In this document: in pieces, positions 1-64,000 of the stretch | Position numbering within the stretch: the first letter of the stretch is position 1 | Layout of the letters: each line of letters opens with the position of its first letter | Assembly: GCF_035084215.1 (NCBI RefSeq) | Contig: NC_090335.1 | Span: forward strand, 67,084,001 to 67,148,000 | DNA from: Heptranchias perlo | Lineage: Eukaryota | Reading direction: 5' to 3' | DNA length: 64,000 nucleotides | Notes under the pieces: generated by a model | Database searches by the model: none | Seen by the model: only the letters and a program-made list of their open reading frames with translations | Told to the model about the DNA's origin: nothing | Made by a program: the position numbers and the translations under genes

Positions 1-907
1 GCATAACGCACTCCAGCCTGGGCAGGGCTGCGCATAATGCACTCCAGCCTGGGCAGGGCCGCGCATAACGCACTCCAGCCTGGGCAGGGCCGCGCATAAC
101 GCACTCCAGCCTGGGCAGGGCCAGGCATAATGCACTCCAGCCTGGGCAGGACCGCGCATAACGCACTCCAGCCCGGGCAGGGCCGCGCATAACGCACTCC
201 AGGCTGGGCAGGGCCGCGCATAACGCACTCCAGCCTGGGCAGGGCCGCGCATAACGCACTGCCGCCTCGGCAGGGGCGTGCATAACGCACTCCAGCCTGG
301 GCAGGGCCGCGCATAACGCACTCCAGCCTGGGCAGGGCCGTGCATAACGCACTCCAGCCTGGGCAGGGCCGCGCATAACGCACTGCCGCCTCGGCAGGGC
401 CGCGCATAACGCACTCCAGCCTGGGCAGGGCCGCGCATAACGCACTGCCGCCTCGGCAGGGCCGCGCATAACGCACTCCAGCCTGGGCAGGGCCGCGCAT
501 AACGCACTCCAGCCATGGCACGGCCGCGCATAACGCACTCCAGCCTGGGCAGGGCCGCGCATAACGCACTCCAGCCTGGGCAGGGCCGCGCATAACGCAC
601 TCCAGCCTGGGCAGGGCCGCGCATAACGCACTGCCGCCTCGGCAGGGCCGCGCATAACGCACTCCAGCCTGGGCAGGGCCGCGCATAACGCACTCCAGCC
701 TGGGCACGGCCGCGCCTAACGCACTCCAGCCTGGGCAGGGCCGCGCATAACGCACTCCAGCCTGGGCAGGGTCGCGCATAACGCACTCCAGCCTGGGCAG
801 GGCCGCGCATAACGCACTGCCGCCTCGGCAGGGCCGCGCATAACGCACTGCCGCCTCGGCAGGGCCGCGCATAACGCACTGCCGCCTCGGCAGGGCCGCG
901 CATAACA
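1..907. repeat. 31-bp GC/CpG-rich minisatellite (GCATAACGCACTCCAGCCTGGGCAGGGCCGC), about 29 units, runs off the window start
   Basis: Direct tandem repeats; two unit variants (…CTCCAGCCTGGGCAG… and …CTGCCGCCTCGGCAG…). Confidence 0.97.
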
Positions 908-1199
908 TAAACCTGTAGCACAACTCTATCTAAAACACTCCAGCCTGCGCACAACCATATGTTCACAATGGGGAGGATCATGGGTTCATTGGAAGAATAA
1001 GCTAGACAGGTTGAATAGCCTCCCTTAACACGACTTAATTTGTAATCACCACTGCGGAGGACATTTGGACAATTGTGAGGGGGCAGGAAGTATGTGGGTC
1101 GAAGGCAGCCATATTTTTTCAGCATTTCAGCCATGCTTTCCCTCTGATGAAACAATTCCAGAATATAGAACAGGGACAGAAAAGGGTAAAGTGAACATT

Positions 1200-1450
1200 A
1201 GAAATCTGGAATAAAAACAGCAAATATTATCAACACATAGCTTGTCAGTCAGCATCAGAAAGAGGCAAGATAGGTGGGGTAAATTTTCCAGGGATTTTCT
1301 GATACGCTCTGGCGATGGGTGACCTTTTCACTGGTTCAGACTCAGATGGTTTAGGCTGGTGTTTCAGGTGGGACTCTTCATCTGAACTTTTCTGAAGAGC
1401 CTGAGAAACCAGCTGTGCATTTCCAGCTATTTCTATATTTTTTTTATTTT
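1200..1450. mobile_element. Degenerate inverted Penelope pLTR remnant
   Basis: AAAACAGCAAATATT…CAGCATC and the opposite-facing …CATTTCCAGC…TTT resemble the pLTR ends at 54927/55620. Confidence 0.35.
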
Positions 1451-1589
1451 ATGCAAAACTGGGAGGTTGTACAAACCAATGGATGGCACCAGGAATGCCT
1501 GGCAGTGGGATTCTGACTCTAGATTTCAGCATAAAAAATATGTCCGACAGCAACTGCAGCACAAAGTACCTATGTAAAGAAAGTGGGAA

Positions 1590-2002
1590 GAATTTACATT
1601 TATATAGCTCCTTTCACATCTTCAGAGCATTCCAAAATGCCGTACAGCCAATCACTTAGTTTTTCTGCAGTGTAGTCACTGTTATGCAGCAAACGGGAGC
1701 CAATTTGTACACAGCAAGTTCCTACAAACAGCAAATGAGATGAAAACGAGATGATCTGTTTTAATTGTATTGAATCACGGATAAATGTTAGCCAGGACAA
1801 CTCCCCTGCTCTTTTTAAAATGGTACAATCCAACTTAATAGATGGATAGGAGCTCAGTTTAACTTCTCATCCTCGAGCAATGTAGCACTCCCTCAGTACT
1901 GCAATGAAGCATTAGTCATAGATTATGTGATCAAGCCCTAAAGTGGAGCTTGAACCTATGAGCTTCTGGCTTAAGAGGTCCACAGACTGAGCCAAGCTGA
2001 CA
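1590..2002 (-). mobile_element. DeuSINE (SacSINE1-like) tRNA-SINE, diverged
   Basis: Collinear with the better copy at 51085-51545 (ATTTATATAGC…CTCCCTCAGTACTGCA…TTGAACC…CTGAGCCAAGCTGAC). Confidence 0.75.
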
Positions 2003-2159
2003 TTGCCTATAGCCATACCACAATGCTCCAGTTCAGCAACCACAGCTTGAGTGACTCAGCCCGAGTTTCAGTCTCAGAGAGCAGCATTGAGGAATCTCAA
2101 AATTCTCAGCACTCAACCTCTTCAGCTATAACTCTAACCTTAAAAACAAAATCATCCAG

Positions 2160-2560
2160 CTTCCCAAATGGTTCAATAGTGTAAGTGCTCTGCCTGCTGT
2201 GGAACTGAGCCATATAGAGGATGAAGGCTCCAAGTTTCATTCTCTGGCTCTGCTAAGTTAGCTAATATCAGTCAGGTTGGCAATGTAAGTGCAACAATTA
2301 GCTTCAGCATTCCTGGGCAAGGAATGTGAAAAAAAAATGTCAGGATTCCTGCTCCTGACTATTATCCCATTACCTCATTGGAAAGTTTGCGTGTGCAAAC
2401 GTCAGGAAAGGATGGAATCGGATTGAGCTGTGAGGTCCTACATTGTCAAATAGCTTCCCGACACTCACTATCTAAGGCTCACACCAGTTGGGCGATATAT
2501 TGGGTGGGGACTGCACTCACCCAGTGGAATTGTCCCCAGAATGGGAGAGACGCTTTAGAA
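2160..2560 (+). mobile_element. AmnSINE2-like ancient SINE
   Basis: GCTAAGTTAGCTAATATCAG…CAATTAGCTTCAGC…GACACTCACTATCTAAGGCTCACAC; collinear with 57900-58190 and 61400-61790. Confidence 0.65.
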
Positions 2561-3711
2561 CACGAGGGGAGGAAATGAGATAGGTAACATTTTTATAAAA
2601 CAAAGTACTCCTGAGAATTAAAAAAAGAACTTAATGAACTAAACAAGACTGTAATACAATCTACTGAAAAAAATAAACAATTATGACGATGATATAAAAC
2701 TGCCGGCATCAGTTTATTTATGGACAATTTATTTTTAGGTAAAGCTAAGAAGACTGAGCATGAACGCTCTACTGTAATCACTCTTAACTACTGCTTTATA
2801 TTACCACAGTGCTGTAAAATACTGCATGTTTTTACCTGGCTAAGGACAACTAAAGCATAGTATGCATAAACCAGGGGCATCTAGGTAGCAACACTCAGAT
2901 TGGTTTCAGTTTTTCACTCAAACCATAATAATAATCTAAATTTGAAGCATTAGCCAGTAAAGTACATTGATGGGATGCGCAAGATTGGCAGGGAGAGCTC
3001 ACTTTGGCCTCAAGAGGAAAGATACACAGATATTCGTTTCTGCCTTGATCATTTTACATTAGACAAGCATGGAAAGTGAACAGAGAAGCTAGACCAGCAC
3101 TATGAGAAGAGAGTATAGCTATATTAACAAAAGACTACTTGCCATTCTGCTCCAGGTGTCAACATCAAAAACTCAGGGATGAAGAGGGGAAGCAACGAAT
3201 TGTCTTGCAATGTGCTACCAATTAAAATGGTACTGCACATGTGCAGAATCGAAGGGCAGTAAAGTGACACTGTGTGCATGTGCAGCGTTGCCTTCTTAAA
3301 GGGAGAGACAGATCAGAATGAGAATCAGTGCAACTGGGTGACGATTTTGCCTTGTTTCCTGACAGTAATTCTCAGCTGGAGCAAACCTAAAAATAACTTG
3401 GTGATATTGGCATATGAAAACTTAACCCGTTCGTGTGACATTCCTGTGCCCACTATTTTAACAGAGTAAGTAGTCTGTTTATTTTAAAATAACTTGGTTA
3501 ACCCCTTCATTAAAATAGCAGGGAGAACTGTCATAAGAACATGTTCAGGGTTTATACTCTAATATCAGCAATATTCCATTCATTTTTTTTCCAGTTTTCT
3601 CCCTAGCTGCACTGAAGGTGCTGATTCAATGTTGAGGAATAAATATTCCTTTGCATTGCATTTAATAATGAACCAAGGCAGAACGTCTAATCATAGAACC
3701 ATAGAATCAGT

Positions 3712-3990
3712 GGCCTAGAAATACGAGCACTTAGCGGCCTGCCATGTCCCCAATATGGCAGGCAGGAAGCATGCGCGCACGTTTGGTGGGAAGTGCGCCA
3801 CCCACGATATTGATAGAGGAGGTCCCACTGGTGGCAGGAACGCATGCCAGCAGCATTCTAAATAGAAATAATGTATTTGAATTAGGGTCCTGCGCTTTCT
3901 GCTGGATCCATTTTCCATGTTGGACCGCCCCAGCACTTCACTCGCCATGTGCTGACCTCGCACAGCACAACCTGATTAGTGTCCAGCTAT
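3712..3990. mobile_element. End of a non-autonomous Harbinger-type DNA transposon
   Basis: Begins GGCCTAGAAAT, like the TIRs at 27959 and 53707; shares CCAATATGG…GGCAGGAAG with 28020. Confidence 0.45.
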
Positions 3991-4049
3991 TTTCACCACT
4001 CTGAAGCATTTTGGGATGTTTTATTATGTTAAAGGTCCTACACAAGTAC

Positions 4050-5269
4050 AAGTTGTAACTCCAAATACATTTTGAAGTCTACCATCGTGTTCCTCTTTGG
4101 ACCAACCTCACAGTGTCAGTGTTATGTCATCCATCGATGCGTCAACACCGTCAATATGCACACATAGCACATGGCTAGTTTTGTGCTATACTTCCAGAAC
4201 TGAAACAGTACGAAACGGAAGCTGCAAGAATCTGTACCTCACATGAGTTACCTGAACAGGGTTAACTTGGAACTTGCTTCATATGATTTGAGTTGCTAGA
4301 AGGCTAGGATTTATCTAACCCATTAAACTATTTGCACACTACAAAAGCAGGTCAGAGGCTGGGTATTCTGTGACGAGCGACTCACCTCCTGACTCCTCAA
4401 AGCCTTTCCACCATCTACAAGGCACAAGTCAGGAGTGTGATGGAATACTCTCCACTTGCCTGGATGAGTGCAGCTCCAACAACACTCAAGAAGCAGCCTG
4501 CGTGATTGGCACCCCATCCACCACCCTAAACATTCACTCCCCTCACCACCAGCGCACTTGGTGCAGTGTGTACCATCTACGGGATCCATTGCAGCAACTC
4601 GCCAAGGCTTCTTCAACAGCACCTCCTAAACCCGCGACCTCTACCACCTAGAAGGACAAGGGCAGCAGGCGCATGGGAACACCACCACCTGCACGTTCCC
4701 CTCCAAGTCACACACCATCCCTACTTGGAAATATATCTCCGTTCCTTCATCGTCGCTGGGTCAAAATCCTGGAACTCCCTTCCTAACAGCACTGTGGGAG
4801 AACCGTTACCACACGGACTGCAGCGGTTCAAGAAGGCGGCTCACCACCACCTTCTCAAGGGCAATTAGGGATGGGCAATAAATGCCGGCCTCGCCAGCGA
4901 CGCCCACATCCCATAAATGAATAAAAAAAATAAGCAAACTGTGCCATGAATTCCTCACAATTGACAACTTGAAATGTTCCCATTTAATAGCCCTGTTTAG
5001 GTCTCTGTTGTCCAAGCAAATTCACAATTTACTAATTCTCTTGATTATGTTCAGGCATTCTGACAATTCATCTATTTTGTTTATGACCACTCAGTCTTCC
5101 ATTTTATGAAGCTCCATTTTACATTTTTTCCCCGCAGTACAACTGGTACTTTTCCATGGATCAATAGATATATACTGAGGTAATTTGTTTATAACCAGTG
5201 TTTTTCTGGCAAACAACCCCATCCTTGAAATAGATCCTTGTATTTTGGTGTAAGTGTTCCAGATCCTGT
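4050..5269 (-). pseudogene. Ancient Gypsy LTR retrotransposon pol fragment (RT), interrupted by a LINE at 4340-4931
   Basis: Minus-strand motifs YKDLFQGWGCLP, CLDNRDLNRAIKWEHFKL and HIDGVDASMDDI (YxDD-equivalent). Confidence 0.7.
4340..4931 (+). mobile_element. 5'-truncated copy of the tRNA-headed LINE family (RT C-terminus, 3' UTR, A tail)
   Basis: Near-identical to 10485-11090; ends …HHHLLKGN* then ATGAATAAAAAAAA. Confidence 0.95.
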
Positions 5270-5521
5270 AGGCATGATTTTGACCTGGAGCCGGGAACTC
5301 AGTGGGTGGGTTGATTTTCGCGTGGGAAACCCGGACGTGAAGTGAGTGTGTCGGAATCTGCGATCGCAACTTAATTGAAGGCAATTATTTTTGCTTCCGG
5401 GTTTCGCGACTCCAAGCCGCGCAGTGGGCACCATGCGCACCCGCATGACACAATCTGAAGTCCATTATTTAAAGGGCCAATGCAAAAATGGATTTTGCAG
5501 GCGAAAGGAGGAAATAAAGCT

Positions 5522-7121
5522 ATGGATTCAAAGAGAGCAAGGGCAGCACCCAGGTTCACGGATGCTTCACTTGAAGTACTGCTGGGTGCAGTGAGAACCA
5601 AGAGGGAGATAATTTATCCCAGCACTGGGAGAAAGAAACCTGGTTTGGCTACCAAGAAGGCGTGGCTGGAGGTGACAGAAGAGGTGAGCAGCAGGAGCAT
5701 GGTGCCCAGTTCTTGGCTGCAGTGCAGGAAATGGTTTAATGGCCTAACCAGGTCAGCAAAAGTGAGTACAGTTGCTGATTCACCCATATCCTGTGGTGTA
5801 CAACAATCCCCCTCTCACTCTGTCTTGGTAAATGTACTCCATCACATCACTCCTCACACCCACTTAAATTTCAACAGCAACGATCCTTCACTTTCTATGC
5901 ACTTCCTCACCTCACCATTTATCCACCCATCACTGACACTCACCCCAATCCTGATGCAGTGTGATGCATCTGTCTGATAGTCACCCTCACCCAATGCACT
6001 GCATCCATTGGGTGAAACGTCACCTTCAGTCACTCACAGGTCTGTTCTTTCACCCTTTGTAGGAGAAGAGAGCGCAAAACACAAGGGGTAGGGTGAGGAC
6101 TGGAGGTGGCCCTCCACAAATTGTCGAGCTGACAGATGCAGAGGAGGAGGCCATGAAGATAAGTGGCACACTTGCATCCCTATCCATCGGAGATGGAGAC
6201 ACTGGGAATTCGCATATGCCTGGGGACAGAACTTAAACATTTTTCAAACACATCATTCCATCAATGACTGAACTATGAGAAACCTGAGTATGGTGATTGG
6301 CAAGATTTTTACTTTTCCATGACTAATTAATATCGCTTTCTGTGGCCTTCCATGGCCTTCATGCGTAGAAGAAGGATGTGCAGAGATGGATGACATCGAT
6401 TCCTCAGAGGAGCTCATTTCTTCTGAGGGTGCACCATCACAGGACATACAGCCATGCACCAGCACTGATACTCGCACTTTGGTGGGTCCTGTCAGACTGT
6501 TAGTTGGGTTGTCACCTGGTGATTCACAACTCACAAGTGAGCATGAGCAGACACTGGTGGCAGGGGCAGCTGTGGAAAGTCTGCATTGGAGGGCACACTC
6601 CTCTTTAAGTTCTGCTCATCTGGACACAGATGCAGAACCCCAGGGGTCATTGAGAATGAGAATGATTGAGATACAGCTGCACCTTTGCGAGGTACTGGAA
6701 AATGTGCCATGCACACACTCCACAGTGGCAGAGAGGATCGAGGAGTCCATTGATATTGGAGGTAATTGCGAGAATGTCTGCCATGGAGAGAGTGGCGGCC
6801 TCCATGGAGCTTCAAGTACGGCTGTCAAATGAGTCCATGCAGGCCATGACCACGGCCGTGCAGACTTTGGAAGCCAGCATGTCTGCCGCCTTAAACAGGA
6901 TGACAGAAACTTCATCTGTGGTCTTACAGAATGTCACAGATGAGCACCAAGCTGCTCTCCAGAGGGATGATGGCGAAAGGGGACATGGAAGTGGGGACTT
7001 CATTCAAAGCGCTTCCATATCTCACCCATTGACCCCCCTCAACCAGTACCTGAAATGCTGCCTCCTCTCCCGATGGTCGCGTCTGCACTTGCACAGGTGC
7101 TCCAAAACCCAGAGGTCGTAG
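5522..7121 (+). pseudogene. Harbinger Myb/SANT-like DNA-binding protein (exon 5522-5761, exon from 6063, then a frameshifted C-terminal region)
   Basis: MDSKRARAAPRFTDASLEVLL…KKAWLEV…CRKWFNGL; GTGAGT donor at 5762; TTTGTAG acceptor followed by EKRAQN…RTGGGPP. Confidence 0.85.
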
Positions 7122-7745
7122 GCCAAAAGCATCTCAGCAGTCAGGGCAGGGATCTGAACAGCCTGCCATTACCTCTGCTGAAGTCACAGGGGATGCACCT
7201 TGTAGAAGCGGTAGGAAACGTTCATGCAATTGCAGTTCACCAAGAGTATGCACAAGGATGGCACAAGGATGGCTGATAAGTTGTTAAGTTTTCTTTTCTT
7301 TTGATTGGCACATTAAATGTATTGATTAGCATCACTTCCACGTCTTGGCCATTATTGCATCCTGAGTGTTAAGTCGCCCTTTCATTTGTTTCGTGATGAA
7401 TGCCAATACATGATGGTACCCATTAGGCAGATGTGCAATGGGTGTATGTGTGGTTGAAGGACCGTTTTGTGTAAAGGATGGGGGGATTGGTTGTAGTGGT
7501 GATTGTGCCAAGCAGCCTGAGTATCTCAATGTCTCTTTTTCCACTGTTATTAAGCGAAACTATGAGGGCATCCTTGGCACCCCAGGCAGCGATTTGTGCG
7601 GCTGCTCTGGCGGTGGATGCACCATTATCAGAATCCTCTTCCTCGTCCTCCCCCTTGTCCTCCTCATCCTCTTCCTCTTCTTCAATGTTGATGCCATCAG
7701 AGAATGCTTGATGAATGCCTTCGCCCTCCTCCACCCCGGGTACGG

Positions 7746-7818
7746 TAGCATAGTGGTTATGTTACTGGGCTAGTAATCCAGAGGCCTGGACTAAAATCCA
7801 GAGTCATGAGTTCAAATC
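7746..7818 (+). promoter_or_regulatory. RNA polymerase III type-2 internal promoter (A box TAGCATAGTGG 7746-7756; B box GTTCAAATC 7810-7818)
   Basis: Matches TRGCNNARYGG and GWTCRANNC consensus; duplicated anticodon-arm-like segment between the boxes. Confidence 0.75.
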
Positions 7819-8109
7819 CTGCCACGGCAGCTGGCGAATTTAAATTCAATTAATTAATTAAATTCAATTAATTTAATTAATTAAATTCAATTAATTAAAT
7901 AAAAATCTGGAATTAAAATACTAGTATCAGTAATGATGGCCATGAAACTACCAGATTGTCGTAAAAACCCATCTGGTTCACTAATGTCCTTGAGGGAAGG
8001 AAGCCTGCCGCCCTTACCCGGTCTGGCCAATATGTGACTCCAGACCCACAGCAATGTGGTTGATTCTTAATTGCCCTCTGAAATGGCCCAGCAAGCCACT
8101 CAGTTGTAA

Positions 8110-11031
8110 AATCTCGCTACGAAAAGTCAGAAAAAGAATAAAACCGGACGGACCACCCGGCATCGGACCACTCGGCACCGGACACGACAACGGCAAAACA
8201 CCAAGCCCAGTCGACCCTGCAAGGTCCTCCTTACTAACATCTGGGGACTTGTGCCAAAATTGGGAGAGCTGTCCCACAGACCAGTCAAGCAACAGCCTGA
8301 CATAGCCATACTCACAGAATCATACCTTTCAGCCAACGTCCCAGACTCTTCCATCACCATCCCTGGGTATGTCCTGTCCCACCGGCAGGACAGACCCACC
8401 AGAGGTGGCGGTACAGTGATATACAGTCAGGAGGGAGTGGCCCTGGGAGTCCTCAACATTGACTCTGGACCCCATGACATCTCATGGCATCAGGTCAAAC
8501 ATGGGCAAGGAAACCTCCTGCTGATTACCACCTACCGTCCTCCCTCAGCTGATGAATCAGTCCTCCTCCATGTTGAACGCCACTTGGAGGAAGCACTGAG
8601 GGGAGCAAGGGCACAAAATGTACTCTGGGTGGGGGACTTCAATGTCCATCATCAAGAGTGGCTCGGCAGCACCACTACTGACCGAGCTGGCCGAGTCCTG
8701 AAGGACATAGCTGCTGGACTGGGCCTGCGGCAGGTGGTGAGCGAACCAACAGGAGGGAAAAACTTACTTGACCTCGTCCTCACCAATCTACCTGTTGCAA
8801 ATGCATCTGTCCATGACAGTATTGGTAGGAGTGACCACCGCACAGTCCTCGTGGAGATGAAATCCCGTCTTCGCACTGAGGACACCATCCAACGTGTTGT
8901 GTGGCACTACCACCGTGCTAAATGGGATAGATTCAGAACAGATCCAGCAGCTCAAAAGTGGGCATCCATGAGGCGCTGTGGGCCATCAGCAGCAGCAGAA
9001 TTGTATTCCAGCACAATCTGTAACCTCATGGCCCGGCATATTCCTCACTCTACCATTACCAACAAGCCAGGGGATCAACCCTGGTTCAATGAGGAGTGTA
9101 GAAGAGCATGCCAGGAGCAGCACCAGGCGTACCTAAAAATGAGGTGCCAACCTGGTGAAGCGACAACTCAGGACTACATGCATGCTAAACAGCGGAAGCA
9201 ACATGCTATAGACAGAGCTAAGCGATTCCACAACCAACGGATCAGATCAAAGCTCTGCAGTCCTGCCACATCCAGTCGTGAATGGTGGTGGACAATTAAA
9301 CAACTAACGGGAGGAGGAGGCTCTGCAAACATCCCCATTCTCAATGATGGCGGAGTCCAGCACGTGAGTGCAAAAGACAAGGCTGAAGCGTTTGCAACCA
9401 TCTTCAGCCAGAAGTGCCGAGTGGATAATCCATCTCAGCCTCCTCCCAATATCCCCACCATCACGGAAGCCAGTCTTCGGCCAATTCGATTCACTCCACG
9501 TGATATCAAGAAACGGCTGAGTGCACTGGATACAGCAAAGGCTATGGGCCCTGACAACATCCCAGCTGTAGTGCTGAAGACTTGTGCTCCAGAACTAGCT
9601 GCGCCTCTCGCCAAGCTGTTCCAGTACAGCTACAACACTGGCATCCACCCGACAATGTGGAAAATTGCCCAGGTATGTCCTGTCCACAAAAAGCAGGACA
9701 AATCTAATCCGGCCAATTACCGCCCCATCAGTCTACTCTCAATCATCAGCAAAGTGATGGAAGGTGTCGTCGACAGTGCTATCAAGCAGCACTTACTCAT
9801 CAATAACCTGCTCACCGATGCTCAGTTTGGGTTCCGCCAGGACCACTCGGCTCCAGACCTCATTACAGCCTTGGTCCAAACATGGACAAAAGAGCTGAAT
9901 TCCAGAGGTGAGGTGAGAGTGACTGCCCTTGACATCAAGGCAGCATTTGACCGAGTGTGGCACCAAGGAGCCCTAGTAAAATTGAAGTCAATGGGAATCA
10001 GGGGGAAAACTCTCCAGTGGCTGGAGTCATACCTAGCACAAAGGAAGATGGTAGTGGTTGTTGGAGGCCAATTATCTCAGCCCCAGGGCATTGCTGCAGG
10101 AGTTCCTCAGGGCAGTGTCCTAGGCACAACCATCTTCAGCTGCTTCATCAATGACCTTCCCTCCATCATAAGGTCAGAAATGGGGATGTTCGCTGATGAC
10201 TGCACAGTGTTCAGTTCCATTCGCAACCCCTCAGATAATGAAGCAGTCCGAGCCTGCATGCAGCAAGACCTGGACAACATCCAGGCTTGGGCTGATAAGT
10301 GGCAAGTAACATTCGCGCCAGATAAGTGCCAGGCAATGACCATCTCCAACAAGAGAGAGTCTAACCACCTCCCCTTGACATTCAACGGCATTACCATCGC
10401 CGAATCCCCCACCATCAACATCCTGGGGGTCACCATTGACCAGAAACTTAACTGGACCAGCCATATAAATACTGTGGCTACGAGAGCAGGTCAGAGGCTG
10501 GGTATTCTGCGGCGAGTGACTCACCTCCTGACTCCCCAAAGCCTTTCCACCATCTACAAGGCACAAGTCAGGAGTGTGATGGAATACTCTCCACTTGCCT
10601 GGATGAGTGCAGCTCCAACAACACTCAAGAAGCTCGACACCATCCAAGATAAAGCAGCCCGCTTGATTGGCACCCCATCCACCACCCTAAACATTCACTC
10701 CCTTCACCACCGGCGCACTGTGGCTGCAGTGTGCACCATCCACAGGATGCACTGCAGCAACTCGCCAAGGCTTCTTCGACAGCACCTCCCAAACCCGCGA
10801 CCTCTACCACCTAGAAGGACAAGGGCAGCAGGCACATGGGAACAACACCACCTGCACGTTCCCCTCCAAGTCACACACCATCCTGACTTGGAAATATATC
10901 GCCGTTCCTTCATCGTCGCTGGGTCAAAATCCTGGAACTCCCTTCCTAACAGCACTGTGGGAGAACCGTCACCACACGGACTGCAGCGGTTCAAGAAGGC
11001 AGCTCACCACCACCTTCTCGAGGGCAATTAG
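8110..11031 (+). CDS. Uninterrupted APE endonuclease-reverse transcriptase ORF (open from 8110; no AUG until 8857)
   Basis: TNIWGL, LTES, GDFN, LDLVLT, SDH (APE); NYRPISLL, QFGFR, LDIKAAFDRVWH, GVPQGSVLG, FADD (RT); 926 aa from GTG 8251. Confidence 0.95.
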   Translation, partial: NLATKSQKKNKTGRTTRHRTTRHRTRQRQNTKPSRPCKVLLTNIWGLVPKLGELSHRPVKQQPDIAILTESYLSANVPDSSITIPGYVLSHRQDRPTRGGGTVIYSQEGVALGVLNIDSGPHDISWHQVKHGQGNLLLITTYRPPSADESVLLHVERHLEEALRGARAQNVLWVGDFNVHHQEWLGSTTTDRAGRVLKDIAAGLGLRQVVSEPTGGKNLLDLVLTNLPVANASVHDSIGRSDHRTVLVEMKSRLRTEDTIQRVVWHYHRAKWDRFRTDPAAQKWASMRRCGPSAAAELYSSTICNLMARHIPHSTITNKPGDQPWFNEECRRACQEQHQAYLKMRCQPGEATTQDYMHAKQRKQHAIDRAKRFHNQRIRSKLCSPATSSREWWWTIKQLTGGGGSANIPILNDGGVQHVSAKDKAEAFATIFSQKCRVDNPSQPPPNIPTITEASLRPIRFTPRDIKKRLSALDTAKAMGPDNIPAVVLKTCAPELAAPLAKLFQYSYNTGIHPTMWKIAQVCPVHKKQDKSNPANYRPISLLSIISKVMEGVVDSAIKQHLLINNLLTDAQFGFRQDHSAPDLITALVQTWTKELNSRGEVRVTALDIKAAFDRVWHQGALVKLKSMGIRGKTLQWLESYLAQRKMVVVVGGQLSQPQGIAAGVPQGSVLGTTIFSCFINDLPSIIRSEMGMFADDCTVFSSIRNPSDNEAVRACMQQDLDNIQAWADKWQVTFAPDKCQAMTISNKRESNHLPLTFNGITIAESPTINILGVTIDQKLNWTSHINTVATRAGQRLGILRRVTHLLTPQSLSTIYKAQVRSVMEYSPLAWMSAAPTTLKKLDTIQDKAARLIGTPSTTLNIHSLHHRRTVAAVCTIHRMHCSNSPRLLRQHLPNPRPLPPRRTRAAGTWEQHHLHVPLQVTHHPDLEIYRRSFIVAGSKSWNSLPNSTVGEPSPHGLQRFKKAAHHHLLEGN

Positions 11032-12096
11032 GGATGGGCAATAAATGCCGGCCTTGCCAGCGACGCCCATATCCCGTGAACGAATAAAAAAAAACAAAAA
11101 AAAACGCTCTGCTGCGCTGTGTTGTGCAGGATGCAGCACACCACGATTATTCTGGAGCCCCTCGCTGGCGAGAACTGAAGGGCACCCGAAGCACAACTTC
11201 AACATGTTCAATGACACAACTGGTGGTCATGTGGCTCTGGTTATATCGCTCTTGTGCCTTGTTGATGGAGTTCTTCACAGTTGTTATGTGCCATGTTTGC
11301 AGGGGGTATCCCTTGTCTCCAGTGAGCCATCCTATAAGTCTGTCTCTTTTTTTATTCGTTCATGGGATGTGGGCGTTGCTGGCGAGGCCAGCATTTATTG
11401 CCTATCCCTAATTCCCTTGAGAAGGTGGTGGTGAGCCGCCTTCTTGAACCGCTGCAGTCCGTGTGGTGATGGTTCTCCCACTGTGCTGTTAGGAAGGGAG
11501 TTCCAGGATTTTGACCCAGCGACGATGAAGGAACGACGGTATATTTCCAAGTCAGGATGGTGTGTGACTTGGAGGGGAACATGCAGGTGGTGTTGTTCCC
11601 ATGTGCCTGCTGCTCTTGTCCTTCTAGGTGGTAGAGGTCGCGGGTTTGGGAGGTGCTGTCGAAGAAGCCTTGGCGAGTTGCTGCAGTGCATCCTGTGGAT
11701 GGTACACAATACAGCCACTGTGCGCTGGTGGTGAAGGGAGTGAATGTTTAGGGTGGTGGATGGGGTGCGAATCAAGTGGGCTGCTTTGTCCTGGATGGTG
11801 TTGAGCTTATTGAGAGTTGTTGGAGCTGCACTCATCCAGGCAAGTGGAGAGTATTTCATCACACTCCTGACTTGTGCGTTGTAGATGGTGGAAAGGCTTT
11901 GGGGAGTCAGGAGGTGAGTCACTCGCCGCAGAATACCCAGCCTTTGACCTGCTCTTGTAGCCACTGTATTTATATGGCAGGTCCAGTTAAGTTTCTGGTC
12001 AATGGTGACCCCAGGATGTTGATGGTGGTGGATTCGGTGATGGTAATGCCGTTGAATGTCAAGCAGAGGCGGTTAGACTCTCTCTTGTTGGAGATG

Positions 12097-13462
12097 ATGT
12101 GGAGATGCCGGTGATGGACTGGGGTGGACAAATGTAAGGAATCTTACAACACCAGGTTATAGTCCAACAAATTTATTTTAAAATCACAAGCTTTCGGAGA
12201 TTATCTCCTTCGTCAGATGAATGAATGAAAAGGTTCTCAAATCGCATATCTTATACTAGGCTGGGACAGCATCACACCAATCAAAAGGTGTCGTTGTTAT
12301 TCAAACAGGCCAGTCACGGAGAACAGCACGTCCCAGTACACTAGATATACATTGTGTCTATTACACAGGCAGGCAGAAAGAAACTCAAAATGGCAGAGAG
12401 AGAGAGAGAGAGAGAGAGAATTTTAAAAAACATATAATTTTTCCCCCCCTTTTTGCTGGTGGGGTTACGTGTAGCGTGACATGAACCCAAGATCCCGGTT
12501 GAGGCCATCCTCATGGGTGCGGAACTTGGCTATCAACTTCTGCTCGACGATTTTGCATTGTCGTGTGTCTCGAAGGCCGCCTTGGAGAACGCTTACCCGA
12601 AGATCGGTGGCTGAATGTCCTTGACTGCTAAAGTGTTCCCCAACTGGGAGGGAACCCTCCTGTTTGGCAATTGTTGCGCGGTGTCCGTTCATCCGTTGTC
12701 GCAGCGTCTGCATGGTCTCGCCAATGTACCATGCTCCGGGGCATCCTTTCCTGCAACGTATGAGGTAAACAACGTTGGCCGAGTCACAGGAGTATGAACC
12801 ATGTACCTGGTGGGTGGTGTCCTCTCGTGTGATGGTGGTATCCGTGTCGATGATCTGGCATGTCTTGCAGAGGTTGCCGTGACCATGCAGACGCTGGGAC
12901 AACGGATGAACGGACACCGCGCAACAATCGCCAAACAGGAGGGTTCCCTCCCAGTCGGGGAACACTTTAGCAGTCAAGGACATTCAGCCACCGATCTTCG
13001 GGTAAGCGTTCTCCAAGGCGGCCTTCGAGACACACGACAACGCAAAATCGTCGAGCAGAAGTTGATAGCCAAGTTCCGCACCCATGAGGACGGCCTCAAC
13101 CGGGATCTTGGGTTCATGTCACGCTACACGTAACCCCACCAGCAAAAAGGGGGAAAAAAATTATATGTTTTTAAAAATTCTCTCTCTCTCTCTCTCTCTG
13201 CCATTTTGAGTTTCTTTCTGCCTGCCTGTGTAATAGACACAATGTATATCTAGTGTACTGGGACGTGCTGTTCTCCGTGACTGGCCTGTTTGAATAACAA
13301 CGACACCTTTTGATTGGCGTGATGCTGTCCCAACATAGTATAAGATATGCGATTTGAGAACCTTTTCATTCATTCATCTGACGAAGGAGATAATCTCCGA
13401 AAGCTTATGATTTTAAAATAAATTTGTTGGACTATAACCTGGTGTTGTAAGATTCCTTACAT
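12097..13462 (-). mobile_element. Penelope-like element fragment (GIY-YIG plus pLTR) with a ~585-bp inverted pLTR copy
   Basis: VVYLIRC…WYIGET…LRQRMNGH GIY-YIG motif on both strands; arms 12128-12717 and 12881-13466; TSD TTGTTGGAGATG (12085-12096, 13463-13474). Confidence 0.92.
13372..13412 (+). ncRNA. Minimal hammerhead ribozyme in a Penelope pLTR (mirror copy on - at 12183-12225)
   Basis: TCAT-CTGACGA-A-GGAG(ATAAT)CTCC-GAAA-GCTT-ATGA: CUGANGA and GAAA cores, stem II, palindromic stem III. Confidence 0.75.
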
Positions 13463-15073
13463 TTGTTGGAGATGGTCATTGCCTGGCACTTGTCTGGCAT
13501 GAATGTTACTTGCCACTTATGAGCCCAAGCCTGTTGTCCAGGTCTTGCTGCATGCGGGCTCGGACTGCTTCATTATTTGAGGGGTTGCGAATGGAACTGA
13601 ACACTGTGCAATCATCAGCGAACATCCCAATTTCTGACCTTATGATGGAGGGAAGGTCATTGATGAAGCAGCTGAAGATGGTTGTGCCTAGGACACTGCC
13701 CTGAGGAACTCCTGCAGCGATGTCTTGGGGCTGAGATAATTGGCCTCCAACAACCACTACCATCTTCCTTTGTGCTGGGTATGACTCCAGCCACTGGAGA
13801 ATTTGCCCCCTGATTTCCATTGATTTCAATTTTACTCGGGCTTCTTGGTGCTACACTCGGTCAAATGCTGCCTTGATGTCAAGGGCAGTCATTCTCACCG
13901 CACCTCTAGAATTCCGCTCTTTTGTCCATATTTGGACCAAGGCTGTAATAGGGTCTGGAGCCGAACGGTCCTGGCGGAACCCAAACTGAGCATTGGTGAG
14001 CAGGTTATTGGTGAGTAAGTGCCACTTGATAGCACTGTCGACGCCACCTTCATCACTTTGCTGATGATTGAGAGTAGACTGATGGGGCGGTAATTGGCCG
14101 GATTGGATTTGTCCTGCTTTTTGTGGACAGGACATACCTGGGCAATTTTCCACATTGTCGGGTAGATGCCAGTGTTGTAGCTGTACTGCAACAGCTGTTT
14201 GGAAGAGGTCTGGAATGTTGGACAGGCGCAGAATGAATGCATCATGACAGCTGCCAGGGAATCTGGCGCATACCTGCATAAATCTCTTCTTGTGGTTGCA
14301 CACCAGCATTGTGCATTGATGGAGTGGAAGCTCTATTGGTTGATGAAGACTCCTCCTTCATGTGGTGTTCTTCGGATTGCCACGTGTGTTCAATTGATTG
14401 CGCCCTGCACCCGTGGGAAGCCAGCTGGAGAGGTGAAACCCACTGCCCAATCATTCTGGCTATTGTCGTCGTGGGGGAAGTTCATGTAATGGGAAGCCCT
14501 GGTGTCGAAACTTAACACTTCCACACTGGCCAACAGCCTATCCATCACCTTCCTTATACATTTATGTTCAGATGACTGACACACCCTGGAGATGTCTCTG
14601 GTGACGCCCTGAAAGGATCCAGAGGTAAAGAAATTGAGGGCAGTGGTGACTTTCACTGCGACGGGCAGTGCGTGGCCACCAGATCCAGGACGGAGCAAAT
14701 CTTCCTCAAGGAGGCTGCAGATATCTGCGACCACCTGCCGACTCAATCTTGCCTGCAAAGGCACTGCTCCTCAGAGAGGTCCAGGAAGCTCAGCCTCTGT
14801 CTGTATACCCCTTCAAGTGGGTAGTGCCTTCTATGTCGTCGGCCCCTCTGTTGCTCTTCTCTCTGCTGTTCTCCACTCAGCTCTTCTCTCTGGTGTTCTC
14901 CAGATCTGTGTTGTGCAGCTCTCTCTTGTGCACCTGCAGATCCCACCACAGCACAAAATGGCTGCCTTGGATGGTCATTTTCCGCCTCCTCAGATGTTCT
15001 CTTGAATACATCCATTGCGCCCCTCCATCCTGATCTTGTCAGTTTGAAGGGCTCCAAAGATTTTCTAAAGCTG

Positions 15074-15513
15074 TCTCAACACAAGAACTCTCAGTCTCAA
15101 CACAAGAACTCTCAGTCTCAACACAGGAACTCTCAGTCTCAACACAAGAACTCTCAGTCTCAACACAAGAACTCTCAGTCTCAACACAAGAACTCTCAGT
15201 CTCAACACAAGAACTCTCAGTCTCAACACAAGAACTCTCAGTCTCAACACAAGAACTCTCAGTCTCAACACAAGAACTCTCAGTCTCAACACAAGAACTC
15301 TCAGTCTCAACACAAGAACTCTTAGTCTCAACACAAGAACTCTCAGTCTCAACACAAGAACTCTTAGTCTCAACACAAGAACTCTCAGTCTCAACACAAG
15401 AACTCTTAGTCTCAACACAGGAACTCTCAGTCTCAACACAGGAACTCTCAGTCTCAACACAGGAACTCTCAGTCTCAACACAAGAACTCTCAGTCTCAAC
15501 ACAAGAACTCTCA
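15074..15513. repeat. 21-bp minisatellite (TCTCAACACAAGAACTCTCAG) x about 21, upstream of the transposase
   Basis: Direct tandem repeats. Confidence 0.97.
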
Positions 15514-15910
15514 GCCAAACGCTTGCCTGACAGAACTGAGAGACCAGTTGCAATAACTGACCTTTTATTCAGATGGAGCAATCACAGGTTTAAAAACCCA
15601 AATTAACTGCAGCTGAATCTTGCCTCCATTTCACTGGCGAGATTCAAAAGCCCCGGCAAACCCATCCTGGAGACATTGATTCTGAAACTGATTCCAATTT
15701 AATTTAGAAAAAAACTATCTCAAGTATCTCAACTAGGTAAATTGCCCTGCTAACGATTCTGCCTGCCGGCGGTAATTGGGGGCGCGACATACGCGCATCC
15801 AAACGCGCCCACGTTGGAGCTGGGTTCCGGATGCGATCGCAAAAACTGGTATTTTCACCTCCCACCCGACTCCAACCCACCCGTTCTCAGGGGGTTAAAA
15901 TTCCCCCTGT

Positions 15911-16390
15911 GTTTCTTTGGCCTTTACTCTTTTTAACCAGATTCACAAGCACTCAGACCTCACATTGGTTGCACATTGTTTGGTACCACTAAAAATGATA
16001 GCTTCTATTTGATGTGCTTACACGTGATGTTGGCAACAATTTGTCACTTTTATCTTAGTCTCCTGCAATTTAGTTTTATGCTGTTTCTTTGAAATGACAG
16101 TCATTTGTGCTCCTCTATCATGCGGCTCTTTCACTCACTACTAAGGGTAGTACCTGATTTCCTGCCATTTGCTGCATTGTAGCTACTATACTACGTTAAG
16201 ATTGTTCAAGAGACTTTTCTTTTATAGCACAACTTTTGGTTTTAAATAAGTTTATTAATTCTACACCCACGTTTTTTGCTTTCCTGAGTTTGCCTATTTT
16301 GAGTGTATTTTTATTTTTGTGGTTATAGTTTTAAATGGCTATCCCATCAATTCTTGCTAATTTGCTCTTTGTATCCACTTTTTCAATTTT
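15911..16390 (-). pseudogene. Gypsy protease-region remnant, continuing the element split by the Harbinger
   Basis: Minus-strand KVDT (DTG-like) and GLSACE (PILGLSACE-type) motifs in the expected order upstream of RT. Confidence 0.5.
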
Positions 16391-16399
16391 CTCCCCTCC

Positions 16400-17170
16400 T
16401 CCCCTGAAAGAATTGCTTCTTGCTGGGGTATGGTTCCATAGATGCTGGCAGGACTCCAACACCTCACCCAAGAGACCATCGAGCTACTTAATCATGGGAG
16501 CATCACAGCCAAGCCTGACCCTGTCCTTACCTGACATCCGTGCCTATACACTTTACATCAGAGGTCACCAAATATTGACCTTTATGGGCACTGAGGGAAA
16601 CTAGTGTTGCACGACTGCCCTGACTGTGCCAGATAGCACAAACCAGGGATCAACCTGTTGTTTTCCTATCTTATAATTGGTTTATATCTTAACCCTTTGG
16701 AGTCCAGTACCATATAAACCAATTTTTTTCCTGGACTAACTCTCTTATTCTCCTGTGCCCTGCTCCATTCAAAGAACAGGAACTGAACTGAGAGGAAATT
16801 ACAGTTATCTGGGTTTAGGGGCTACTTATTTTTTTTCTGCATGGACTATATTCCAGGGCCAGTATGTCCATTTTATTTAGGGCATTGGTTCCAAAGGTAG
16901 GGATACAATGAGCTGCATCTTCAGGCTTCAAGCAAAAGGAAGCACAGCTGCAAATTCAATGTGGGACCCACTGATAACTCCATTTTCTCTCCTCTCTTCC
17001 TGAAGATGTTGACTCTTGCTGGGGTATGGTTCCGTGCACATTGGCAGCGTTCCAGCAGCTCACTCAAACGTCCATTCTTCATGCGGAAGCCTAGACTGTG
17101 AGCCCTCCAATATTCCTCAGCCTAACTATCCAGGCCGTGACTGATACTGAAGCATTAGTCTGAAGAAAAA
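16400..17170 (-). mobile_element. Two AmnSINE2-like fragments (about 16400-16660 and 16990-17170)
   Basis: Both contain CTTGCTGGGGTATGGTTCC; reverse-complement similarity to 61400-61790. Confidence 0.55.
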
Positions 17171-17747
17171 GGGACGGAGGCCCATAATGCCAGGTAATTG
17201 CCCCATACATTTCTCCTGATATCAAGGGTGGGAGTGAGAGCAGAGTGTACGAGTCTGACAGCAGCATACAAATCATATTTAAATGACACAATAGTATTGT
17301 AAAAATGGCGCTCAGGTTCTGCTGGGTGGGGGAGGGGTCATATAGAGGGCATTGCTGCGCTTGAAAACAGAAGTCATTTAAAGGGAGTGCCAACAACAGT
17401 TTGTTTTAAAGTCTGAAAGAGATAGCAAATTAACCAAAGATTTGTGCTGCAGCCATCCTTCAGTGTGTGGGACCAGGTGATTAATACGATGGTTTGGGGG
17501 GCCATTTGTTGCCTGATGCCATTGCCCTGACACAAAGGGAGTTCCCTAGGGGGCTCTGTTGCATGTGTGGAAAAAGAAGAGAATGGTGATCAGGAGTTGC
17601 AGAAAGCAAGAGAGGTCCCGCAACAATGGAAGAGGTGGGCTCTTAACCACAAATATCCAGCCAACTGAATGTAATTGTGCCCTATGCAATTATCCAGTCT
17701 TTATAGAGGAGCAATGCATTTGCAGGCTCAGATTCACCAGGGACCTA

Positions 17748-19638
17748 GTTACTGAGAGGGGTAAGAGGTGTATCAGCAAGTGTTATTGAGCGAGGTCTAA
17801 GGTGTATCAGCAAGTGTTACTGAGAGAGGTGTGAGGTGTATCAGTAAGTGTTACTGAGAGAGGTGTCAGGTGTATCAGTAAGTGTTACTGGGAGAGGTGT
17901 CAGGTGTATCAGTAAGTGTTACTGGGAGAGGTGTGAGCTATATCAGTGTTACTGAGAGAGGTGTGAGGTGTGTCAGTAAGTGTTACTGAGAGAGGTGTGA
18001 GGTGTGTCAGTGTTGCTGAGAGAGGTGTGAGGTGTATCAGTGTTACTGAGAGAGGTGTGTCAGTAAGTGTTACTGAGAGAGGTGTGAGGTGTATCAGTGT
18101 TGCTGAGAGAGGTGTGAGGTGTGTCAGTGTTACTGAGAGAGGTGTGTCAGTAAGTGTTACTGAGAGAGGTGTGAGGTGTATCAGTGTTACTGAGAGAGGT
18201 GTGAGGTGTATCAGCAAGCGTTACTGAGGTGCGCGGTGTATCAGCAGGCGTTACTGAGGTGCGCGGTGTATCAGCAAGCGTTACTGAGGTGCGCGGTGTA
18301 TCAGCAAGCGTTACTGAGGTGCGCGGTGTATCAGCAAGCGTTACTGAGGTGCGCGGTGTATCAGCAGGCGTTACTGAGGTGCGCGGTGTATCAGCAGGCG
18401 TTACTGAGGTGCGCGGTGTATCAGCAGGCGTTACTGGGGTGCGCGGTGTATCAGCAAGCGTTACTGAGGTGCGCGGTGTATCAGCAGGCGTTACTGAGGT
18501 GCGCGGTGTATCAGCAAGCGTTACTGAGGTGCGCGGTGTATCAGCAGGTGTTACTGAGGTGTGAGATGTATCAGCAAGCGTTACTGGGGTGCGCGGTGTA
18601 TCAGCAAGCGTTACTGAGGTGCGCGGTGTATCAGCAAGCGTTACTGGGGTGCAGGGTGTATCAGCAAGCGTTACTGGGGTGCAGGGTGTATCAGCAAGCG
18701 TTACTGGGGTGCGCGGTGTATCAGCAAGCGTTACTGAGGTGCGCGGTGTATCAGCAAGCGTTACTGAGGTGCGCGGTGTATCAGCAAGCGTTACTGAGGT
18801 GCGCGGTGTATCAGCAGGCGTGACTGAGGTGCGCGGTGTATCAGCAAGCGTTACTGGGGTGCAGGGTGTATCAGCAAGCGTTACTGGGGTGCAGGGTGTA
18901 TCAGCAAGCGTTACTGGGGTGCAGGGTGTATCAGCAGGCGTTACTGGGGTGCAGGGTGTATCAGCAAGCGTTACTGGGGTGCAGGGTGTATCAGCAAGCG
19001 TTACTGGGGTGCAGGGTGTATCAGCAGGCGTTACTGGGGTGCAGGGTGTATCAGCAAGCGTTACTGGGGTGCAGGGTGTATCAGCAAGCGTTACTGAGGT
19101 GCGCGGTGTATCAGCAGGTGTTACTGAGGTGCGCGGTGTATCAGCAAGCGTTACTGGGGTGCAGGGTGTATCAGCAGGCGTTACTGGGGTGCAGGGTGTA
19201 TCAGCAAGCGTTACTGAGGTGCGCGGTGTATCAGCAAGCGTTACTGAGGTGCGCGGTGTATCAGCAAGCGTTACTGAGGTGCGCGGTGTATCAGCAGGCG
19301 TTACTGGGGTGCAGGGTGTATCAGCAGGCGTTACTGAGGTGTGAGGTGTATCAGCAAGCGTTACTGAGGTGCGCTGTGTATCAGCAAGCGTTACTGAGGT
19401 GCGCGGTGTATCAGCAAGCGTTACTGAGGTGCGCGGTGTATCAGCAGGCGTTACTGAGGTGCGCGGTGTATCAGCAGGCGTTACTGAGGTGCGCGGTGTA
19501 TCAGCAAGCGTTACTGGGGTGCGCGGTGTATCAGCAAGCGTTACTGGGGTGCGCGGTGTATCAGCAAGCGTTACTGAGGTGCGCGGTGTATCAGCAGGCG
19601 TTACTGAGTTGCGCGGTGTATCAGCAGGCGTTACTGGG
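17748..19638. repeat. Minisatellite: 28-32-bp variable units to ~18205, then homogeneous 30-bp units (GTTACTGAGGTGCGCGGTGTATCAGCAAGC)
   Basis: Direct tandem repeats. Confidence 0.97.
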
Positions 19639-20349
19639 AACATCAGTAGCATCAGTTATTAGCGGTGTATCTTCACTTAAAGCAGGTGACTGATGCATTG
19701 TTTGTCAGAACTAAAAAGTCATCACTTTTCCCCATGGGCAAAAGAGTGGAGGGGGAGGGGAGAATACTTGGTGTTTTCTCAAACGGTGGTTTTCCTCAAG
19801 ATCCAGGGTGTCATTGATGGCGCATATATAACCCAAACATGGTCCAGTCAACAACAGTACCTCATACATGAATTGTCAAGGATTCCATTCAATCAACATA
19901 CAGTGTGACCAGTAGTACAGAATAATACAGTGTGAATGCCCTCTTTGTTGATAGCAGCTGCTGACAGTTGTATTTTATTTTGGCCCATCATGCCCACTTT
20001 GTTTGCTGATAACCAGCAGGTCGGTGGGGGGAGTGTTGGCTGCTGGGTGACCAAAGTTACCCAGTGCAAATTTGGCTGATGACCCCTCCGTTGCATCCAA
20101 TTACAGCAATGGAACAAAGATACAACAAGGGAAGGCCTCTGTCAGATGCATTATCCAGCACGCCATAGATAGATAAAACAATGGTTCCAGTGCCTCGAGA
20201 GGTTATGTGTGCCCATCAGTATGACCCAAAGTTTCAAGCATTACCATGGTCTGCTGCATTCTTCAGAACCTCGGCATTGAAAGGTGCGTCTACATGGAGC
20301 CCTTTGGTGCAAGGGCCCTTCGACGAACAGGTGGAGGATGTCACTGGAG

Positions 20350-20772
20350 TCTAAAGAGGTTTGTGTTCCCTTGAATGTAGAAGATTATGGGGTGACCTAA
20401 TTGAGGTGATTAAGATGATTAAAGGAGTTGATAGGGTAGATCGAGAGAAACTATTTCTTCTGGTGGGGGAATCCAAAATAAAGGAGAATAACCTTAAAAT
20501 TAGAGCTAGGCCGTTCAGGGGTGATGTCAGGAAGCACTTCTTCACACAAAATGTAATGGAGATCTGGAACTTTCTCCCCCAAAAGCTGTTGAGGCTGGGG
20601 GTTAATTGAAAATTTCAAAACTGAGATTGAGAGATTTTTGTTAGGTAAGGGTATTAAGGGTTACGGAATCAAGACAGGTAGATGCAGTTAAGATACAGAT
20701 TAACCATGATCTAATTGAATGGTGAATCAGGCTCGAGGGCTAAATGGTCTACTCCTGTTCCTATATTCCTAG
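20350..20772 (+). mobile_element. CR1 (HER1-type) LINE 3' fragment
   Basis: RRLWGDLIEVIKMIKG…RKHFFTQ; CR1 3' UTR hairpin and tail. Confidence 0.9.
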
Positions 20773-21337
20773 AATGCAGCACAGCATGTGCCATTCAGCA
20801 GAATTTGATCGAGGAGACTTTTTCCTAATGATCCCCCTCCACAACTTCCATTTCAAGTGCTCCCTATATCTTTCCCTTTGCTCTGGAATGAATAAATATT
20901 CCCAACATTTCCAATGCCATTGTCTCTGTATAAAAGGCAGATCATTCCTCGGCAAGGTATATATTGTTCCCAGGCCAGCAAATAACAAACTTGTAGATGA
21001 AAGCTGCTAAGGCAAGACAAACATCTTTCATTTCCCAGCATGTACTGTGACTGTAATGTCGCTGCCTGTCCCCATGGTGTTTCACCCTTTCCAGTAGTGT
21101 GTGTGCACGCTGCGATGTTGAAAGTACTCATGCTTCGCCTGTGCCCCGAGCCTGTTGTGTGGTCGGTAGCTGAGTTTTTCTGATGAAATTGTAGGCTGAG
21201 TACTGGCATTTATGAATAGCACATAGAGTGAAGGAACCTGAATCAGGGCCTGAGTACTGACCTTAAGGGGCGTCACACCCGGGACTGATCCTGCCCTATA
21301 AGTCAATATTTAATTAGCCTTTACTCCCATTGGGGAA

Positions 21338-24300
21338 CTATAGAACCATAGAAAAGATACAGCACAGAAGGGGGCCATTCAGCCCATTGTGTCCACACCG
21401 GCTTGAAGAACAACCGGGTGCCCATTCTAATCCCACCTTCCAGCACCCGGTCCGTGGCCCTGCAGCTTACAGCACTTTAGGTGCAGGTCCAGGTACTTTT
21501 TAAAAGAGTTGAGGGTCCCTGCCTCTACCACCAATTTGGGCAGCGAATTCCATACACCCACCACCCTCTGGGTAAAAAAGGTTTTTCCTCATGTCCCCTC
21601 TAATCCCTCCGCCAATCAGCTTAAATCTATGTCCTCTAGTTCTTGAACTCTCCGCTAGGGGAAACAGGTACTTCCTGTCTACTCTATCTAGGCCCCTCAT
21701 AATTTTGTATTCCTCAATCAAGTCACCCCTCAGCCTCCTCTGCTCCAAGGAAAACAACCCCAGCCTATCCAATCTCTCCTCGTAGCTGCAATTTTCAAGC
21801 CCTGGCAACATTCTTGTAAATCTTCTCTGCACTCTCTCCAGAGCAATTATATCCTTCCTGTAATGTGGTGACCAGAACTGCGCACAATACCCCAGCTGTG
21901 GCCTTACCAGCGTTTTATACAGTTCCATCATTACATCCCTGCTTTTGTATTCTATACCTCAGTTAATAACGGAGAGCATTCCGTATGCCTTCTTCACAAC
22001 CTTATCTACCTGTACTGCCACCTTCAGGGACCTGTGCACATGCACTCCAAGGTCTCTCACTTCCTCCACCCCTCTCAATATATTCCCGTTTACTGCGTAT
22101 TCCCTTTTACTGTTTGCCCTCCCTCAACTTCTCCGGGTTGAACTCTATTTGCCACTTTTCCGCCCACTCCACCAACCCATTGATATCTTATTGGAGTCTA
22201 CAGCTCTCCTCTTCACTATCAACTACATGGCCAATTTTTGTGTCGTCTGCAAATTTGCCAATCATGCCCCCTACATTCAAGTCCAAATCATTAATATATA
22301 CCACAAACAGCAAGGGGCCCAACACTGAGCCCTGTGGCATACCACTGAAAATGGATTTCCATTCGCAAAGACATCCATCGACTTTTACCCTTTGTTTCCT
22401 GTTACTGAGCCAATTTTGGATCCAATTCACCACATTTCCCTGTATCCCATGGGCTTTTATCTTTCTGACCAGTCTCCCATGTGGGACCTTGTCAAATGCC
22501 TTTCTAAAATCCATGTAGACAACATCCACTGCACTACCCTCATCAATCCTCCTGGTCACTTCCTCAAAGAATTCAATCAGATTTGTAAGGCATGACTTTC
22601 CCTGAACAAATCCATGCTGACTATCCCTGATTAAACCATGCCTTTCCAAGTGACAGTTTATCCTATCTCTCAGTATTGATTCTAATAGTTTGCCCACCAC
22701 CGAGGTAAGACTGACTGGCCTATAATTTTTTGGCCTGTCCCTCGTACCCTTTTTAAACAATGGTACTACATTTGCAGTCTTCCAGTCCTCTGGTGCCTCC
22801 CCTGTATCTAGTGAGGATTGGAAAATGATCCTTGGAGCATCCACTATTCCCTCCCTGGCTTCCTTCAATAGCCTAGGAAACAATCCATCTGGCCCTGGTG
22901 ACTTATCAGCTTTCAAGGATTCCAGTCCCTCTAGTACTTCCTCTCTCGTTATGTTTACCTTATCCAATATTTCACGCCTCTCCTCTTTAACTACTACATG
23001 CGGATCATCCCTTTCCTTTGTGAATATGGAGACAAAATATTCATTTAAAACCCTACCCATATCCTCCGCTTCTACACACAAGATGGGACCTATCATCCCT
23101 GATAGGTCCCATCTTTTCCTTAGCTATCCTCTTGTTCTTAAAGTACTGATAAAACATCTTTGGGTTTTCTTTAATCTTACTAGCTAATATTTTTTCATGC
23201 CCTCTCTTTGCTTTCCTTATTTCCTTTTTTACGTCATCCCTGTACTTTCTATACTCCTTTAGGCTTTCTGCAGTATTTAGTTTTCTGTGACAGTCATAAG
23301 CTTTCTTTTTCTGCTTTATCTTGCCCCATATACTTCTAGACAACCAGGGGGCTCTAAATTTGGCAGTGCCACCCTTTTTCTTTGAGGGGACGTGTCTGCA
23401 TTGTACCTGTAGAATTTCACTTTTTAGTGCCTCCCATTGGCTTGCCACTGATTTCTCCTCAAGTAGTTGTGTCCAGTCCACTTCTGCCAAATCACCTCTT
23501 AGTTCTGTGAAATTTGCCTTCCCCCAATTTAAAACGTTTACTCCTGATTTAACTCTGTCCTTTTCCATAATATTGCTAAAACTAACTGAATTGTGGTCAC
23601 TATCCCCAATACGGTCACCCACTGTCACTTCACCCACTTGCCCATCTTAATTTCTCAGGACTAATTCTAGAATTGCATCCCCGCTTGTTGGGCTTGTCAC
23701 GTACTGGCTAAAAAAGTTCTCCTGGACACCGATCAAGAATTTTGTGCCCTCTGTGCCCCTCACACTGTTTGAATCCCAGTTGATGTTAGGGTAGTTAAAG
23801 TCCCCTACTATTATTGCCTCTTATTTTTGCACTCAGAAATTTGCCTACATATTTGTTTTTCTATCTCCCTTTTGCTATTCGGGGGTCTATAGTACACTCC
23901 TAGTAGTGTGACTGCCCCTTTTTTATTTCTTAGCTCAACCCATACTGCCTCAATTGATGATCCATTTAGCATATCATCCCTTCTTACAACTGTAATTGAT
24001 TCTTTAACCAATAATGCTACCCCCCCTCCTTTTTTATCACCCACTGTATCCTGCCTGAAAACTCTATATCCAGGGATATTGAGCTGCCAATTATCCCCCT
24101 CTTTAAACCAGGTTTCCATTATAGCAATGATATCATGTTGCCATGTGTCTATCTGTGCCCTTAGCTCATCTGCTTTGTTTGTAATACTCCTTGCATTGAA
24201 GTATATACCCTTTAACCCCGTCAAATTCCTGTGCTGAACACTATTTAACCTTTGCTTCTTTTGCCTTTCTGAGTTGCTAACTACATCACTAACTGCTTTT

Positions 24301-24785
24301 TTACTTCCTGTTTCCTGGTCTGAATTTGTCCTATCTGTACCTGCCCTTTGGTTCCCATCCCCCTGCCATACTAGTTTAAACCCTCCCCAACAGAACTAGC
24401 AAATGCCCCCGCGAGGATATTGGTCCCGGCTTGGGTGCAACCCGTCCAGCTTGTACAGGTCCCGCCTTTCCCAGAATCGGTTCCAATGCCTCAGGAATTT
24501 AAACCCTCCCCCCTACACCATCTCTCAAGCCATGCATTCATCTGGTCTATTCTCCTATTTCTGCTCTCGCTCGCATGTGGCACTGGGAGTAATCCTGAGA
24601 TTATAACCTTAGAGCTCCTGCTTTTTAATTTATTTCCTAACTCCCTATATTCTGCTGCAGGACCTCATCCCTTTTTTTTACCAATGTCGTTGTTACTGAT
24701 ATGGACCACGACCTCTGGCTGTTCACCCTCCCCCTTCGGAATGTCCTGCAGCCGCTCTGTGACATCCTTGACCCTAGTACTATAC
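21338..24785 (-). mobile_element. Near full-length CR1 (HER1-type) LINE: ORF2 with frameshifts plus the 3' part of ORF1
   Basis: YFNARSI…, SDH, NYRPVSL, QHGF, YMDFRKAFDKVPH, FADD, GDLIE; 8-bp repeat tail at 21338. Confidence 0.95.
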
Positions 24786-26589
24786 TTGAAGTTACCAGGC
24801 CTCGTTACTCTTTAACCTGTTAAATGCCAGTCCCTGTGTTCAGCAAATGGACGTGGAGTTTCTGTTCCTTTAGGGCAAGGATTAAAATGTGCACTCTCTC
24901 ATACTAAAAAAAATACTGATACTGGTATTAATTTAGTGTCTATTATTGTTGAAACACCTGAAAGCATTTTTTGAATGCAGGAGATTAACACCGTAGCTGA
25001 GAACAAGCGATATTTGTTTTCCCATTAAGAACAAAACACTACTGGCAACATATACTGCTAATAGTCAGTTACTTCTTTTTTTGTATGCATGAGTGCGACC
25101 AAATATTTTTCATGCAGACCTCTGTTTAGCTGTAGGAGATTGGTTTACAAAAATGCAACACTGACTTTTGAACCTGCATTCATTTTGAGTGTACCGGGAG
25201 TGAGAGATCAGTGAACTAACTCTTTAATCTAATTCAGGGATGGTTTGTGTGAAATTCACACTGGTACAGCAGAGGGCATTCTTTCCAAGTTGTAGCAAAG
25301 CAGAAGGAGTTTTACCTTGCATCTAACTTGTGTTACACCAGAGGTAATTTTATGAAATCCTGTTTCCTGGAGGGGGAATTCCAATGCACTGCCTCTATGC
25401 ATTTCTGTCTGCTAATTTTGCTGGGTGGAAAATTGTGGGGCGTGGGTGCTCATATTCTCTCTGTGCTTCCAATGGCTGAGGCTCCTCACTGGTTGCAAGG
25501 TTGCATAAAATTATTTCCTATACATATCTTCCCTGACATTGTTTAAAATTGGAAATGTTTAAGTTAAAATGTCTTAAAGCAAAAGAGTTTGCTGTTCTCC
25601 TGCACAGATATCGCTTGGCGAACATAAGCTATATCAAGAAATATAAAATACAATAATTTTCACTTTCTATCTAATTATCACTCCAACTGTCTCACTGCCA
25701 ACCATAACTTTACCAGATGTGGGGATAGGATCAGATGGATTGAGGGACTGATTCCCACACGTTATTATTTTAATGGGACGGGGTCAGTGTTATGTACCCG
25801 ACCTTCTTTTCCCCCGGACCTTGGATGAGACCAGGAACAACTTGCTAAGGTAAGGAAACACTAACTTCCAAAGGAAGAGTAAACACACATTCTGAGGCTG
25901 TCTTTGCTAAGCTGCTTTTAACATAACCGGCCTTATGCCATCATGGCATGAGATATACAGGATGGTAAAGTTTAAATACATCTGTCCTTTGCCTAACATT
26001 CTCATGACCTGTTTCCGTGGGCATTTGAGACACCATGCGCTGCTCAGAGTGAGTGAGGGGGAGGTGGGGGTGGGAGTGGGGGGAGGGGTGGTTCTCCTGG
26101 GGTACTGGCTGGCATTCCTCCCTTGGCCAACGTTACCATGTACAGGTTGGCTGGTCATTCATCTGACTGCTGTCGGTGGGATGTAGCTGGCCCAGAATGG
26201 GTGCCTTGTTTGCCTGCATGACAGCAGTCACTCCTCTTCAAAAGTGATTGATCATGTGAACCATTATGGGACATTTCGCCATAAGGTACTGCATAATTGC
26301 AAGTGAAATTTGTCGACTCATCACACATGCAGAGGAGCTGATCAGATAGATATGAAAAAGATATATTTGTTACGTAATGCACAGACTGATCTTTAAGGGA
26401 TGAACGTTGTTTGCTGCTATAGATGGAGAAGATATAATAAAAAAGGGGTATTCAGATTCACTGTGATCCCCTTCTTTTGACTGAAGTGGTGCCTTGAATC
26501 ACTGTGCCCAGTGACTTAGTAACAAGAGGGTTCTCGTTAACACTTTAGGTGGGCATTGGAGACACCATGTACTGTTCAGGTTGAATGAG

Positions 26590-26830
26590 TTTTGCTGGGG
26601 CAATTAGTTCTAGAGAGATTACAAGGAATCTTTTCATGCAAAGAATTATTAGAAGACGGAATGCTTTACCAGAAGTGACCACTGAAGCTGAGTGAATCAT
26701 TGCATCTAAGAGGGAATTAAATAAACACTTGAAGAAGAAAGCTATTAATGGGTCTTGCTGGGTCACTAGGTAGATGAAGTGGCTTGCAGTGATCAGCAAG
26801 TGTGCGCAATTGTTCAAATCGTTTTGCTTT
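26590..26830 (+). mobile_element. Old CR1 3' tail fragment
   Basis: …AGGAATCTTTTCATGCAAAG…GGAATGCTTTACCAG… similar to other CR1 3' ends. Confidence 0.6.
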
Positions 26831-26879
26831 TGGTTAAAGTCTGTCATCAGTCATGGTCAAAATGGTTCTTCTGGGCATC

Positions 26880-27140
26880 TGTCAGCCGTGACTCAGTTAG
26901 TAGCACTCTCGCCTCTAAGTCAGAAGGTTGTAGGTTCAAGTTCCACTCCAGAGACTTGAGCACATAATCCTAGGCTGATACCTCAGTGTAGTATTGAGGG
27001 AGTGCTGCACTGTTGGACATGCTGAATTTCGGATGAGACGTTAGACCGAGGCTCCACACCCCCCCCCACCTCCCACCCCGTTTGCCCTCTTGGGTGGTCG
27101 TAAAATATCAGGGCACTATTCGAAGAAGAGCATGGGAGTA
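26880..27140 (+). mobile_element. DeuSINE (SacSINE1-like) head and Deu-domain fragment
   Basis: GTCAGCCGTGACTCAGTTAGTAGC…GGTTCAAGTTCC tRNA head; reverse complement of 51300-51545. Confidence 0.75.
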
Positions 27141-27149
27141 AGGGGACTT

Positions 27150-27950
27150 ACAAATCTGGTCCTCTCCAACAAACCCATGAAGGCATCTTCAGAGCCTGGA
27201 GAGTGCATTATATTAAGTTAGTCTAACCCAACAGGCCATCTGTAAGGACCCATCTGCCCAGAGTATGCTGCAGAGATAGAAGGCCTTAATGAACCAGTTG
27301 AAAGAGGAGAAAGACTGTGTTGCCTAGCTTATAGTAGGGCAGTGGGCATGGACGATATACTGATTTCCAAAAGAGAGTCTAGATGAGAGGACGTTGGAGG
27401 AATGATAATAATTTTGGATAATAGTGCTAGGAATCCTGACTTGGAGGTGTTCTTTTGAGACTGGTGAATAAGTTTCTGTCTTGGTAAATGCAGTTTTGGT
27501 TTTTATCCCAAGTCAAAAACTACTGATGAATCCTACTGATATCCGTGGCTCCTTAAGTGGTCTTTTGAGTTATATAAGAAAGGCTCTGGAGAAACAGTGG
27601 AATAATCAGAAAGGCATAGACCAGATTTCACTCTCATAAGGAAAGTGTACAACATGTTTTGGTATTACTTGACTTGGCAGAGCATCATAAGGCTCAGAGG
27701 AAACGTAATTACATTGCTTTCATCGTTCCCCTTTCTACCTAGTGCTTTGTTCAGCCTGCTGAAGGAGCTGAAAGCTATTGTAGTATGTCATCAAAATCTT
27801 GGATTTTATCCAGGATGAGTACTCTTTCTTCAAGACCTGCGTATGGGTGCAGCATGAACGTCTCATCAACAGTGTGTTGGATAGCATCATAAGGATTTGC
27901 AGGGTCTGTTCCAGACATTTCTGAAAATATTGTTGCACTCCTCTTCATAG
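27150..27950 (-). mobile_element. Possible decayed DIRS tyrosine-recombinase remnant
   Basis: Weak minus-strand motifs resembling RAL..Y..RT, AHS and terminal DA.FG; heavily decayed. Confidence 0.25.
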
Positions 27951-29109
27951 AAGGTATTAGCCTAGAAATTGGCCACGCAGCACCTGTTTTTCTGGTGCAA
28001 AACGGCCTCCTAAGTCTCCAATATGGTGGGCAGGAAGTGCAAACTTATTACGAGCTGGAAATGCACTGCCTGCCACATTGGTAAAAGCTAAAAATGTTAC
28101 CATTTAGTTTGTATTGCCTCTCCTCATTCTTCCTATCAAAATTAATCACTACACTGTGTTAAATTTCCTCTGCCATGTGTCTGCCCATTTCACCAGTCTA
28201 TGCCCTCCAGAAGTCTGTTTCTATCATAATATCATAGTAGTTACAGCACAGGAGGAGGCCATTCGGCCCATCATGCCTGTGCTGGCTCTTTGAAAGAGCT
28301 GTCCAATAGTCACATTCCCTTCATTGTCTACTATATTTCCGAGTTTTGTATCATCTGCAAACTTTGAACTTATACCCTGTAGTCCAAGTCCAGGGTGTAT
28401 ATATATATATATATCAAAAAGAGCAGTGGTCCTAATACTGACCCCTGGGGAACACCACTGTACACTTCCCTCCAGTCTGAAAAACAACCGTTCACCACTA
28501 CACTTTGCTTTCTGTCCCGTAGCCAATTTTGTATCCATGGAGCCACTGTCCCTTTAATCCCATGGGCTTCAATTTGGCTAACAAGTTCTTTATGTGGTAC
28601 TTTATTAAATGCCTTTTGAAAGCCCATATACCACAACATCAACTGCCTACCCTCATCAACCCTCTCCTTTACTTCATCAAAGAACTCAATCAGGTTAGTC
28701 AAACACGGTTTGCCTTTAGCAAGTCCATGCTAGCTTTCATTTATTAACCCATATTTTTCCACATGCCAATTAATTTTGCCCAGGATTAATGTCTCTAAAA
28801 GTTTCCCCACCTCCGACGTTAGGCTGACTGGCCTGTAGTTACCGGGTTTATCCTTCTCCCCTTTTTTGAACTGGGGTGTATCATTTGTAATCCTCCATCA
28901 TCTGGCACATCCCCATATCTAAAGAGGATTGGAAGATTGTGGCCAGAGCCGTCGCAATTTCCACCCGTACTTCCCTTAGCAACCTAGGATGCATCCCATC
29001 CGGACTGGGGGACTTTTCTACTTTAAGCGCTGCTAACCTTTTTAGCACTTCCTCTTTATCTATTTTTATCCTATCCAAGAACGCTATTACCTCCTCCTTT
29101 ACTGTGACC

Positions 29110-31740
29110 TAGATTCTAGAACGGTCCCAGCGGATTGGAAGATAGTAAATGTAACACCGTTATTCAAGAAAGAAGGGAGAGAAAAAATTACAGGCCAGTT
29201 AGCTGACATCAGTCGTCGGGAAAATGCTGGAATCCATTATTAAGGAAGTGGTAACAGGGCACTTAGAAAATCATAATATGATTAGGCAGAGTCAACATAG
29301 TTTCATGAAAGGGAAATCGTGTTTAACAAATTTATTTGAGTTCTTTGAGATGTAACTAGCAGGGTAGAAAAAGGGAAACCAGTGGATGTAGTATATTTGG
29401 ATTTCTAAAAGGCATTCAATAAGGTGCCACATAAATGGTTGTTACACAAGATAAGGGCTCATGGGATTGGGGTAATATATTATCATGGATAGAGGATTGG
29501 TTAACTGACAGAAGACAGCGAATAGGGATAAACGGGTCATTTTCATAAGAACATAAGAAATAGGAGCAGGAGTAGGCCAATTGGCCCCTCGAGCCTGCTC
29601 CGCCATTCAATAAGATCATGGCTGATCTGATCCTAACCTCAAATCGAAATTCATGTCCAATTTCCTGCCCGCTCCCCGTAACCCCTAATTCCCTTTACTT
29701 CTAGGAAACTGTCTATTTCTGTTTTAAATTTGTTTAATGATGTAGCTTCCACAGCTTCCTGGGGCAGCAAATTCCACAGACCTACTACCCTCTGAGTGAA
29801 GAAGTTTCTCCTCATCTCAGTTTTGAAAGAGCAGCCCCTTATTCTAAGATTATGCCCCCTAGTTCTAGTTTCACCCATCCTTGGGAACATCCTTACCGCA
29901 TCCACCCGATCAAGCCCCTTCACAATCTTATATGTTTCAATAAGATCGCCTCTCATTCTTCAGCACTCCAATGAGTAGAGTCCCAATCTACTCAACCTCT
30001 CCTCATATGTCCACCCCCTCATCCCCAGGATTAGCCGAGTGAACCTTCTTTGTACTGCCTCGAGAGCAAGTATGTCTTTTCTTAAGTATGGACACCAAAA
30101 CTGTATGCAGTATTCCAGGTGCGGTCTCACCAATACCTTATATAACTGCAGCAATACCTCCCTGTTTTTATATTCTATCCCCCTAGCAATAAAAGCCAAC
30201 ATTCCGTTGGCCTTCTTGATCACCTGCTGCACCTGCATGCTAACTTTCTGATTTTCTTGCACTAGGACCCCCAGATCCCTTTGTACTGCAGTACTTTCCA
30301 GTTTCTCGCCATTAAGATAATAACTTGCTCTCCGATTTTTCCTGCCAAAGTGCATAACCTCACATTTTCCAATATTGTATTGCATCTGCCAAATCTCTGC
30401 CCACTCACCCAGCCTGCCTATATCCCCTTGTAAGTTTTTTATGTCCTCCTCACTCTCTACTTTCCCTCCCATCTTTGTATCATCTGCAAACTTTGAGATG
30501 TTACACTCGGTCCCCTCCTCCAAATCGTTAATATAGATTGTAAAGAGTTGGGGACCCAGCACCGACCCTACTGGTTGCCAGTCCGAGAATGAACCATTTA
30601 TCCCAACTCTCTGCTTCCTGTTAGATAACCAATCCTCCACCCATGCCAGAATATTACCCCCAATCCAGTGATTCTTTATCTTGAGCAATAATCTTTTATG
30701 TGGCACCTTGTCGATTTTCAGGTTGGTAGGCTGTAACTAGAGGGGTGCCGCAAGGATCAGTGTTTGGGCCTCAGCTATTTACAATCTATATTAATGACTT
30801 AGATGAAGGGACCGAGCATAATGTATCCAAGTTTGCTGACAATACAAAGCTAGGTGGGAAAGTAAGCTGTGAGGAGGACACAAAGAGTCTGTAAAGGGAT
30901 ATAGACAGGTTAAGTGAGTGGGCAAGAAGGTGGCAGATGGACTATAATGTGGGGAAATGTGAGGTTATTCACTTTGGTAGGAAGAATAGAAAAACAGAAT
31001 TTTTTTTTAAATGGTGAGAAACTATTAAATGTTGGCGTTCAGAGAGATCTGGGTGTCCTTGTACAAGAAACACAGAAAGTTAGCATGCAGGTATAGCAAG
31101 CAATTAGGAAGGCAAATGGCATGTGGGCCTTTACTGCAAGGGTTTTGGAGTACAAGAGTAAGGAAGTCTTGCTACAATTATACAGGGCTTTGGTGAGACC
31201 ACACCTAGAATACTGTGCACAGCTTTGGTCTCCTTATGTAAGGAAAGATATATTTGCCTTAGAGGGGGTGCAACGGAGGTTCACTATATTAATTCCTGGG
31301 ATGAGAGGGTTGTCCTTTGATGAGAGACTGGGTAAAATGAGCATATATTCTCTGGACTTTAGAAAAATGAGAGGTGATCTCATTGAAACATATAAGATTC
31401 TGAGGGGCTTGACAGGGCAGATACTGAGAGGTTGTTTCCTCTGGCTGGAGAGTCTAGAACTAGGGGGCGTAGTCTCAGGAAAAGAGGTCGGCCATTTAAG
31501 ACTGAGATGAGGAGGAATTTCTTTGCTCAGACGGTTGTGAATCTTTGGAATTCTCTACCCCAGAGGGCTGTGGATGCTCAGTCGTTCAGTCTATTCAAGG
31601 CTGAGATAGATAGATTTTTGGATTGGGGATTGGGCGGGAAAGTGGAGTTGAGGTCGAAGATCAGCCATGATCTGATTGAATGGCGGAGCAGGCTCGAGGG
31701 GCCGTATGGCCTACTCCTACTCCTATTTCCTATGATTTTA
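29110..31740 (+). mobile_element. 5'-truncated CR1 on + strand, itself interrupted at 29545-30714
   Basis: RT motifs continue across the insertion; CR1 tail at ~31730. Confidence 0.9.
29547..30714 (-). mobile_element. 5'-truncated CR1 with TSD TTTTCA
   Basis: ORFs 29960-30706 and 29651-29956; CATAAGAA tail; TTTTCA on both flanks. Confidence 0.92.
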
Positions 31741-33170
31741 TGGCATTGGCAGCATTCTCTTCTTTAGTGAAGACAGATGCAAAGTACTCATTTAGCACCT
31801 CAGCCTCGACAAGAAATCTCCTTTTTTGTCCCTAATTGCCCCACTCTTCCTTTGACTACACTTTTACTATTTATATGTTTATAAAAGACTTTTGGGTTCC
31901 TTTTTCTGTTACCGGCTAATCTATTCTCATATGCTCTCTTTGCCCCTTTAATTTTTGGTTCTCCCCTGTACTTTTTGAATTCAACTTGGTTCTCTACTGA
32001 ATTATGAACATGACATTTATCATAAGCCTCCTTTTTCTGTTTCATTTTAATCCTTATACCGTTAGTCATCCGGAGTACTTTAACTTTGGATGCCCTTCCT
32101 TTTCCCCTTGTGGGAATGTGTCTAGTCTGTACCCAAACTATTTCCTCTTTGAAGGCCTTCCGTTGCTCATTGACTGTTTTACCTGCCAATCTTTCATTGA
32201 ATCATAGAATGGTTCCAGCACGGAAGGAGGCCATTCGGCCCATCGAGCCCATGCAGGCTCTTTGTAAGAGCAACCCAGTTAGTCTCAATCCCTGCTCTTT
32301 CCCTGTAGCGCTGCAGATTTTTTCCCTTCGAGTATTTATCCAATTCCTTTCTGAAAGCCAAGATTGAATCTGCCTCCACCACCCTTTCAGGCAGCGCATT
32401 CCAGATCATAACTACTTGCTGCGTAAAAAAGTTTCTCCTCATGTCGCCTTTGGTTCTTTTGCCAATCACCTTAAATCTGTGTTCTATGGTTCACGACCCT
32501 TCCGCCAAAGGGAACAGTTTCTCTTTATTTACTTTATCTAAACCCTTAATGATTTTGAACACTGCTATCAAATCTCCTCTTAACCTTCTCCGCTCTCAGG
32601 AGAACAACCCCAACGTCTCAAGTCTATCCATGTAACTGAAATCCCTCATTCTTGGAACCATTCTAGTAAATCTTTTCTGCACCCTCTCTAAGGCCTTCAC
32701 ACCCTTCCTAAAGTGCCGTGTCCAGAACTGGACACAATACTCCAGTTGTGGCCGAACCAGTTATTTATAAAGATTCAACATAACTTCCCTTGCTTTGGTA
32801 CTCTATGCCTCTATTTATAAAGACCAGGATCCTGTATGCTTTTTTAATTGCTTTCCAGATCATAACTACTTGCTGCCTTCGTGTCTTGCCACCTTCAAAG
32901 ATCTGTGTACATATACCCCCAGGTCTCTCTGCTCCTGCACCCTCTTTAGAGTTTTGGTTTTAATTTGTATTGTCTCTCCTCATTCTTCCTGCCTAAATGA
33001 ATCACTTTGTACCTCTCTGTGTTAAATTTCATCTGCCATGTGCCCGCCCATTCCACCAGCCTGTCTATGTCCTCTTGAAGTCTTTTACTATCCTCCTCAC
33101 TGTTTACTACATTTCCAAGTTTTGTGTCATCTGCAAATTTTGAAATTGTGCCCTGTACACCCAAGTCCAA

Positions 33171-34845
33171 GGGCACTAAATTGGGCCGTGTAGCGCCCGT
33201 TGTTTCGGCGCTACACAGCCTCTCCGACATCCAAGATGGCGTCTTGGATGCGCACTCACGTTTCCTGCGTGACGTGCGCCAGACGCCATCTTGCTATAGG
33301 AGTTTGCGCAGGCACAGATAAGAAACGCTGGAATCATGTAAAGTAGGGAGAAAATGGCTTCAATCAGTGTGCAACGCTGATTTAAAGTGATAAGTCCCAA
33401 AATGGTGTCTAATGCTCAACTCAATGCACAGGCTTAACCCCGACCATCTGAACATGTCTTAGAGTGCCTGGAGGACCCCCCACCGGCGCTATTTAAAGGG
33501 ACCATGCAGGATTTACAGGTTAGTGGCTGGATTATTGCCTCTGGCTGCCGAGACATTTGTAACTGTTTCTGGAGGTCTCCTACACTTGAATACTAGGACG
33601 CGGGGACATAGCCTAACATTTAGAACCAGGACATGCAGGAATGAAGTTAGGAAATGCTTCTACACGCAAAGGGTGGGAGAAGTTTGGAACGCTCTTCTTC
33701 AGACGGCAGTTGATGCTAGCTCACTTGTGAATGTTAAATCTGAGATTGATAGATTTCTGTGAACCAAGGGTATGAAGGGATATGGGGCTAAGGCGGGTAT
33801 ATGGAGTTAGTTCACAGGTCCACCATGATCTCACTGAATGGTGGAACAGGCTCGAAGGGCTAAATGCCACTGCCACTTGCTGCCTCTTGATATGCGCCAC
33901 CTTCTTCTGCAAGAACGCGAGGCATGTGCCTGGGTGATGTGCCTGCCATGGTTGAATAGCTGCCAGTGTGTATGGCCTGTGAGTTGTGGGTGGGCAGCTT
34001 GAAACAGTGTTAATGTGTAAGTGTGAGAGGAAACATCTGATTGGAAGAGTTGAGTACTGATGGAAAGTGTTCATTGGTATGTGGGTGATGGGGGGTGTAG
34101 TGCGTGGTGCAGTTGGTAGGAGACGCCACTTGACAGTTGACCTCACTCACCTTGCCCACTCATGTCAAAGCATTGAACTTCTTCCTGCACTGCATCCATG
34201 TTCATGATGCTGTGCGCCTGGCATTGACTTTGTCCCCCGCTGCCTCCCACTGTCTTTTGAGTATATGTCCAGAGGGCCTCTTGCACCCTCCACCACCCCC
34301 TCGGATATAGGATGTCCCTCCTTCTGTCCACCTCTTGCACCCAAGGTCTCTAGTGCATCAGCAGAGAACCTTGGTGCATGCACTCTCACAGACCTGGTAC
34401 AAACTCAGATCGGCAAATTGGTGAGGTCTGATGTGCAGATTGGAGGATGTGGGATTTAGTAATGCGCAACCTTTATTCAATGTTTTAACATAACTCATCA
34501 TTGTGTAAATATAGGGATGGGATCTGCATCTGTGTTTTATGTGTGTGATGTCTGATCTCCGTTCAGACTCCATGCAGACAGTAGACTGTTATTTTCAGCA
34601 AATAACAGGTACAATCTACCTTTAAGAGATTTCTAAGAAACATTCTCCCTTTAAGAGATTGAGCTCCCTCTTAGTGTGAATTGCATTCATTCCACGTGCA
34701 AGGCCTGGAAAGAAACGCTGATTACAGGTCAGTGCTCCCTTGGGACCAAACTTGCGTCTTGCCTGCCCAGGGTCCGTCGGGCGCGGGGTGTTAGCGCATC
34801 GCACTACCATTGCCCAGAACGGACCCTTAACCAATTTCTTCCCCC
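33171..34845 (-). mobile_element. Non-autonomous Harbinger carrying a decayed Myb/SANT exon and a CR1 fragment (about 33560-33870)
   Basis: TIRs GGGCACTAAATTGG / CCAATTTCTTCCCC; TSD (C)CAA; APRFSADALETL…RRDILYP at 34143-34389. Confidence 0.85.
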
Positions 34846-35479
34846 CAAGTCTTTAATAGATATCAAAAAAAGCAGTTGTCCAGTACTGACCCCTGGGGAA
34901 CACCACCATACACCTTCCTCCAGTCCGAAAAACAACCGTTCACCACTACTCTGTTTCCTGTCACTTAGCCAATTCCGTATCCATGCTGCCACTGCCCCTT
35001 TTATTCCATGGGCTTCAATTTTGCTGACAAGCCTATTATGTGGCACTTTAACAAACGCCTTTTGAGAGTCCATATTCGCAACATCAACCGCATTGTCCTC
35101 ATCAACCCTCTCTGTTACCTCATCAAAAAACTCAATCGAGTTAGTTAAACATGATTTGCCTCTAACAAATCCGTGCTGGCTTTCCTTTATTAATCCACAC
35201 TTGTCCACGTGATTATTAATTTTGTCCCGGATTATTATTTCTAAAATCTTCCTCAGCACCGAGGTTAAACTGACTGGCCTGTAGTTGCCGGGTTTATCCT
35301 TACACCCTTTTTTGAACAAGGGTGTAACATTTGCAATTCTCCAGTCCTCTGGCACCAACCCTGTATCTAAGGATGATTGGAAGATTATGGCCAGCATCTT
35401 TGCAATTTCCACCCGGACTTCCCTCAGCAACCGAGGATGGATCCTATCTGGACCGGGTGACTTATCTACTTTAAATACA

Positions 35480-35684
35480 TGATGTGGAGATGCCGGTGAT
35501 GGACTGGGGTTGACAATTGTAAACAATTTTACAACACCAAGTTATAGTCCAGCAATTTTATTTTAAATTCACAAGCTTTCGGAGGCTTCCTCCTTCCTCA
35601 GGTGAATGTTGTGGAAAAAACACAACATTCACATGAGGAAGGAGGAAGCCTCCGAAAGCTTGTGAATTTAAAATAAAATTGCTG
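35480..35684. mobile_element. 205-bp Penelope-derived mini element: pLTR end plus inverted copy, two opposed hammerheads
   Basis: Same terminus as 46380-46493; TSD TACTTTAAAT(A/G)CA (35467-35479, 35685-35697). Confidence 0.88.
35565..35610 (-). ncRNA. Minimal hammerhead ribozyme
   Basis: Minus strand: ATTCAC-CTGAGGA-A-GGAGG(AAG)CCTCC-GAAA-GCTT-GTGAAT; 6-bp stem I, 5-bp stem II. Confidence 0.8.
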
Positions 35685-36404
35685 TACTTTAAATGCAGCC
35701 TGCCTTTCCAGTACCTCCTCTTTATCAATTTTTAGCCTATCCAGTATCTCAACCACCTCTTCTTTTACTGTGACTTTGGCAGCATCCTTTTCCTTGGTAA
35801 AGATAGATGCAAAGTACTCATTTAGTATCTCAGCCATGCCCTCTGCCTCCATGCGTGGATCTCCTTTTTGGTTCCTAGTTGGCCTCACCTCTTCTTACTA
35901 CCCATTTACTATTTATATGCCTATAGATGACTTTTGGATTCCCTTTTATGTTAGCTGCCAGTCTATTCTCATACTCTCTCTTTGCTTCTCTTATTTCCTT
36001 TTTCACTTCTTTGTACTTTCTATATTCAGCCTGGTTTTCACTTGTATTATCAACCTGACATCTCTCGTATGCCCCCTTTTTCAGCTCATCTTACTTTCTA
36101 TCTCTTTCGTCATCCAGGGAGCTCTGGTTTTGGTTGCCCTAACTTTCCCCTCGTTGGAATGTACCTAGATTGTACCCGAACCATCTCCTCTTTAAAGGCT
36201 GCCCATTCTTCAATTACAGTTTTGCCTGCCAATCTTTGATTCCAATTTACCCGGGTCAGATCCGTTCTCAACCCATTGAAATTGGCCCTCCTCCGATTAA
36301 ATATTTTTATTCTAGATTGATCCTTGTCCTTTTCCATAACTAATTTAAACCTTATGATACTATGATCACTGTTCCCTAAATGTTCCCACACTGACACTTG
36401 CTTT

Positions 36405-36795
36405 ACTTGTTTCGCAGGGCCTTGCACTATATCAACTTCCCCATGGATGACCTCAGCCAGACGGAGAGGGCAGTGGGATTCCACGCTGTGGCTGGCTTCC
36501 CACGGGTGCAGGGTGTAATCGATTGCACCCATATAGCAATACGAGCACCTCCACACGAGCCAGGACTGTTCATCAACAGGAAGGGCTATCACTCCATCAA
36601 CACTCAGCTCATCTGTGACCACCGCAAGAGATTCCTTCACGTGTGCGCCAGATACCCTGGCAGCTGCCACAATTCCTTCATCCACCGGGAGTCCAACATC
36701 CCGCCCCTCTTCCACACACTGGCTGGCTTCTCGGGGACAAGGGATACCCCCTGCACACGTGGCTCATGACACCTCTGAGGAACCCCACCACCGAG
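36405..36795 (+). pseudogene. Harbinger transposase internal fragment
   Basis: GFPRVQGVIDCTHIAI…[15 protein letters not shown]…ARYPGSCH…GDKGYP. Confidence 0.9.
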
Positions 36796-37154
36796 TTGCT
36801 ACTGTTGCTACTGTGCTTTACAGCCTTGACTTTTCTCTTTAGACTTATAAATTAACCATTACCTGAACCCTCCCCCCCGCCTCATTAGTTTAAAGTTCTA
36901 TCTAACGCCCTAGTTATTCGATTCGCCAGGACACTGGTCCCAGCCCGGTTTAAATGGAGCCCGTCCCATCAGAACAGCTCCCTCTCTCCCCAGTACTGGT
37001 GCCAGTGCCCCATGAATTGAAACCCCTGCCTCCCACACCACTCTTTCAGCCACGTATTTAACCATCTAATCTGTTTGTCCCTATGCCAATTTGCGCGTGG
37101 CTCAGGAAGTAATCCAGAGATTATTAACTTTGAGGTTCTGCTTTTTAATTTTTT

Positions 37155-39303
37155 TAAATTATTCGTTCACGGGATGTGGGCGTCGCTGGCAAGGCCAGCA
37201 TTTATTGTCCATCGCTAATTGCCCTCGAGAAGGTGGTGGTGAGCCGCCTTCTTGAACCGCTGCAGTCCGTGTGGTGACGGTTCTCCCACAGTGCTGTTAG
37301 GAAGGGAGTTCCAGGATTTTGACCCAGCGACAATGAAGGAACGGCGATATATTTCCAAGTCGGGATGGTGTGTGACTTGGAGGGGAACGTGCAGGTGGTG
37401 TTGTTCCCATGTGCCTGCTGCTCTTGTCCTTCTAGGTGGTAGAGGTCGCGGGTTTGGGAGGTGCTGTCGAAGAAGCCTTGGCAAGTTGCTGCAGTGCATC
37501 CTGTGGATGGTACACACAGCAGCCACAGTGCGCCGGTGGTGAAGGGAGTGAATGTTTAGTGTGGTGGATGGGGTGCCAATCAAGCGGGCTGCTTTATCTT
37601 GGATGGTGTCGAGCTTCTTGAGTGTTGTTGGAGCTGCACTCATCCAAGCAAGTGGAGAGTCTTCCATCACACTCCAGACTTGTGCCTTGTAGATGGTGGA
37701 AAGGCTTTGGGGAGTCAGGAGGTGAGTCACTCGCCGCAGAATACCCAGCCTCTGACCTGCTCTCGTAGCCACAGTATTTATATGGTTGGTCCAGTTAAGT
37801 TTCTGGTCAATGGTGACCCCAAGGATGTTGATGGTGGGGGATTCGGTGATGGTAATGCCGTTGAATGTCAGGGGGAGGTGGTTAGACTCTCTCTTGTTGG
37901 AGATGGTCATTGCCTGGCACTTATCTGGCGCGAATGTTACTTGCCACTTATCAGCCCAAGCCTGGATGTTGTCCAGGGCTCGGACTGCTTTATTATTTGA
38001 GGGGTTGCGAATGGAACTGAACATCCCCATTTCTGACCTTATGATGGAGGAAAGGTCATTGATGAAGCAGCTGAAGATGGTTGGGCCTAGGACACTGCCC
38101 TGAGGAACTCCTACAGCAATGTCCTGGGGCTGAGATGATTGGCCTCCAACAACCACTACCATCTTCCTTTGTACCAGGTATGATTCCAGCCACTGGAGAG
38201 TTTTCCCCCTGATTCCCATTGACTTCAATTTTACTAGGGCTCCTTGGTGCCACACTTGGTCAAATGCTGCCTTGATGTCAAGGGCAGTCACTCTCACCTC
38301 ACCTCTGGAATTCAGCTCTTTTGTCCATGTTTGGACCAACGCTGTAATGAGGTCTGGAGCCGAGTGGTCCTGGCGGAACCCAAACTGAGCATCGGTAAGC
38401 AGGTTATTGGTGAGTAAGTGCCGCTTGATAGCACTGTCGATGACACCTTCCATCACTTTGCTGATGATTGAGAGTAGACTGATGGGGTGGTAATTGTCCT
38501 GATTGGATTTGTCCTGCTTTTTGTGGACAGGACATACCTGGGCAATTTTCCACATTGTCGGGTAGATGTCAGTGTTGTAGCTGTACTGGAACAGCTTGGC
38601 TAGAGGCGCAGCTAGTTCTGGAGCACAAGTCTTCAGCACTACAGCTGGGATGTTGTCGGGGCCCATAGCCTTTGCTGTATCCAGTGCACTCAGCCGTTTC
38701 TTGATATCACATGGAGTGAATCGAATTGGCCGAAGACTGGCTTCTGTGATGGTGGGGATATCGGGAGGAGGCCGAGATGGATCATCCACTCGGCACTTCT
38801 GGCTGAAGATGGTTGCGAACGCTTCAGACTTGTCTTTTTCACTCACGTGCTGGACTCCGCCATCATTGAGGATGGGGATGTTTGCAGAGCCTCCTCCTCC
38901 CGTTAGTTGTTTAATTGTCCACCACCATTCACGACTGGATGTGGCAGGACTGCAGAGCTTTGATCTGATCCGTTGGTTGTGGAATCGCTTAGCTCTGTCT
39001 ATAGCATGTTGCTTCCGCTGTTTAGCATGCATGTAGTCCTGAGTTGTAGCTTCACCAGGTTGGCACCTCATTTTTAGGTACGCCTGGTGCTGCTCCTGGC
39101 ATGCTCTTCTACACTCCTCATTGAACCAGGGTTGATCCCCTGGCTTGTTGGTAATGGTAGAGTGAGGAATATGCCAGGCCATGAGGTTACAGATTGTGCT
39201 GGAATACAATTCTGCTGCTGCTGATGGCCCACAGCGCCTCATGGATGCCCAGTTTTGAGCTGCTCGATCTGTTCTGAATCTATCCCATTTAGCACGGTGG
39301 TAG
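37155..39303 (-). mobile_element. 5'-truncated young copy of the tRNA-headed LINE family, inserted in CR1 ORF1
   Basis: 702-aa ORF 37215-39323 nearly identical to the 8251 ORF from YHRAKWDRF onward. Confidence 0.96.
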
Positions 39304-40529
39304 TTTGGACCCCAGCTCCTCAAACTCTCTTAGCAGAACCTCATTCCTAGTTCAACCTATGTAGTTGGTTCCTATGTGGACTACGACAACTGGATCCTCC
39401 CCCTCCTCCTCCAAGTTCTTCTCCAGCTGCCAGGAGATGTCCTTAACCCTGGCACTGGGCAGGCAACACAGACTTCAGGACTCCCGGTCGCTGCTTCAGA
39501 GAACAGTGTCTATCCCCCTAACTATACTATCCCCTAACACTGCCACTCATTCCTTTCCTCTCCCCCCACTTGAATGGCCTCCTGTAGCAAGGTGCCTTGG
39601 TCAATTTGCCCATCCTCCCTGCAGTCTTTGTTCTCATCCATACAGGTAGCAAATACCTTGTACCCGTTGGACAAGGGCAAAGGCTGAGGCTCGACCACCA
39701 CTGCATCTGGGGTCCCCAGAGCTGCCTGACTCACAGTCACATCCTCCTGTGCCTCACCACTAACCAAATCTAAACCATACCTAACCTAAGTGGGTGTGAC
39801 TGCCTCCTGGGTCAAAATGTCCGGGTAACTCTCCTCCTCCCAGATGCGTCGCAAAGTCTGCACCTCGAACTCCAGCTCAACAACTTTGAGCCGACGTTTC
39901 TCAAGTTGCAGACACTCGCTGCGGATGTGGTTGCCTGGGTGACGGTGCTGTCCACAAACTCCCACATGCTGCAGTTATGGCACGCCACCTGCACTGCCAC
40001 CCCTTTTTAATCTTGTTTTTATTTATTTAATTAATCAGAAGTTTTTATCTAATTAATTCACTTGGTTTGTTTTTATTAAAAGAATTAATTTATCTACTTT
40101 AAATTATTTATTTAATAAAGTATGAGCAAGTTATCGGCTCCTAGCTTAAACCATTCCCCTAACTTAGAGAACAATAAAAAAATATTGCTCACCAACGAAT
40201 CACCTCCCTCTTGTCCTGTGGCATCACTGAGTCCGGGAGCTGTTTACCCAGCCCAGCGGACGCCACTGGAAAATCTCATGCTTTTTAAACCCTGTTTAAT
40301 CATTCTAGTTCTTTTTCTTAGATTCTTACCTCAATGCGTATCCTTACCTCAATACGTATCCTTGATACTTATTGCAGTTCCCATGCGATCGGCCGCTCCT
40401 TCCTCTCTGCGTCGTTTCTCACCCTTTCTGATTTCTGCCTGTGTTTGAGTTGGCTCAGCTCCCACACCTTATAGTCTCGGGCATCTGCTGCCGCCGCACT
40501 CGCTAGTTCCTGCTCCATCTAAACATCGA

Positions 40530-40672
40530 GGAAAACTCCCCTGCTCTTCTTCGAATAGTGCCATGAGATTTTTTACATCCACCCGAGAGGGCAGTCGGTG
40601 CCTTGATTTAACGTTTCATCCGAAAGACGGCACCTTCCGACAGTGCTGCACCCCCTCAGTTCTGCACTGATT
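40530..40672 (-). mobile_element. DeuSINE Deu-domain fragment
   Basis: CTCCCCTGCTCTTCTTCGAA…CCGAAAGACGGCACC matches 51305-51440. Confidence 0.7.
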
Positions 40673-41569
40673 ACAGTACCACATCATATTAAACTCTGTA
40701 GCGATTGTTTTCTTTTGAAATTTATATTTTCCAGTTAAACAGCAGCAATAGTGAAAGGTTTGCTTAAAAACAAAGCACCCAAAGAAACATAAATGTTAAG
40801 GCCATGCTTGCCGCTGCCACCCTTCTCCTGGCAGCTCCTGGGGTTGGCGGAGACATTGGCGGCAAGCAGCAAGATCTGGCAGTTTGTCGAGCCCTGAATC
40901 TTTGCTGGCATTTACATGTGGTGGGTGGGGACGGGACGACTGGTACCCGTCTCGACGGAGACAGGAGAAGGGATATAGATTTCGGTTGGGTATGTTCGGT
41001 AGGCCTCACAGCCTGATTCTCCCTTGTTTTCCAACGCTTTCTCCCTGGATTGTGGGGGGGAATAGTGGTGGAATATTCTGCCCCACATCTCCAAGGAACC
41101 AACCACTCAATCTGTTGTCATAATGGAATAAGGTAATGATTCCATTAAGGCATAGGCATTATAGGCACTGCCCGGAAACGATGCATTCATGAAGTTTAAT
41201 TACTTGGTGGTTGTCGCACATCATTAGTACATTCGTAGACTGATATCCTTTCTGTTGATGAATGCCACAGGATGTTGCATAGTTGCCAGAATAGCCATGT
41301 GGGTGCACGATGCCAACCTGTACCCTGGGAATTCCAATTTTCAGGCAAGTGTTTCAGCCTCCGTTGATGCATCGTGAAACTGAATGGATCGTCAGTCGGG
41401 GCGATAGCCAGGTCGCGCCCATTTGTGATGGCATGAGGCCCGGGCCATTTTGAGACCCAGGCCTCATTATCATGCCGCTGACGAGCTGTGGTTTCCAAGT
41501 GGGCAATCTCTCGTGACTCGCCAGTTCTTTGAGGGCAGTAAATCAGCCGGCACCCACACTTAACCGGTT

Positions 41570-41947
41570 GGGGGAGACAATTCCTAAGGGGCCTCGGACT
41601 AGCCGGTAGAGGGGCCAGAGTGCTCCTCCTGGGCACAGCAAAGAAAAAAATTGAAAGCTTCTTGGGTCATGTTTTGAACGATCTCCGGCCGGTTCCTTTA
41701 AGGACCACCGGTTAGGCCACTCGATGCCTGGTACAAATAGGCAGAATGTGTGAGGTGCACGCTCCTTCCATTTGTACCCGGAAATGGCAATCGGAATCCT
41801 GCAAACGGCGTAAGATCCCTATTTGCGTACTTAAGCAGCCTCCCACGGTGGGCGGGGTGGGCTGCTCGCCTATTTACAGGCCCGCCTGAACATTGCACCA
41901 AGGGGACCAGGTGAGAAACGGGCAGCCGACGGTTGAAAATCGCCCCC
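41570..41947. mobile_element. Probable non-autonomous Harbinger-type element
   Basis: Ends in GAAAATCGCCCCC, similar to the Harbinger TIRs here; GC-rich; left end uncertain. Confidence 0.35.
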
Positions 41948-44311
41948 ACTATGTTGAAGTGAGGCATTTGTGGTTTTAGTGATGCAGTAATGAAACACTC
42001 CTAAAACTACGTTATGCAACACTCCATAACAGAGGACACCAGGACTGGTCAGTAAAATGTCTGCAGACGTTGAGCCATTTTAGGTACTATTATTGTGCAT
42101 TCTGTAGCAAACTTCCCAATGTTTACACTGGTTAAGTGGTTTAATGGCTGCTTGAAAGGCATTTAAAGATGATGATTGCGGGTGATTCGTGAATGGCTGC
42201 ATTTTTTTTGGTAACCAGTAGTGCAGCTGTATTCTTGGGAATCATACATTTCAAAAGTGTACGTTCCCCTAATTTCATTGGTGGTTTGTTAATTTCCACA
42301 CAAAAAAAACAAGGTGTTTTGCCCATTTTACAAAACAATAGGAATTTCAGCATAAGACTGTTATTGAACGAAAGGGAGGGTCTGTAAGAGGTGCTATTGG
42401 TACGAGGTATAAACACCAGCTATGTACTTAGTAAGTAGCTGGTTAAATATTAAACCTCATTTTGGTTCCTGCAGACTTTAGCCTCTAATTTAGGTACGAA
42501 AGTAATCCTTTTTTGATATGAGGTGGTATTGTTCATTCCTTTTGCCTGCTAATTTGCTGTTTCTCGAAGATCTTTCTCAGTAACGAGATTCACTTTTTTT
42601 TTGTACGATATTTTCATTTTGTTTCTTTATAAATTTACTTTGTTTACTCAGTAGGCTTTTCACTGATCAGGAAGTTTGAAAGCTGCTTCAGTTTTTAACT
42701 GCGAATGTTTTTCAAAAGGCCTTTGTCCAAGGCTTTGAATTGACCACCGCTCATTTGAGAGACGACTGGAAAGTTCTTTGATGATTTACTGGAACGTTGT
42801 GTTGACACTTCAAAGAAGATGAAAAAAATGAAAGCTTTTCTTGCTGCTTAGCAAGGCCGCAGATCAGGTATGAAGCGAACTTAATGTTTAAACACTAGCC
42901 ACTCGGTTAGAAGGCAGTCAATTTTTTAAAAGAAAAGGAACGTTTTTTTTTATTCGTTCATGGGATGTGGGCGTCGCTGGCCAGGCCGGCATTTATTGCC
43001 CATCCCTAATTGCCCTCGAGAAGGTGGTGGTGAGCCGCCTTCTTGAACCGCTGCAGTCCGTGTAGTGAAGGTTCTCCCACAGTGCTGTTCGGAAGGGAGT
43101 TCCAGGAATTTGACCCAGCGACGATGAAGGAACGGTGATATATTTCCAAGTCGGGATGGTGTGTGACTTGGAGGGGAACGTGCAGGTGGTGTTGTTCCCA
43201 TGTGCCTGCTGCTCTTGTCCTTCTAGGTGGTAGAGGTCGCGGGTTTGGGAGGTGCTGTCGAAGAAGCCTTGGCGAGTTGCTGCAGTGCATCCTGTGGATG
43301 GTACACACTGCAGCCACTGTGCGCCGGTAGTGAAGGGAGTGAATGTTTAGGGTGGTGGAAAGGGTGCCAATCAAGCGGGCTGCTTTGTCCTGGATGGTGT
43401 CGAGCTTCTTGAGTGTTGGAGCTGCACTCATCCAGACAAGTGAAGAGTATTCCATCACACTCCTGACTTGTGCCTTTGTAGATGGTGGAATGGCTTTGGG
43501 GAGTCAGCAGGTGAGTCACTCGCCGCAGAATACCCAGCCTCTGACCTGCTCTTGTAGCCACACTATTTATATGGCTGGTCCAGTTAAGTTTCTGGTCAAT
43601 GGTGACCCCCCCCAGGATGATGATGGTGGGGGATTTAGCGATGGTAATGCCGTTGAATGTCAAGCAGAGGTGGTTCGACTCTCTCTTGTTGGAGATGGTC
43701 ATTGCCTGGCACTTGTCTGGCGCAAATATTACTTGCCACTTATGAGCCGAAGCCTGGATGTTGTCCAGGTCTTGCTGCATGCGGGCTCAGACTGCTTCAT
43801 TATTTGAGGGGTTGCGAATGGAACTGCACACTGCAATCATCAGCGAACATCCCCATTTCTGACCTTATGATGGAGGGAAGGTCATCGATGAAGCAGCTGT
43901 AGATAGTTGGGCCTGGGACACTGCCCTGAGGAACTCCTGCAGCAATGTCCTGGGGCTGAGATGATTGGCCTCCAACAACCACTACCATCTTCCTTTGTGC
44001 TAGGTATGACTCCAGCCACTGGAGAGTTTTCCCCCTGATTCCCATTGACTTCAATTTTACTCAGGCTCCTTGGTGCCACACTCGGTCAAATGCTGCCTTG
44101 ATGTCAAGGGCAGTCACTCTCACCTCACCTCTGGAATTCAGCTCTTTTGTCCATGTTTGGACCAAGGCTGTAATGAGGTCTGGAGCTGAGTGGTTCTGGC
44201 GGAACCCAAACTGAGCATCGGTGTGCAGGTTATTGGTGAGTAAGTGCTGCTTGATAGCACTGTCCACGACACCTTCCATCACTTTGTTGATGATTGAGAG
44301 TAGACTGACGG

Positions 44312-47300
44312 GGAGTAGGGACAAACCGGGGAACTACAGGCCAGTGAGCCTAACATCAGTGGTAGGAAAATTATTGGAAAAAATTCTGAAGGACAAAATT
44401 AGTCTCCACTTGGAGAAGCAAGGATTAATCAGGGATAGTCAACATGGCTTTGTCAAGGGAAGATCATGTCTGACTAATTTGATTGAATTTTTTGAGGGGG
44501 TGACTAGGCGTGTGGATGAGGGTAACGCAATAGATGTGGTATACATGGATTTCAGTAAGGCCTTCGATAAAGTCCCCCACAGGAGACTGGTCAAGAAGGT
44601 ACGAGCCCATGGAATCCAGGGTGCCTTGGCACTTTGGATACAAAACTGGCTTAGTGGCGACACTACAGACTTCCTACAAAAACTCAGTACCCACGGACCA
44701 GTTGAACCAGGAACACTTCTCACCACGATGGACGTCTCGGCACTATACACCAGTATCCCCCACGATGACGGCATCGCTGCGACAGCATCAATACTCAACA
44801 CCAAAAACAGCCAATCTCCGGAAGCCATCCTACAACTCATCCGCTTCATCCTGGATCACAATGTCTTCACCTTCGATAACCAGTTCTTTACCCAAACACA
44901 CGGAACAGCCATGGGGACCAAATTCGCACCCCAATACGCCAACATTTTCATGCACAAGTTCGAGCAGGACTTCTTCACTGCACAAGACCTCCAACCAACA
45001 CTATACACCAGATACATCGACGACATTTTCTTTCTATGGACCCACGGCAAGGAATCACTAAAGAGACTACACGATAACATCAACAAGTTCCATCCCACCA
45101 TCAAGCTCACCATGGACTACTCCTCAGAATCAGTTTCTTTCTTGGACACACGAATCTCCATCAAAGACGGGCACCTCAGCACCTCACTCTACCACAAGCC
45201 CACGGACAACCTCACGATGCTCCACTTTTCCAGCTTCCACCCTAACCACGTCAAAGAGGCCATCCCCTATGGACAGGCCCTGCGAATACACAGGGTCTGC
45301 TCAGACGAGGAGGAACGCGATGGACACCTACAGACGCTGAAAGACGCCCTAGTAAGAACGGGATATGACGCTCAACTCATCGATCGACAGTTCCGACGGG
45401 CCACAGCAAAAAATCGCATAGACCTCCTCAGGAGACTAACACGGGACGCAACCAACAGAGTACCCTTTGTCGTCCAGTACTTCCCCGGAGCGGAGAAACT
45501 ACGCCATGTTCTCCGCAGCCTTCAACATGTCATCAATGAGGACAAACACCTCGCTATGGCCATCCCCACACCTCCACTACTCGCCTTTAAACAGCCACCC
45601 AACCTCAAACAGACCATCGTTCGCAGCAAATTACCTAGCTTTCAAGAGAACAGCGTCCACGACGCCACACAACCCTGCCACGGTAACCTCTGCAAGACAT
45701 GCCAGATCATCGACACAGATACCACCATCACACGAGAGGACACCACCCACCAGGTGCATGGTTCATACTCCTGTGACTCGGCCAACGTTGTCTACCTCAT
45801 ACGTTGCAGGAAAGGATGCCCCAGAGCATGGTACATTGGCGAGACCATGCAGACGCTGCGACAACGGATGAACGGACACCGCGCAACAATCGCCAAACAG
45901 GAGGGTTCCCTCCCAGTCGGGGAACACTTCAGCAGTCATGGACATTCATCCACCGACCTTCGGGTAAGCGTACTCCAAGGCGGCCTTCGAGACACACGAC
46001 AACGCAAAATCGTCGAGCAGAAATTGATAGCCAAGTTCCGCCCATGAGCACCCATGAGGACGGCCTCAACCGGGATCTTGGGTTCATGTCACGCTACACG
46101 TTACCCCACCAGCGAACAAATGTTATCTGTTTTTAATATAATGGGTCATTTGCTGGCTTTCTCTGCCTTCCGGATGTTTCTGCCTCTCTCTGTTTTTTTT
46201 CCCTGTTTGTTTTTTTGTTGAATGTGTATTCGGGGGTTCTGCAGGTGACACCTCTCTGTCTGAACACGGTGATTGCCTTGGCAACGGGCAGTTGCAGGGG
46301 CATTCTGTAAACACTAGGGATTGTTCTATATGTATAAATGCGTAGGCTTCAAGGAGCTCCTGAACATTAACCTGAGGAAGGAAGAAGTCTCCGAAAGCTT
46401 GTGAATTTAAAATAAAATTGCTGGACTATAACTTGGTGTTGTAAAATTGTTTACAATTGTCAACCCCAGTCCATCACTGGCATCTCCACATCATTAGTGG
46501 CAGAAGGCAGAGGGTGATGGTCGAAGGTTGTTTTTGTGACTGGAAGCCTGTGGCCAGTGGGGTACCACAGGGATCGGTGCTGGGTCCCTTGCTGTTTGTG
46601 GTCTACATTAATGACTTGGATATGAATGTAAAAGGTATGATCAGTAAGTTCGCTGATGATACAAAGATTGGTAGGGTGGTAAATAGCGAGGAGGATAGCC
46701 TCAGTCTGCAGGACGATATAGATGGGTTGGTCAGATGGGCGGAACAGTGGCAAATGGAATTTAACCCGGAAAAGTGCGAGGTGATGCACTTTGGAGGGAC
46801 TAACAAGGCAAGGGAATACACAATGAATGGGAGGACCCTAGGCAAGACAGAGGGTCAGAGGGATCTTGGTGTGCAAGTTCACAGATCCCTGAAGGCGGCG
46901 GAACAGGTAGATAAGGTGGTAAAGAAGGCATATGGGATACTTGCCTTTATTAGCCGAGGCATAGAATATAAGAGCAAGGAGGTTATGATGGAGCTGTATA
47001 AAACACTGGTTAGGCCACAGCTGGAGTACTGTGTGCAGTTCTGGTCGCCGCACTGCAGGAAGGATGTGATCGCTTTGGAGAGGGTGCAGAGGAGATTCAC
47101 CAGGATGTTACCAGGATGCTACCAGGGCTGGAGCGCTTCAGCTATGAAGAGAGACTGGGAAGATTGGGTTTGTTTTCCTTGGAGCAGAGGAGGCTGAGGG
47201 GGGACATGATTGAGGTGTACAAAATTATGAGGGGCACAGATAGGATGGATACTAAGGAGCTTTTTCCCTTCGTTGAGGGTTCTATAACAAGGGGACATAG

Positions 47301-47583
47301 ATTCAAGGTAAAAGGCGGGAGGTTTAGAGGGGATTTGAGAAAGAACTTTTTCACCCAGAGGGTGGTTGGAGTCTTGAACTCACTGCCTGAGAGGGTTGTG
47401 GAGGCAGGAACCCTCACAACATTCAAGAAGCATTTGGATGAGCACTTGAAATGCCATAGCATACAAGGCTACGGACCAAATGCTGGAATATGGGATTAGA
47501 GTAGACAGGGCTGATGGCCGGCGCGGACACGATGGGCCGAAGGGCCTCTATCCGTGCTGTATAACTCTATGACTCTATGACTC
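44312..47583 (+). mobile_element. 5'-truncated CR1 (HER1-type), interrupted by a Penelope
   Basis: PGNYRPVSL…WIQNWLSG|RRQRV…FADD…; (CTCTATGA)n tail. Confidence 0.93.
44659..46493 (+). mobile_element. Penelope-like element: RT plus GIY-YIG endonuclease and pLTR, 5'-truncated
   Basis: DTTDFL…MDVSALYTSIP, GTAMG, RYIDD, FLD, YHKPT, WYIGET; TSD TTAGTGGC (44651-44658, 46494-46501); hammerhead at ~46362-46410. Confidence 0.95.
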
Positions 47584-48390
47584 TAATTGGCCGGATTGGA
47601 TTTGTCCTGCTTTTTGTGGACAGGACATACCTGGGCAATTTTCCATATTGTTGGGTAGATGCCAGTGTTGTAGCTGTACTGGAACAGTTTGGCTAGAGGC
47701 GCAGCAAGGTCTTCAGTACTACAGCCGGAATGTTGTCGGGGCCCAAAGCTTTTGCTGTATCCAGTGCACTCAGCCATTTCTTGATATCACGTGGAGTGAA
47801 TCGAATTGGCTGAAGACTGACTGCTGTGATGGTGGGGATATCGGGAGGAGGCCAAGATGGATCATCCACTCGGCACTTCTGGCTTAAGATGTTTGCAAAC
47901 GCTTCAGCCTTGTCTTTTGCACTCACATGTTGGACTCCGCCATCATTGAGGATGGGGATGTTTGCAGAGCCTCCTCCTCCCGTTAGTTGTTTAATTGTCC
48001 ACCACTATTCACGACTGGATGTGGCAGGAATGCAGAGCTTTGATCTGATCCATTGGTTGTGGAATCGTTTAGCTCTGTCTATAGCATGTTGCTTCTGCTG
48101 TTTAGCATGCGTGTAGTCCTGAGTTGTAGCTTCACCAGGTTGGCACCTCATTTTTAGCTACGTTGCCGCACATAACAAGATTTTGAGAGAATATCATCAA
48201 TTTAAGTACAAAATGATGTGAGAAGAATAATCCATGAGACTCCAGGCTGGTTTATTTAACTGGTCACAGAAGGGTCCGTTTGCATCAGAGCAACAGATCC
48301 TCCATTTTTGACAAGCATTTTGTAAGTGAAGCATGTGTATTACAGAGTAAGGGTTTTTTGGTTTGGTTTCTCCGTGGCTGGGAGAACTTT

Positions 48391-50360
48391 GGGGCAGATT
48401 TTCCCTCTGGATATATACCGGCTTCCAGGTGTAACTCCAATGGGCAGGGAAAGGTAATTGGGCAGGGGACCATGCTGCCGATGCCCTGCCCAGCCACCGC
48501 CACTCCTGGGACTTTCCACCGGAAGTGACATTGGCCATGCAATACATCCACCCAAATATGGGTGGGTGCATTTTAATGAAGTGCAATTAAGAGGAATACA
48601 TCATACGCAAAAAGGACCAACCCATTCCCCTCCCTGGACACTGTCTCAGGTTGAACCAAAATGTTCGTAACCATGGCATCCTGTTCAATCCCAAGCTGAG
48701 CTTCAGACCTCATATTCTCTCCATCACAAAGGCTGCCTTTTTCCACCTTTATAACATCATCTAGCTCTGTCCCTACCTCAGCCCAACTGCTGCTGAAACA
48801 CTCATCCATGCCTTTATTGCCTCCAAATTCCATTACTTCCGTGCTCTCCTGGCCGGCCTTCCATCCTTCAGCTCATCCAAAATGCTGCTGCCCATAATCT
48901 ATCCTGCGGCAAGTCCTGCTCACCCATCAAACCCGTCCTCGCTGATCTACATTGGCTCTTGTTCCCTGACGCCTCCAATTTAAAATTCTCCTCCTTGAGT
49001 TTAAATCCCTCCATGGGCTTGCTCCCATCCCCTTCCTGTGACCTCCTCCAGCCCTACAACCCCCTCTGTACGCTCTGTTCTTCTGACTTCTGCCTCTTGT
49101 GGATCCCTGTCTCTTCACTCCACCATTGGCGGCCGTGCCTTCAGCTGCCTGGGTCCCATTCTCTGGAATTCCACCTCTAACTCCCTCTACCTCTCCACCT
49201 TCCTCTCCTCCTTTAAGGCCCTCCTTAAAACCCATCTCTTTGACTAAGCTTTTGGTCACCCTTCCTAATCTTTCCTTCTTTGGCTCAGCATCTATTTTCC
49301 TTATCCCTCTTCAAAACTCCTTAGGACATTTTTCTACATTAAAGACGTTCGAAAAATGCAAGTTCTTGTTGACATATTTCCTGTCATTTGTGACATAGCA
49401 AGGCCGGTCGCTTGAAATGCTACGCACAGTGTTGCAATGTCATGGGAAGGGGGCAGATTTAAATGTTAAAGTCTCCAGTGGTGCTGTCGCAGGCTCCCAT
49501 GGCCTGCAGCAGTGATTCCCCTTCCTCCCGGATACAGCCGTTCACAGCAAACTGAGAGTTGTTGCTGATGTCACCTGCTGCAGCCTGGAAGGAGCCAGTC
49601 GCATAAAAGTTAAGGGTCACAGTGACCTTGACAGCTGTCCATGCCCTGGTGCGAGGCTCAGGTTGTGGCTGCAGCAGGTGACATAGCTCAGTGACGGTCT
49701 CCTTGGTGAAGGCGTCTCGTAGGCTGCTCCTCGGTGAAGTTCAGGTAGAAGACCAGCTGTGGGTTCGGCCTCCTGCGCAGTCTACTTCTCCTCCCTCTTC
49801 TCCCAGCTGCTCCTGTTCTCTCCTTGTCCTCCAGCTCCAAAGGCAGCTCTACCAGACCACCCATGGCTGCAATAAAACTGTGTTCAAGGCAGATTAAAGC
49901 TTTCCAGCACCAGCAAAAAAATTGTCAGCAGAAGTCACAATGTCACAATTCAGTTGTGGATTGCAAAAAATAGGCATAAAGAAAACACCCAGAAGTTAAC
50001 TGGCAGCCTATAAGGAAGAACCAGCAATTAATCTGTATGGAGTGGATGTGCCCTTTAAACAGTGCTGCTGCAGGGTCCCTGCTGCCTGTTACTGCCATGA
50101 TTTGCTGAGCGAGTTTATCATATGATTTGTGAGGTGCTGGGGCAGACCAATTTCACATGAGTCCTACAACAAGTGTAGGGCCCTTATTTAAACATTATAA
50201 TGAGCATTTTTAATACTTCCGATACTGGACGCATCCAATATGGCAGGTGGTGTACATCCGGCTTGGAATGAGTATGTGCACACTGCCCCCCCATTTTGGG
50301 CTCTTATGGGCCCATTTTACACCTATAAAATGGGCACAACACAATTGAATTACTTGGCCT
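48391..50360 (-). mobile_element. Decayed Harbinger element with transposase N-terminal remnant
   Basis: Starts GGGGCAGATTTT; minus-strand AVKVTVTLNFYATGSFQAAAGDIS at ~49560-49645. Confidence 0.65.
48640..49372 (+). mobile_element. L2 LINE 3' fragment
   Basis: L2-type C-terminus (ETLIHAFI…QLIQNAAA…LHWL…GGRAFS…WNS) and L2-like tail. Confidence 0.8.
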
Positions 50361-50694
50361 TTGTTTCTTCCTTGTTTCTGTCCAATTTCTATTGCAGAGA
50401 GTGTTGCTCAGACACTGGTATGTGCTTTTCTGTACTTGTCTGCCACTCTATCTGAGGAATGTGATTCATCTTGTTAAATTAACATTTGGTCATGCATGAG
50501 TGGAACAGAGCACTTCCTTTACACTTTCTCAGATGCAGGTATGGACCAACAGGGAAGTTGTGAGGCCTTCTTGCACTGGCAGTCAGAAGCATTGTAACTG
50601 AGCATTAGTGTAAGTTATTATTATATTTCTCTTAATAATCTAGATTTTCTCATTTCAGCCACGACCTTTGAGATGAGAATCCCTGTCAGACATC

Positions 50695-50740
50695 ATGGCG
50701 ACTGTCAGAACAATTCTGAAGTTATTTAGCATATCTTTGG
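50695..50740 (+). CDS. IGSF5: IGSF5-like first coding exon (signal peptide MATVRTILKLFSISL-G); exon probably begins at 50659
   Basis: ATCATGG Kozak context, phase-1 G|GTGAGT donor matching the next exon; upstream TTTCAG acceptor. Confidence 0.7.
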
Positions 50741-50819
50741 GTGAGTAAATTATACAATAGTGAGCATTTTACAATCAGATATAACCATTGTGAAAACTTG
50801 TGATGTATTTATGTTTCTA

Positions 50820-51070
50820 CTCCCCCCTCCAATTTTCTCTGTGTTGTCATGCTGGGTTATGGTTCCAAGGTCACAAGCAGCCCTCCATTACCCTCTTTCA
50901 AGTGATTATTCTTCAGGCGTGACTCTAGATAGTGAATGTCAGCAGGTTGTGTGGGAGGAGGGCATCACAGCTAAGTTCGATTCTGTCCACACACTTACCC
51001 TTTCCAACAGGAATTGCTGGCCACTGATCAGAATTGGGATCCCTAGCTGATTTTTCCCTTCCCTACCCTC
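50820..51070 (-). mobile_element. AmnSINE2-like fragment
   Basis: GGGCATCACAGCT…GATCAGAATTGGGATCCCTAGCTGATTTTTCCC, reverse of the other copies. Confidence 0.55.
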
Positions 51071-51084
51071 GGAAAGAAAAATAA

Positions 51085-51545
51085 AGACTTGCATTTATAT
51101 AGCACCGTTCATGATCTCAGGATGTTCCCCAAAGCGCTTTACAGCCAATTAAGTACTTTTGAAGTGTAGTTACTGTTGTAATGTGGGAAACACGGCAGCC
51201 AATTTGCGCACAGCAAGTTCCCATAAACAGCAATGTGATAACGACAAGATAATCTATTTTAGTAATGTCGGTTGAGGGATAAATGTTGGCCAGGGCACTG
51301 GAGAGAACTAGCCTGCTCTTCTTCGAAACAGTGCCGCAGGATCTTTTACATCCACCCGAGAGGGCAGATGGGGTCTCGGTTTAATATTTCATCCGAAAGG
51401 CGGCACCTCCGACAGTGCAGCACTCCCTCAGTGCTGTCACGGGGAGTGTCAGCCTAGATTATGTGCTCAAGTCTCTGAAATGGGACTGGAACCCATAATC
51501 TTTTGACTCAAAGGCAAGAGAGCTACCACTGAGCCAAGGCTAACA
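51085..51545 (-). mobile_element. Full-length DeuSINE (SacSINE1-like)
   Basis: tRNA head, Deu central domain and L2-like tail all present. Confidence 0.85.
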
Positions 51546-52134
51546 CCTAACAAGGGTGTCGACTCAAAATGTGATATTATGCAAAAGAATCTGAAATTGT
51601 ATATTTAAATGATATGAGTATTTAGATAAATTTGGCTACTGATTTGGAAGATGCAAAATTTCAATCCTCTGAGCTTTAGTTTGAAAGTTTGGGTCAATGA
51701 ATTATTGAGGAGAACTTTTTTGAACGGATATGGTTTTTTTCACGTAAGAGCAGCAAATACATGCCCTCTGCTAGTCTTCTAGAAACTGGATGCATTTCAT
51801 TACCCATTGTAATCGATTGCAAGACTTCAGATGTATACTTATGCTATTACATTGCCAACAATCAGTCATACACCCAACCAAGTAGACTGTCAGCTATCCA
51901 GGCACATCCTTACCAGTAAATGGCAAAGAAAAGTGGACAAAGCATATTCAATAGATTGGCTGGCATTCGATGCATAGCCATCTGAATCAATTGGCAGGCA
52001 TTGGATGCATGGTCAGGACAGGAGCACTCCATCCCAACAGGCCAGCAGGCAATAGGTATACACCTATTCCAATCAAACATGCGCCCATCCTGGATTGTCA
52101 GGAATCAGAACATCCACGCCCCCCATCTCCCCCA

Positions 52135-52530
52135 TGGCACTGGGTGATGCAGTGGGTTAGTCACTGGCCTTTCACCTCTGGGACCTGGGTCAAAATCCAG
52201 CCTAAACTGATGAGATGAAAGTCTCTATCTGCTGGCTGCAAAGGTCTTATGTGAAATGATCTTTGACTGTCTCAGTCCAATACCTAGTGGGTGTAGACCT
52301 ATGGAACCAAACTGCCCTTAATTGGCAATGTCACTCATACAGGTCTAAGGATATTTGATGTGGGAAATGAACAAATCTGCAGCAAGAGGTGCCCTTCTGA
52401 GGCTGGGGGTGAGACACATTGTTAGCGCAGAGAATAAGGACCTTTACACTGTATCTGTCTGTGCTTTATCTGACCTGGAAGTGCCTGACGCAGACTGGGG
52501 AAATGGGAAGAGTTCCATTCCCCAACATGA
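52135..52530 (+). mobile_element. LF-SINE-like tRNA SINE
   Basis: GCCTTTCACCTCTGGGACCTGGGTCAAAATCCAGCC…TATGTGAAATGA…TCTCAGTCCA…CCTAGTGG…TAATTGGCA resembles the LF-SINE consensus as recalled. Confidence 0.7.
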
Positions 52531-52609
52531 ACATCCCTCATCTCCGTAAAAACAAAATAAAAAAGAACATCCAACTCTCACCTCCAATATACCATTAATG
52601 ATTCAGACT

Positions 52610-52848
52610 TCTGGTGATAAGGATCTGGAATGCACTGCCCTAGGGGGTGGTGGAGGCAGATTCAATCATGGCCTTCAAAAGGGAACTGGATAAGTACTTG
52701 AAAGGAAAAAATTTGCAGGGCTACGGGGATAGGGCAGGGGAGCGGGACCAGCTGGATTGCTCTTGCATTGAGCCAGCACGGACTCAATGGGCCGAATGGC
52801 TTCCTTCTGTGCTGTAACTTTTCTATGATTCTATGGTTCTATGATTCT
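52610..52848 (+). mobile_element. CR1 3' tail fragment
   Basis: GGGCCGAATGGC hairpin plus (TTCTATGA)n tail. Confidence 0.85.
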
Positions 52849-53706
52849 GCACTGCAATGAAAATAATTCACACCCACCGAACCATTAAGAAAAGTCAACT
52901 TTAATGATTAAACCACAACAAAACAACAGACACAAATCAGTCAATCGCTACTGAAGGAAAAGCAAAAGGTTAGATAAAGAAAGCTATCCAGCTACTATTG
53001 TAGTCAATTCCAATCACTAACAGCAGATCCATACCCATCCAAAGGCACTGCCAGTGCATCAGATGCGTGCCCACCATTAGACCACCAGGAATTGCATAGA
53101 ATTTACAGCATAGAAACAGGCCATTCGGCCCAACTGGTCTATGCTGGTGTTTATGCTCCACACGAGCCTCCTCCCTCCTTACTTCATCAGACACTCTTTT
53201 GGGGTAATGATATCGTGAATATGGAGAGAGCTGTACTGCCTCTCTATGTACGTGTGTTGACATTATTCTTTTTAAACCACGGAGCGTTCAGGCCTGAGCC
53301 AATCTGGACAGAGCCATTTTCTGATTGTTTTTTCTCTAAATATCCAAGCCATCCCAATTGGGACTAGCATTTCAGATTCAGTGATGTTCCATACTCACTA
53401 CAGCCTTCATCGCTTCTTCACAGCCATAACATCACTTGCTATTTTCCAGGAGAACGTTGGGACACTGTTGTGCAAAGTGGTGGCCAATGACCCATCCATC
53501 TTTCTAACAAATCCGCCAGTGTGAAAACATAATCCTTTTGTTTTAAGTGTTTTGATTTGAACTCACGTGCCAACTCTCTGCTGCTCAACGTACTGGAATG
53601 TATCAGCTTTACTGGGGTTTTTTTCACTTAACTTTTCATTAAAGTCCAAGCAATTTTTTTTTAAACAATGAAAAAGTACAAGTTTCCCACTTGTAACATA
53701 GCCAAT

Positions 53707-53852
53707 GGCCTAGCAATTGGTCCACGCAGTGCCCGTTTTTCAGGCGCTGCTCAGACTATTACAGCGGGAAGGAAATGCGTGCACATTTCCCAACGCGACC
53801 TCCGCCCCGGCCCCTGGGCGCCCAAAAATGGTCATGGCCCAATTTCTAGGCC
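53707..53852. mobile_element. 146-bp Harbinger/Tourist-type MITE
   Basis: TIRs GGCCTAGCAATTGG / CCAATTTCTAGGCC. Confidence 0.75.
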
Positions 53853-54149
53853 TTTGTGTGCGTAAGTATCAGGCTTTTTAAAAAAAACACAATCACACTT
53901 AACCCATACCTAGCCACACTACACAGGAGATACACAGTAGAGTCCTGCTTAGACTCACGTCCCTTTTGAAGTCTTTATCATATCGAACCCAGATGTTACA
54001 TCCTCAAGGCAAAATTATGAGTACAGCATGACTGTGTAGTGTTTGAATGCCAAGAGGCTTTTTGTTACCAATTTCCTCTTTTCTTCAAGGTACGATCTGT
54101 TGCTCGGCTCAATGTTACTTTTATCTAATATCAACTATTTCTCTTTTAG

Positions 54150-54464
54150 GTATGTGTTTATCTACTAGAATCATAGAAGGTCCAAAAAGTGCTTTTGCTT
54201 TGCTTAACAGTGATGCTGCATTCAACTGCACAGTGTCTCAGCCCTGGTTGATTATAATCTGGATAATGGGTAAGACACCTGTCCTTTCTGTAACACCAGA
54301 GGGACCAATTATTACGGACTCTCAGTTTGGACAACGCAATTATACAACTGAGAACACGTTTACTTCGGAACTTGTCATCTCAGCAGTGACCTTGAACAAC
54401 AATGTGACCGTGAAGTGCAGTCTCCAAACTGAGGGAAGTCAGCAGGCAGATTTGTTTGTGCAAG
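54150..54464 (+). CDS. IGSF5: IGSF5-like exon: Ig domain 1
   Basis: IIEGPKS…AAFNCTVSQPW…PIITDSQF…FTSELVI…VKCSLQ resembles mammalian IGSF5 (IEGPQN…RFNCTVSQGW…PIITNDRF…FTSEMII…RCSLQ); TTTTAG acceptor, G|GTCAGT donor, phase 1-1. Confidence 0.92.
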
Positions 54465-54480
54465 GTCAGTATAATTCTCT

Positions 54481-54926
54481 GAGGGACTTCAGTTATGTGG
54501 AGAGACTAGAGAAGCTGGGAATGTTCTCCTTAGAGCAGAGAAGGTTAAGGGGAGACTTAATAGAGGTGCTCAAAATTATGAGGGGTTTCGATAGAGTGGA
54601 TAGTGAAGAAACTGTTTCCACTGGCAGGAGGGTCGGTAACCAGAGAACACAGATTTAAGATAATTGGCAAAAAAGCCAGGGAGGAGATGGGGATAAATTG
54701 TTTTTACGCAGCAAGTTGTTATGATCTAGAATGCACTACCTGGAAGAGTGGTGGAAGCAGATCCAATAGTAATTTTCAAAAGGGAATTGGATATATACAT
54801 GAAAGGGAAACATTTGCAGGGCGATGGGGAAAGAGCAGTGGAGTGGATCTAATTGGATAGCTCTTTCAAAGAGCTTGCACAAGCACAATGGGTTGAATGG
54901 CCTCCTTCTGTGTTGTATGATTCTAT
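54481..54926 (+). mobile_element. CR1 3' fragment
   Basis: RDFSYVERLEKLG…GDLIEVLK; TTCTATGA tail. Confidence 0.9.
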
Positions 54927-55624
54927 GAAAAACAGAAAATGCTGGAAACACTCAGCAGGTCAGGCAGCATCTGTGGAGCGAGAAACAAGAGTTAAAGTTT
55001 CAGGTCGATGACCGTTTATCAGTGCTGGAAGACGTTAGAGATGAACAGCTTTTAATCAAATAAAGAGCCAGGGAAAAGGAGGAAGGGGGAAGAGAAAGAA
55101 CAAAAGGGAGAGGTCTGTGATAGGGTGGAGGGCAGGAGTGATTAAATAACAAAAATGATGATGGTGCAAGGCAAGGAGGGTGGTAATTGTCAATTGTATG
55201 CATGTGATTTATATCAATTAGTGTTAATTGTATTCAGGTGGTTTGTATCAATTGGGAGCTCTCTTGTATCCATTTATATGAGAGCTTATCTAGGGTGTGG
55301 TATGGGTAACGTGGATCTTTGTGAATAAAGGCTTGGAAGCAACTGAGGACCAGGCTCTAGTATTCCATCCTTCACCACCAGGCTATCCAGTTTATAACAA
55401 TAATGAGACAAATCTAGAAACAAAAGAGGAGGTGTAAATTGGTTACAGCAGAATAGGATAGGTGAAGGGAAGCATGGAAAATCCGGCAAAAATTGGAAGG
55501 CTCCCATGGCCAGTGTAATTCTCTTCAGTTCTGATGAGAGGTCACTCTGAAATGTTAATTTTGCTTCCCTCTCCACAGATGTTGCCTGACCTGCTGAGTG
55601 CTTCCAGCATTTTCTGTTTTTAAT
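54927..55624. mobile_element. Penelope pLTR inverted pair (older family) with degenerate hammerheads
   Basis: AAAAACAGAAAATGCTGGAAACACTCAGCAGGTCAGGCAGCATCTGTGGAG inverted at 55570-55621; CTGATGA…GAAA at ~55530. Confidence 0.8.
55188..55399 (+). mobile_element. 212-bp solo LTR inserted in the Penelope remnant
   Basis: TGT…ACA ends, internal AATAAA, 5-bp TSD GTAAT/ATAAT. Confidence 0.7.
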
Positions 55625-56868
55625 TCAGTATAATTCTCTCTTCCTTTTTCCTTTCTTTTTTATCATTATCACTGCACTAACCAAGAAAAAAAAACGACAC
55701 CAATCTGGAACTGTGAATTAGAATAATTGTATTCATTGTTAAAAATTACTTTTATGCGCTTTAACATTTTATGTATTGTTAAAAAAAAATCTCTTCTTTC
55801 CATTCTAATAGAGCTTCAGTTCTTTTTACCGTTACCATTCCATTCTTACCTCAGCTGGAAGCCTTTATTGTAGCTAATAATAGAGCTACTGGATAGAAAC
55901 AAAGGGAAGTTTGTGTCAAGGTGTAGGGAGGAGAGGGTTCACCAGATTTGTATCAAGTATCATATTTCAGGCCCCATCTTGACTTTGTGAACATTGCTAG
56001 CCCAAATGTTAGTTTTCTTGAAGTGAGGAACAAATCGCTAATTCATCCAATAGGATCAGAGGCTTCAAGCATGAGATGACAAGGAAATGAAAAGGGTGGG
56101 AGTCGGGACAGGGGATTAAAAAGATTATCTGAAGGATCAAAGGAATTGCATCACTACAGCTTTCCATACTATTCAATTACTGATGTGAAGGCAATCCTTT
56201 CAATCCTCGCCTTTGTTTGGTTTTCTTTCTACCTTGTGCACTTTAATTTTGAGTGTATTCAGTTCTGCCCACACTCTTCAGGCCCATGAGAAGCATTTTC
56301 ATCCTGTTTAGGTCATTTTGATTCACCTCCCCCCTCCCTCTCCGCCCACCCCTCTCTCTCCGCCCAACACACATATTCACAACCATCCCCTATCCAGGAG
56401 AGTGAATGGGCATCCAGCTGTATTGGCCTTTACCAATATCGATCTGTGGCTCACCACAAAGCATTCACAGCTCTTTTTAAAAGGTGTCTAGAGCTACTTC
56501 TACTTTAACATTTTTTAAATATCCCTGTCTCAAAAGAGCAACCTTTGTGTGGCACTCTCCATTCACATTTGTTGTTAGCTGCCAACCTCCAGTGACCCGC
56601 TTGGCTCTGAAGTAAAATACAGAGACACCAGTGAGTATGCACGCAGGGTCAGCTCTGGGCACTTACCTTGCTGCAACAGGGGATCTTAATCCGACGGAAC
56701 ATTCGTAGGGCCACAGTTCCATGGCCTTTGGTCCTCTGCAGGTCAGATCATTTACATGTCATTTACGTCCACAACTAATGGTTTACTCCATCACCTGCAT
56801 CTATATATGGAACAGCTGGTTTCAGAGCACTATGGGCAGAGCCCTGAGAGCAGGTTACCTACACTTCA

Positions 56869-57305
56869 GGGTATGGTAAAGTGAGTGTTATGTTACTGGG
56901 CTAGTAATCCAGAGGCCAAGACTAATAAATCCCAAGAGTTCAAATCCCACCATGGCAAGTTGAAAATTTGAATTCAATTTAAAAAAAAATCTGGAAATAA
57001 AAAGCTGGCATCAGTATAAGTGACCATGAAGCTGTCTGGTTGTCGTAAAAACCCAATTGGTTCACTGACGTCCTTTAGGGAAAGAAACCTGCCGTCCTTA
57101 CCCGGTCTGGCCTATGTGTGACTCCAGTTCTACACCAACGTGGTTGACTCTTAACTACAATCGCAAGTGGTCTAGCAAGCCACACAGTTGTATCAAAAAG
57201 CTACCAGCAGTTCAAGTAGAAGGCCCACCACTACCTTCTCGGGGAAATTAGGGATGGGCAATAAATGCCGGCCTTGCCAGTGACGCCTGAGAATGAATAA
57301 TATAA
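56869..57305 (+). mobile_element. Bipartite tRNA-SINE made of the 5' ~380 bp and 3' ~105 bp of the 7738-11104 LINE
   Basis: Collinear with 7738-8120, then jumps at GCTAC|CAGCAG (57204/57205) to LINE position 10984 and continues to the tail. Confidence 0.9.
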
Positions 57306-57480
57306 AACATACTCCCGCATGTGTGAGTAAGGTGACGGGAGGAAGAAGTTCTGTAATAAATAAAGCATTTGAACTAATTTTAGAATAGTTTTAATACAAG
57401 GCTTAAAAAAAAATAAGTGGCAAATTTATCTCTGATGAAACACTGTATAAAACAAAATCTCTGCTGTTATTATGCCACAG

Positions 57481-57780
57481 TCGATGGAATGGTATCTTTT
57501 GTGAGCAAGGTTACGTCTGTGGTGTTAAACCGTAGCACAGACATTGTCTGTAAGGCAGAAGGCTGGAATCCTGAACCAACTATCACCTGGACAAGAAACC
57601 AAACAGCAGTGGATTCAAGAATGTACACCACCACCAATAGCCCATCTTCAGGACATCTCTACAATTCCCTCAGCACCTTAAATCTCACACTTAGTGCCAA
57701 TGCTGAAGTTGCGTGTCTGGCCACCATACAGGCTCTTCATCAGCCTAAAACTGCTGTACTTTACATCACAGTGGAACCAC
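57481..57780 (+). CDS. IGSF5: IGSF5-like exon: Ig domain 2
   Basis: VDGMVSF…DIVCKAEGWNPEPTITW…SLSTLNL…VACLAT; CCACAG acceptor, C|GTAAGT donor, 300 nt, phase 1-1. Confidence 0.92.
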
Positions 57781-57899
57781 GTAAGTAGAATGCCTTATAA
57801 GTGAAATTGGGTTTGTTTAGTACAGTGAGTTGCCAATTGGTCAAAGGGACAAAATCTACATTAAACCAAAGCCGTGTGAGGGCTCTCTTGCTGGTTCGC

Positions 57900-58190
57900 T
57901 AGATGAATCTTAAGTTCAGTGTGGAAATGAGCCATATAGAACATGAACATCCCAAGTTCATTTCCTGGAAAATGCTGAATTAGTTAATTGGTTGGCGACT
58001 GCGCCATTATAATTGGATTCAGAGCCCCCAGGCTAATGAGGGGGAGAATATTCATTGTCCTTTGATTCCTGCTGTAATGTACATGTGTGCAGACGTCAGG
58101 TGAGGACAGGATCAGGTTCAGGTGTGATTCCACCCATGACCAAATATCCTGCGAACATTCATTGTCCCGGCTCACAAACGCAGAATGATC
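57900..58190 (+). mobile_element. AmnSINE2-like SINE
   Basis: TGAGCCATATAG…AATTGGATTCAG…GGTGAGGACAGGATCAGG…GGCTCACA. Confidence 0.6.
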
Positions 58191-58194
58191 TTGT

Positions 58195-60030
58195 ATGATA
58201 GAATCATACAGTCATAGAATGGTTACAGCACAGAAGGAGGCCAAATGGCCTATCAAGCCCATGCCTGCTTTTATAAGAGCAATCCAGTTAGTCCCAATCC
58301 CCCGCTCTTTCCCCGTAGCCCTGAATTTTTTTTCCCTTCAAGTGTTTATCCAATTCCTTTTTGAAAGCCATGATTGAATCTGCCTCCACCACCCTTTCAG
58401 ACAGCGCATTCTAGATCATAACTACTCACTGCGTAAAAATGTTTCTCTTCATGTCGCCTTTGGTTCTTTCACCAATCACCTTAAATCTGTGTCCTCTGGT
58501 TCTCACCCCAATGGAAGAGTTTCTCTTTATTTACTTTATCTGAACCCTTCTTGATTTTGAACACTTCTATCAAATCTCCTCTTAACCTTCTCGGCTCTAA
58601 GGAGAACAATCCCAGCTTCTCCAGTCTATCCACGTAACTGAAGTCCCTCATCCCTGGAACCATTCTAGTAAATCTTTTCTGCACCCTCTCTAAGGCCTTC
58701 ACATCCTTCCTAAAGTGTGGTGCCCAGAATTGGACACAATACTCCAGCTGTGACCGAACCAGTGTTTTATAAAGGTTCAACATAACTTCCTTGCTTTTGT
58801 ACTCTATGCCTCTAATTATAAAGCCTAGGGTCCCATATGCTTTTTTAAACGCTTTCTCAACCTGTCCTGCCACCTGCAAAGGTTTGTGCACATATACCCC
58901 CAGGCCTCTCTGTTCCTGCACCCCCTTTACAATTGTATCCTTTAGTTTATATTGCCTCTCCTCGTTCTTCCTACCAAAATGTATCACTTTGCACTTCTCT
59001 GCGTTAAATTTCATCTGCCATGTGTCCGCCCATTCCACCAGCCTGTTTATGTCCTCTTGAAGTCTATTACTATCCTCCTCACTGTTTACTACACTTCCCA
59101 GTTTTGTGTCATCTACAAATTGTTCAGTTCCATTCGCAACCCCTCAGATAATGAAGCAGTCCATGCCTGCATGCAGCAAGACCTGGACAACATCCAGGCT
59201 TGGTAAGTGGCAAGTAACATTTGCGCCAGGCAAGTGCCAGGCAATGACCATCTCCAACAAAAGAAAGTCTAACTACCTCCCCTTTACATTCAACGGCATT
59301 TCCATCGTTGAATCCTCCACCATCAACATCCTGGGAGTCACCATTGACCAAAAACTTAAATGGACCAGCCACATAAATACTGTGGCTATAAGAGCAGGTC
59401 AGAGGCTGGGTATTCTGCGGCAAGTGACTCACCTCCTGACTCCCCAAAGTCTTTCCACCATCTACAAGGCACAAGTCAGGAGTGTGATGGAATACTCTCC
59501 ACTTGCCTGGATGAGTGCAGCTCCAACACTCAAGAAGCTCGACACCATCCAGGACAAAGCAGCCCTCTTGATTGGCACCCCATCCACCACCCTAGACATT
59601 CACTCCCTTCACCATCGGGGCACCGTGGCTGCAGTGTGTACCATCAACAGGACGCACTGCAGCAACTCGCCAAGGCTTCTTCGACAGCACCTCCCAAACC
59701 TGCAACCTGAAGGACAAGGGCAGCAGGCACATTGGAACAATACCACCTGCATGTTCCCCTCCGAGTCACACACCATTCCGACTTGGAAATGTATCGCCGT
59801 TCCTTCATTGTCACTGGGTCAAAATCCTGGAACTCCCTACCTAACAACACTGTGGGAGAACCTTCACTACATGGACTGCAGTGGCTCGCCACCACCTTCT
59901 CAAGGGCAATTAGGGATGGGCAATAAATGCCGGCCTTGCCAGCGACGCCCACACCCCATGAACGAATAAAAAAAATATTTTGAAATTGTGTCCTGTACAC
60001 CGAAGTCCAAGTCATTAATATATATCAAAA
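58195..60030 (-). mobile_element. CR1 3' fragment interrupted by a LINE
   Basis: ORF 58481-59038; sequence resumes at 59976. Confidence 0.9.
59121..59975 (+). mobile_element. 5'-truncated copy of the tRNA-headed LINE family
   Basis: Matches 10208-11090; A tail. Confidence 0.93.
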
Positions 60031-61399
60031 TTGTCGGAGAAGTGGCAGAGAACTGCCAATAACCATGAGTCTGTGCCTTTGGGAACAGAGGCAAGAACAT
60101 TCAGAATCAGGAATCTTTGTTTGAGCTTTGAATGTATTTATAGAGAATAACCTACTTTGAAGTAACCATTATGCTTAATCATATGACAGGGACGATATGA
60201 TACATCTTTGTGATGGCAGTACTCAGGCTGTTGTAATAGCAGAGAAATGTTAACAAGAATATTTTTGGAAAACTTCTCAGCTTTTATGAAGCAAATTAAA
60301 TTGCACGTTTATACCAAAAGCTCCAGCTTCTAAAAAAGATGAGATATTTGATGTTTAAATAATGAAGGTTTTTGTATGTAATTTTTAATTGTTTGGTACA
60401 CTTTCTTAAGTTGTTGTGCACTACCAGGGACCATTAGGGCAAATTGAGGCAAAAGAACGTACAAGACTGGAAACGATCAGTATAGTCCCTCAGACTGGTC
60501 TAAAAGTTCAGACAGTATAATACACTCTTCTATCTCTCATACCTCAATCACTTCCCTCATCAAATATCCATCCAGCCCCCTGTTGAATTTGCTGACACAA
60601 TCTGCCCTCATTACCTCTACAACACCCTGTTAAATTATGGATTTTTTTCCATGATTTCTCTGTTAATGAGTTTCTGGTACTCAGACTAGATACAGGACAC
60701 CTACCTGATGGATTGGAAACTTTGATTTTTCACGATTAGCATTTGTTCTCCCTTTTCCACTTCTCAAACTGATTGTTGGTATTTAATAGCTATTTGCTCA
60801 TTCTTCAATTCATTTTGTTCACAATAAGGGGTTACTTATATATCAATATTAATAACTAACCAATGCAGTCTGATATAATTTGTCAAATATTCCGCATGAT
60901 GTGGATAAAAGTAACAACAGTGGCCCCTACAGGAGCAGGTGGCAGGGACATCAACACCCGATCAAAACTTCCTTCATGTCAACATGCAGGAGAGGGCAGT
61001 AAAAGAATGAGCTAATGAATTGACAATTTATTCTCTTTTTAAACATTGCTAATACTATGATTTCCTTTGACAGACACATTGATGTCTGGTAGGGTCTTGT
61101 AAAATCTCATCACATTATGTTAGCTCCAAAATCACAAAGATACTGCAGAATACTATACTGAGAAACCAGTATCTTAAATGTAGTATTTTGTGACAATTAT
61201 ATCATAAAAAGATTGGCATTTATATAGCGCCTTATACAACCTCAGGATATCCCAAAGCGCTTTACAGCCAATGAGGTACTTTTGAAATGTGGTCACTGTT
61301 GTTATGTGGGAAATTTGAAGGACAAAGGATTTGCTGGTGTTCTTTACTATTTCTTCTTCTTATTAAATTGGATTATTTCTCAATGAATCTTCAGTTTCA

Positions 61400-61790
61400 G
61401 AGCTCTTCCAATAGCTCAGTGGATAAGTGACTGCCAGGCCACGAAGGTCCTAGGTTCCATTTGATAGTCTGTGCTGAGTTAACTGATCTCAGATGGGCGA
61501 TGATGGGGGTGCTACAATTGACCTCAATCTCCCTAGGGTAGGGAAGGGAAAACCAGTCAGGTCGTCCTAATTGCTGTCAACTGTTGTCAACTGCATGGAT
61601 GTAGACATTGGGTGACAACAGGGTCAGACTCTGCCATTACACTCTCAAAGTCAAACAGCCTACCAACAAGCACTGTCTATACGAAGGCTCACATAAGAAG
61701 TATACTCTTTGGTGAGTTATTGGAGGGCAGCCAGTGCCCATGAAACCACACCCCAGCAAGAGTCAACACTTTCAGGTGAGACAGGGAGAG
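61400..61790 (+). mobile_element. AmnSINE2-like SINE (DeuSINE tail fragment just upstream at 61210-61312)
   Basis: TAGCTCAGTGG head; GTCTGTGCTGAGTTAACTGATCTCAG; GCTACAATTGACCTCA; AAGGCTCACA. Confidence 0.7.
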
Positions 61791-61964
61791 AATTGGAGCT
61801 TCAGTTGAACGTCACTCTCTTGCTTTGTGACAATGTCTTGAATCACAGCCTTGTAGCTGCGTGCCATTTACCTATTATCCTCTATACATTGCACATTATC
61901 TAAAAAGTCTGTGTCCTTGGGTTATCAGCTATTGACTAATTCCTTGAAGTGCTTAATTTTGCAG

Positions 61965-62081
61965 CCAGTCAGGATCAGACCTGGCTAATTATTGCTATTG
62001 TGGTGCCTATTGCTGTGGTTATCCTGCTTATCATACTCATCATAGTGATCGCGTTCTGCATAAAACGAACCAAACACTCCG
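61965..62081 (+). CDS. IGSF5: IGSF5-like exon: transmembrane segment
   Basis: PSQDQTWLIIAIVVPIAVVILLIILIIVIAFCIKRTKHS; TTTTGCAG acceptor, G|GTTAGT donor, 117 nt, phase 1-1. Confidence 0.9.
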
Positions 62082-63241
62082 GTTAGTGGCATTTTTCTAT
62101 CAATCCTTTAAATGCTGATGTACTTACTTAGTTACAACTTTTTTTTATATTGCAATTGTTCTTTGGTTGCACCATATTGGCATACATTACATTCATAATA
62201 CTCAATATATAAGGTCTAATGTGCATATTGGATTGTAGTATTCAGTGAGCTTTACAGTGTTGCTGGTAACCGTGGAGTTTAATTCCAGGTAATACTGGGC
62301 TCTGTGTCAGTACCTAATGAATTTTATCTGTGCTACCAGAACTTTCGACCGTTATCCTGTTCGAATGGGCTGGAGTGATTTATTTTACTTACTGTATTAA
62401 AATCTTTACCATGAAGAAGTTAAGTTCCAACAATGTAAACAGAGATAGGAACATTGTAGTCCATTTGAAAAATACCCCTCAATTGTTCTCTCCGCTAAAT
62501 AACTATCCAGTTCCCTCCTGAATTTGCCAGCACTATACATTCCACTCCCTTTACGGGCAATATGTTCCATATGTTCACCGCCTTCCATGTAAAGTAGTTA
62601 AACCTAGACTGTCTGTTCACCTTTCTTCTTCTGAGCTGAAGTCAGTGCCCCCTGGTTCTAGATAACTACATGATTCATGATCAAAGAAGACATAAGCTGG
62701 TTATCAGGAGGCCAACCGAGAAAGGACCAAAAGGGATTGAATTAACGTCAGTGCAGCACATTGGACCCATTACGTGCTCTGTGAGCCTCACTTAAAGACA
62801 CTACTTTGTCTTTTAAAACTCATTGCACTGTCTCCTGCTCTAACACATTTTTTCCTAAAACTTCGGAACTCCATTCTCCTCTCAGTGGTCCATCTATAGG
62901 TTGTTAACACCCAAGCTTGGGATCGTCTAATCATTAGGTCATGATTTACCACATCCCTTCAGCTTTGGTGGACTTTTGTACTATAGGCTTTGGTCCTTCA
63001 TCTAGACATCACACTTAATAGTGTTAATCTCTCCTCCCTCTACTCCACCCCCAGCCACCCATTACAAACACATTCTCGTACACAGACAGACCCAACGTAC
63101 CACATTTCATGAGAAAAAAAATCCCATATTACAAAATTACAATCCAACTGAGAAATTAGATTGTTAACATAAAAATAAAAGGATACCTTCATGTTTAATT
63201 AAAATCTTAAACTTACAATTGAATTTTTCTTTTCCTCCTAG

Positions 63242-63266
63242 AATCTAGTTATCAGGATGAGATAAG
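63242..63266 (+). CDS. IGSF5: IGSF5-like 25-nt cytoplasmic micro-exon (ESSYQDEIR)
   Basis: Polypyrimidine tract plus CTAG acceptor, AG|GTATGT donor, phase compatible; SYQxEIR resembles the IGSF5 juxtamembrane tail. Confidence 0.8.
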
Positions 63267-64000
63267 GTATGTAAGGACACATTAATTCTTTTAAGGTATG
63301 AATGTTCCAGAAGTGGTAAAGAATCTTTAGAAATGTTTTAGAAATTGCTCAGTGTGGTGTTGACCAGGTGCTCCATAGATTCTGTCTGGAGTCTGTGCTG
63401 AGTTCGATGACTTCAGCCAGGATGGCCTGTTTCTGTGCTGTAAGTTCTACGTAATTAATTCATTACATAAAGGATGATTTGGGACCCTTTATTCCTGTCC
63501 GTGGTGTTGTGTAGAAATTCCTCCGACGTGTTTGGACTCACTGGGTCAGTCTCACTCAACTTGCGATTCTGTGCTGGTGCCATCTGACTCCCTCCCCTCC
63601 CCCCCCCCCCTCCCCCCCCCCCCACCCCAGCCATTGAGAAAAACAACAGCCTTGTTACTCACTCCCAGCCATTTAGAAATCTATTTCAAATATTTCATAT
63701 AAGATTTTTCATTTGTATAAAATCTGTTTTAACACTGCCACTTCTCCTGTTTAATAATTGTAACCTCCTTTTGCCACTCTAAGAAAAATGTCATCGAGGA
63801 AATCTCTTGAGACGACTGTGGATGCTCAGAGAAATTCTGGGCTGGAAAACTTTGGAATGGCAACGGAAAATGTAGATGATTTGCAACCTCCCCCAGGTGG
63901 GTGCTGAACTGTTGAAATGCTTCGTCTCTTCTTTTATAGATGAACATGTATCATTGTGAAAAACATATCACTGGAATCTACCATTTCAGAGGCAGGTTCA

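Follow-up and report, generated by a model that had tools for sequence, protein, structure and literature searches.

A shark LINE family with a SINE-type head and a T-run-avoiding reading frame as a candidate RNA polymerase III unit

The element and its insertion site

The window analysed here is a stretch of 64,000 nucleotides from Heptranchias perlo (assembly GCF_035084215.1, contig NC_090335.1, positions 67,084,001 to 67,148,000). On its plus strand, positions 7738-11104 constitute a single retrotransposed unit, which starts at the first base of its head and comprises, in this order, a tRNA-derived head, a 372-bp leader, a 973-codon APE-RT frame, a 3' hairpin and an A tail. The unit is inserted towards the C-terminus of a decayed Harbinger/PIF transposase encoded on the minus strand. 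Translation of the right flank (11105-11346) gives the end of the DDE_Tnp_4 domain with one frameshift, and this reading continues into the left flank (7423-7737) with the acidic C-terminal tail of the same protein, so that the transposase is broken by the insertion at both ends of the element. The right flank matches positions 77-132 and 133-158, the last part of the DDE_Tnp_4 profile, with E-values of 2.6e-4 and 0.076, neither of which reaches Pfam's cut-off.

The head (7738-7830, plus strand) carries a putative internal type-2 Pol III promoter. Read directly from the sequence, the A box TAGCATAGTGG occupies positions 7746-7756 and the B box (A)GTTCAAATCC positions 7809-7819; compared with the consensus motifs, the A box agrees with TRGCNNAGTGG at 11 of 11 positions and the B box with GGTTCGANNCC at all positions save 1 and 6. 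ARAGORN detected no tRNA in the head and Rfam none at an E-value of 1 or less, and its derivation from a tRNA is therefore meant only as it is for SINEs. In public sequencing runs (see below), matching is lost immediately upstream of 7738 in 146 contigs of run X1 and 191 of run X6, which makes 7738 the 5' end common to the copies, 8 nt before the A box. Downstream of the head lies an AT-rich tandem repeat with a period of 14-23 (7840-7902, plus strand, found by TRF), which in the alignment exceeds that of the SINE copy of the window (56869-57295) by about 44 nt. It is followed by a SINE body (7906-8108, plus strand), which BLAST and alignment find in common with that copy at about 80% identity and which is a candidate for the V-domain that HE1-type SINEs carry. 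The entire leader (7738-8109) folds with a z-score of -4.76.

The APE-RT frame (8110-11031, plus strand) is open over 973 codons plus the stop. Pfam places the endonuclease at residues 43-243/246 (about 8236-8847; E-values of 6.8e-9 for Exo_endo_phos and 5.4e-13 for Exo_endo_phos_2) and RVT_1 at residues 528-776 (about 9691-10437; E-value of 1.9e-37), and chains of L1 ORF2p and R2 are among the PDB entries to which the RT region matches. The element thus has what defines a LINE, an APE-type endonuclease followed by an RT in one frame; with this frame intact, it is not the non-autonomous, protein-less element that defines a SINE. The ratio dN/dS between this ORF and the other copies ranges from 0.29 to 0.94 and is mostly about 0.45, which we count as coding constraint. 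All three frames of 7738-8109 contain several stops, so the element is without ORF1, a lack with reported precedents in UnaL2 and ZfL2-2 of the CR1/L2 group. At the 3' end, alignment and a consensus fold of seven tails, that of the SINE included, give a conserved hairpin (11031-11075, plus strand), the presumed recognition site of the RT, with no compensatory change in any of its pairs; recognition of a 3' stem-loop was demonstrated for ZfL2 (PMC4176376). An AATAAA at 11083 and an A-rich tail, read directly as A9 C A9 (11086-11104, plus strand), close the element. The original prediction, which had proposed ends fixed by insertion into a Harbinger transposase, a tRNA-like head with A and B boxes, a leader devoid of ORF1 and an intact APE-RT frame to 11031 with an A tail, was borne out in all these respects.

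The start of translation is a point absent from that prediction: the main ORF contains no in-frame ATG upstream of the endonuclease, the first being codon 250 (8857). A scan of 7738-8260 found nine ATGs, the last of which opens an 8-codon mini-ORF (8083-8109, plus strand) that runs from ATG to TAA in the frame of the main ORF and abuts it. The leader also contains six poly(A)-signal-like hexamers and, together with the nine ATGs, these make it ill suited to a Pol II mRNA that is capped and scanned.

Other copies in the window and in public runs

The SINE copy of the window (56869-57295, plus strand) consists of head, body and LINE tail, matching positions 1-371 and about 3247-3330 of the element. 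The first 371 bp of the element are the head and body of this partner SINE, and the homology to the SINE body stops at 8108, where the ORF frame opens. Identity between the SINE copy and the element's head is about 80%; the LINE copies are 91-96% identical among themselves. The minus strand holds a 5'-truncated copy of the LINE at 37142-39304 (element positions 1169-3364, 95.6% identity, T4-free on the sense strand), another at 42942-44313 (element positions 1986-3358), which continues at 47584-48162 on the far side of another LINE, and the 3' part of a further copy at 11347-12096, which continues at 13463-14196 beyond an inverted-duplication insert. Two 3' fragments, at 4339-4930 and 59113-59975, lie on the plus strand. 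All seven of these LINE pieces are 5'-truncated or 3' fragments, as expected of a LINE, whose truncated copies have their 3' end in common.

The comparison with public data covered four runs (X1, X6, X7 and X18), all in the form of Logan contigs, two of them labelled as RNA by conjecture. The original prediction had named as a danger that the head might occur at this locus only, and this is not the case: the junction between the SINE part and the ORF is carried by a 174-nt contig of run X7 (record 25), which spans 7984-8156 at about 90% identity, and by a whale-shark gene model (P0025) colinear with the SINE body, the leader and the start of the APE domain, and it is supported by the depth profile of run X1. 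The summed depth of X1 is 4.3e6 for 7970-8103, 1.9e6 for 8104-8237 and 2.95e6 for 8238-8371, the junction bin being roughly as deep as the first bins of the ORF, and it climbs about 14-fold from the 5' to the 3' end of the element. For X6 and X18, at an identity of at least 90%, depth in the bin 8104-8237 is 6-10 times lower than in the ORF bin that follows, so the leader differs in those species. The run contigs also contain several SINE-type joints, which cluster, linking 8098-8111 to 10980-11033; the joint of 8108 to 11021 occurs in every one of the four runs (19, 6, 2 and 4 contigs).

Together, these comparisons show that the element is a young copy, complete in length, from a shark LINE family that is very abundant and has a single APE-RT ORF, and that the composite of SINE head, SINE body and LINE is inherited by this family as a unit. 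The family is similar to the HER1/CR1-type LINE that is partnered with HE1-type SINEs; for its RT we assume the CR1/L2-group label, on the basis of the HER1 literature. Our search, which covered the literature, found no published description of this element.

Avoidance of T runs on the sense strand

Runs of four or more identical nucleotides on the sense strand of the element (3367 nt) number 23 for A, 11 for C, 7 for G and none for T. The absence of TTTT from the element, its absence from the other copies and its presence in neighbouring RT ORFs had all been predicted, and the counts agree: zero T4 runs in the 7454 nt of the seven other LINE pieces and the SINE copy, and 17 in the 4947 nt of the five other RT ORFs of the window. 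On either strand of the window, the longest interval without T4 holds one of the family's two longest copies. As the copies share descent, their lack of T4 is in effect one observation. The chance expectation of four to six runs was an overestimate, since shuffling gives lower values: 4.3 for the element with mononucleotides (P of zero = 0.011), 2.6 with dinucleotides (P = 0.058) and 2.1 for the ORF alone with synonymous codons (P = 0.09). Taken alone, the zero is weak evidence, with P between 0.01 and 0.09.

A stronger signal is the avoidance of T at synonymous sites. The ORF contains 5 runs of three or more T versus 12.4 expected (0 of 1000 shuffles), and the corresponding runs of A, C and G are at expectation; the synonymous-shuffle z-score for these T runs is only -2.7, a value equalled by satellite-derived frames. 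Across codon boundaries, T|T (xxT|Txx) occurs 10 times versus 25.1 expected (0 of 2000 shuffles) and xxT|TTx not once versus 6.0 expected. The odds ratio of TT is 0.77 versus 0.95 for AA, and the bias is both T-specific and strand-specific. None of the measures (T4, TT odds, T3+ and codon boundary) revealed T depletion in the five control RT ORFs of the window. One of these, belonging to another LINE (44221-46047), presents z-scores of -4.4 for A|A and +4.6 for G|G and, the A|A bias being equally strong, codon-context bias of such strength does not suffice to prove a purge of terminators. The claim that the whole ORF is selected against terminators is upheld as to the avoidance of T runs, which sets it apart from the five other RT ORFs, and weakened as to its cause by this control. 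The T-run-free sense strand and the tRNA-like promoter fit Pol III transcription, without proving it.

A possible Pol III unit and its alternatives

We infer Pol III transcription of the element with the chances evenly balanced. The A and B boxes would recruit TFIIIC, TFIIIB and Pol III, and transcription would start at 7738 and proceed to the 3' hairpin and beyond, as far as the first T run of the flank, passing through the entire 3.3-kb element because its sense strand offers no T4. The ORF protein would bind the 3' hairpin and copy the RNA by target-primed reverse transcription, and the partner SINE would employ the same hairpin. Translation would most likely occur by termination-reinitiation after the mini-ORF, or from a non-AUG start; alternatively, the protein might be made from Pol II read-through transcripts, the Pol III RNA serving as template in the manner of a 'long SINE'. 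We know of no natural Pol III transcript of 3 kb that is translated. The farthest-reaching interpretation, in which an autonomous LINE lineage across shark species is a Pol III unit with a 3.3-kb uncapped RNA, an ORF whose synonymous sites have been cleared of T runs and AUG-less translation (by mini-ORF reinitiation or internal entry), and in which the HE1/V-type SINEs are its internal-deletion offspring, is doubtful as a whole.

A serious possibility, which we place somewhat below even chances, is that the family is SINE-headed but driven by Pol II. Its 5' end would have been exchanged for SINE sequence ('5' switching'), with an internal or nearby Pol II promoter, the A and B boxes would be passengers or chromatin openers, and the gap in T runs would reflect a codon-context bias of other origin, of the kind that the A|A and G|G scores of the other LINE exemplify. 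Replacement of LINE 5' ends is already known (bioRxiv 10.1101/2022.11.04.512097), the ORF has to be translated, which is easier from a capped mRNA, and the AATAAA near the 3' end would suit such a transcript. Against Pol II stand the start of the copies 8 nt before the A box, as an internal type-2 promoter predicts, the ATG- and hexamer-laden leader, and the restriction of the bias to T and to one strand.

The direction of descent between SINE and LINE is a second issue. That the SINE with its conserved body arose from the LINE by internal deletion, rather than being captured by it, is suggested by the SINE copy being composed of both ends of the LINE and by the clustered joints, 8108 to 11021 being present in all four runs; Kojima (2018) also proposes that SINE bodies derive from LINE 5' parts (PMC5786205). 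The only SINE copy of the window appears older than the LINE copies (about 80% versus 91-96% identity), and the HE1-type SINEs of sharks and rays are placed in one group with V-SINEs of other vertebrates whose LINE partners differ (PMC3747384), which points to an older SINE and leaves descent from the LINE unlikely. Independent chimeric retrocopies, each a dead end produced when the RT switches template from a 5'-truncated LINE RNA to a SINE RNA, are highly improbable: such switching is documented for LINE RTs (Buzdin 2002 and Garcia-Perez 2007, as cited in PMC4494074) and the SINE-body homology does end exactly where the ORF frame opens, but independent switches predict varied junctions, whereas the same one recurs in the 10%-diverged X7 contig and in the whale-shark gene model and the depth of X1 is continuous across it.

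Comparison with known systems

The element and its SINE are similar to the HE1 SINE and the HER1 LINE in the cartilaginous-fish host, the tRNA-derived SINE, the CR1-like partner LINE and the common 3' tail (PMC3747384). Judged by description only, they differ in that HE1 and HER1 are two elements with the tail alone in common, whereas the LINE studied here also has the SINE head and body at its 5' end. The original HE1/HER1 papers are reportedly those of Ogiwara in 1999 and 2002. Bov-A, Bov-tA and Bov-B (RTE and Vingi clades) likewise offer short elements with both LINE ends and a tRNA head joined to LINE-derived sequence, but the LINEs behind these bipartite derivatives have no tRNA head and are taken as Pol II-transcribed; in that survey, 5' parts came from no clades other than RTE and Vingi (PMC5786205). 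U6-L1 and other snRNA-LINE chimeras also have a Pol III RNA sequence 5' of a LINE, in their case through template switching (PMC4494074). They arise sporadically, as dead copies whose LINE part is truncated, unlike the present element, whose intact ORF and shared junction indicate a propagating family.

Among the LINEs that PMC5786205 mentions are R2 and others specific for rDNA. They are autonomous with a single ORF and depend on a polymerase other than Pol II. R2 relies on the promoter of its target gene and on a self-cleaving ribozyme, whereas our element would bring its own internal Pol III promoter to dispersed insertions. The rDNA-specific LINEs are co-transcribed by Pol I, their RNA is uncapped and its translation starts unconventionally. 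The trypanosomatid pairs ingi/RIME and L1Tc/NARTc have a 5' internal promoter common to both partners, which is not of the tRNA-type Pol III kind. As in our case, their non-coding short element corresponds to the two ends of the autonomous LINE, and they are counted among the bipartite derivatives (PMC5786205).

Significance

LINEs are usually viewed as Pol II units and SINEs as their non-coding Pol III parasites. According to Kojima (2018), 'SINEs cannot encode a protein' and there may be conflict between the signals for Pol II and those for Pol III (PMC5786205). A highly successful LINE with the head and body of a SINE and an ORF that avoids T runs blurs the division. Were the family driven by Pol II, it would still be uncommon among LINEs in having recruited its 5' end from SINE sequence. 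If the joint reading of Pol III unit and SINE offspring were true, the origin of the conserved SINE body would be explained as well. The mini-ORF followed by a stop, in the place of ORF1, provides a testable model of AUG-less ORF2 translation, and the family is both a concrete intermediate for the origin of SINEs and of conserved SINE bodies and a natural setting in which to test Pol III for the ability to produce a retrotransposon RNA that is long and can be translated.

Structure and insertion site of the element

The element at 7738-11104 of the forward strand (3367 bp; A 965, C 953, G 771, T 678) belongs to a LINE family with a SINE head and a single ORF, in which copies begin at the first base of that head. 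Its opening letters are GGGTACGG, and its bounds and parts (a tRNA-like head, no ORF1, an intact APE-RT frame and an A tail) are those of the original prediction, as borne out by the sequence, the reading frames and Pfam. An A box, TAGCATAGTGG at 7746-7756 (+), and a B box, (A)GTTCAAATCC at 7809-7819 (+), were read directly in the sequence and assigned against the consensus motifs. Since no tRNA was reported by ARAGORN over the whole window, nor by Rfam at E≤1 over 7600-11250, the head is a degenerate, SINE-type tRNA derivative, and naming a parent tRNA was given up for the same reason. The leader (7738-8109) contains no ORF1 because stops interrupt all three frames. The main ORF runs in one frame of 973 codons from 8110 to a stop ending at 11031 (+), in which Pfam assigns residues 43-246 to the endonuclease and residues 528-776 to RVT_1; solved chains of L1 ORF2p and R2 match the RT region. 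A 3' hairpin at 11031-11075 (+) is kept in seven aligned tails, with zero compensatory changes, and the terminal tail is A9-C-A9. The first 400 nt of the sense strand hold six poly(A)-signal-like hexamers (four ATTAAA and two AATAAA), at 7857-7912 and 8137.

The right flank carries, on the minus strand, the end of a DDE_Tnp_4 domain (profile positions 77-132 and then 133-158), with E-values of 2.6e-4 and 0.076, neither of which reaches the Pfam cut-off, and the acidic tail in the left flank continues this same minus-strand reading. Because the transposase reading extends across both flanks, the sequence indicates that the element entered as a single unit, close to the C-terminus of a decayed Harbinger-type transposase, in line with the insertion site originally proposed.

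Recurrence of the SINE-LINE junction

The window contains one SINE copy, at 56869-57295 (+), which is about 80% identical to element positions 1-371 and about 3247-3330, together with six LINE tails. The SINE homology ends at 8108 and the ORF frame starts at 8110, after a TAA. All the remaining LINE copies of the window are 5'-truncated, so that the window by itself is silent on whether the head is family-wide. A one-off chimera was rejected, since the contigs from public runs and a whale-shark gene model show a recurring junction; the head is therefore not confined to the 7738 locus.

Four public runs were examined, as Logan contigs only. The richest, X1 (organism A), is a 2024 DNA run that holds the largest share of the words of the stretch and is possibly the source sample of the window. 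Its summed depths, which are not copy numbers, were 2.46e6, 1.72e6 and 4.33e6 in the three leader bins, 1.90e6 at 8104-8237 and 2.95e6 at 8238-8371, rising to as much as 3.47e7 at the 3' end; from the leader, junction and first ORF bins, the junction region is about equal in abundance to the first ORF bins. Contigs stop matching immediately 5' of 7738 (146 in X1 and 191 in X6, the run from organism C), which identifies this position as the shared 5' end of the copies. In the X7 run, record 25 (174 nt, 17 letters differing) covers 7984-8156 and bridges the junction between SINE body and ORF in a copy diverged by about 10%.

An open frame on the antisense strand, 8017-8319, passes through the junction codon for codon; searched against 1.84 billion protein representatives, it returned five matches. 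One of these, P0025, is a Rhincodon typus gene model (EukProt) colinear with the antisense of the element from 8474 down to 8020, that is, with the start of the APE, the leader and the SINE body; it matches the element with a tblastn E of 3.9e-24, and 31/48 residues are identical in BLASTP across the junction. Two others (P0026 and P0028) are SINE forms in which the tail is joined to the body, and for the last two (P0027 and P0029, gene models of Heterodontus and Pristiophorus) the match is limited to the SINE-body part of the query.

The SINE-type joint from 8108 to 11021 is also present in the runs, in 19 contigs of X1, 6 of X6, 2 of X7 and 4 of X18 (organism D). Several distinct SINE-type joints link the body at 8098-8111 to the tail at 10980-11033, some with different letters between; they may represent several SINE subfamilies or repeated events of deletion and tail exchange. 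The junction is less general than this suggests. At 90% identity or more, coverage of 8104-8237 in X6 and X18 falls 6-10-fold below that of the next ORF bin, with both adjoining bins well covered, and 158 contigs of X6 continue past 8108 with other letters, whose consensus, with an agreement of only 0.52, is still LINE-leader-like. The leader in organisms C and D evidently differs from that of the element, and the leader at the N-terminus of the ORF is apparently fast-evolving or species-variable.

Coding state and translation

Compared with seven other pieces, the ORF gives dN/dS values of 0.29-0.94, four of the seven falling at 0.44-0.48, which places part of the divergence in coding lineages. 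No in-frame ATG precedes codon 250 (8857), downstream of the endonuclease. Nine ATGs were found when 7738-8260 was scanned, the last of which opens a mini-ORF at 8083-8109 (+), in the frame of the main ORF, with 8 codons to a TAA at 8107-8109 that abuts the main ORF. Translation of the main ORF could proceed by termination-reinitiation after the mini-ORF, or by non-AUG initiation; the translation of L1 ORF2, which is independent of its AUG, is a precedent for an AUG-less start. The whale-shark model has a Tyr on the antisense opposite this TAA, so that its copy carries a sense codon there. The organism C contigs that run past 8108 with other letters do so near the mini-ORF stop. In another frame, an 83-codon ATG ORF rich in basic residues (8054-8305) runs from the end of the SINE body into the beginning of the main ORF; searched as protein, the sense-strand frame 7994-8302 over the junction, which contains it, gave no scoring relative.

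Avoidance of T runs

The original prediction noted a lack of TTTT on the sense strand. The zero is real, both in the element and in the 7454 nt of its other copies within the window, but it is weak evidence, since 4.3 such runs are expected in the whole element by mononucleotide shuffling (P 0.011) and 2.6 by dinucleotide shuffling (P 0.058), and within the ORF 2.1 by synonymous (P 0.09) and 2.0 by codon-order shuffling (P 0.11); the copies, all related by descent, amount in effect to a single observation. On these P values the count was rejected as sufficient proof alone. The avoidance is clearer in runs of three or more T, of which the ORF has 5 versus 12.4 expected (0/1000 synonymous shuffles), while runs of the other bases are close to expectation (A 39/39.6, C 38/39.6, G 32/33.7, observed/expected). 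At codon boundaries, xxT|Txx occurs 10 times versus 25.4 expected (Fisher P 0.0001; versus 25.1 in synonymous shuffles, z -3.8, 0/2000) and xxT|TTx 0 times versus 6.0. Phe is encoded by 16 TTC and 3 TTT, compared with a C:T of 120:69 in the other two-fold Y-ending codons (Fisher P 0.08), and the TT odds ratio is 0.77 versus 0.95 for AA.

The contrast drawn originally with neighboring ORFs held up, as the five other RT ORFs of the window contain 17 runs of at least four T in 4947 nt, and their T|T z values lie between -1.7 and +0.3. The longest interval free of such runs is 7541-11346 on the plus strand and 35679-39813 on the minus strand, against mean gaps of 161 and 217 nt, and the two longest copies of the family in the window fall one in each. 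Among 45 open frames with 150 codons or more, the element had a T3+ z of -2.7 and frames within satellites -3.5 and lower; because of these extreme satellite-derived values, only the five RT ORFs were used as controls. One of them, 44221-46047, shows A|A 30 times versus 50.4 expected (z -4.4), G|G at z +4.6 and 24 runs of three or more A versus 33.6 expected, so that LINE ORFs can carry strong context biases for other bases; its A|A avoidance mirrors the avoidance of T|T by the SINE-headed LINE. The T-run avoidance is real and specific to the family.

Other features of the window and searches for relatives

Satellites occupy 1-906 (31 bp, 29 copies), 15073-15514 (21 bp, 21 copies) and 17748-19636 (30 bp, up to 48 copies), the last accounting for overlapping multi-frame 'ORFs' at 18147-19693. 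An insert at 12097-13462 splits a LINE copy and contains an inverted duplication (12128-12724 versus 13466-12874, 97% identity), with related pieces at 45679-46116, 35482-35692 and 46365-46491. A 203-codon ATG ORF at 54047-54655 weakly matches an immunoglobulin domain (PF00047), with an E of 0.0087 that misses the cut-off.

The only matches in two protein searches with the ORF were distant RTs and pieces of LINEs within gene models of sharks. Among metagenome contigs, the related-locus search matched 272 pattern stretches with no confirmed relative and the junction DNA pattern had no match; the related-locus search of viral contigs gave none.

Known systems and the polymerase

By description only, the closest likeness is to HE1/HER1, through its host, its tRNA-derived SINE and its CR1-like partner with a shared tail; an entry in PMC3747384 lists this pair as V-SINE. 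Kojima 2018 (PMC5786205) traces the LINE 5' parts found in SINE bodies to the RTE and Vingi clades only, takes LINE derivatives to be Pol II units and describes SINEs as unable to encode protein; its supplements could list a CR1-clade case. Switching of the LINE 5' end is described for plant RTEs in a preprint (bioRxiv 10.1101/2022.11.04.512097). In the main texts of openly accessible full-text papers, no tRNA- or SINE-headed or Pol III-driven LINE was found.

The original interpretation of a Pol III-driven LINE thus stands in part: the SINE-headed single-ORF LINE is recurrent and its T avoidance family-specific, but the zero count of TTTT is weak alone. That Pol III makes the retrotransposition template is about an even prospect. 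The main rival, a SINE-derived 5' end on a LINE driven by Pol II, is somewhat less probable. Pol III would be loaded on the LINE by the same two parts, head and body, through which the SINE is a Pol III unit, and without runs of four T the polymerase could proceed to the 3' hairpin needed by the RT. The exclusion of Pol III by internal oligo-T is reasoning in use in the field, as seen in PMC4494074, and for ZfL2 the segment that separates EN from RT is shown to recognize 3' stem-loops (PMC4176376). Either the Pol III RNA or Pol II read-through would supply the message for the protein, and the recurrent architecture is probably shared by several species.

What the first reader, a model, noticed from the sequence alone, without database searches (positions are those of the whole stretch)
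56869..57305. SINE built from both ends of that LINE: an autonomous/non-autonomous pair
Seen: this SINE is collinear with LINE 7738-8120 (tRNA head, AT-rich block, GTAAAAACCC, CCTTACCCGGTCTGGCC, CAGTTGTA…GCTAC), then continues directly into LINE 10984-11090 (CAGC.GTTCAAG…CACCTTCTC…TAGGGATGGGCAATAAATGCCGGCCTTGCCAG). Known: SINEs usually share only the 3' tail with their partner LINE. Inference: either the SINE is an internal-deletion derivative of a tRNA-headed LINE, or the LINE captured a SINE head as its promoter. The SINE copy is more diverged than the LINE copies, which is compatible with either a capture or an old deletion. It is a second, independent locus where this head is joined to this tail.
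Basis: partly seen in the sequence, partly recalled or inferred. Interest (0 to 1): 0.8.

Follow-up and report, generated by a model that had tools for sequence, protein, structure and literature searches.

The report
Shark LINE wearing a SINE promoter
This short repeat is likely an old internal-deletion product of a shark jumping gene that starts with a tRNA-like promoter and has no run of four T on its coding strand, so this protein-coding element is likely copied by RNA polymerase III, which textbooks reserve for short non-coding RNAs.

Summary
Confirmed, with a correction. The SINE (56869-57305) matches the LINE head (82%) and tail (87%). It founds its own family: 97 exact junction matches, and 22 of 26 parsed copies share one breakpoint. 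Its parent is not the young LINE at 7738 but an older subfamily of the same lineage; SINE and old LINE agree at 36 of 36 diagnostic head columns.

The LINE is the published elasmobranch Zenon. Its tRNA-like head with A and B boxes is its normal 5' end: 3,955 exact head-ORF junctions here, and the same head on all 7 published shark and ray consensuses. That paper never mentions tRNA.

New here: the 3.36-kb sense strand has no TTTT, the Pol III stop signal. Synonymous sites avoid making TTT (odds ratio 0.21, p=0.0003), unlike shark CR1 (0.99), a Penelope-like element (0.95) and 71 metagenomic LINEs (lowest 0.40). An older subfamily is also T4-free.

Best reading: an autonomous LINE likely transcribed by Pol III, whose deletions give ready-made SINEs. 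Transcription was not tested, and how an uncapped RNA with no usable AUG is translated is unexplained.

The parts
56869..57305 (+). SINE-like internally deleted derivative (head + tail) of an older tRNA-headed Zenon LINE subfamily
56869..56957 (+). tRNA-like part of the SINE head; A box decayed in this copy (about 56877-56888), B box at 56936-56947
   Evidence: sequence; alignment to the genome's tRNA-Gln 50/69
56958..57204 (+). rest of the LINE 5' region kept in the SINE, ending just inside the ORF start
57205..57305 (+). LINE 3' tail (end of ORF, 3' UTR, AATAAA at 57260, decayed A tail); deletion junction at 57204/57205
7738..11095 (+). full-length young Zenon-type LINE, 3,358 bp, tRNA-headed, one ORF, poly(A) tail, no TTTT on the sense strand
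7746..7756 (+). A box (fits the recalled consensus TRGCNNARYGG), 8 nt from the 5' end
   Evidence: sequence; 28 of 28 young copies with a 5' end
7765..7801 (+). two tandem anticodon-arm-like hairpins (7765-7781 and 7786-7801)
   Evidence: sequence; Rfam alignment; single-arm natural copies exist
7808..7819 (+). B box, same letters as in the genome's tRNA-Gln genes
7836..7907 (+). AT-rich quasi-palindromic block, variable in length between copies
8054..8305 (+). short AUG-started frame (83 aa here, 76 or 83 in most copies) overlapping the start of the main ORF in another frame; role unknown
   Evidence: by eye not open in all published consensuses
8110..11031 (+). single 973-codon ORF: AP endonuclease (aa 43-243) and reverse transcriptase (aa 528-776); first in-frame ATG at 8857, behind the endonuclease
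10984..11095 (+). 3' end shared with the SINE

Best explanation
The SINE is likely an old internal-deletion product of a shark Zenon-type LINE whose normal 5' end is a tRNA-like head with intact A and B boxes, and that LINE is likely transcribed end to end by RNA polymerase III. Shown: head and ORF are one unit in thousands of copies; the SINE head equals the head of an older LINE subfamily; the sense strand has no TTTT and avoids TTT. Inferred: TFIIIC binds the A/B boxes, Pol III reads the 3.3 kb because no stop signal lies inside, runs through the A tail and stops at the first T run in the flank. Inferred, weakest: the uncapped RNA is translated at low level from a non-AUG start or by reinitiation or frameshift, and the protein copies its own RNA by target-primed reverse transcription. 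Because the promoter is already Pol III type, any deletion that keeps the first 340-380 nt and the last 110 nt gives a finished SINE in one step.
For: Head-ORF unit: 3,955 exact junction matches, control 0. Of 29 other copies found by an endonuclease-only query, 23 reach within 15 nt of the same 5' end, 4 stop inside the head and 2 at or behind the ORF start. All 7 elasmobranch Zenon consensuses (4 sharks, 1 ray) start with this head and keep A/B-like boxes while the stretch between them varies; the 3 hagfish and coelacanth Zenons do not (first 400 nt, by eye). SINE from old LINE: 36 of 36 diagnostic columns, none against; SINE and old-LINE heads intermix in the tree. Of 29 old LINEs found from the ORF side, 25 have head upstream, 14 with the SINE-type end and 0 with the young type. 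Other deletion products with other breakpoints exist. Pol III signature: 0 TTTT against 22 AAAA, 11 CCCC, 7 GGGG. No TTTT in 31 of 39 fetched copies, and none at a shared place. CR1 frames have 4.3 per kb and Penelope-like frames 2.2 per kb at lower T content. TTT observed/expected is 0.40 against 0.77-1.42 in 80 metagenomic LINEs. Synonymous TTT avoidance: OR 0.21, p=0.0003; CR1 0.99; Penelope-like 0.95; 71 metagenomic frames lowest 0.40, median 0.91. Near-terminators with 4 T in 5: 2 against 22 and 16. The old subfamily, 6.4% away, is also T4-free by column majority. One T4 stops about 75% of Pol III transcripts from a U6 promoter (PMC6023835, passage). Pol III-made RNAs retrotranspose without ORF1p (PMC2666806, abstract), which fits an ORF1-less element.
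Against: No transcript evidence: no run on record as RNA was listed, and contigs show no start, strand or cap. The absence of TTTT alone is not significant: P=0.09 under codon shuffling, P=0.07 under a dinucleotide model; 1 of 80 metagenomic LINEs also has none over 1.5 kb. Other run biases occur: CCC avoidance in this ORF OR 0.54 (p=0.011), AAA avoidance in the Penelope-like ORF OR 0.44 (p=0.0009). The TTT test rests on 41 sites of one lineage, and copies are not independent. Old versus young is too close (about 1 T4 expected) to count as a second test. All Zenons lack ORF1, also those without the head, and Phe-poor homologues exist. 7 of 22 scored SINE copies have T4-5 at one head site, probably post-insertion expansion but not shown. 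Pol III RNAs lack a cap and are doubted as mRNAs, and some Pol III promoters also fire Pol II (PMC6023835). The tail is not cleanly diagnostic: 3 columns old=SINE, 2 young=old, 2 young=SINE, 1 all different.
Confidence: 0.62

Rival explanations
1. The SINE is the same deletion product, but the LINE is made by Pol II, from the head or by read-through. The tRNA head is a captured relic or a chromatin element, and the T-run deficit comes from composition or from avoiding splice and poly(A) signals.
For: LINEs are stated to be Pol II transcripts (PMC10886601; PMC5786205). Translation needs a cap. TTTT absence alone has P of 0.07-0.09. Mild CCC avoidance occurs in the same ORF.
Against: Pol II-type controls in the same genome and 71-80 other LINEs show no such TTT avoidance. 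The deficit is strand-specific and strongest for T. Boxes persist across sharks and a ray while the spacer changes, and head-less hagfish and coelacanth Zenons have T4 or longer runs in their first 400 nt (by eye).
Confidence: 0.26
2. The head acts as RNA. A tRNA mimic in a longer host transcript is cut by RNase P to give the exact 5' end, as the ribozyme does for R2, or it helps to load ribosomes.
For: The 5' end is sharp and near the mature tRNA start. The second hairpin shows two apparent compensatory pair changes between Squalus-type and Carcharodon-type consensuses (by eye).
Against: Acceptor and T stems pair poorly, and the head folds no better than shuffles (z -1.0). Single-arm heads exist in LINEs and SINEs. 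It does not explain the T-run deficit, and RNase Z would be expected to cut the ORF away (general knowledge).
Confidence: 0.07
3. A conventional SINE (tRNA head, own body, Zenon tail) came first. The LINE captured its 5' 370 nt, and the SINE seen here is a survivor of that donor family.
For: Non-elasmobranch Zenons lack the head, so it was gained once. SINE copies are older than the young LINE (7.6% against 1.1% from their majorities). SINE and old-LINE heads are too alike to be ordered within this genome.
Against: The SINE head equals one local LINE subfamily, including the doubled arm shared with Squalus but not with the other sharks or the ray, so it nests inside LINE head diversity. The junction keeps bases from the ORF start. 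Several other breakpoints exist.
Confidence: 0.05

Closest known systems
Elasmobranch Zenon LINEs (SquAca_Zenon-1/2/3, CarCar, ScyCan, RhiTyp, HypSab_Zenon-1; PMC13343379)
   Same: Collinear 5' 400 nt (by eye), about 3.3 kb, no ORF1, poly(A) tail, EN+RT.
   Different: The paper does not describe the tRNA head, the A/B boxes, the T-run deficit or a partner SINE: 'tRNA', 'promoter' and 'polymerase III' have 0 hits in the text, 'tRNA' 0 in the held supplement.
Persaeus, a SIDE of lepidopteran Zenon (PMC6740152)
   Same: Internal deletion of a Zenon keeping the 5' UTR plus ORF start and the ORF end plus 3' UTR, then amplified.
   Different: Persaeus has no tRNA likeness and no Pol III promoter; here the parent supplies one, so the product is both SIDE and SINE.
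Bipartite RTE/Vingi SINEs such as Bov-tA, Mar-1, AfroSINE, CoeSINE4 (PMC5786205)
   Same: tRNA head + LINE 5' part + LINE 3' part.
   Different: There the head is added to the deleted LINE afterwards by template switch, and only RTE and Vingi donate bodies. Here the autonomous CR1-group element carries the head itself.
RTE-1_DAn and relatives (Repbase; one sentence in PMC5786205)
   Same: A LINE with a tRNA-like sequence that hits many SINE2: a precedent for the architecture.
   Different: Another clade and host; its position, boxes, T runs and function are not given in the parts read.
Known shark SINEs: HE1, SacSINE1, CmiSINEs (PMC5499810, PMC3747384)
   Same: tRNA-headed SINEs of cartilaginous fish.
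   Different: They carry V, Deu or CORE bodies and HER1, CR1-4_DR-like or L2-2_CM tails. No sequence comparison was possible; none is described as sharing its 5' end with its LINE.
R2 elements (recalled)
   Same: A LINE expressed without its own Pol II promoter and translated from uncapped RNA.
   Different: R2 is cut from a Pol I co-transcript by a ribozyme and is site-specific; this element is dispersed and has internal A/B boxes.

Membership tests
Zenon (CR1 group) | AP endonuclease + RT in one ORF, no ORF1 | tested here: met
   feature from PMC13343379 section 15
Zenon (CR1 group) | poly(A) tail | tested here: met
Zenon (CR1 group) | RT falls in the Zenon clade | tested here: inconclusive
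   quick RT tree puts it in a 33-row clade (SH-aLRT 98) apart from shark CR1, but the rows carry no names; membership rests on 5' collinearity with published Zenon consensuses
SINE2 (tRNA SINE) | tRNA-derived head with A and B boxes | tested here: met
   head vs own tRNA-Gln 47-50 of about 70 identical, z 4.8-8.7, best of only 3 isotypes tried; ARAGORN heads; Rfam under cut-off in the window
SINE2 (tRNA SINE) | short, non-coding, amplified as a unit with a LINE-derived tail | tested here: met
   30 of 30 fetched loci have head + tail; 97 exact junctions
SINE2 (tRNA SINE) | transcribed by Pol III | not testable with these tools
   sequence signature only
SINE2 (tRNA SINE) | head of independent origin, absent from the partner LINE | tested here: not met
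   head is part of the LINE
SIDE (short internally deleted element) | both ends come from one autonomous LINE | tested here: met
   head 36 of 36 columns with the old subfamily; SINE-type tail on LINE ORFs in 28 of 30 loci, though tail columns are mixed
SIDE (short internally deleted element) | no small-RNA head or Pol III promoter (criterion used for Persaeus) | tested here: not met
Pol III type-2 transcription unit | internal A and B boxes just behind a fixed 5' end | tested here: met
   28 of 28 young 5'-complete copies; sharp 5' end
Pol III type-2 transcription unit | no T4 or longer run on the sense strand inside the unit | tested here: met
Pol III type-2 transcription unit | Pol III/TFIIIC occupancy, 5'-triphosphate RNA ending at oligo-U | not testable with these tools
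   only contigs of runs not on record as RNA

The most novel reading that the evidence does not exclude
Sharks and rays carry an autonomous, protein-coding LINE that swapped its Pol II promoter for a tRNA-derived Pol III promoter before the shark-ray split. It purged Pol III terminators from 3.3 kb, is translated from uncapped RNA without an AUG, and sheds SINEs by simple deletion: an autonomous SINE.
Probability: 0.55. Interest if true: 0.9.

Novelty: new variant of a known kind. Interest (0 to 1): 0.74.

Why it matters
The LINE/SINE divide is usually stated as Pol II and coding versus Pol III and non-coding, with SINE length limited by Pol III (PMC10886601). A 3.3-kb, recently amplified, T4-free LINE with A/B boxes would break that rule. 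It would be a natural case of a Pol III messenger RNA, and it makes cap-independent, AUG-independent LINE translation testable. It also gives a one-step route to SINEs in which head, body and tail all come from the partner LINE, extending the bipartite-LINE model for SINE bodies. Even if Pol II is used, the shark Zenon 5' end has so far been unannotated, and short derivatives are likely filed as unrelated SINEs.

Tried and rejected
ARAGORN on the window: no tRNA. Rfam on 7600-8300: tRNA under cut-off, other hits chance-level.

Chimera or single template-switch origin of the LINE head: rejected. SINE as a deletion of the young LINE at 7738: rejected.

Target-site duplications: none beyond control in 25 young copies (14 with none; one 19-mer in a flanking tandem repeat). 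RNA folding of head, 5' region and tail: no z-score below -1.1, so no support for a special structure.

The short upstream AUG frame as a mini-ORF1: present in young copies but by eye interrupted in several published consensuses; not claimed. Phe depletion (2.0% vs about 4%) as a sign of T avoidance: weak, since some homologues are as low.

Word-index protein search gave 16 hits, mostly distant or exonised pieces. Viral contigs: nothing. No A/B-box head matched upstream of the 80 metagenomic relatives; many are partial, none is close.

Expression: no RNA holder listed. One script pattern for the T run in old heads matched nothing, so that count is missing. The RT tree is the quick version only.

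Literature: 10 searches found no paper describing a Pol III-driven autonomous LINE or this SINE. Repbase, Dfam, SINEBase and subscription papers were not searchable. Supplement cells are cut at 400 letters, so full-length T4 counts in other species are open.

Full report
Observation. The SINE at 56869-57305 aligns with LINE 7738-8120 at 82% (277/338) and with LINE 10984-11096 at 87% (91/105), joined at 57204/57205. The shared 5' part extends about 240 nt beyond the tRNA-like region, so it is not generic tRNA similarity. The window lies in a 3.25-Gb genome, G000.

The LINE. It is 3,358 bp with one 973-codon frame (8110-11031) holding an AP endonuclease and a reverse transcriptase. A stop lies directly upstream, and the first in-frame ATG (8857) is behind the endonuclease; unbroken copies open at the same place. 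The family is young: 37 aligned copies differ by 1.0% from the column majority, and 13 of 37 have an unbroken frame. No target-site duplications beyond control were found in 25 copies.

The head is the normal 5' end. A head-plus-ORF query scored 40 of 4,042 candidates; 39 places, the window included, cover it from base 45 or earlier. To avoid selecting for the head, I queried with the endonuclease alone. Of 29 other copies, 23 reach within 15 nt of the same 5' end, 4 stop inside the head and 2 at or behind the ORF start. The head-ORF junction has 3,955 exact matches, control 0. A and B boxes are intact in 28 of 28 copies with a 5' end. The head is closest to this genome's tRNA-Gln among three isotypes tried (Gln, Thr, Cys) and has a doubled anticodon-like arm.

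Identity. Stuart et al. 2026 (PMC13343379; passages, section 15 and supplement rows seen) report Zenon LINEs, ORF1-less and poly(A)-tailed, in sharks and rays. All 7 elasmobranch consensuses, from 5 species including a ray, begin with this head; by eye they keep A/B-like boxes and have no TTTT in the 400 nt shown. The 3 hagfish and coelacanth Zenons lack the head and contain T4 or longer runs. The text has no hit for tRNA, promoter or polymerase III. Contigs from four other organisms cover all 30 bins of the element. A quick RT tree places the protein with unnamed homologues of about 960 aa, apart from shark CR1.

The SINE. A search scored 40 of 10,799 candidates, and all 30 fetched loci are head plus tail. 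Of 31 copies aligned, 26 junctions could be parsed and 22 share one breakpoint. The junction has 97 exact matches, control 0, and single contigs bridge it in two other organisms. The SINE has its own diagnostic bases, so I looked for an older LINE. A pattern with the SINE-type head end followed by the ORF start found 11 loci, several nearly full length at 76-84% to the young LINE. An ORF-side pattern found 31 places, 29 of them new. Of these 29, 25 have head upstream, 14 with the SINE-type end and none with the young type. In the head, SINE majority equals old-LINE majority and differs from young at 36 of 36 diagnostic columns, 256 columns are shared by all, and the two sets intermix in a tree (27 SINE, 16 old, 10 young). 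The last six columns are partly circular for the loci. The tail is less clear, but the SINE-type tail follows LINE ORF sequence in 28 of 30 fetched loci out of 404 matches. Other deletion products with different breakpoints exist here and in other organisms. Direction is inferred: the head-ORF link is shared by sharks and a ray, while the SINE matches one local subfamily, so the SINE derives from the LINE.

Pol III signature. The sense strand has 0 TTTT and 7 TTT runs, against 22 AAAA and 53 AAA runs. 31 of 39 fetched copies have none; the rest lie in insertions, flank or AT-rich spots, none at a shared place. In the same genome, 28 CR1 frames have 4.3 T4 per kb and 20 Penelope-like frames 2.2 per kb at lower T content (the Penelope label is from recalled motifs). 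TTT observed/expected is 0.40, below all 80 metagenomic LINEs (0.77-1.42). At synonymous T/C sites where T would create TTT, T is used 5 of 41 times against 190 of 479 elsewhere (OR 0.21, p=0.0003). One CR1 frame gives 0.99, one Penelope-like frame 0.95, and 71 of the 80 metagenomic loci with frames over 1.2 kb give at least 0.40. The old subfamily, 6.4% away, has no majority T4, although its decayed copies have gained 0.48 per kb (projected on the young copy, so insertions are ignored).

Against. TTTT absence alone has P=0.09 or 0.07. CCC is mildly avoided in the same ORF (OR 0.54), and the Penelope-like control avoids AAA (OR 0.44). One lineage is one data point. 7 of 22 scored SINE copies show T4-5 at one head site. 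T runs at the tail rise with age (T1 in 29 of 36 young and 6 of 16 old copies), which suggests post-insertion expansion but does not prove it. No transcript data bear on polymerase, cap or start.

Mechanism. Most likely (0.62): TFIIIC and Pol III start at the first G, read 3.3 kb free of terminators and stop in the flank. The first flanking T4 lay within 400 nt in 32 of 36 copies. A single T4 stops about 75% of U6-driven transcripts (PMC6023835, passages), so a few would abolish full-length RNA. Pol III-made RNAs retrotranspose without ORF1p (PMC2666806, abstract), which suits an ORF1-less element but is not specific, as all Zenons lack ORF1. Translation of an uncapped RNA without a usable AUG is the unexplained step; R2 is a recalled precedent. 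Rivals: Pol II with a relic head (0.26), RNase P-type processing (0.07; stems pair poorly), SINE-first donor (0.05). The deletion origin of the SINE alone I put near 0.9.

Known versus new. Persaeus is a deletion derivative of a butterfly Zenon but has no tRNA head (PMC6740152, passages). [quoted passage not shown] Known shark SINEs have other bodies and tails (PMC5499810, parts 1-2 of 6; PMC3747384, passages). PMC10886601 (passages) states that LINEs use Pol II and that Pol III limits length. PMC7245038 and PMC11481361 were seen as passages and added nothing on this element. Ten searches found no description of this head or of a Pol III-driven autonomous LINE. Repeat databases and most subscription papers could not be searched, and supplement cells were cut at 400 letters. 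Two earlier AI notes on other genomes report the same head; they were read after the analysis and are not independent support.

Verdict. The pair is real: a SINE-like deletion product of an older subfamily of a known shark Zenon LINE, whose tRNA head appears undescribed. The terminator deficit is indirect but controlled evidence that the head works as a Pol III promoter for a protein-coding element. New variant of a known kind; interest 0.74.

Noticed in passing
window 5459-5977 (+) and flanks of the LINE at 7400-7737: Myb/SANT-like domain (PF13873) upstream of the LINE; the LINE may have inserted into a Harbinger-like DNA transposon (label recalled, transposase not tested).
   Followed up: partly
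window about 44656-45679; G000:C7:99.40-99.41 Mb: Very young Penelope-like retroelement (label from recalled motifs) nested in a CR1; 40 scored copies are 98-100% identical, three in tandem at 3.9-kb spacing.
   Followed up: partly
window 4339-4932, 11347-14196, 37142-39304, 42942-44313, 47584-48162, 59113-59977: Six or more 5'-truncated pieces of the same LINE family at 85-96% identity in one 64-kb window.
   Followed up: no
window 1-906, 15073-15514, 17748-19639: Tandem repeats with periods of about 62, 63 and 30 bp.
   Followed up: no
G000:C23:1.8-18 Mb and C38:2.5-8.9 Mb: Large tandem tRNA gene arrays: tRNA-Cys at about 2.36-kb spacing, and tRNA-Gln-like matches at about 3.11-kb spacing.
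   Followed up: no
window 54047-54400 (+): Open frame that by eye resembles an immunoglobulin-like exon; no Pfam hit.
   Followed up: partly
window 7786-7801 versus published consensuses: The second hairpin of the head appears to keep pairing through two compensatory changes between Squalus-type and Carcharodon-type Zenons (by eye), hinting at selection on RNA structure.
   Followed up: partly
L130, L151, L212, L216, L211: Further head-plus-tail deletion products with different breakpoints, some keeping part of the ORF.
   Followed up: partly
L056:1390-1500: About 80 nt upstream of this SINE copy resemble the ORF start of a more distant relative; 8.5 kb around it (L219) showed no further BLAST match.
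   Followed up: partly
P0019, P0022, P0038, P0046: Unnamed homologues with Phe content as low as this LINE (1.5-2.3%); their DNA could be checked for tRNA heads and T4 loss.
   Followed up: no
L065, L091: Young copies inserted into older copies of the same family without duplication of the target, one with an apparent small target deletion (by eye).
   Followed up: no
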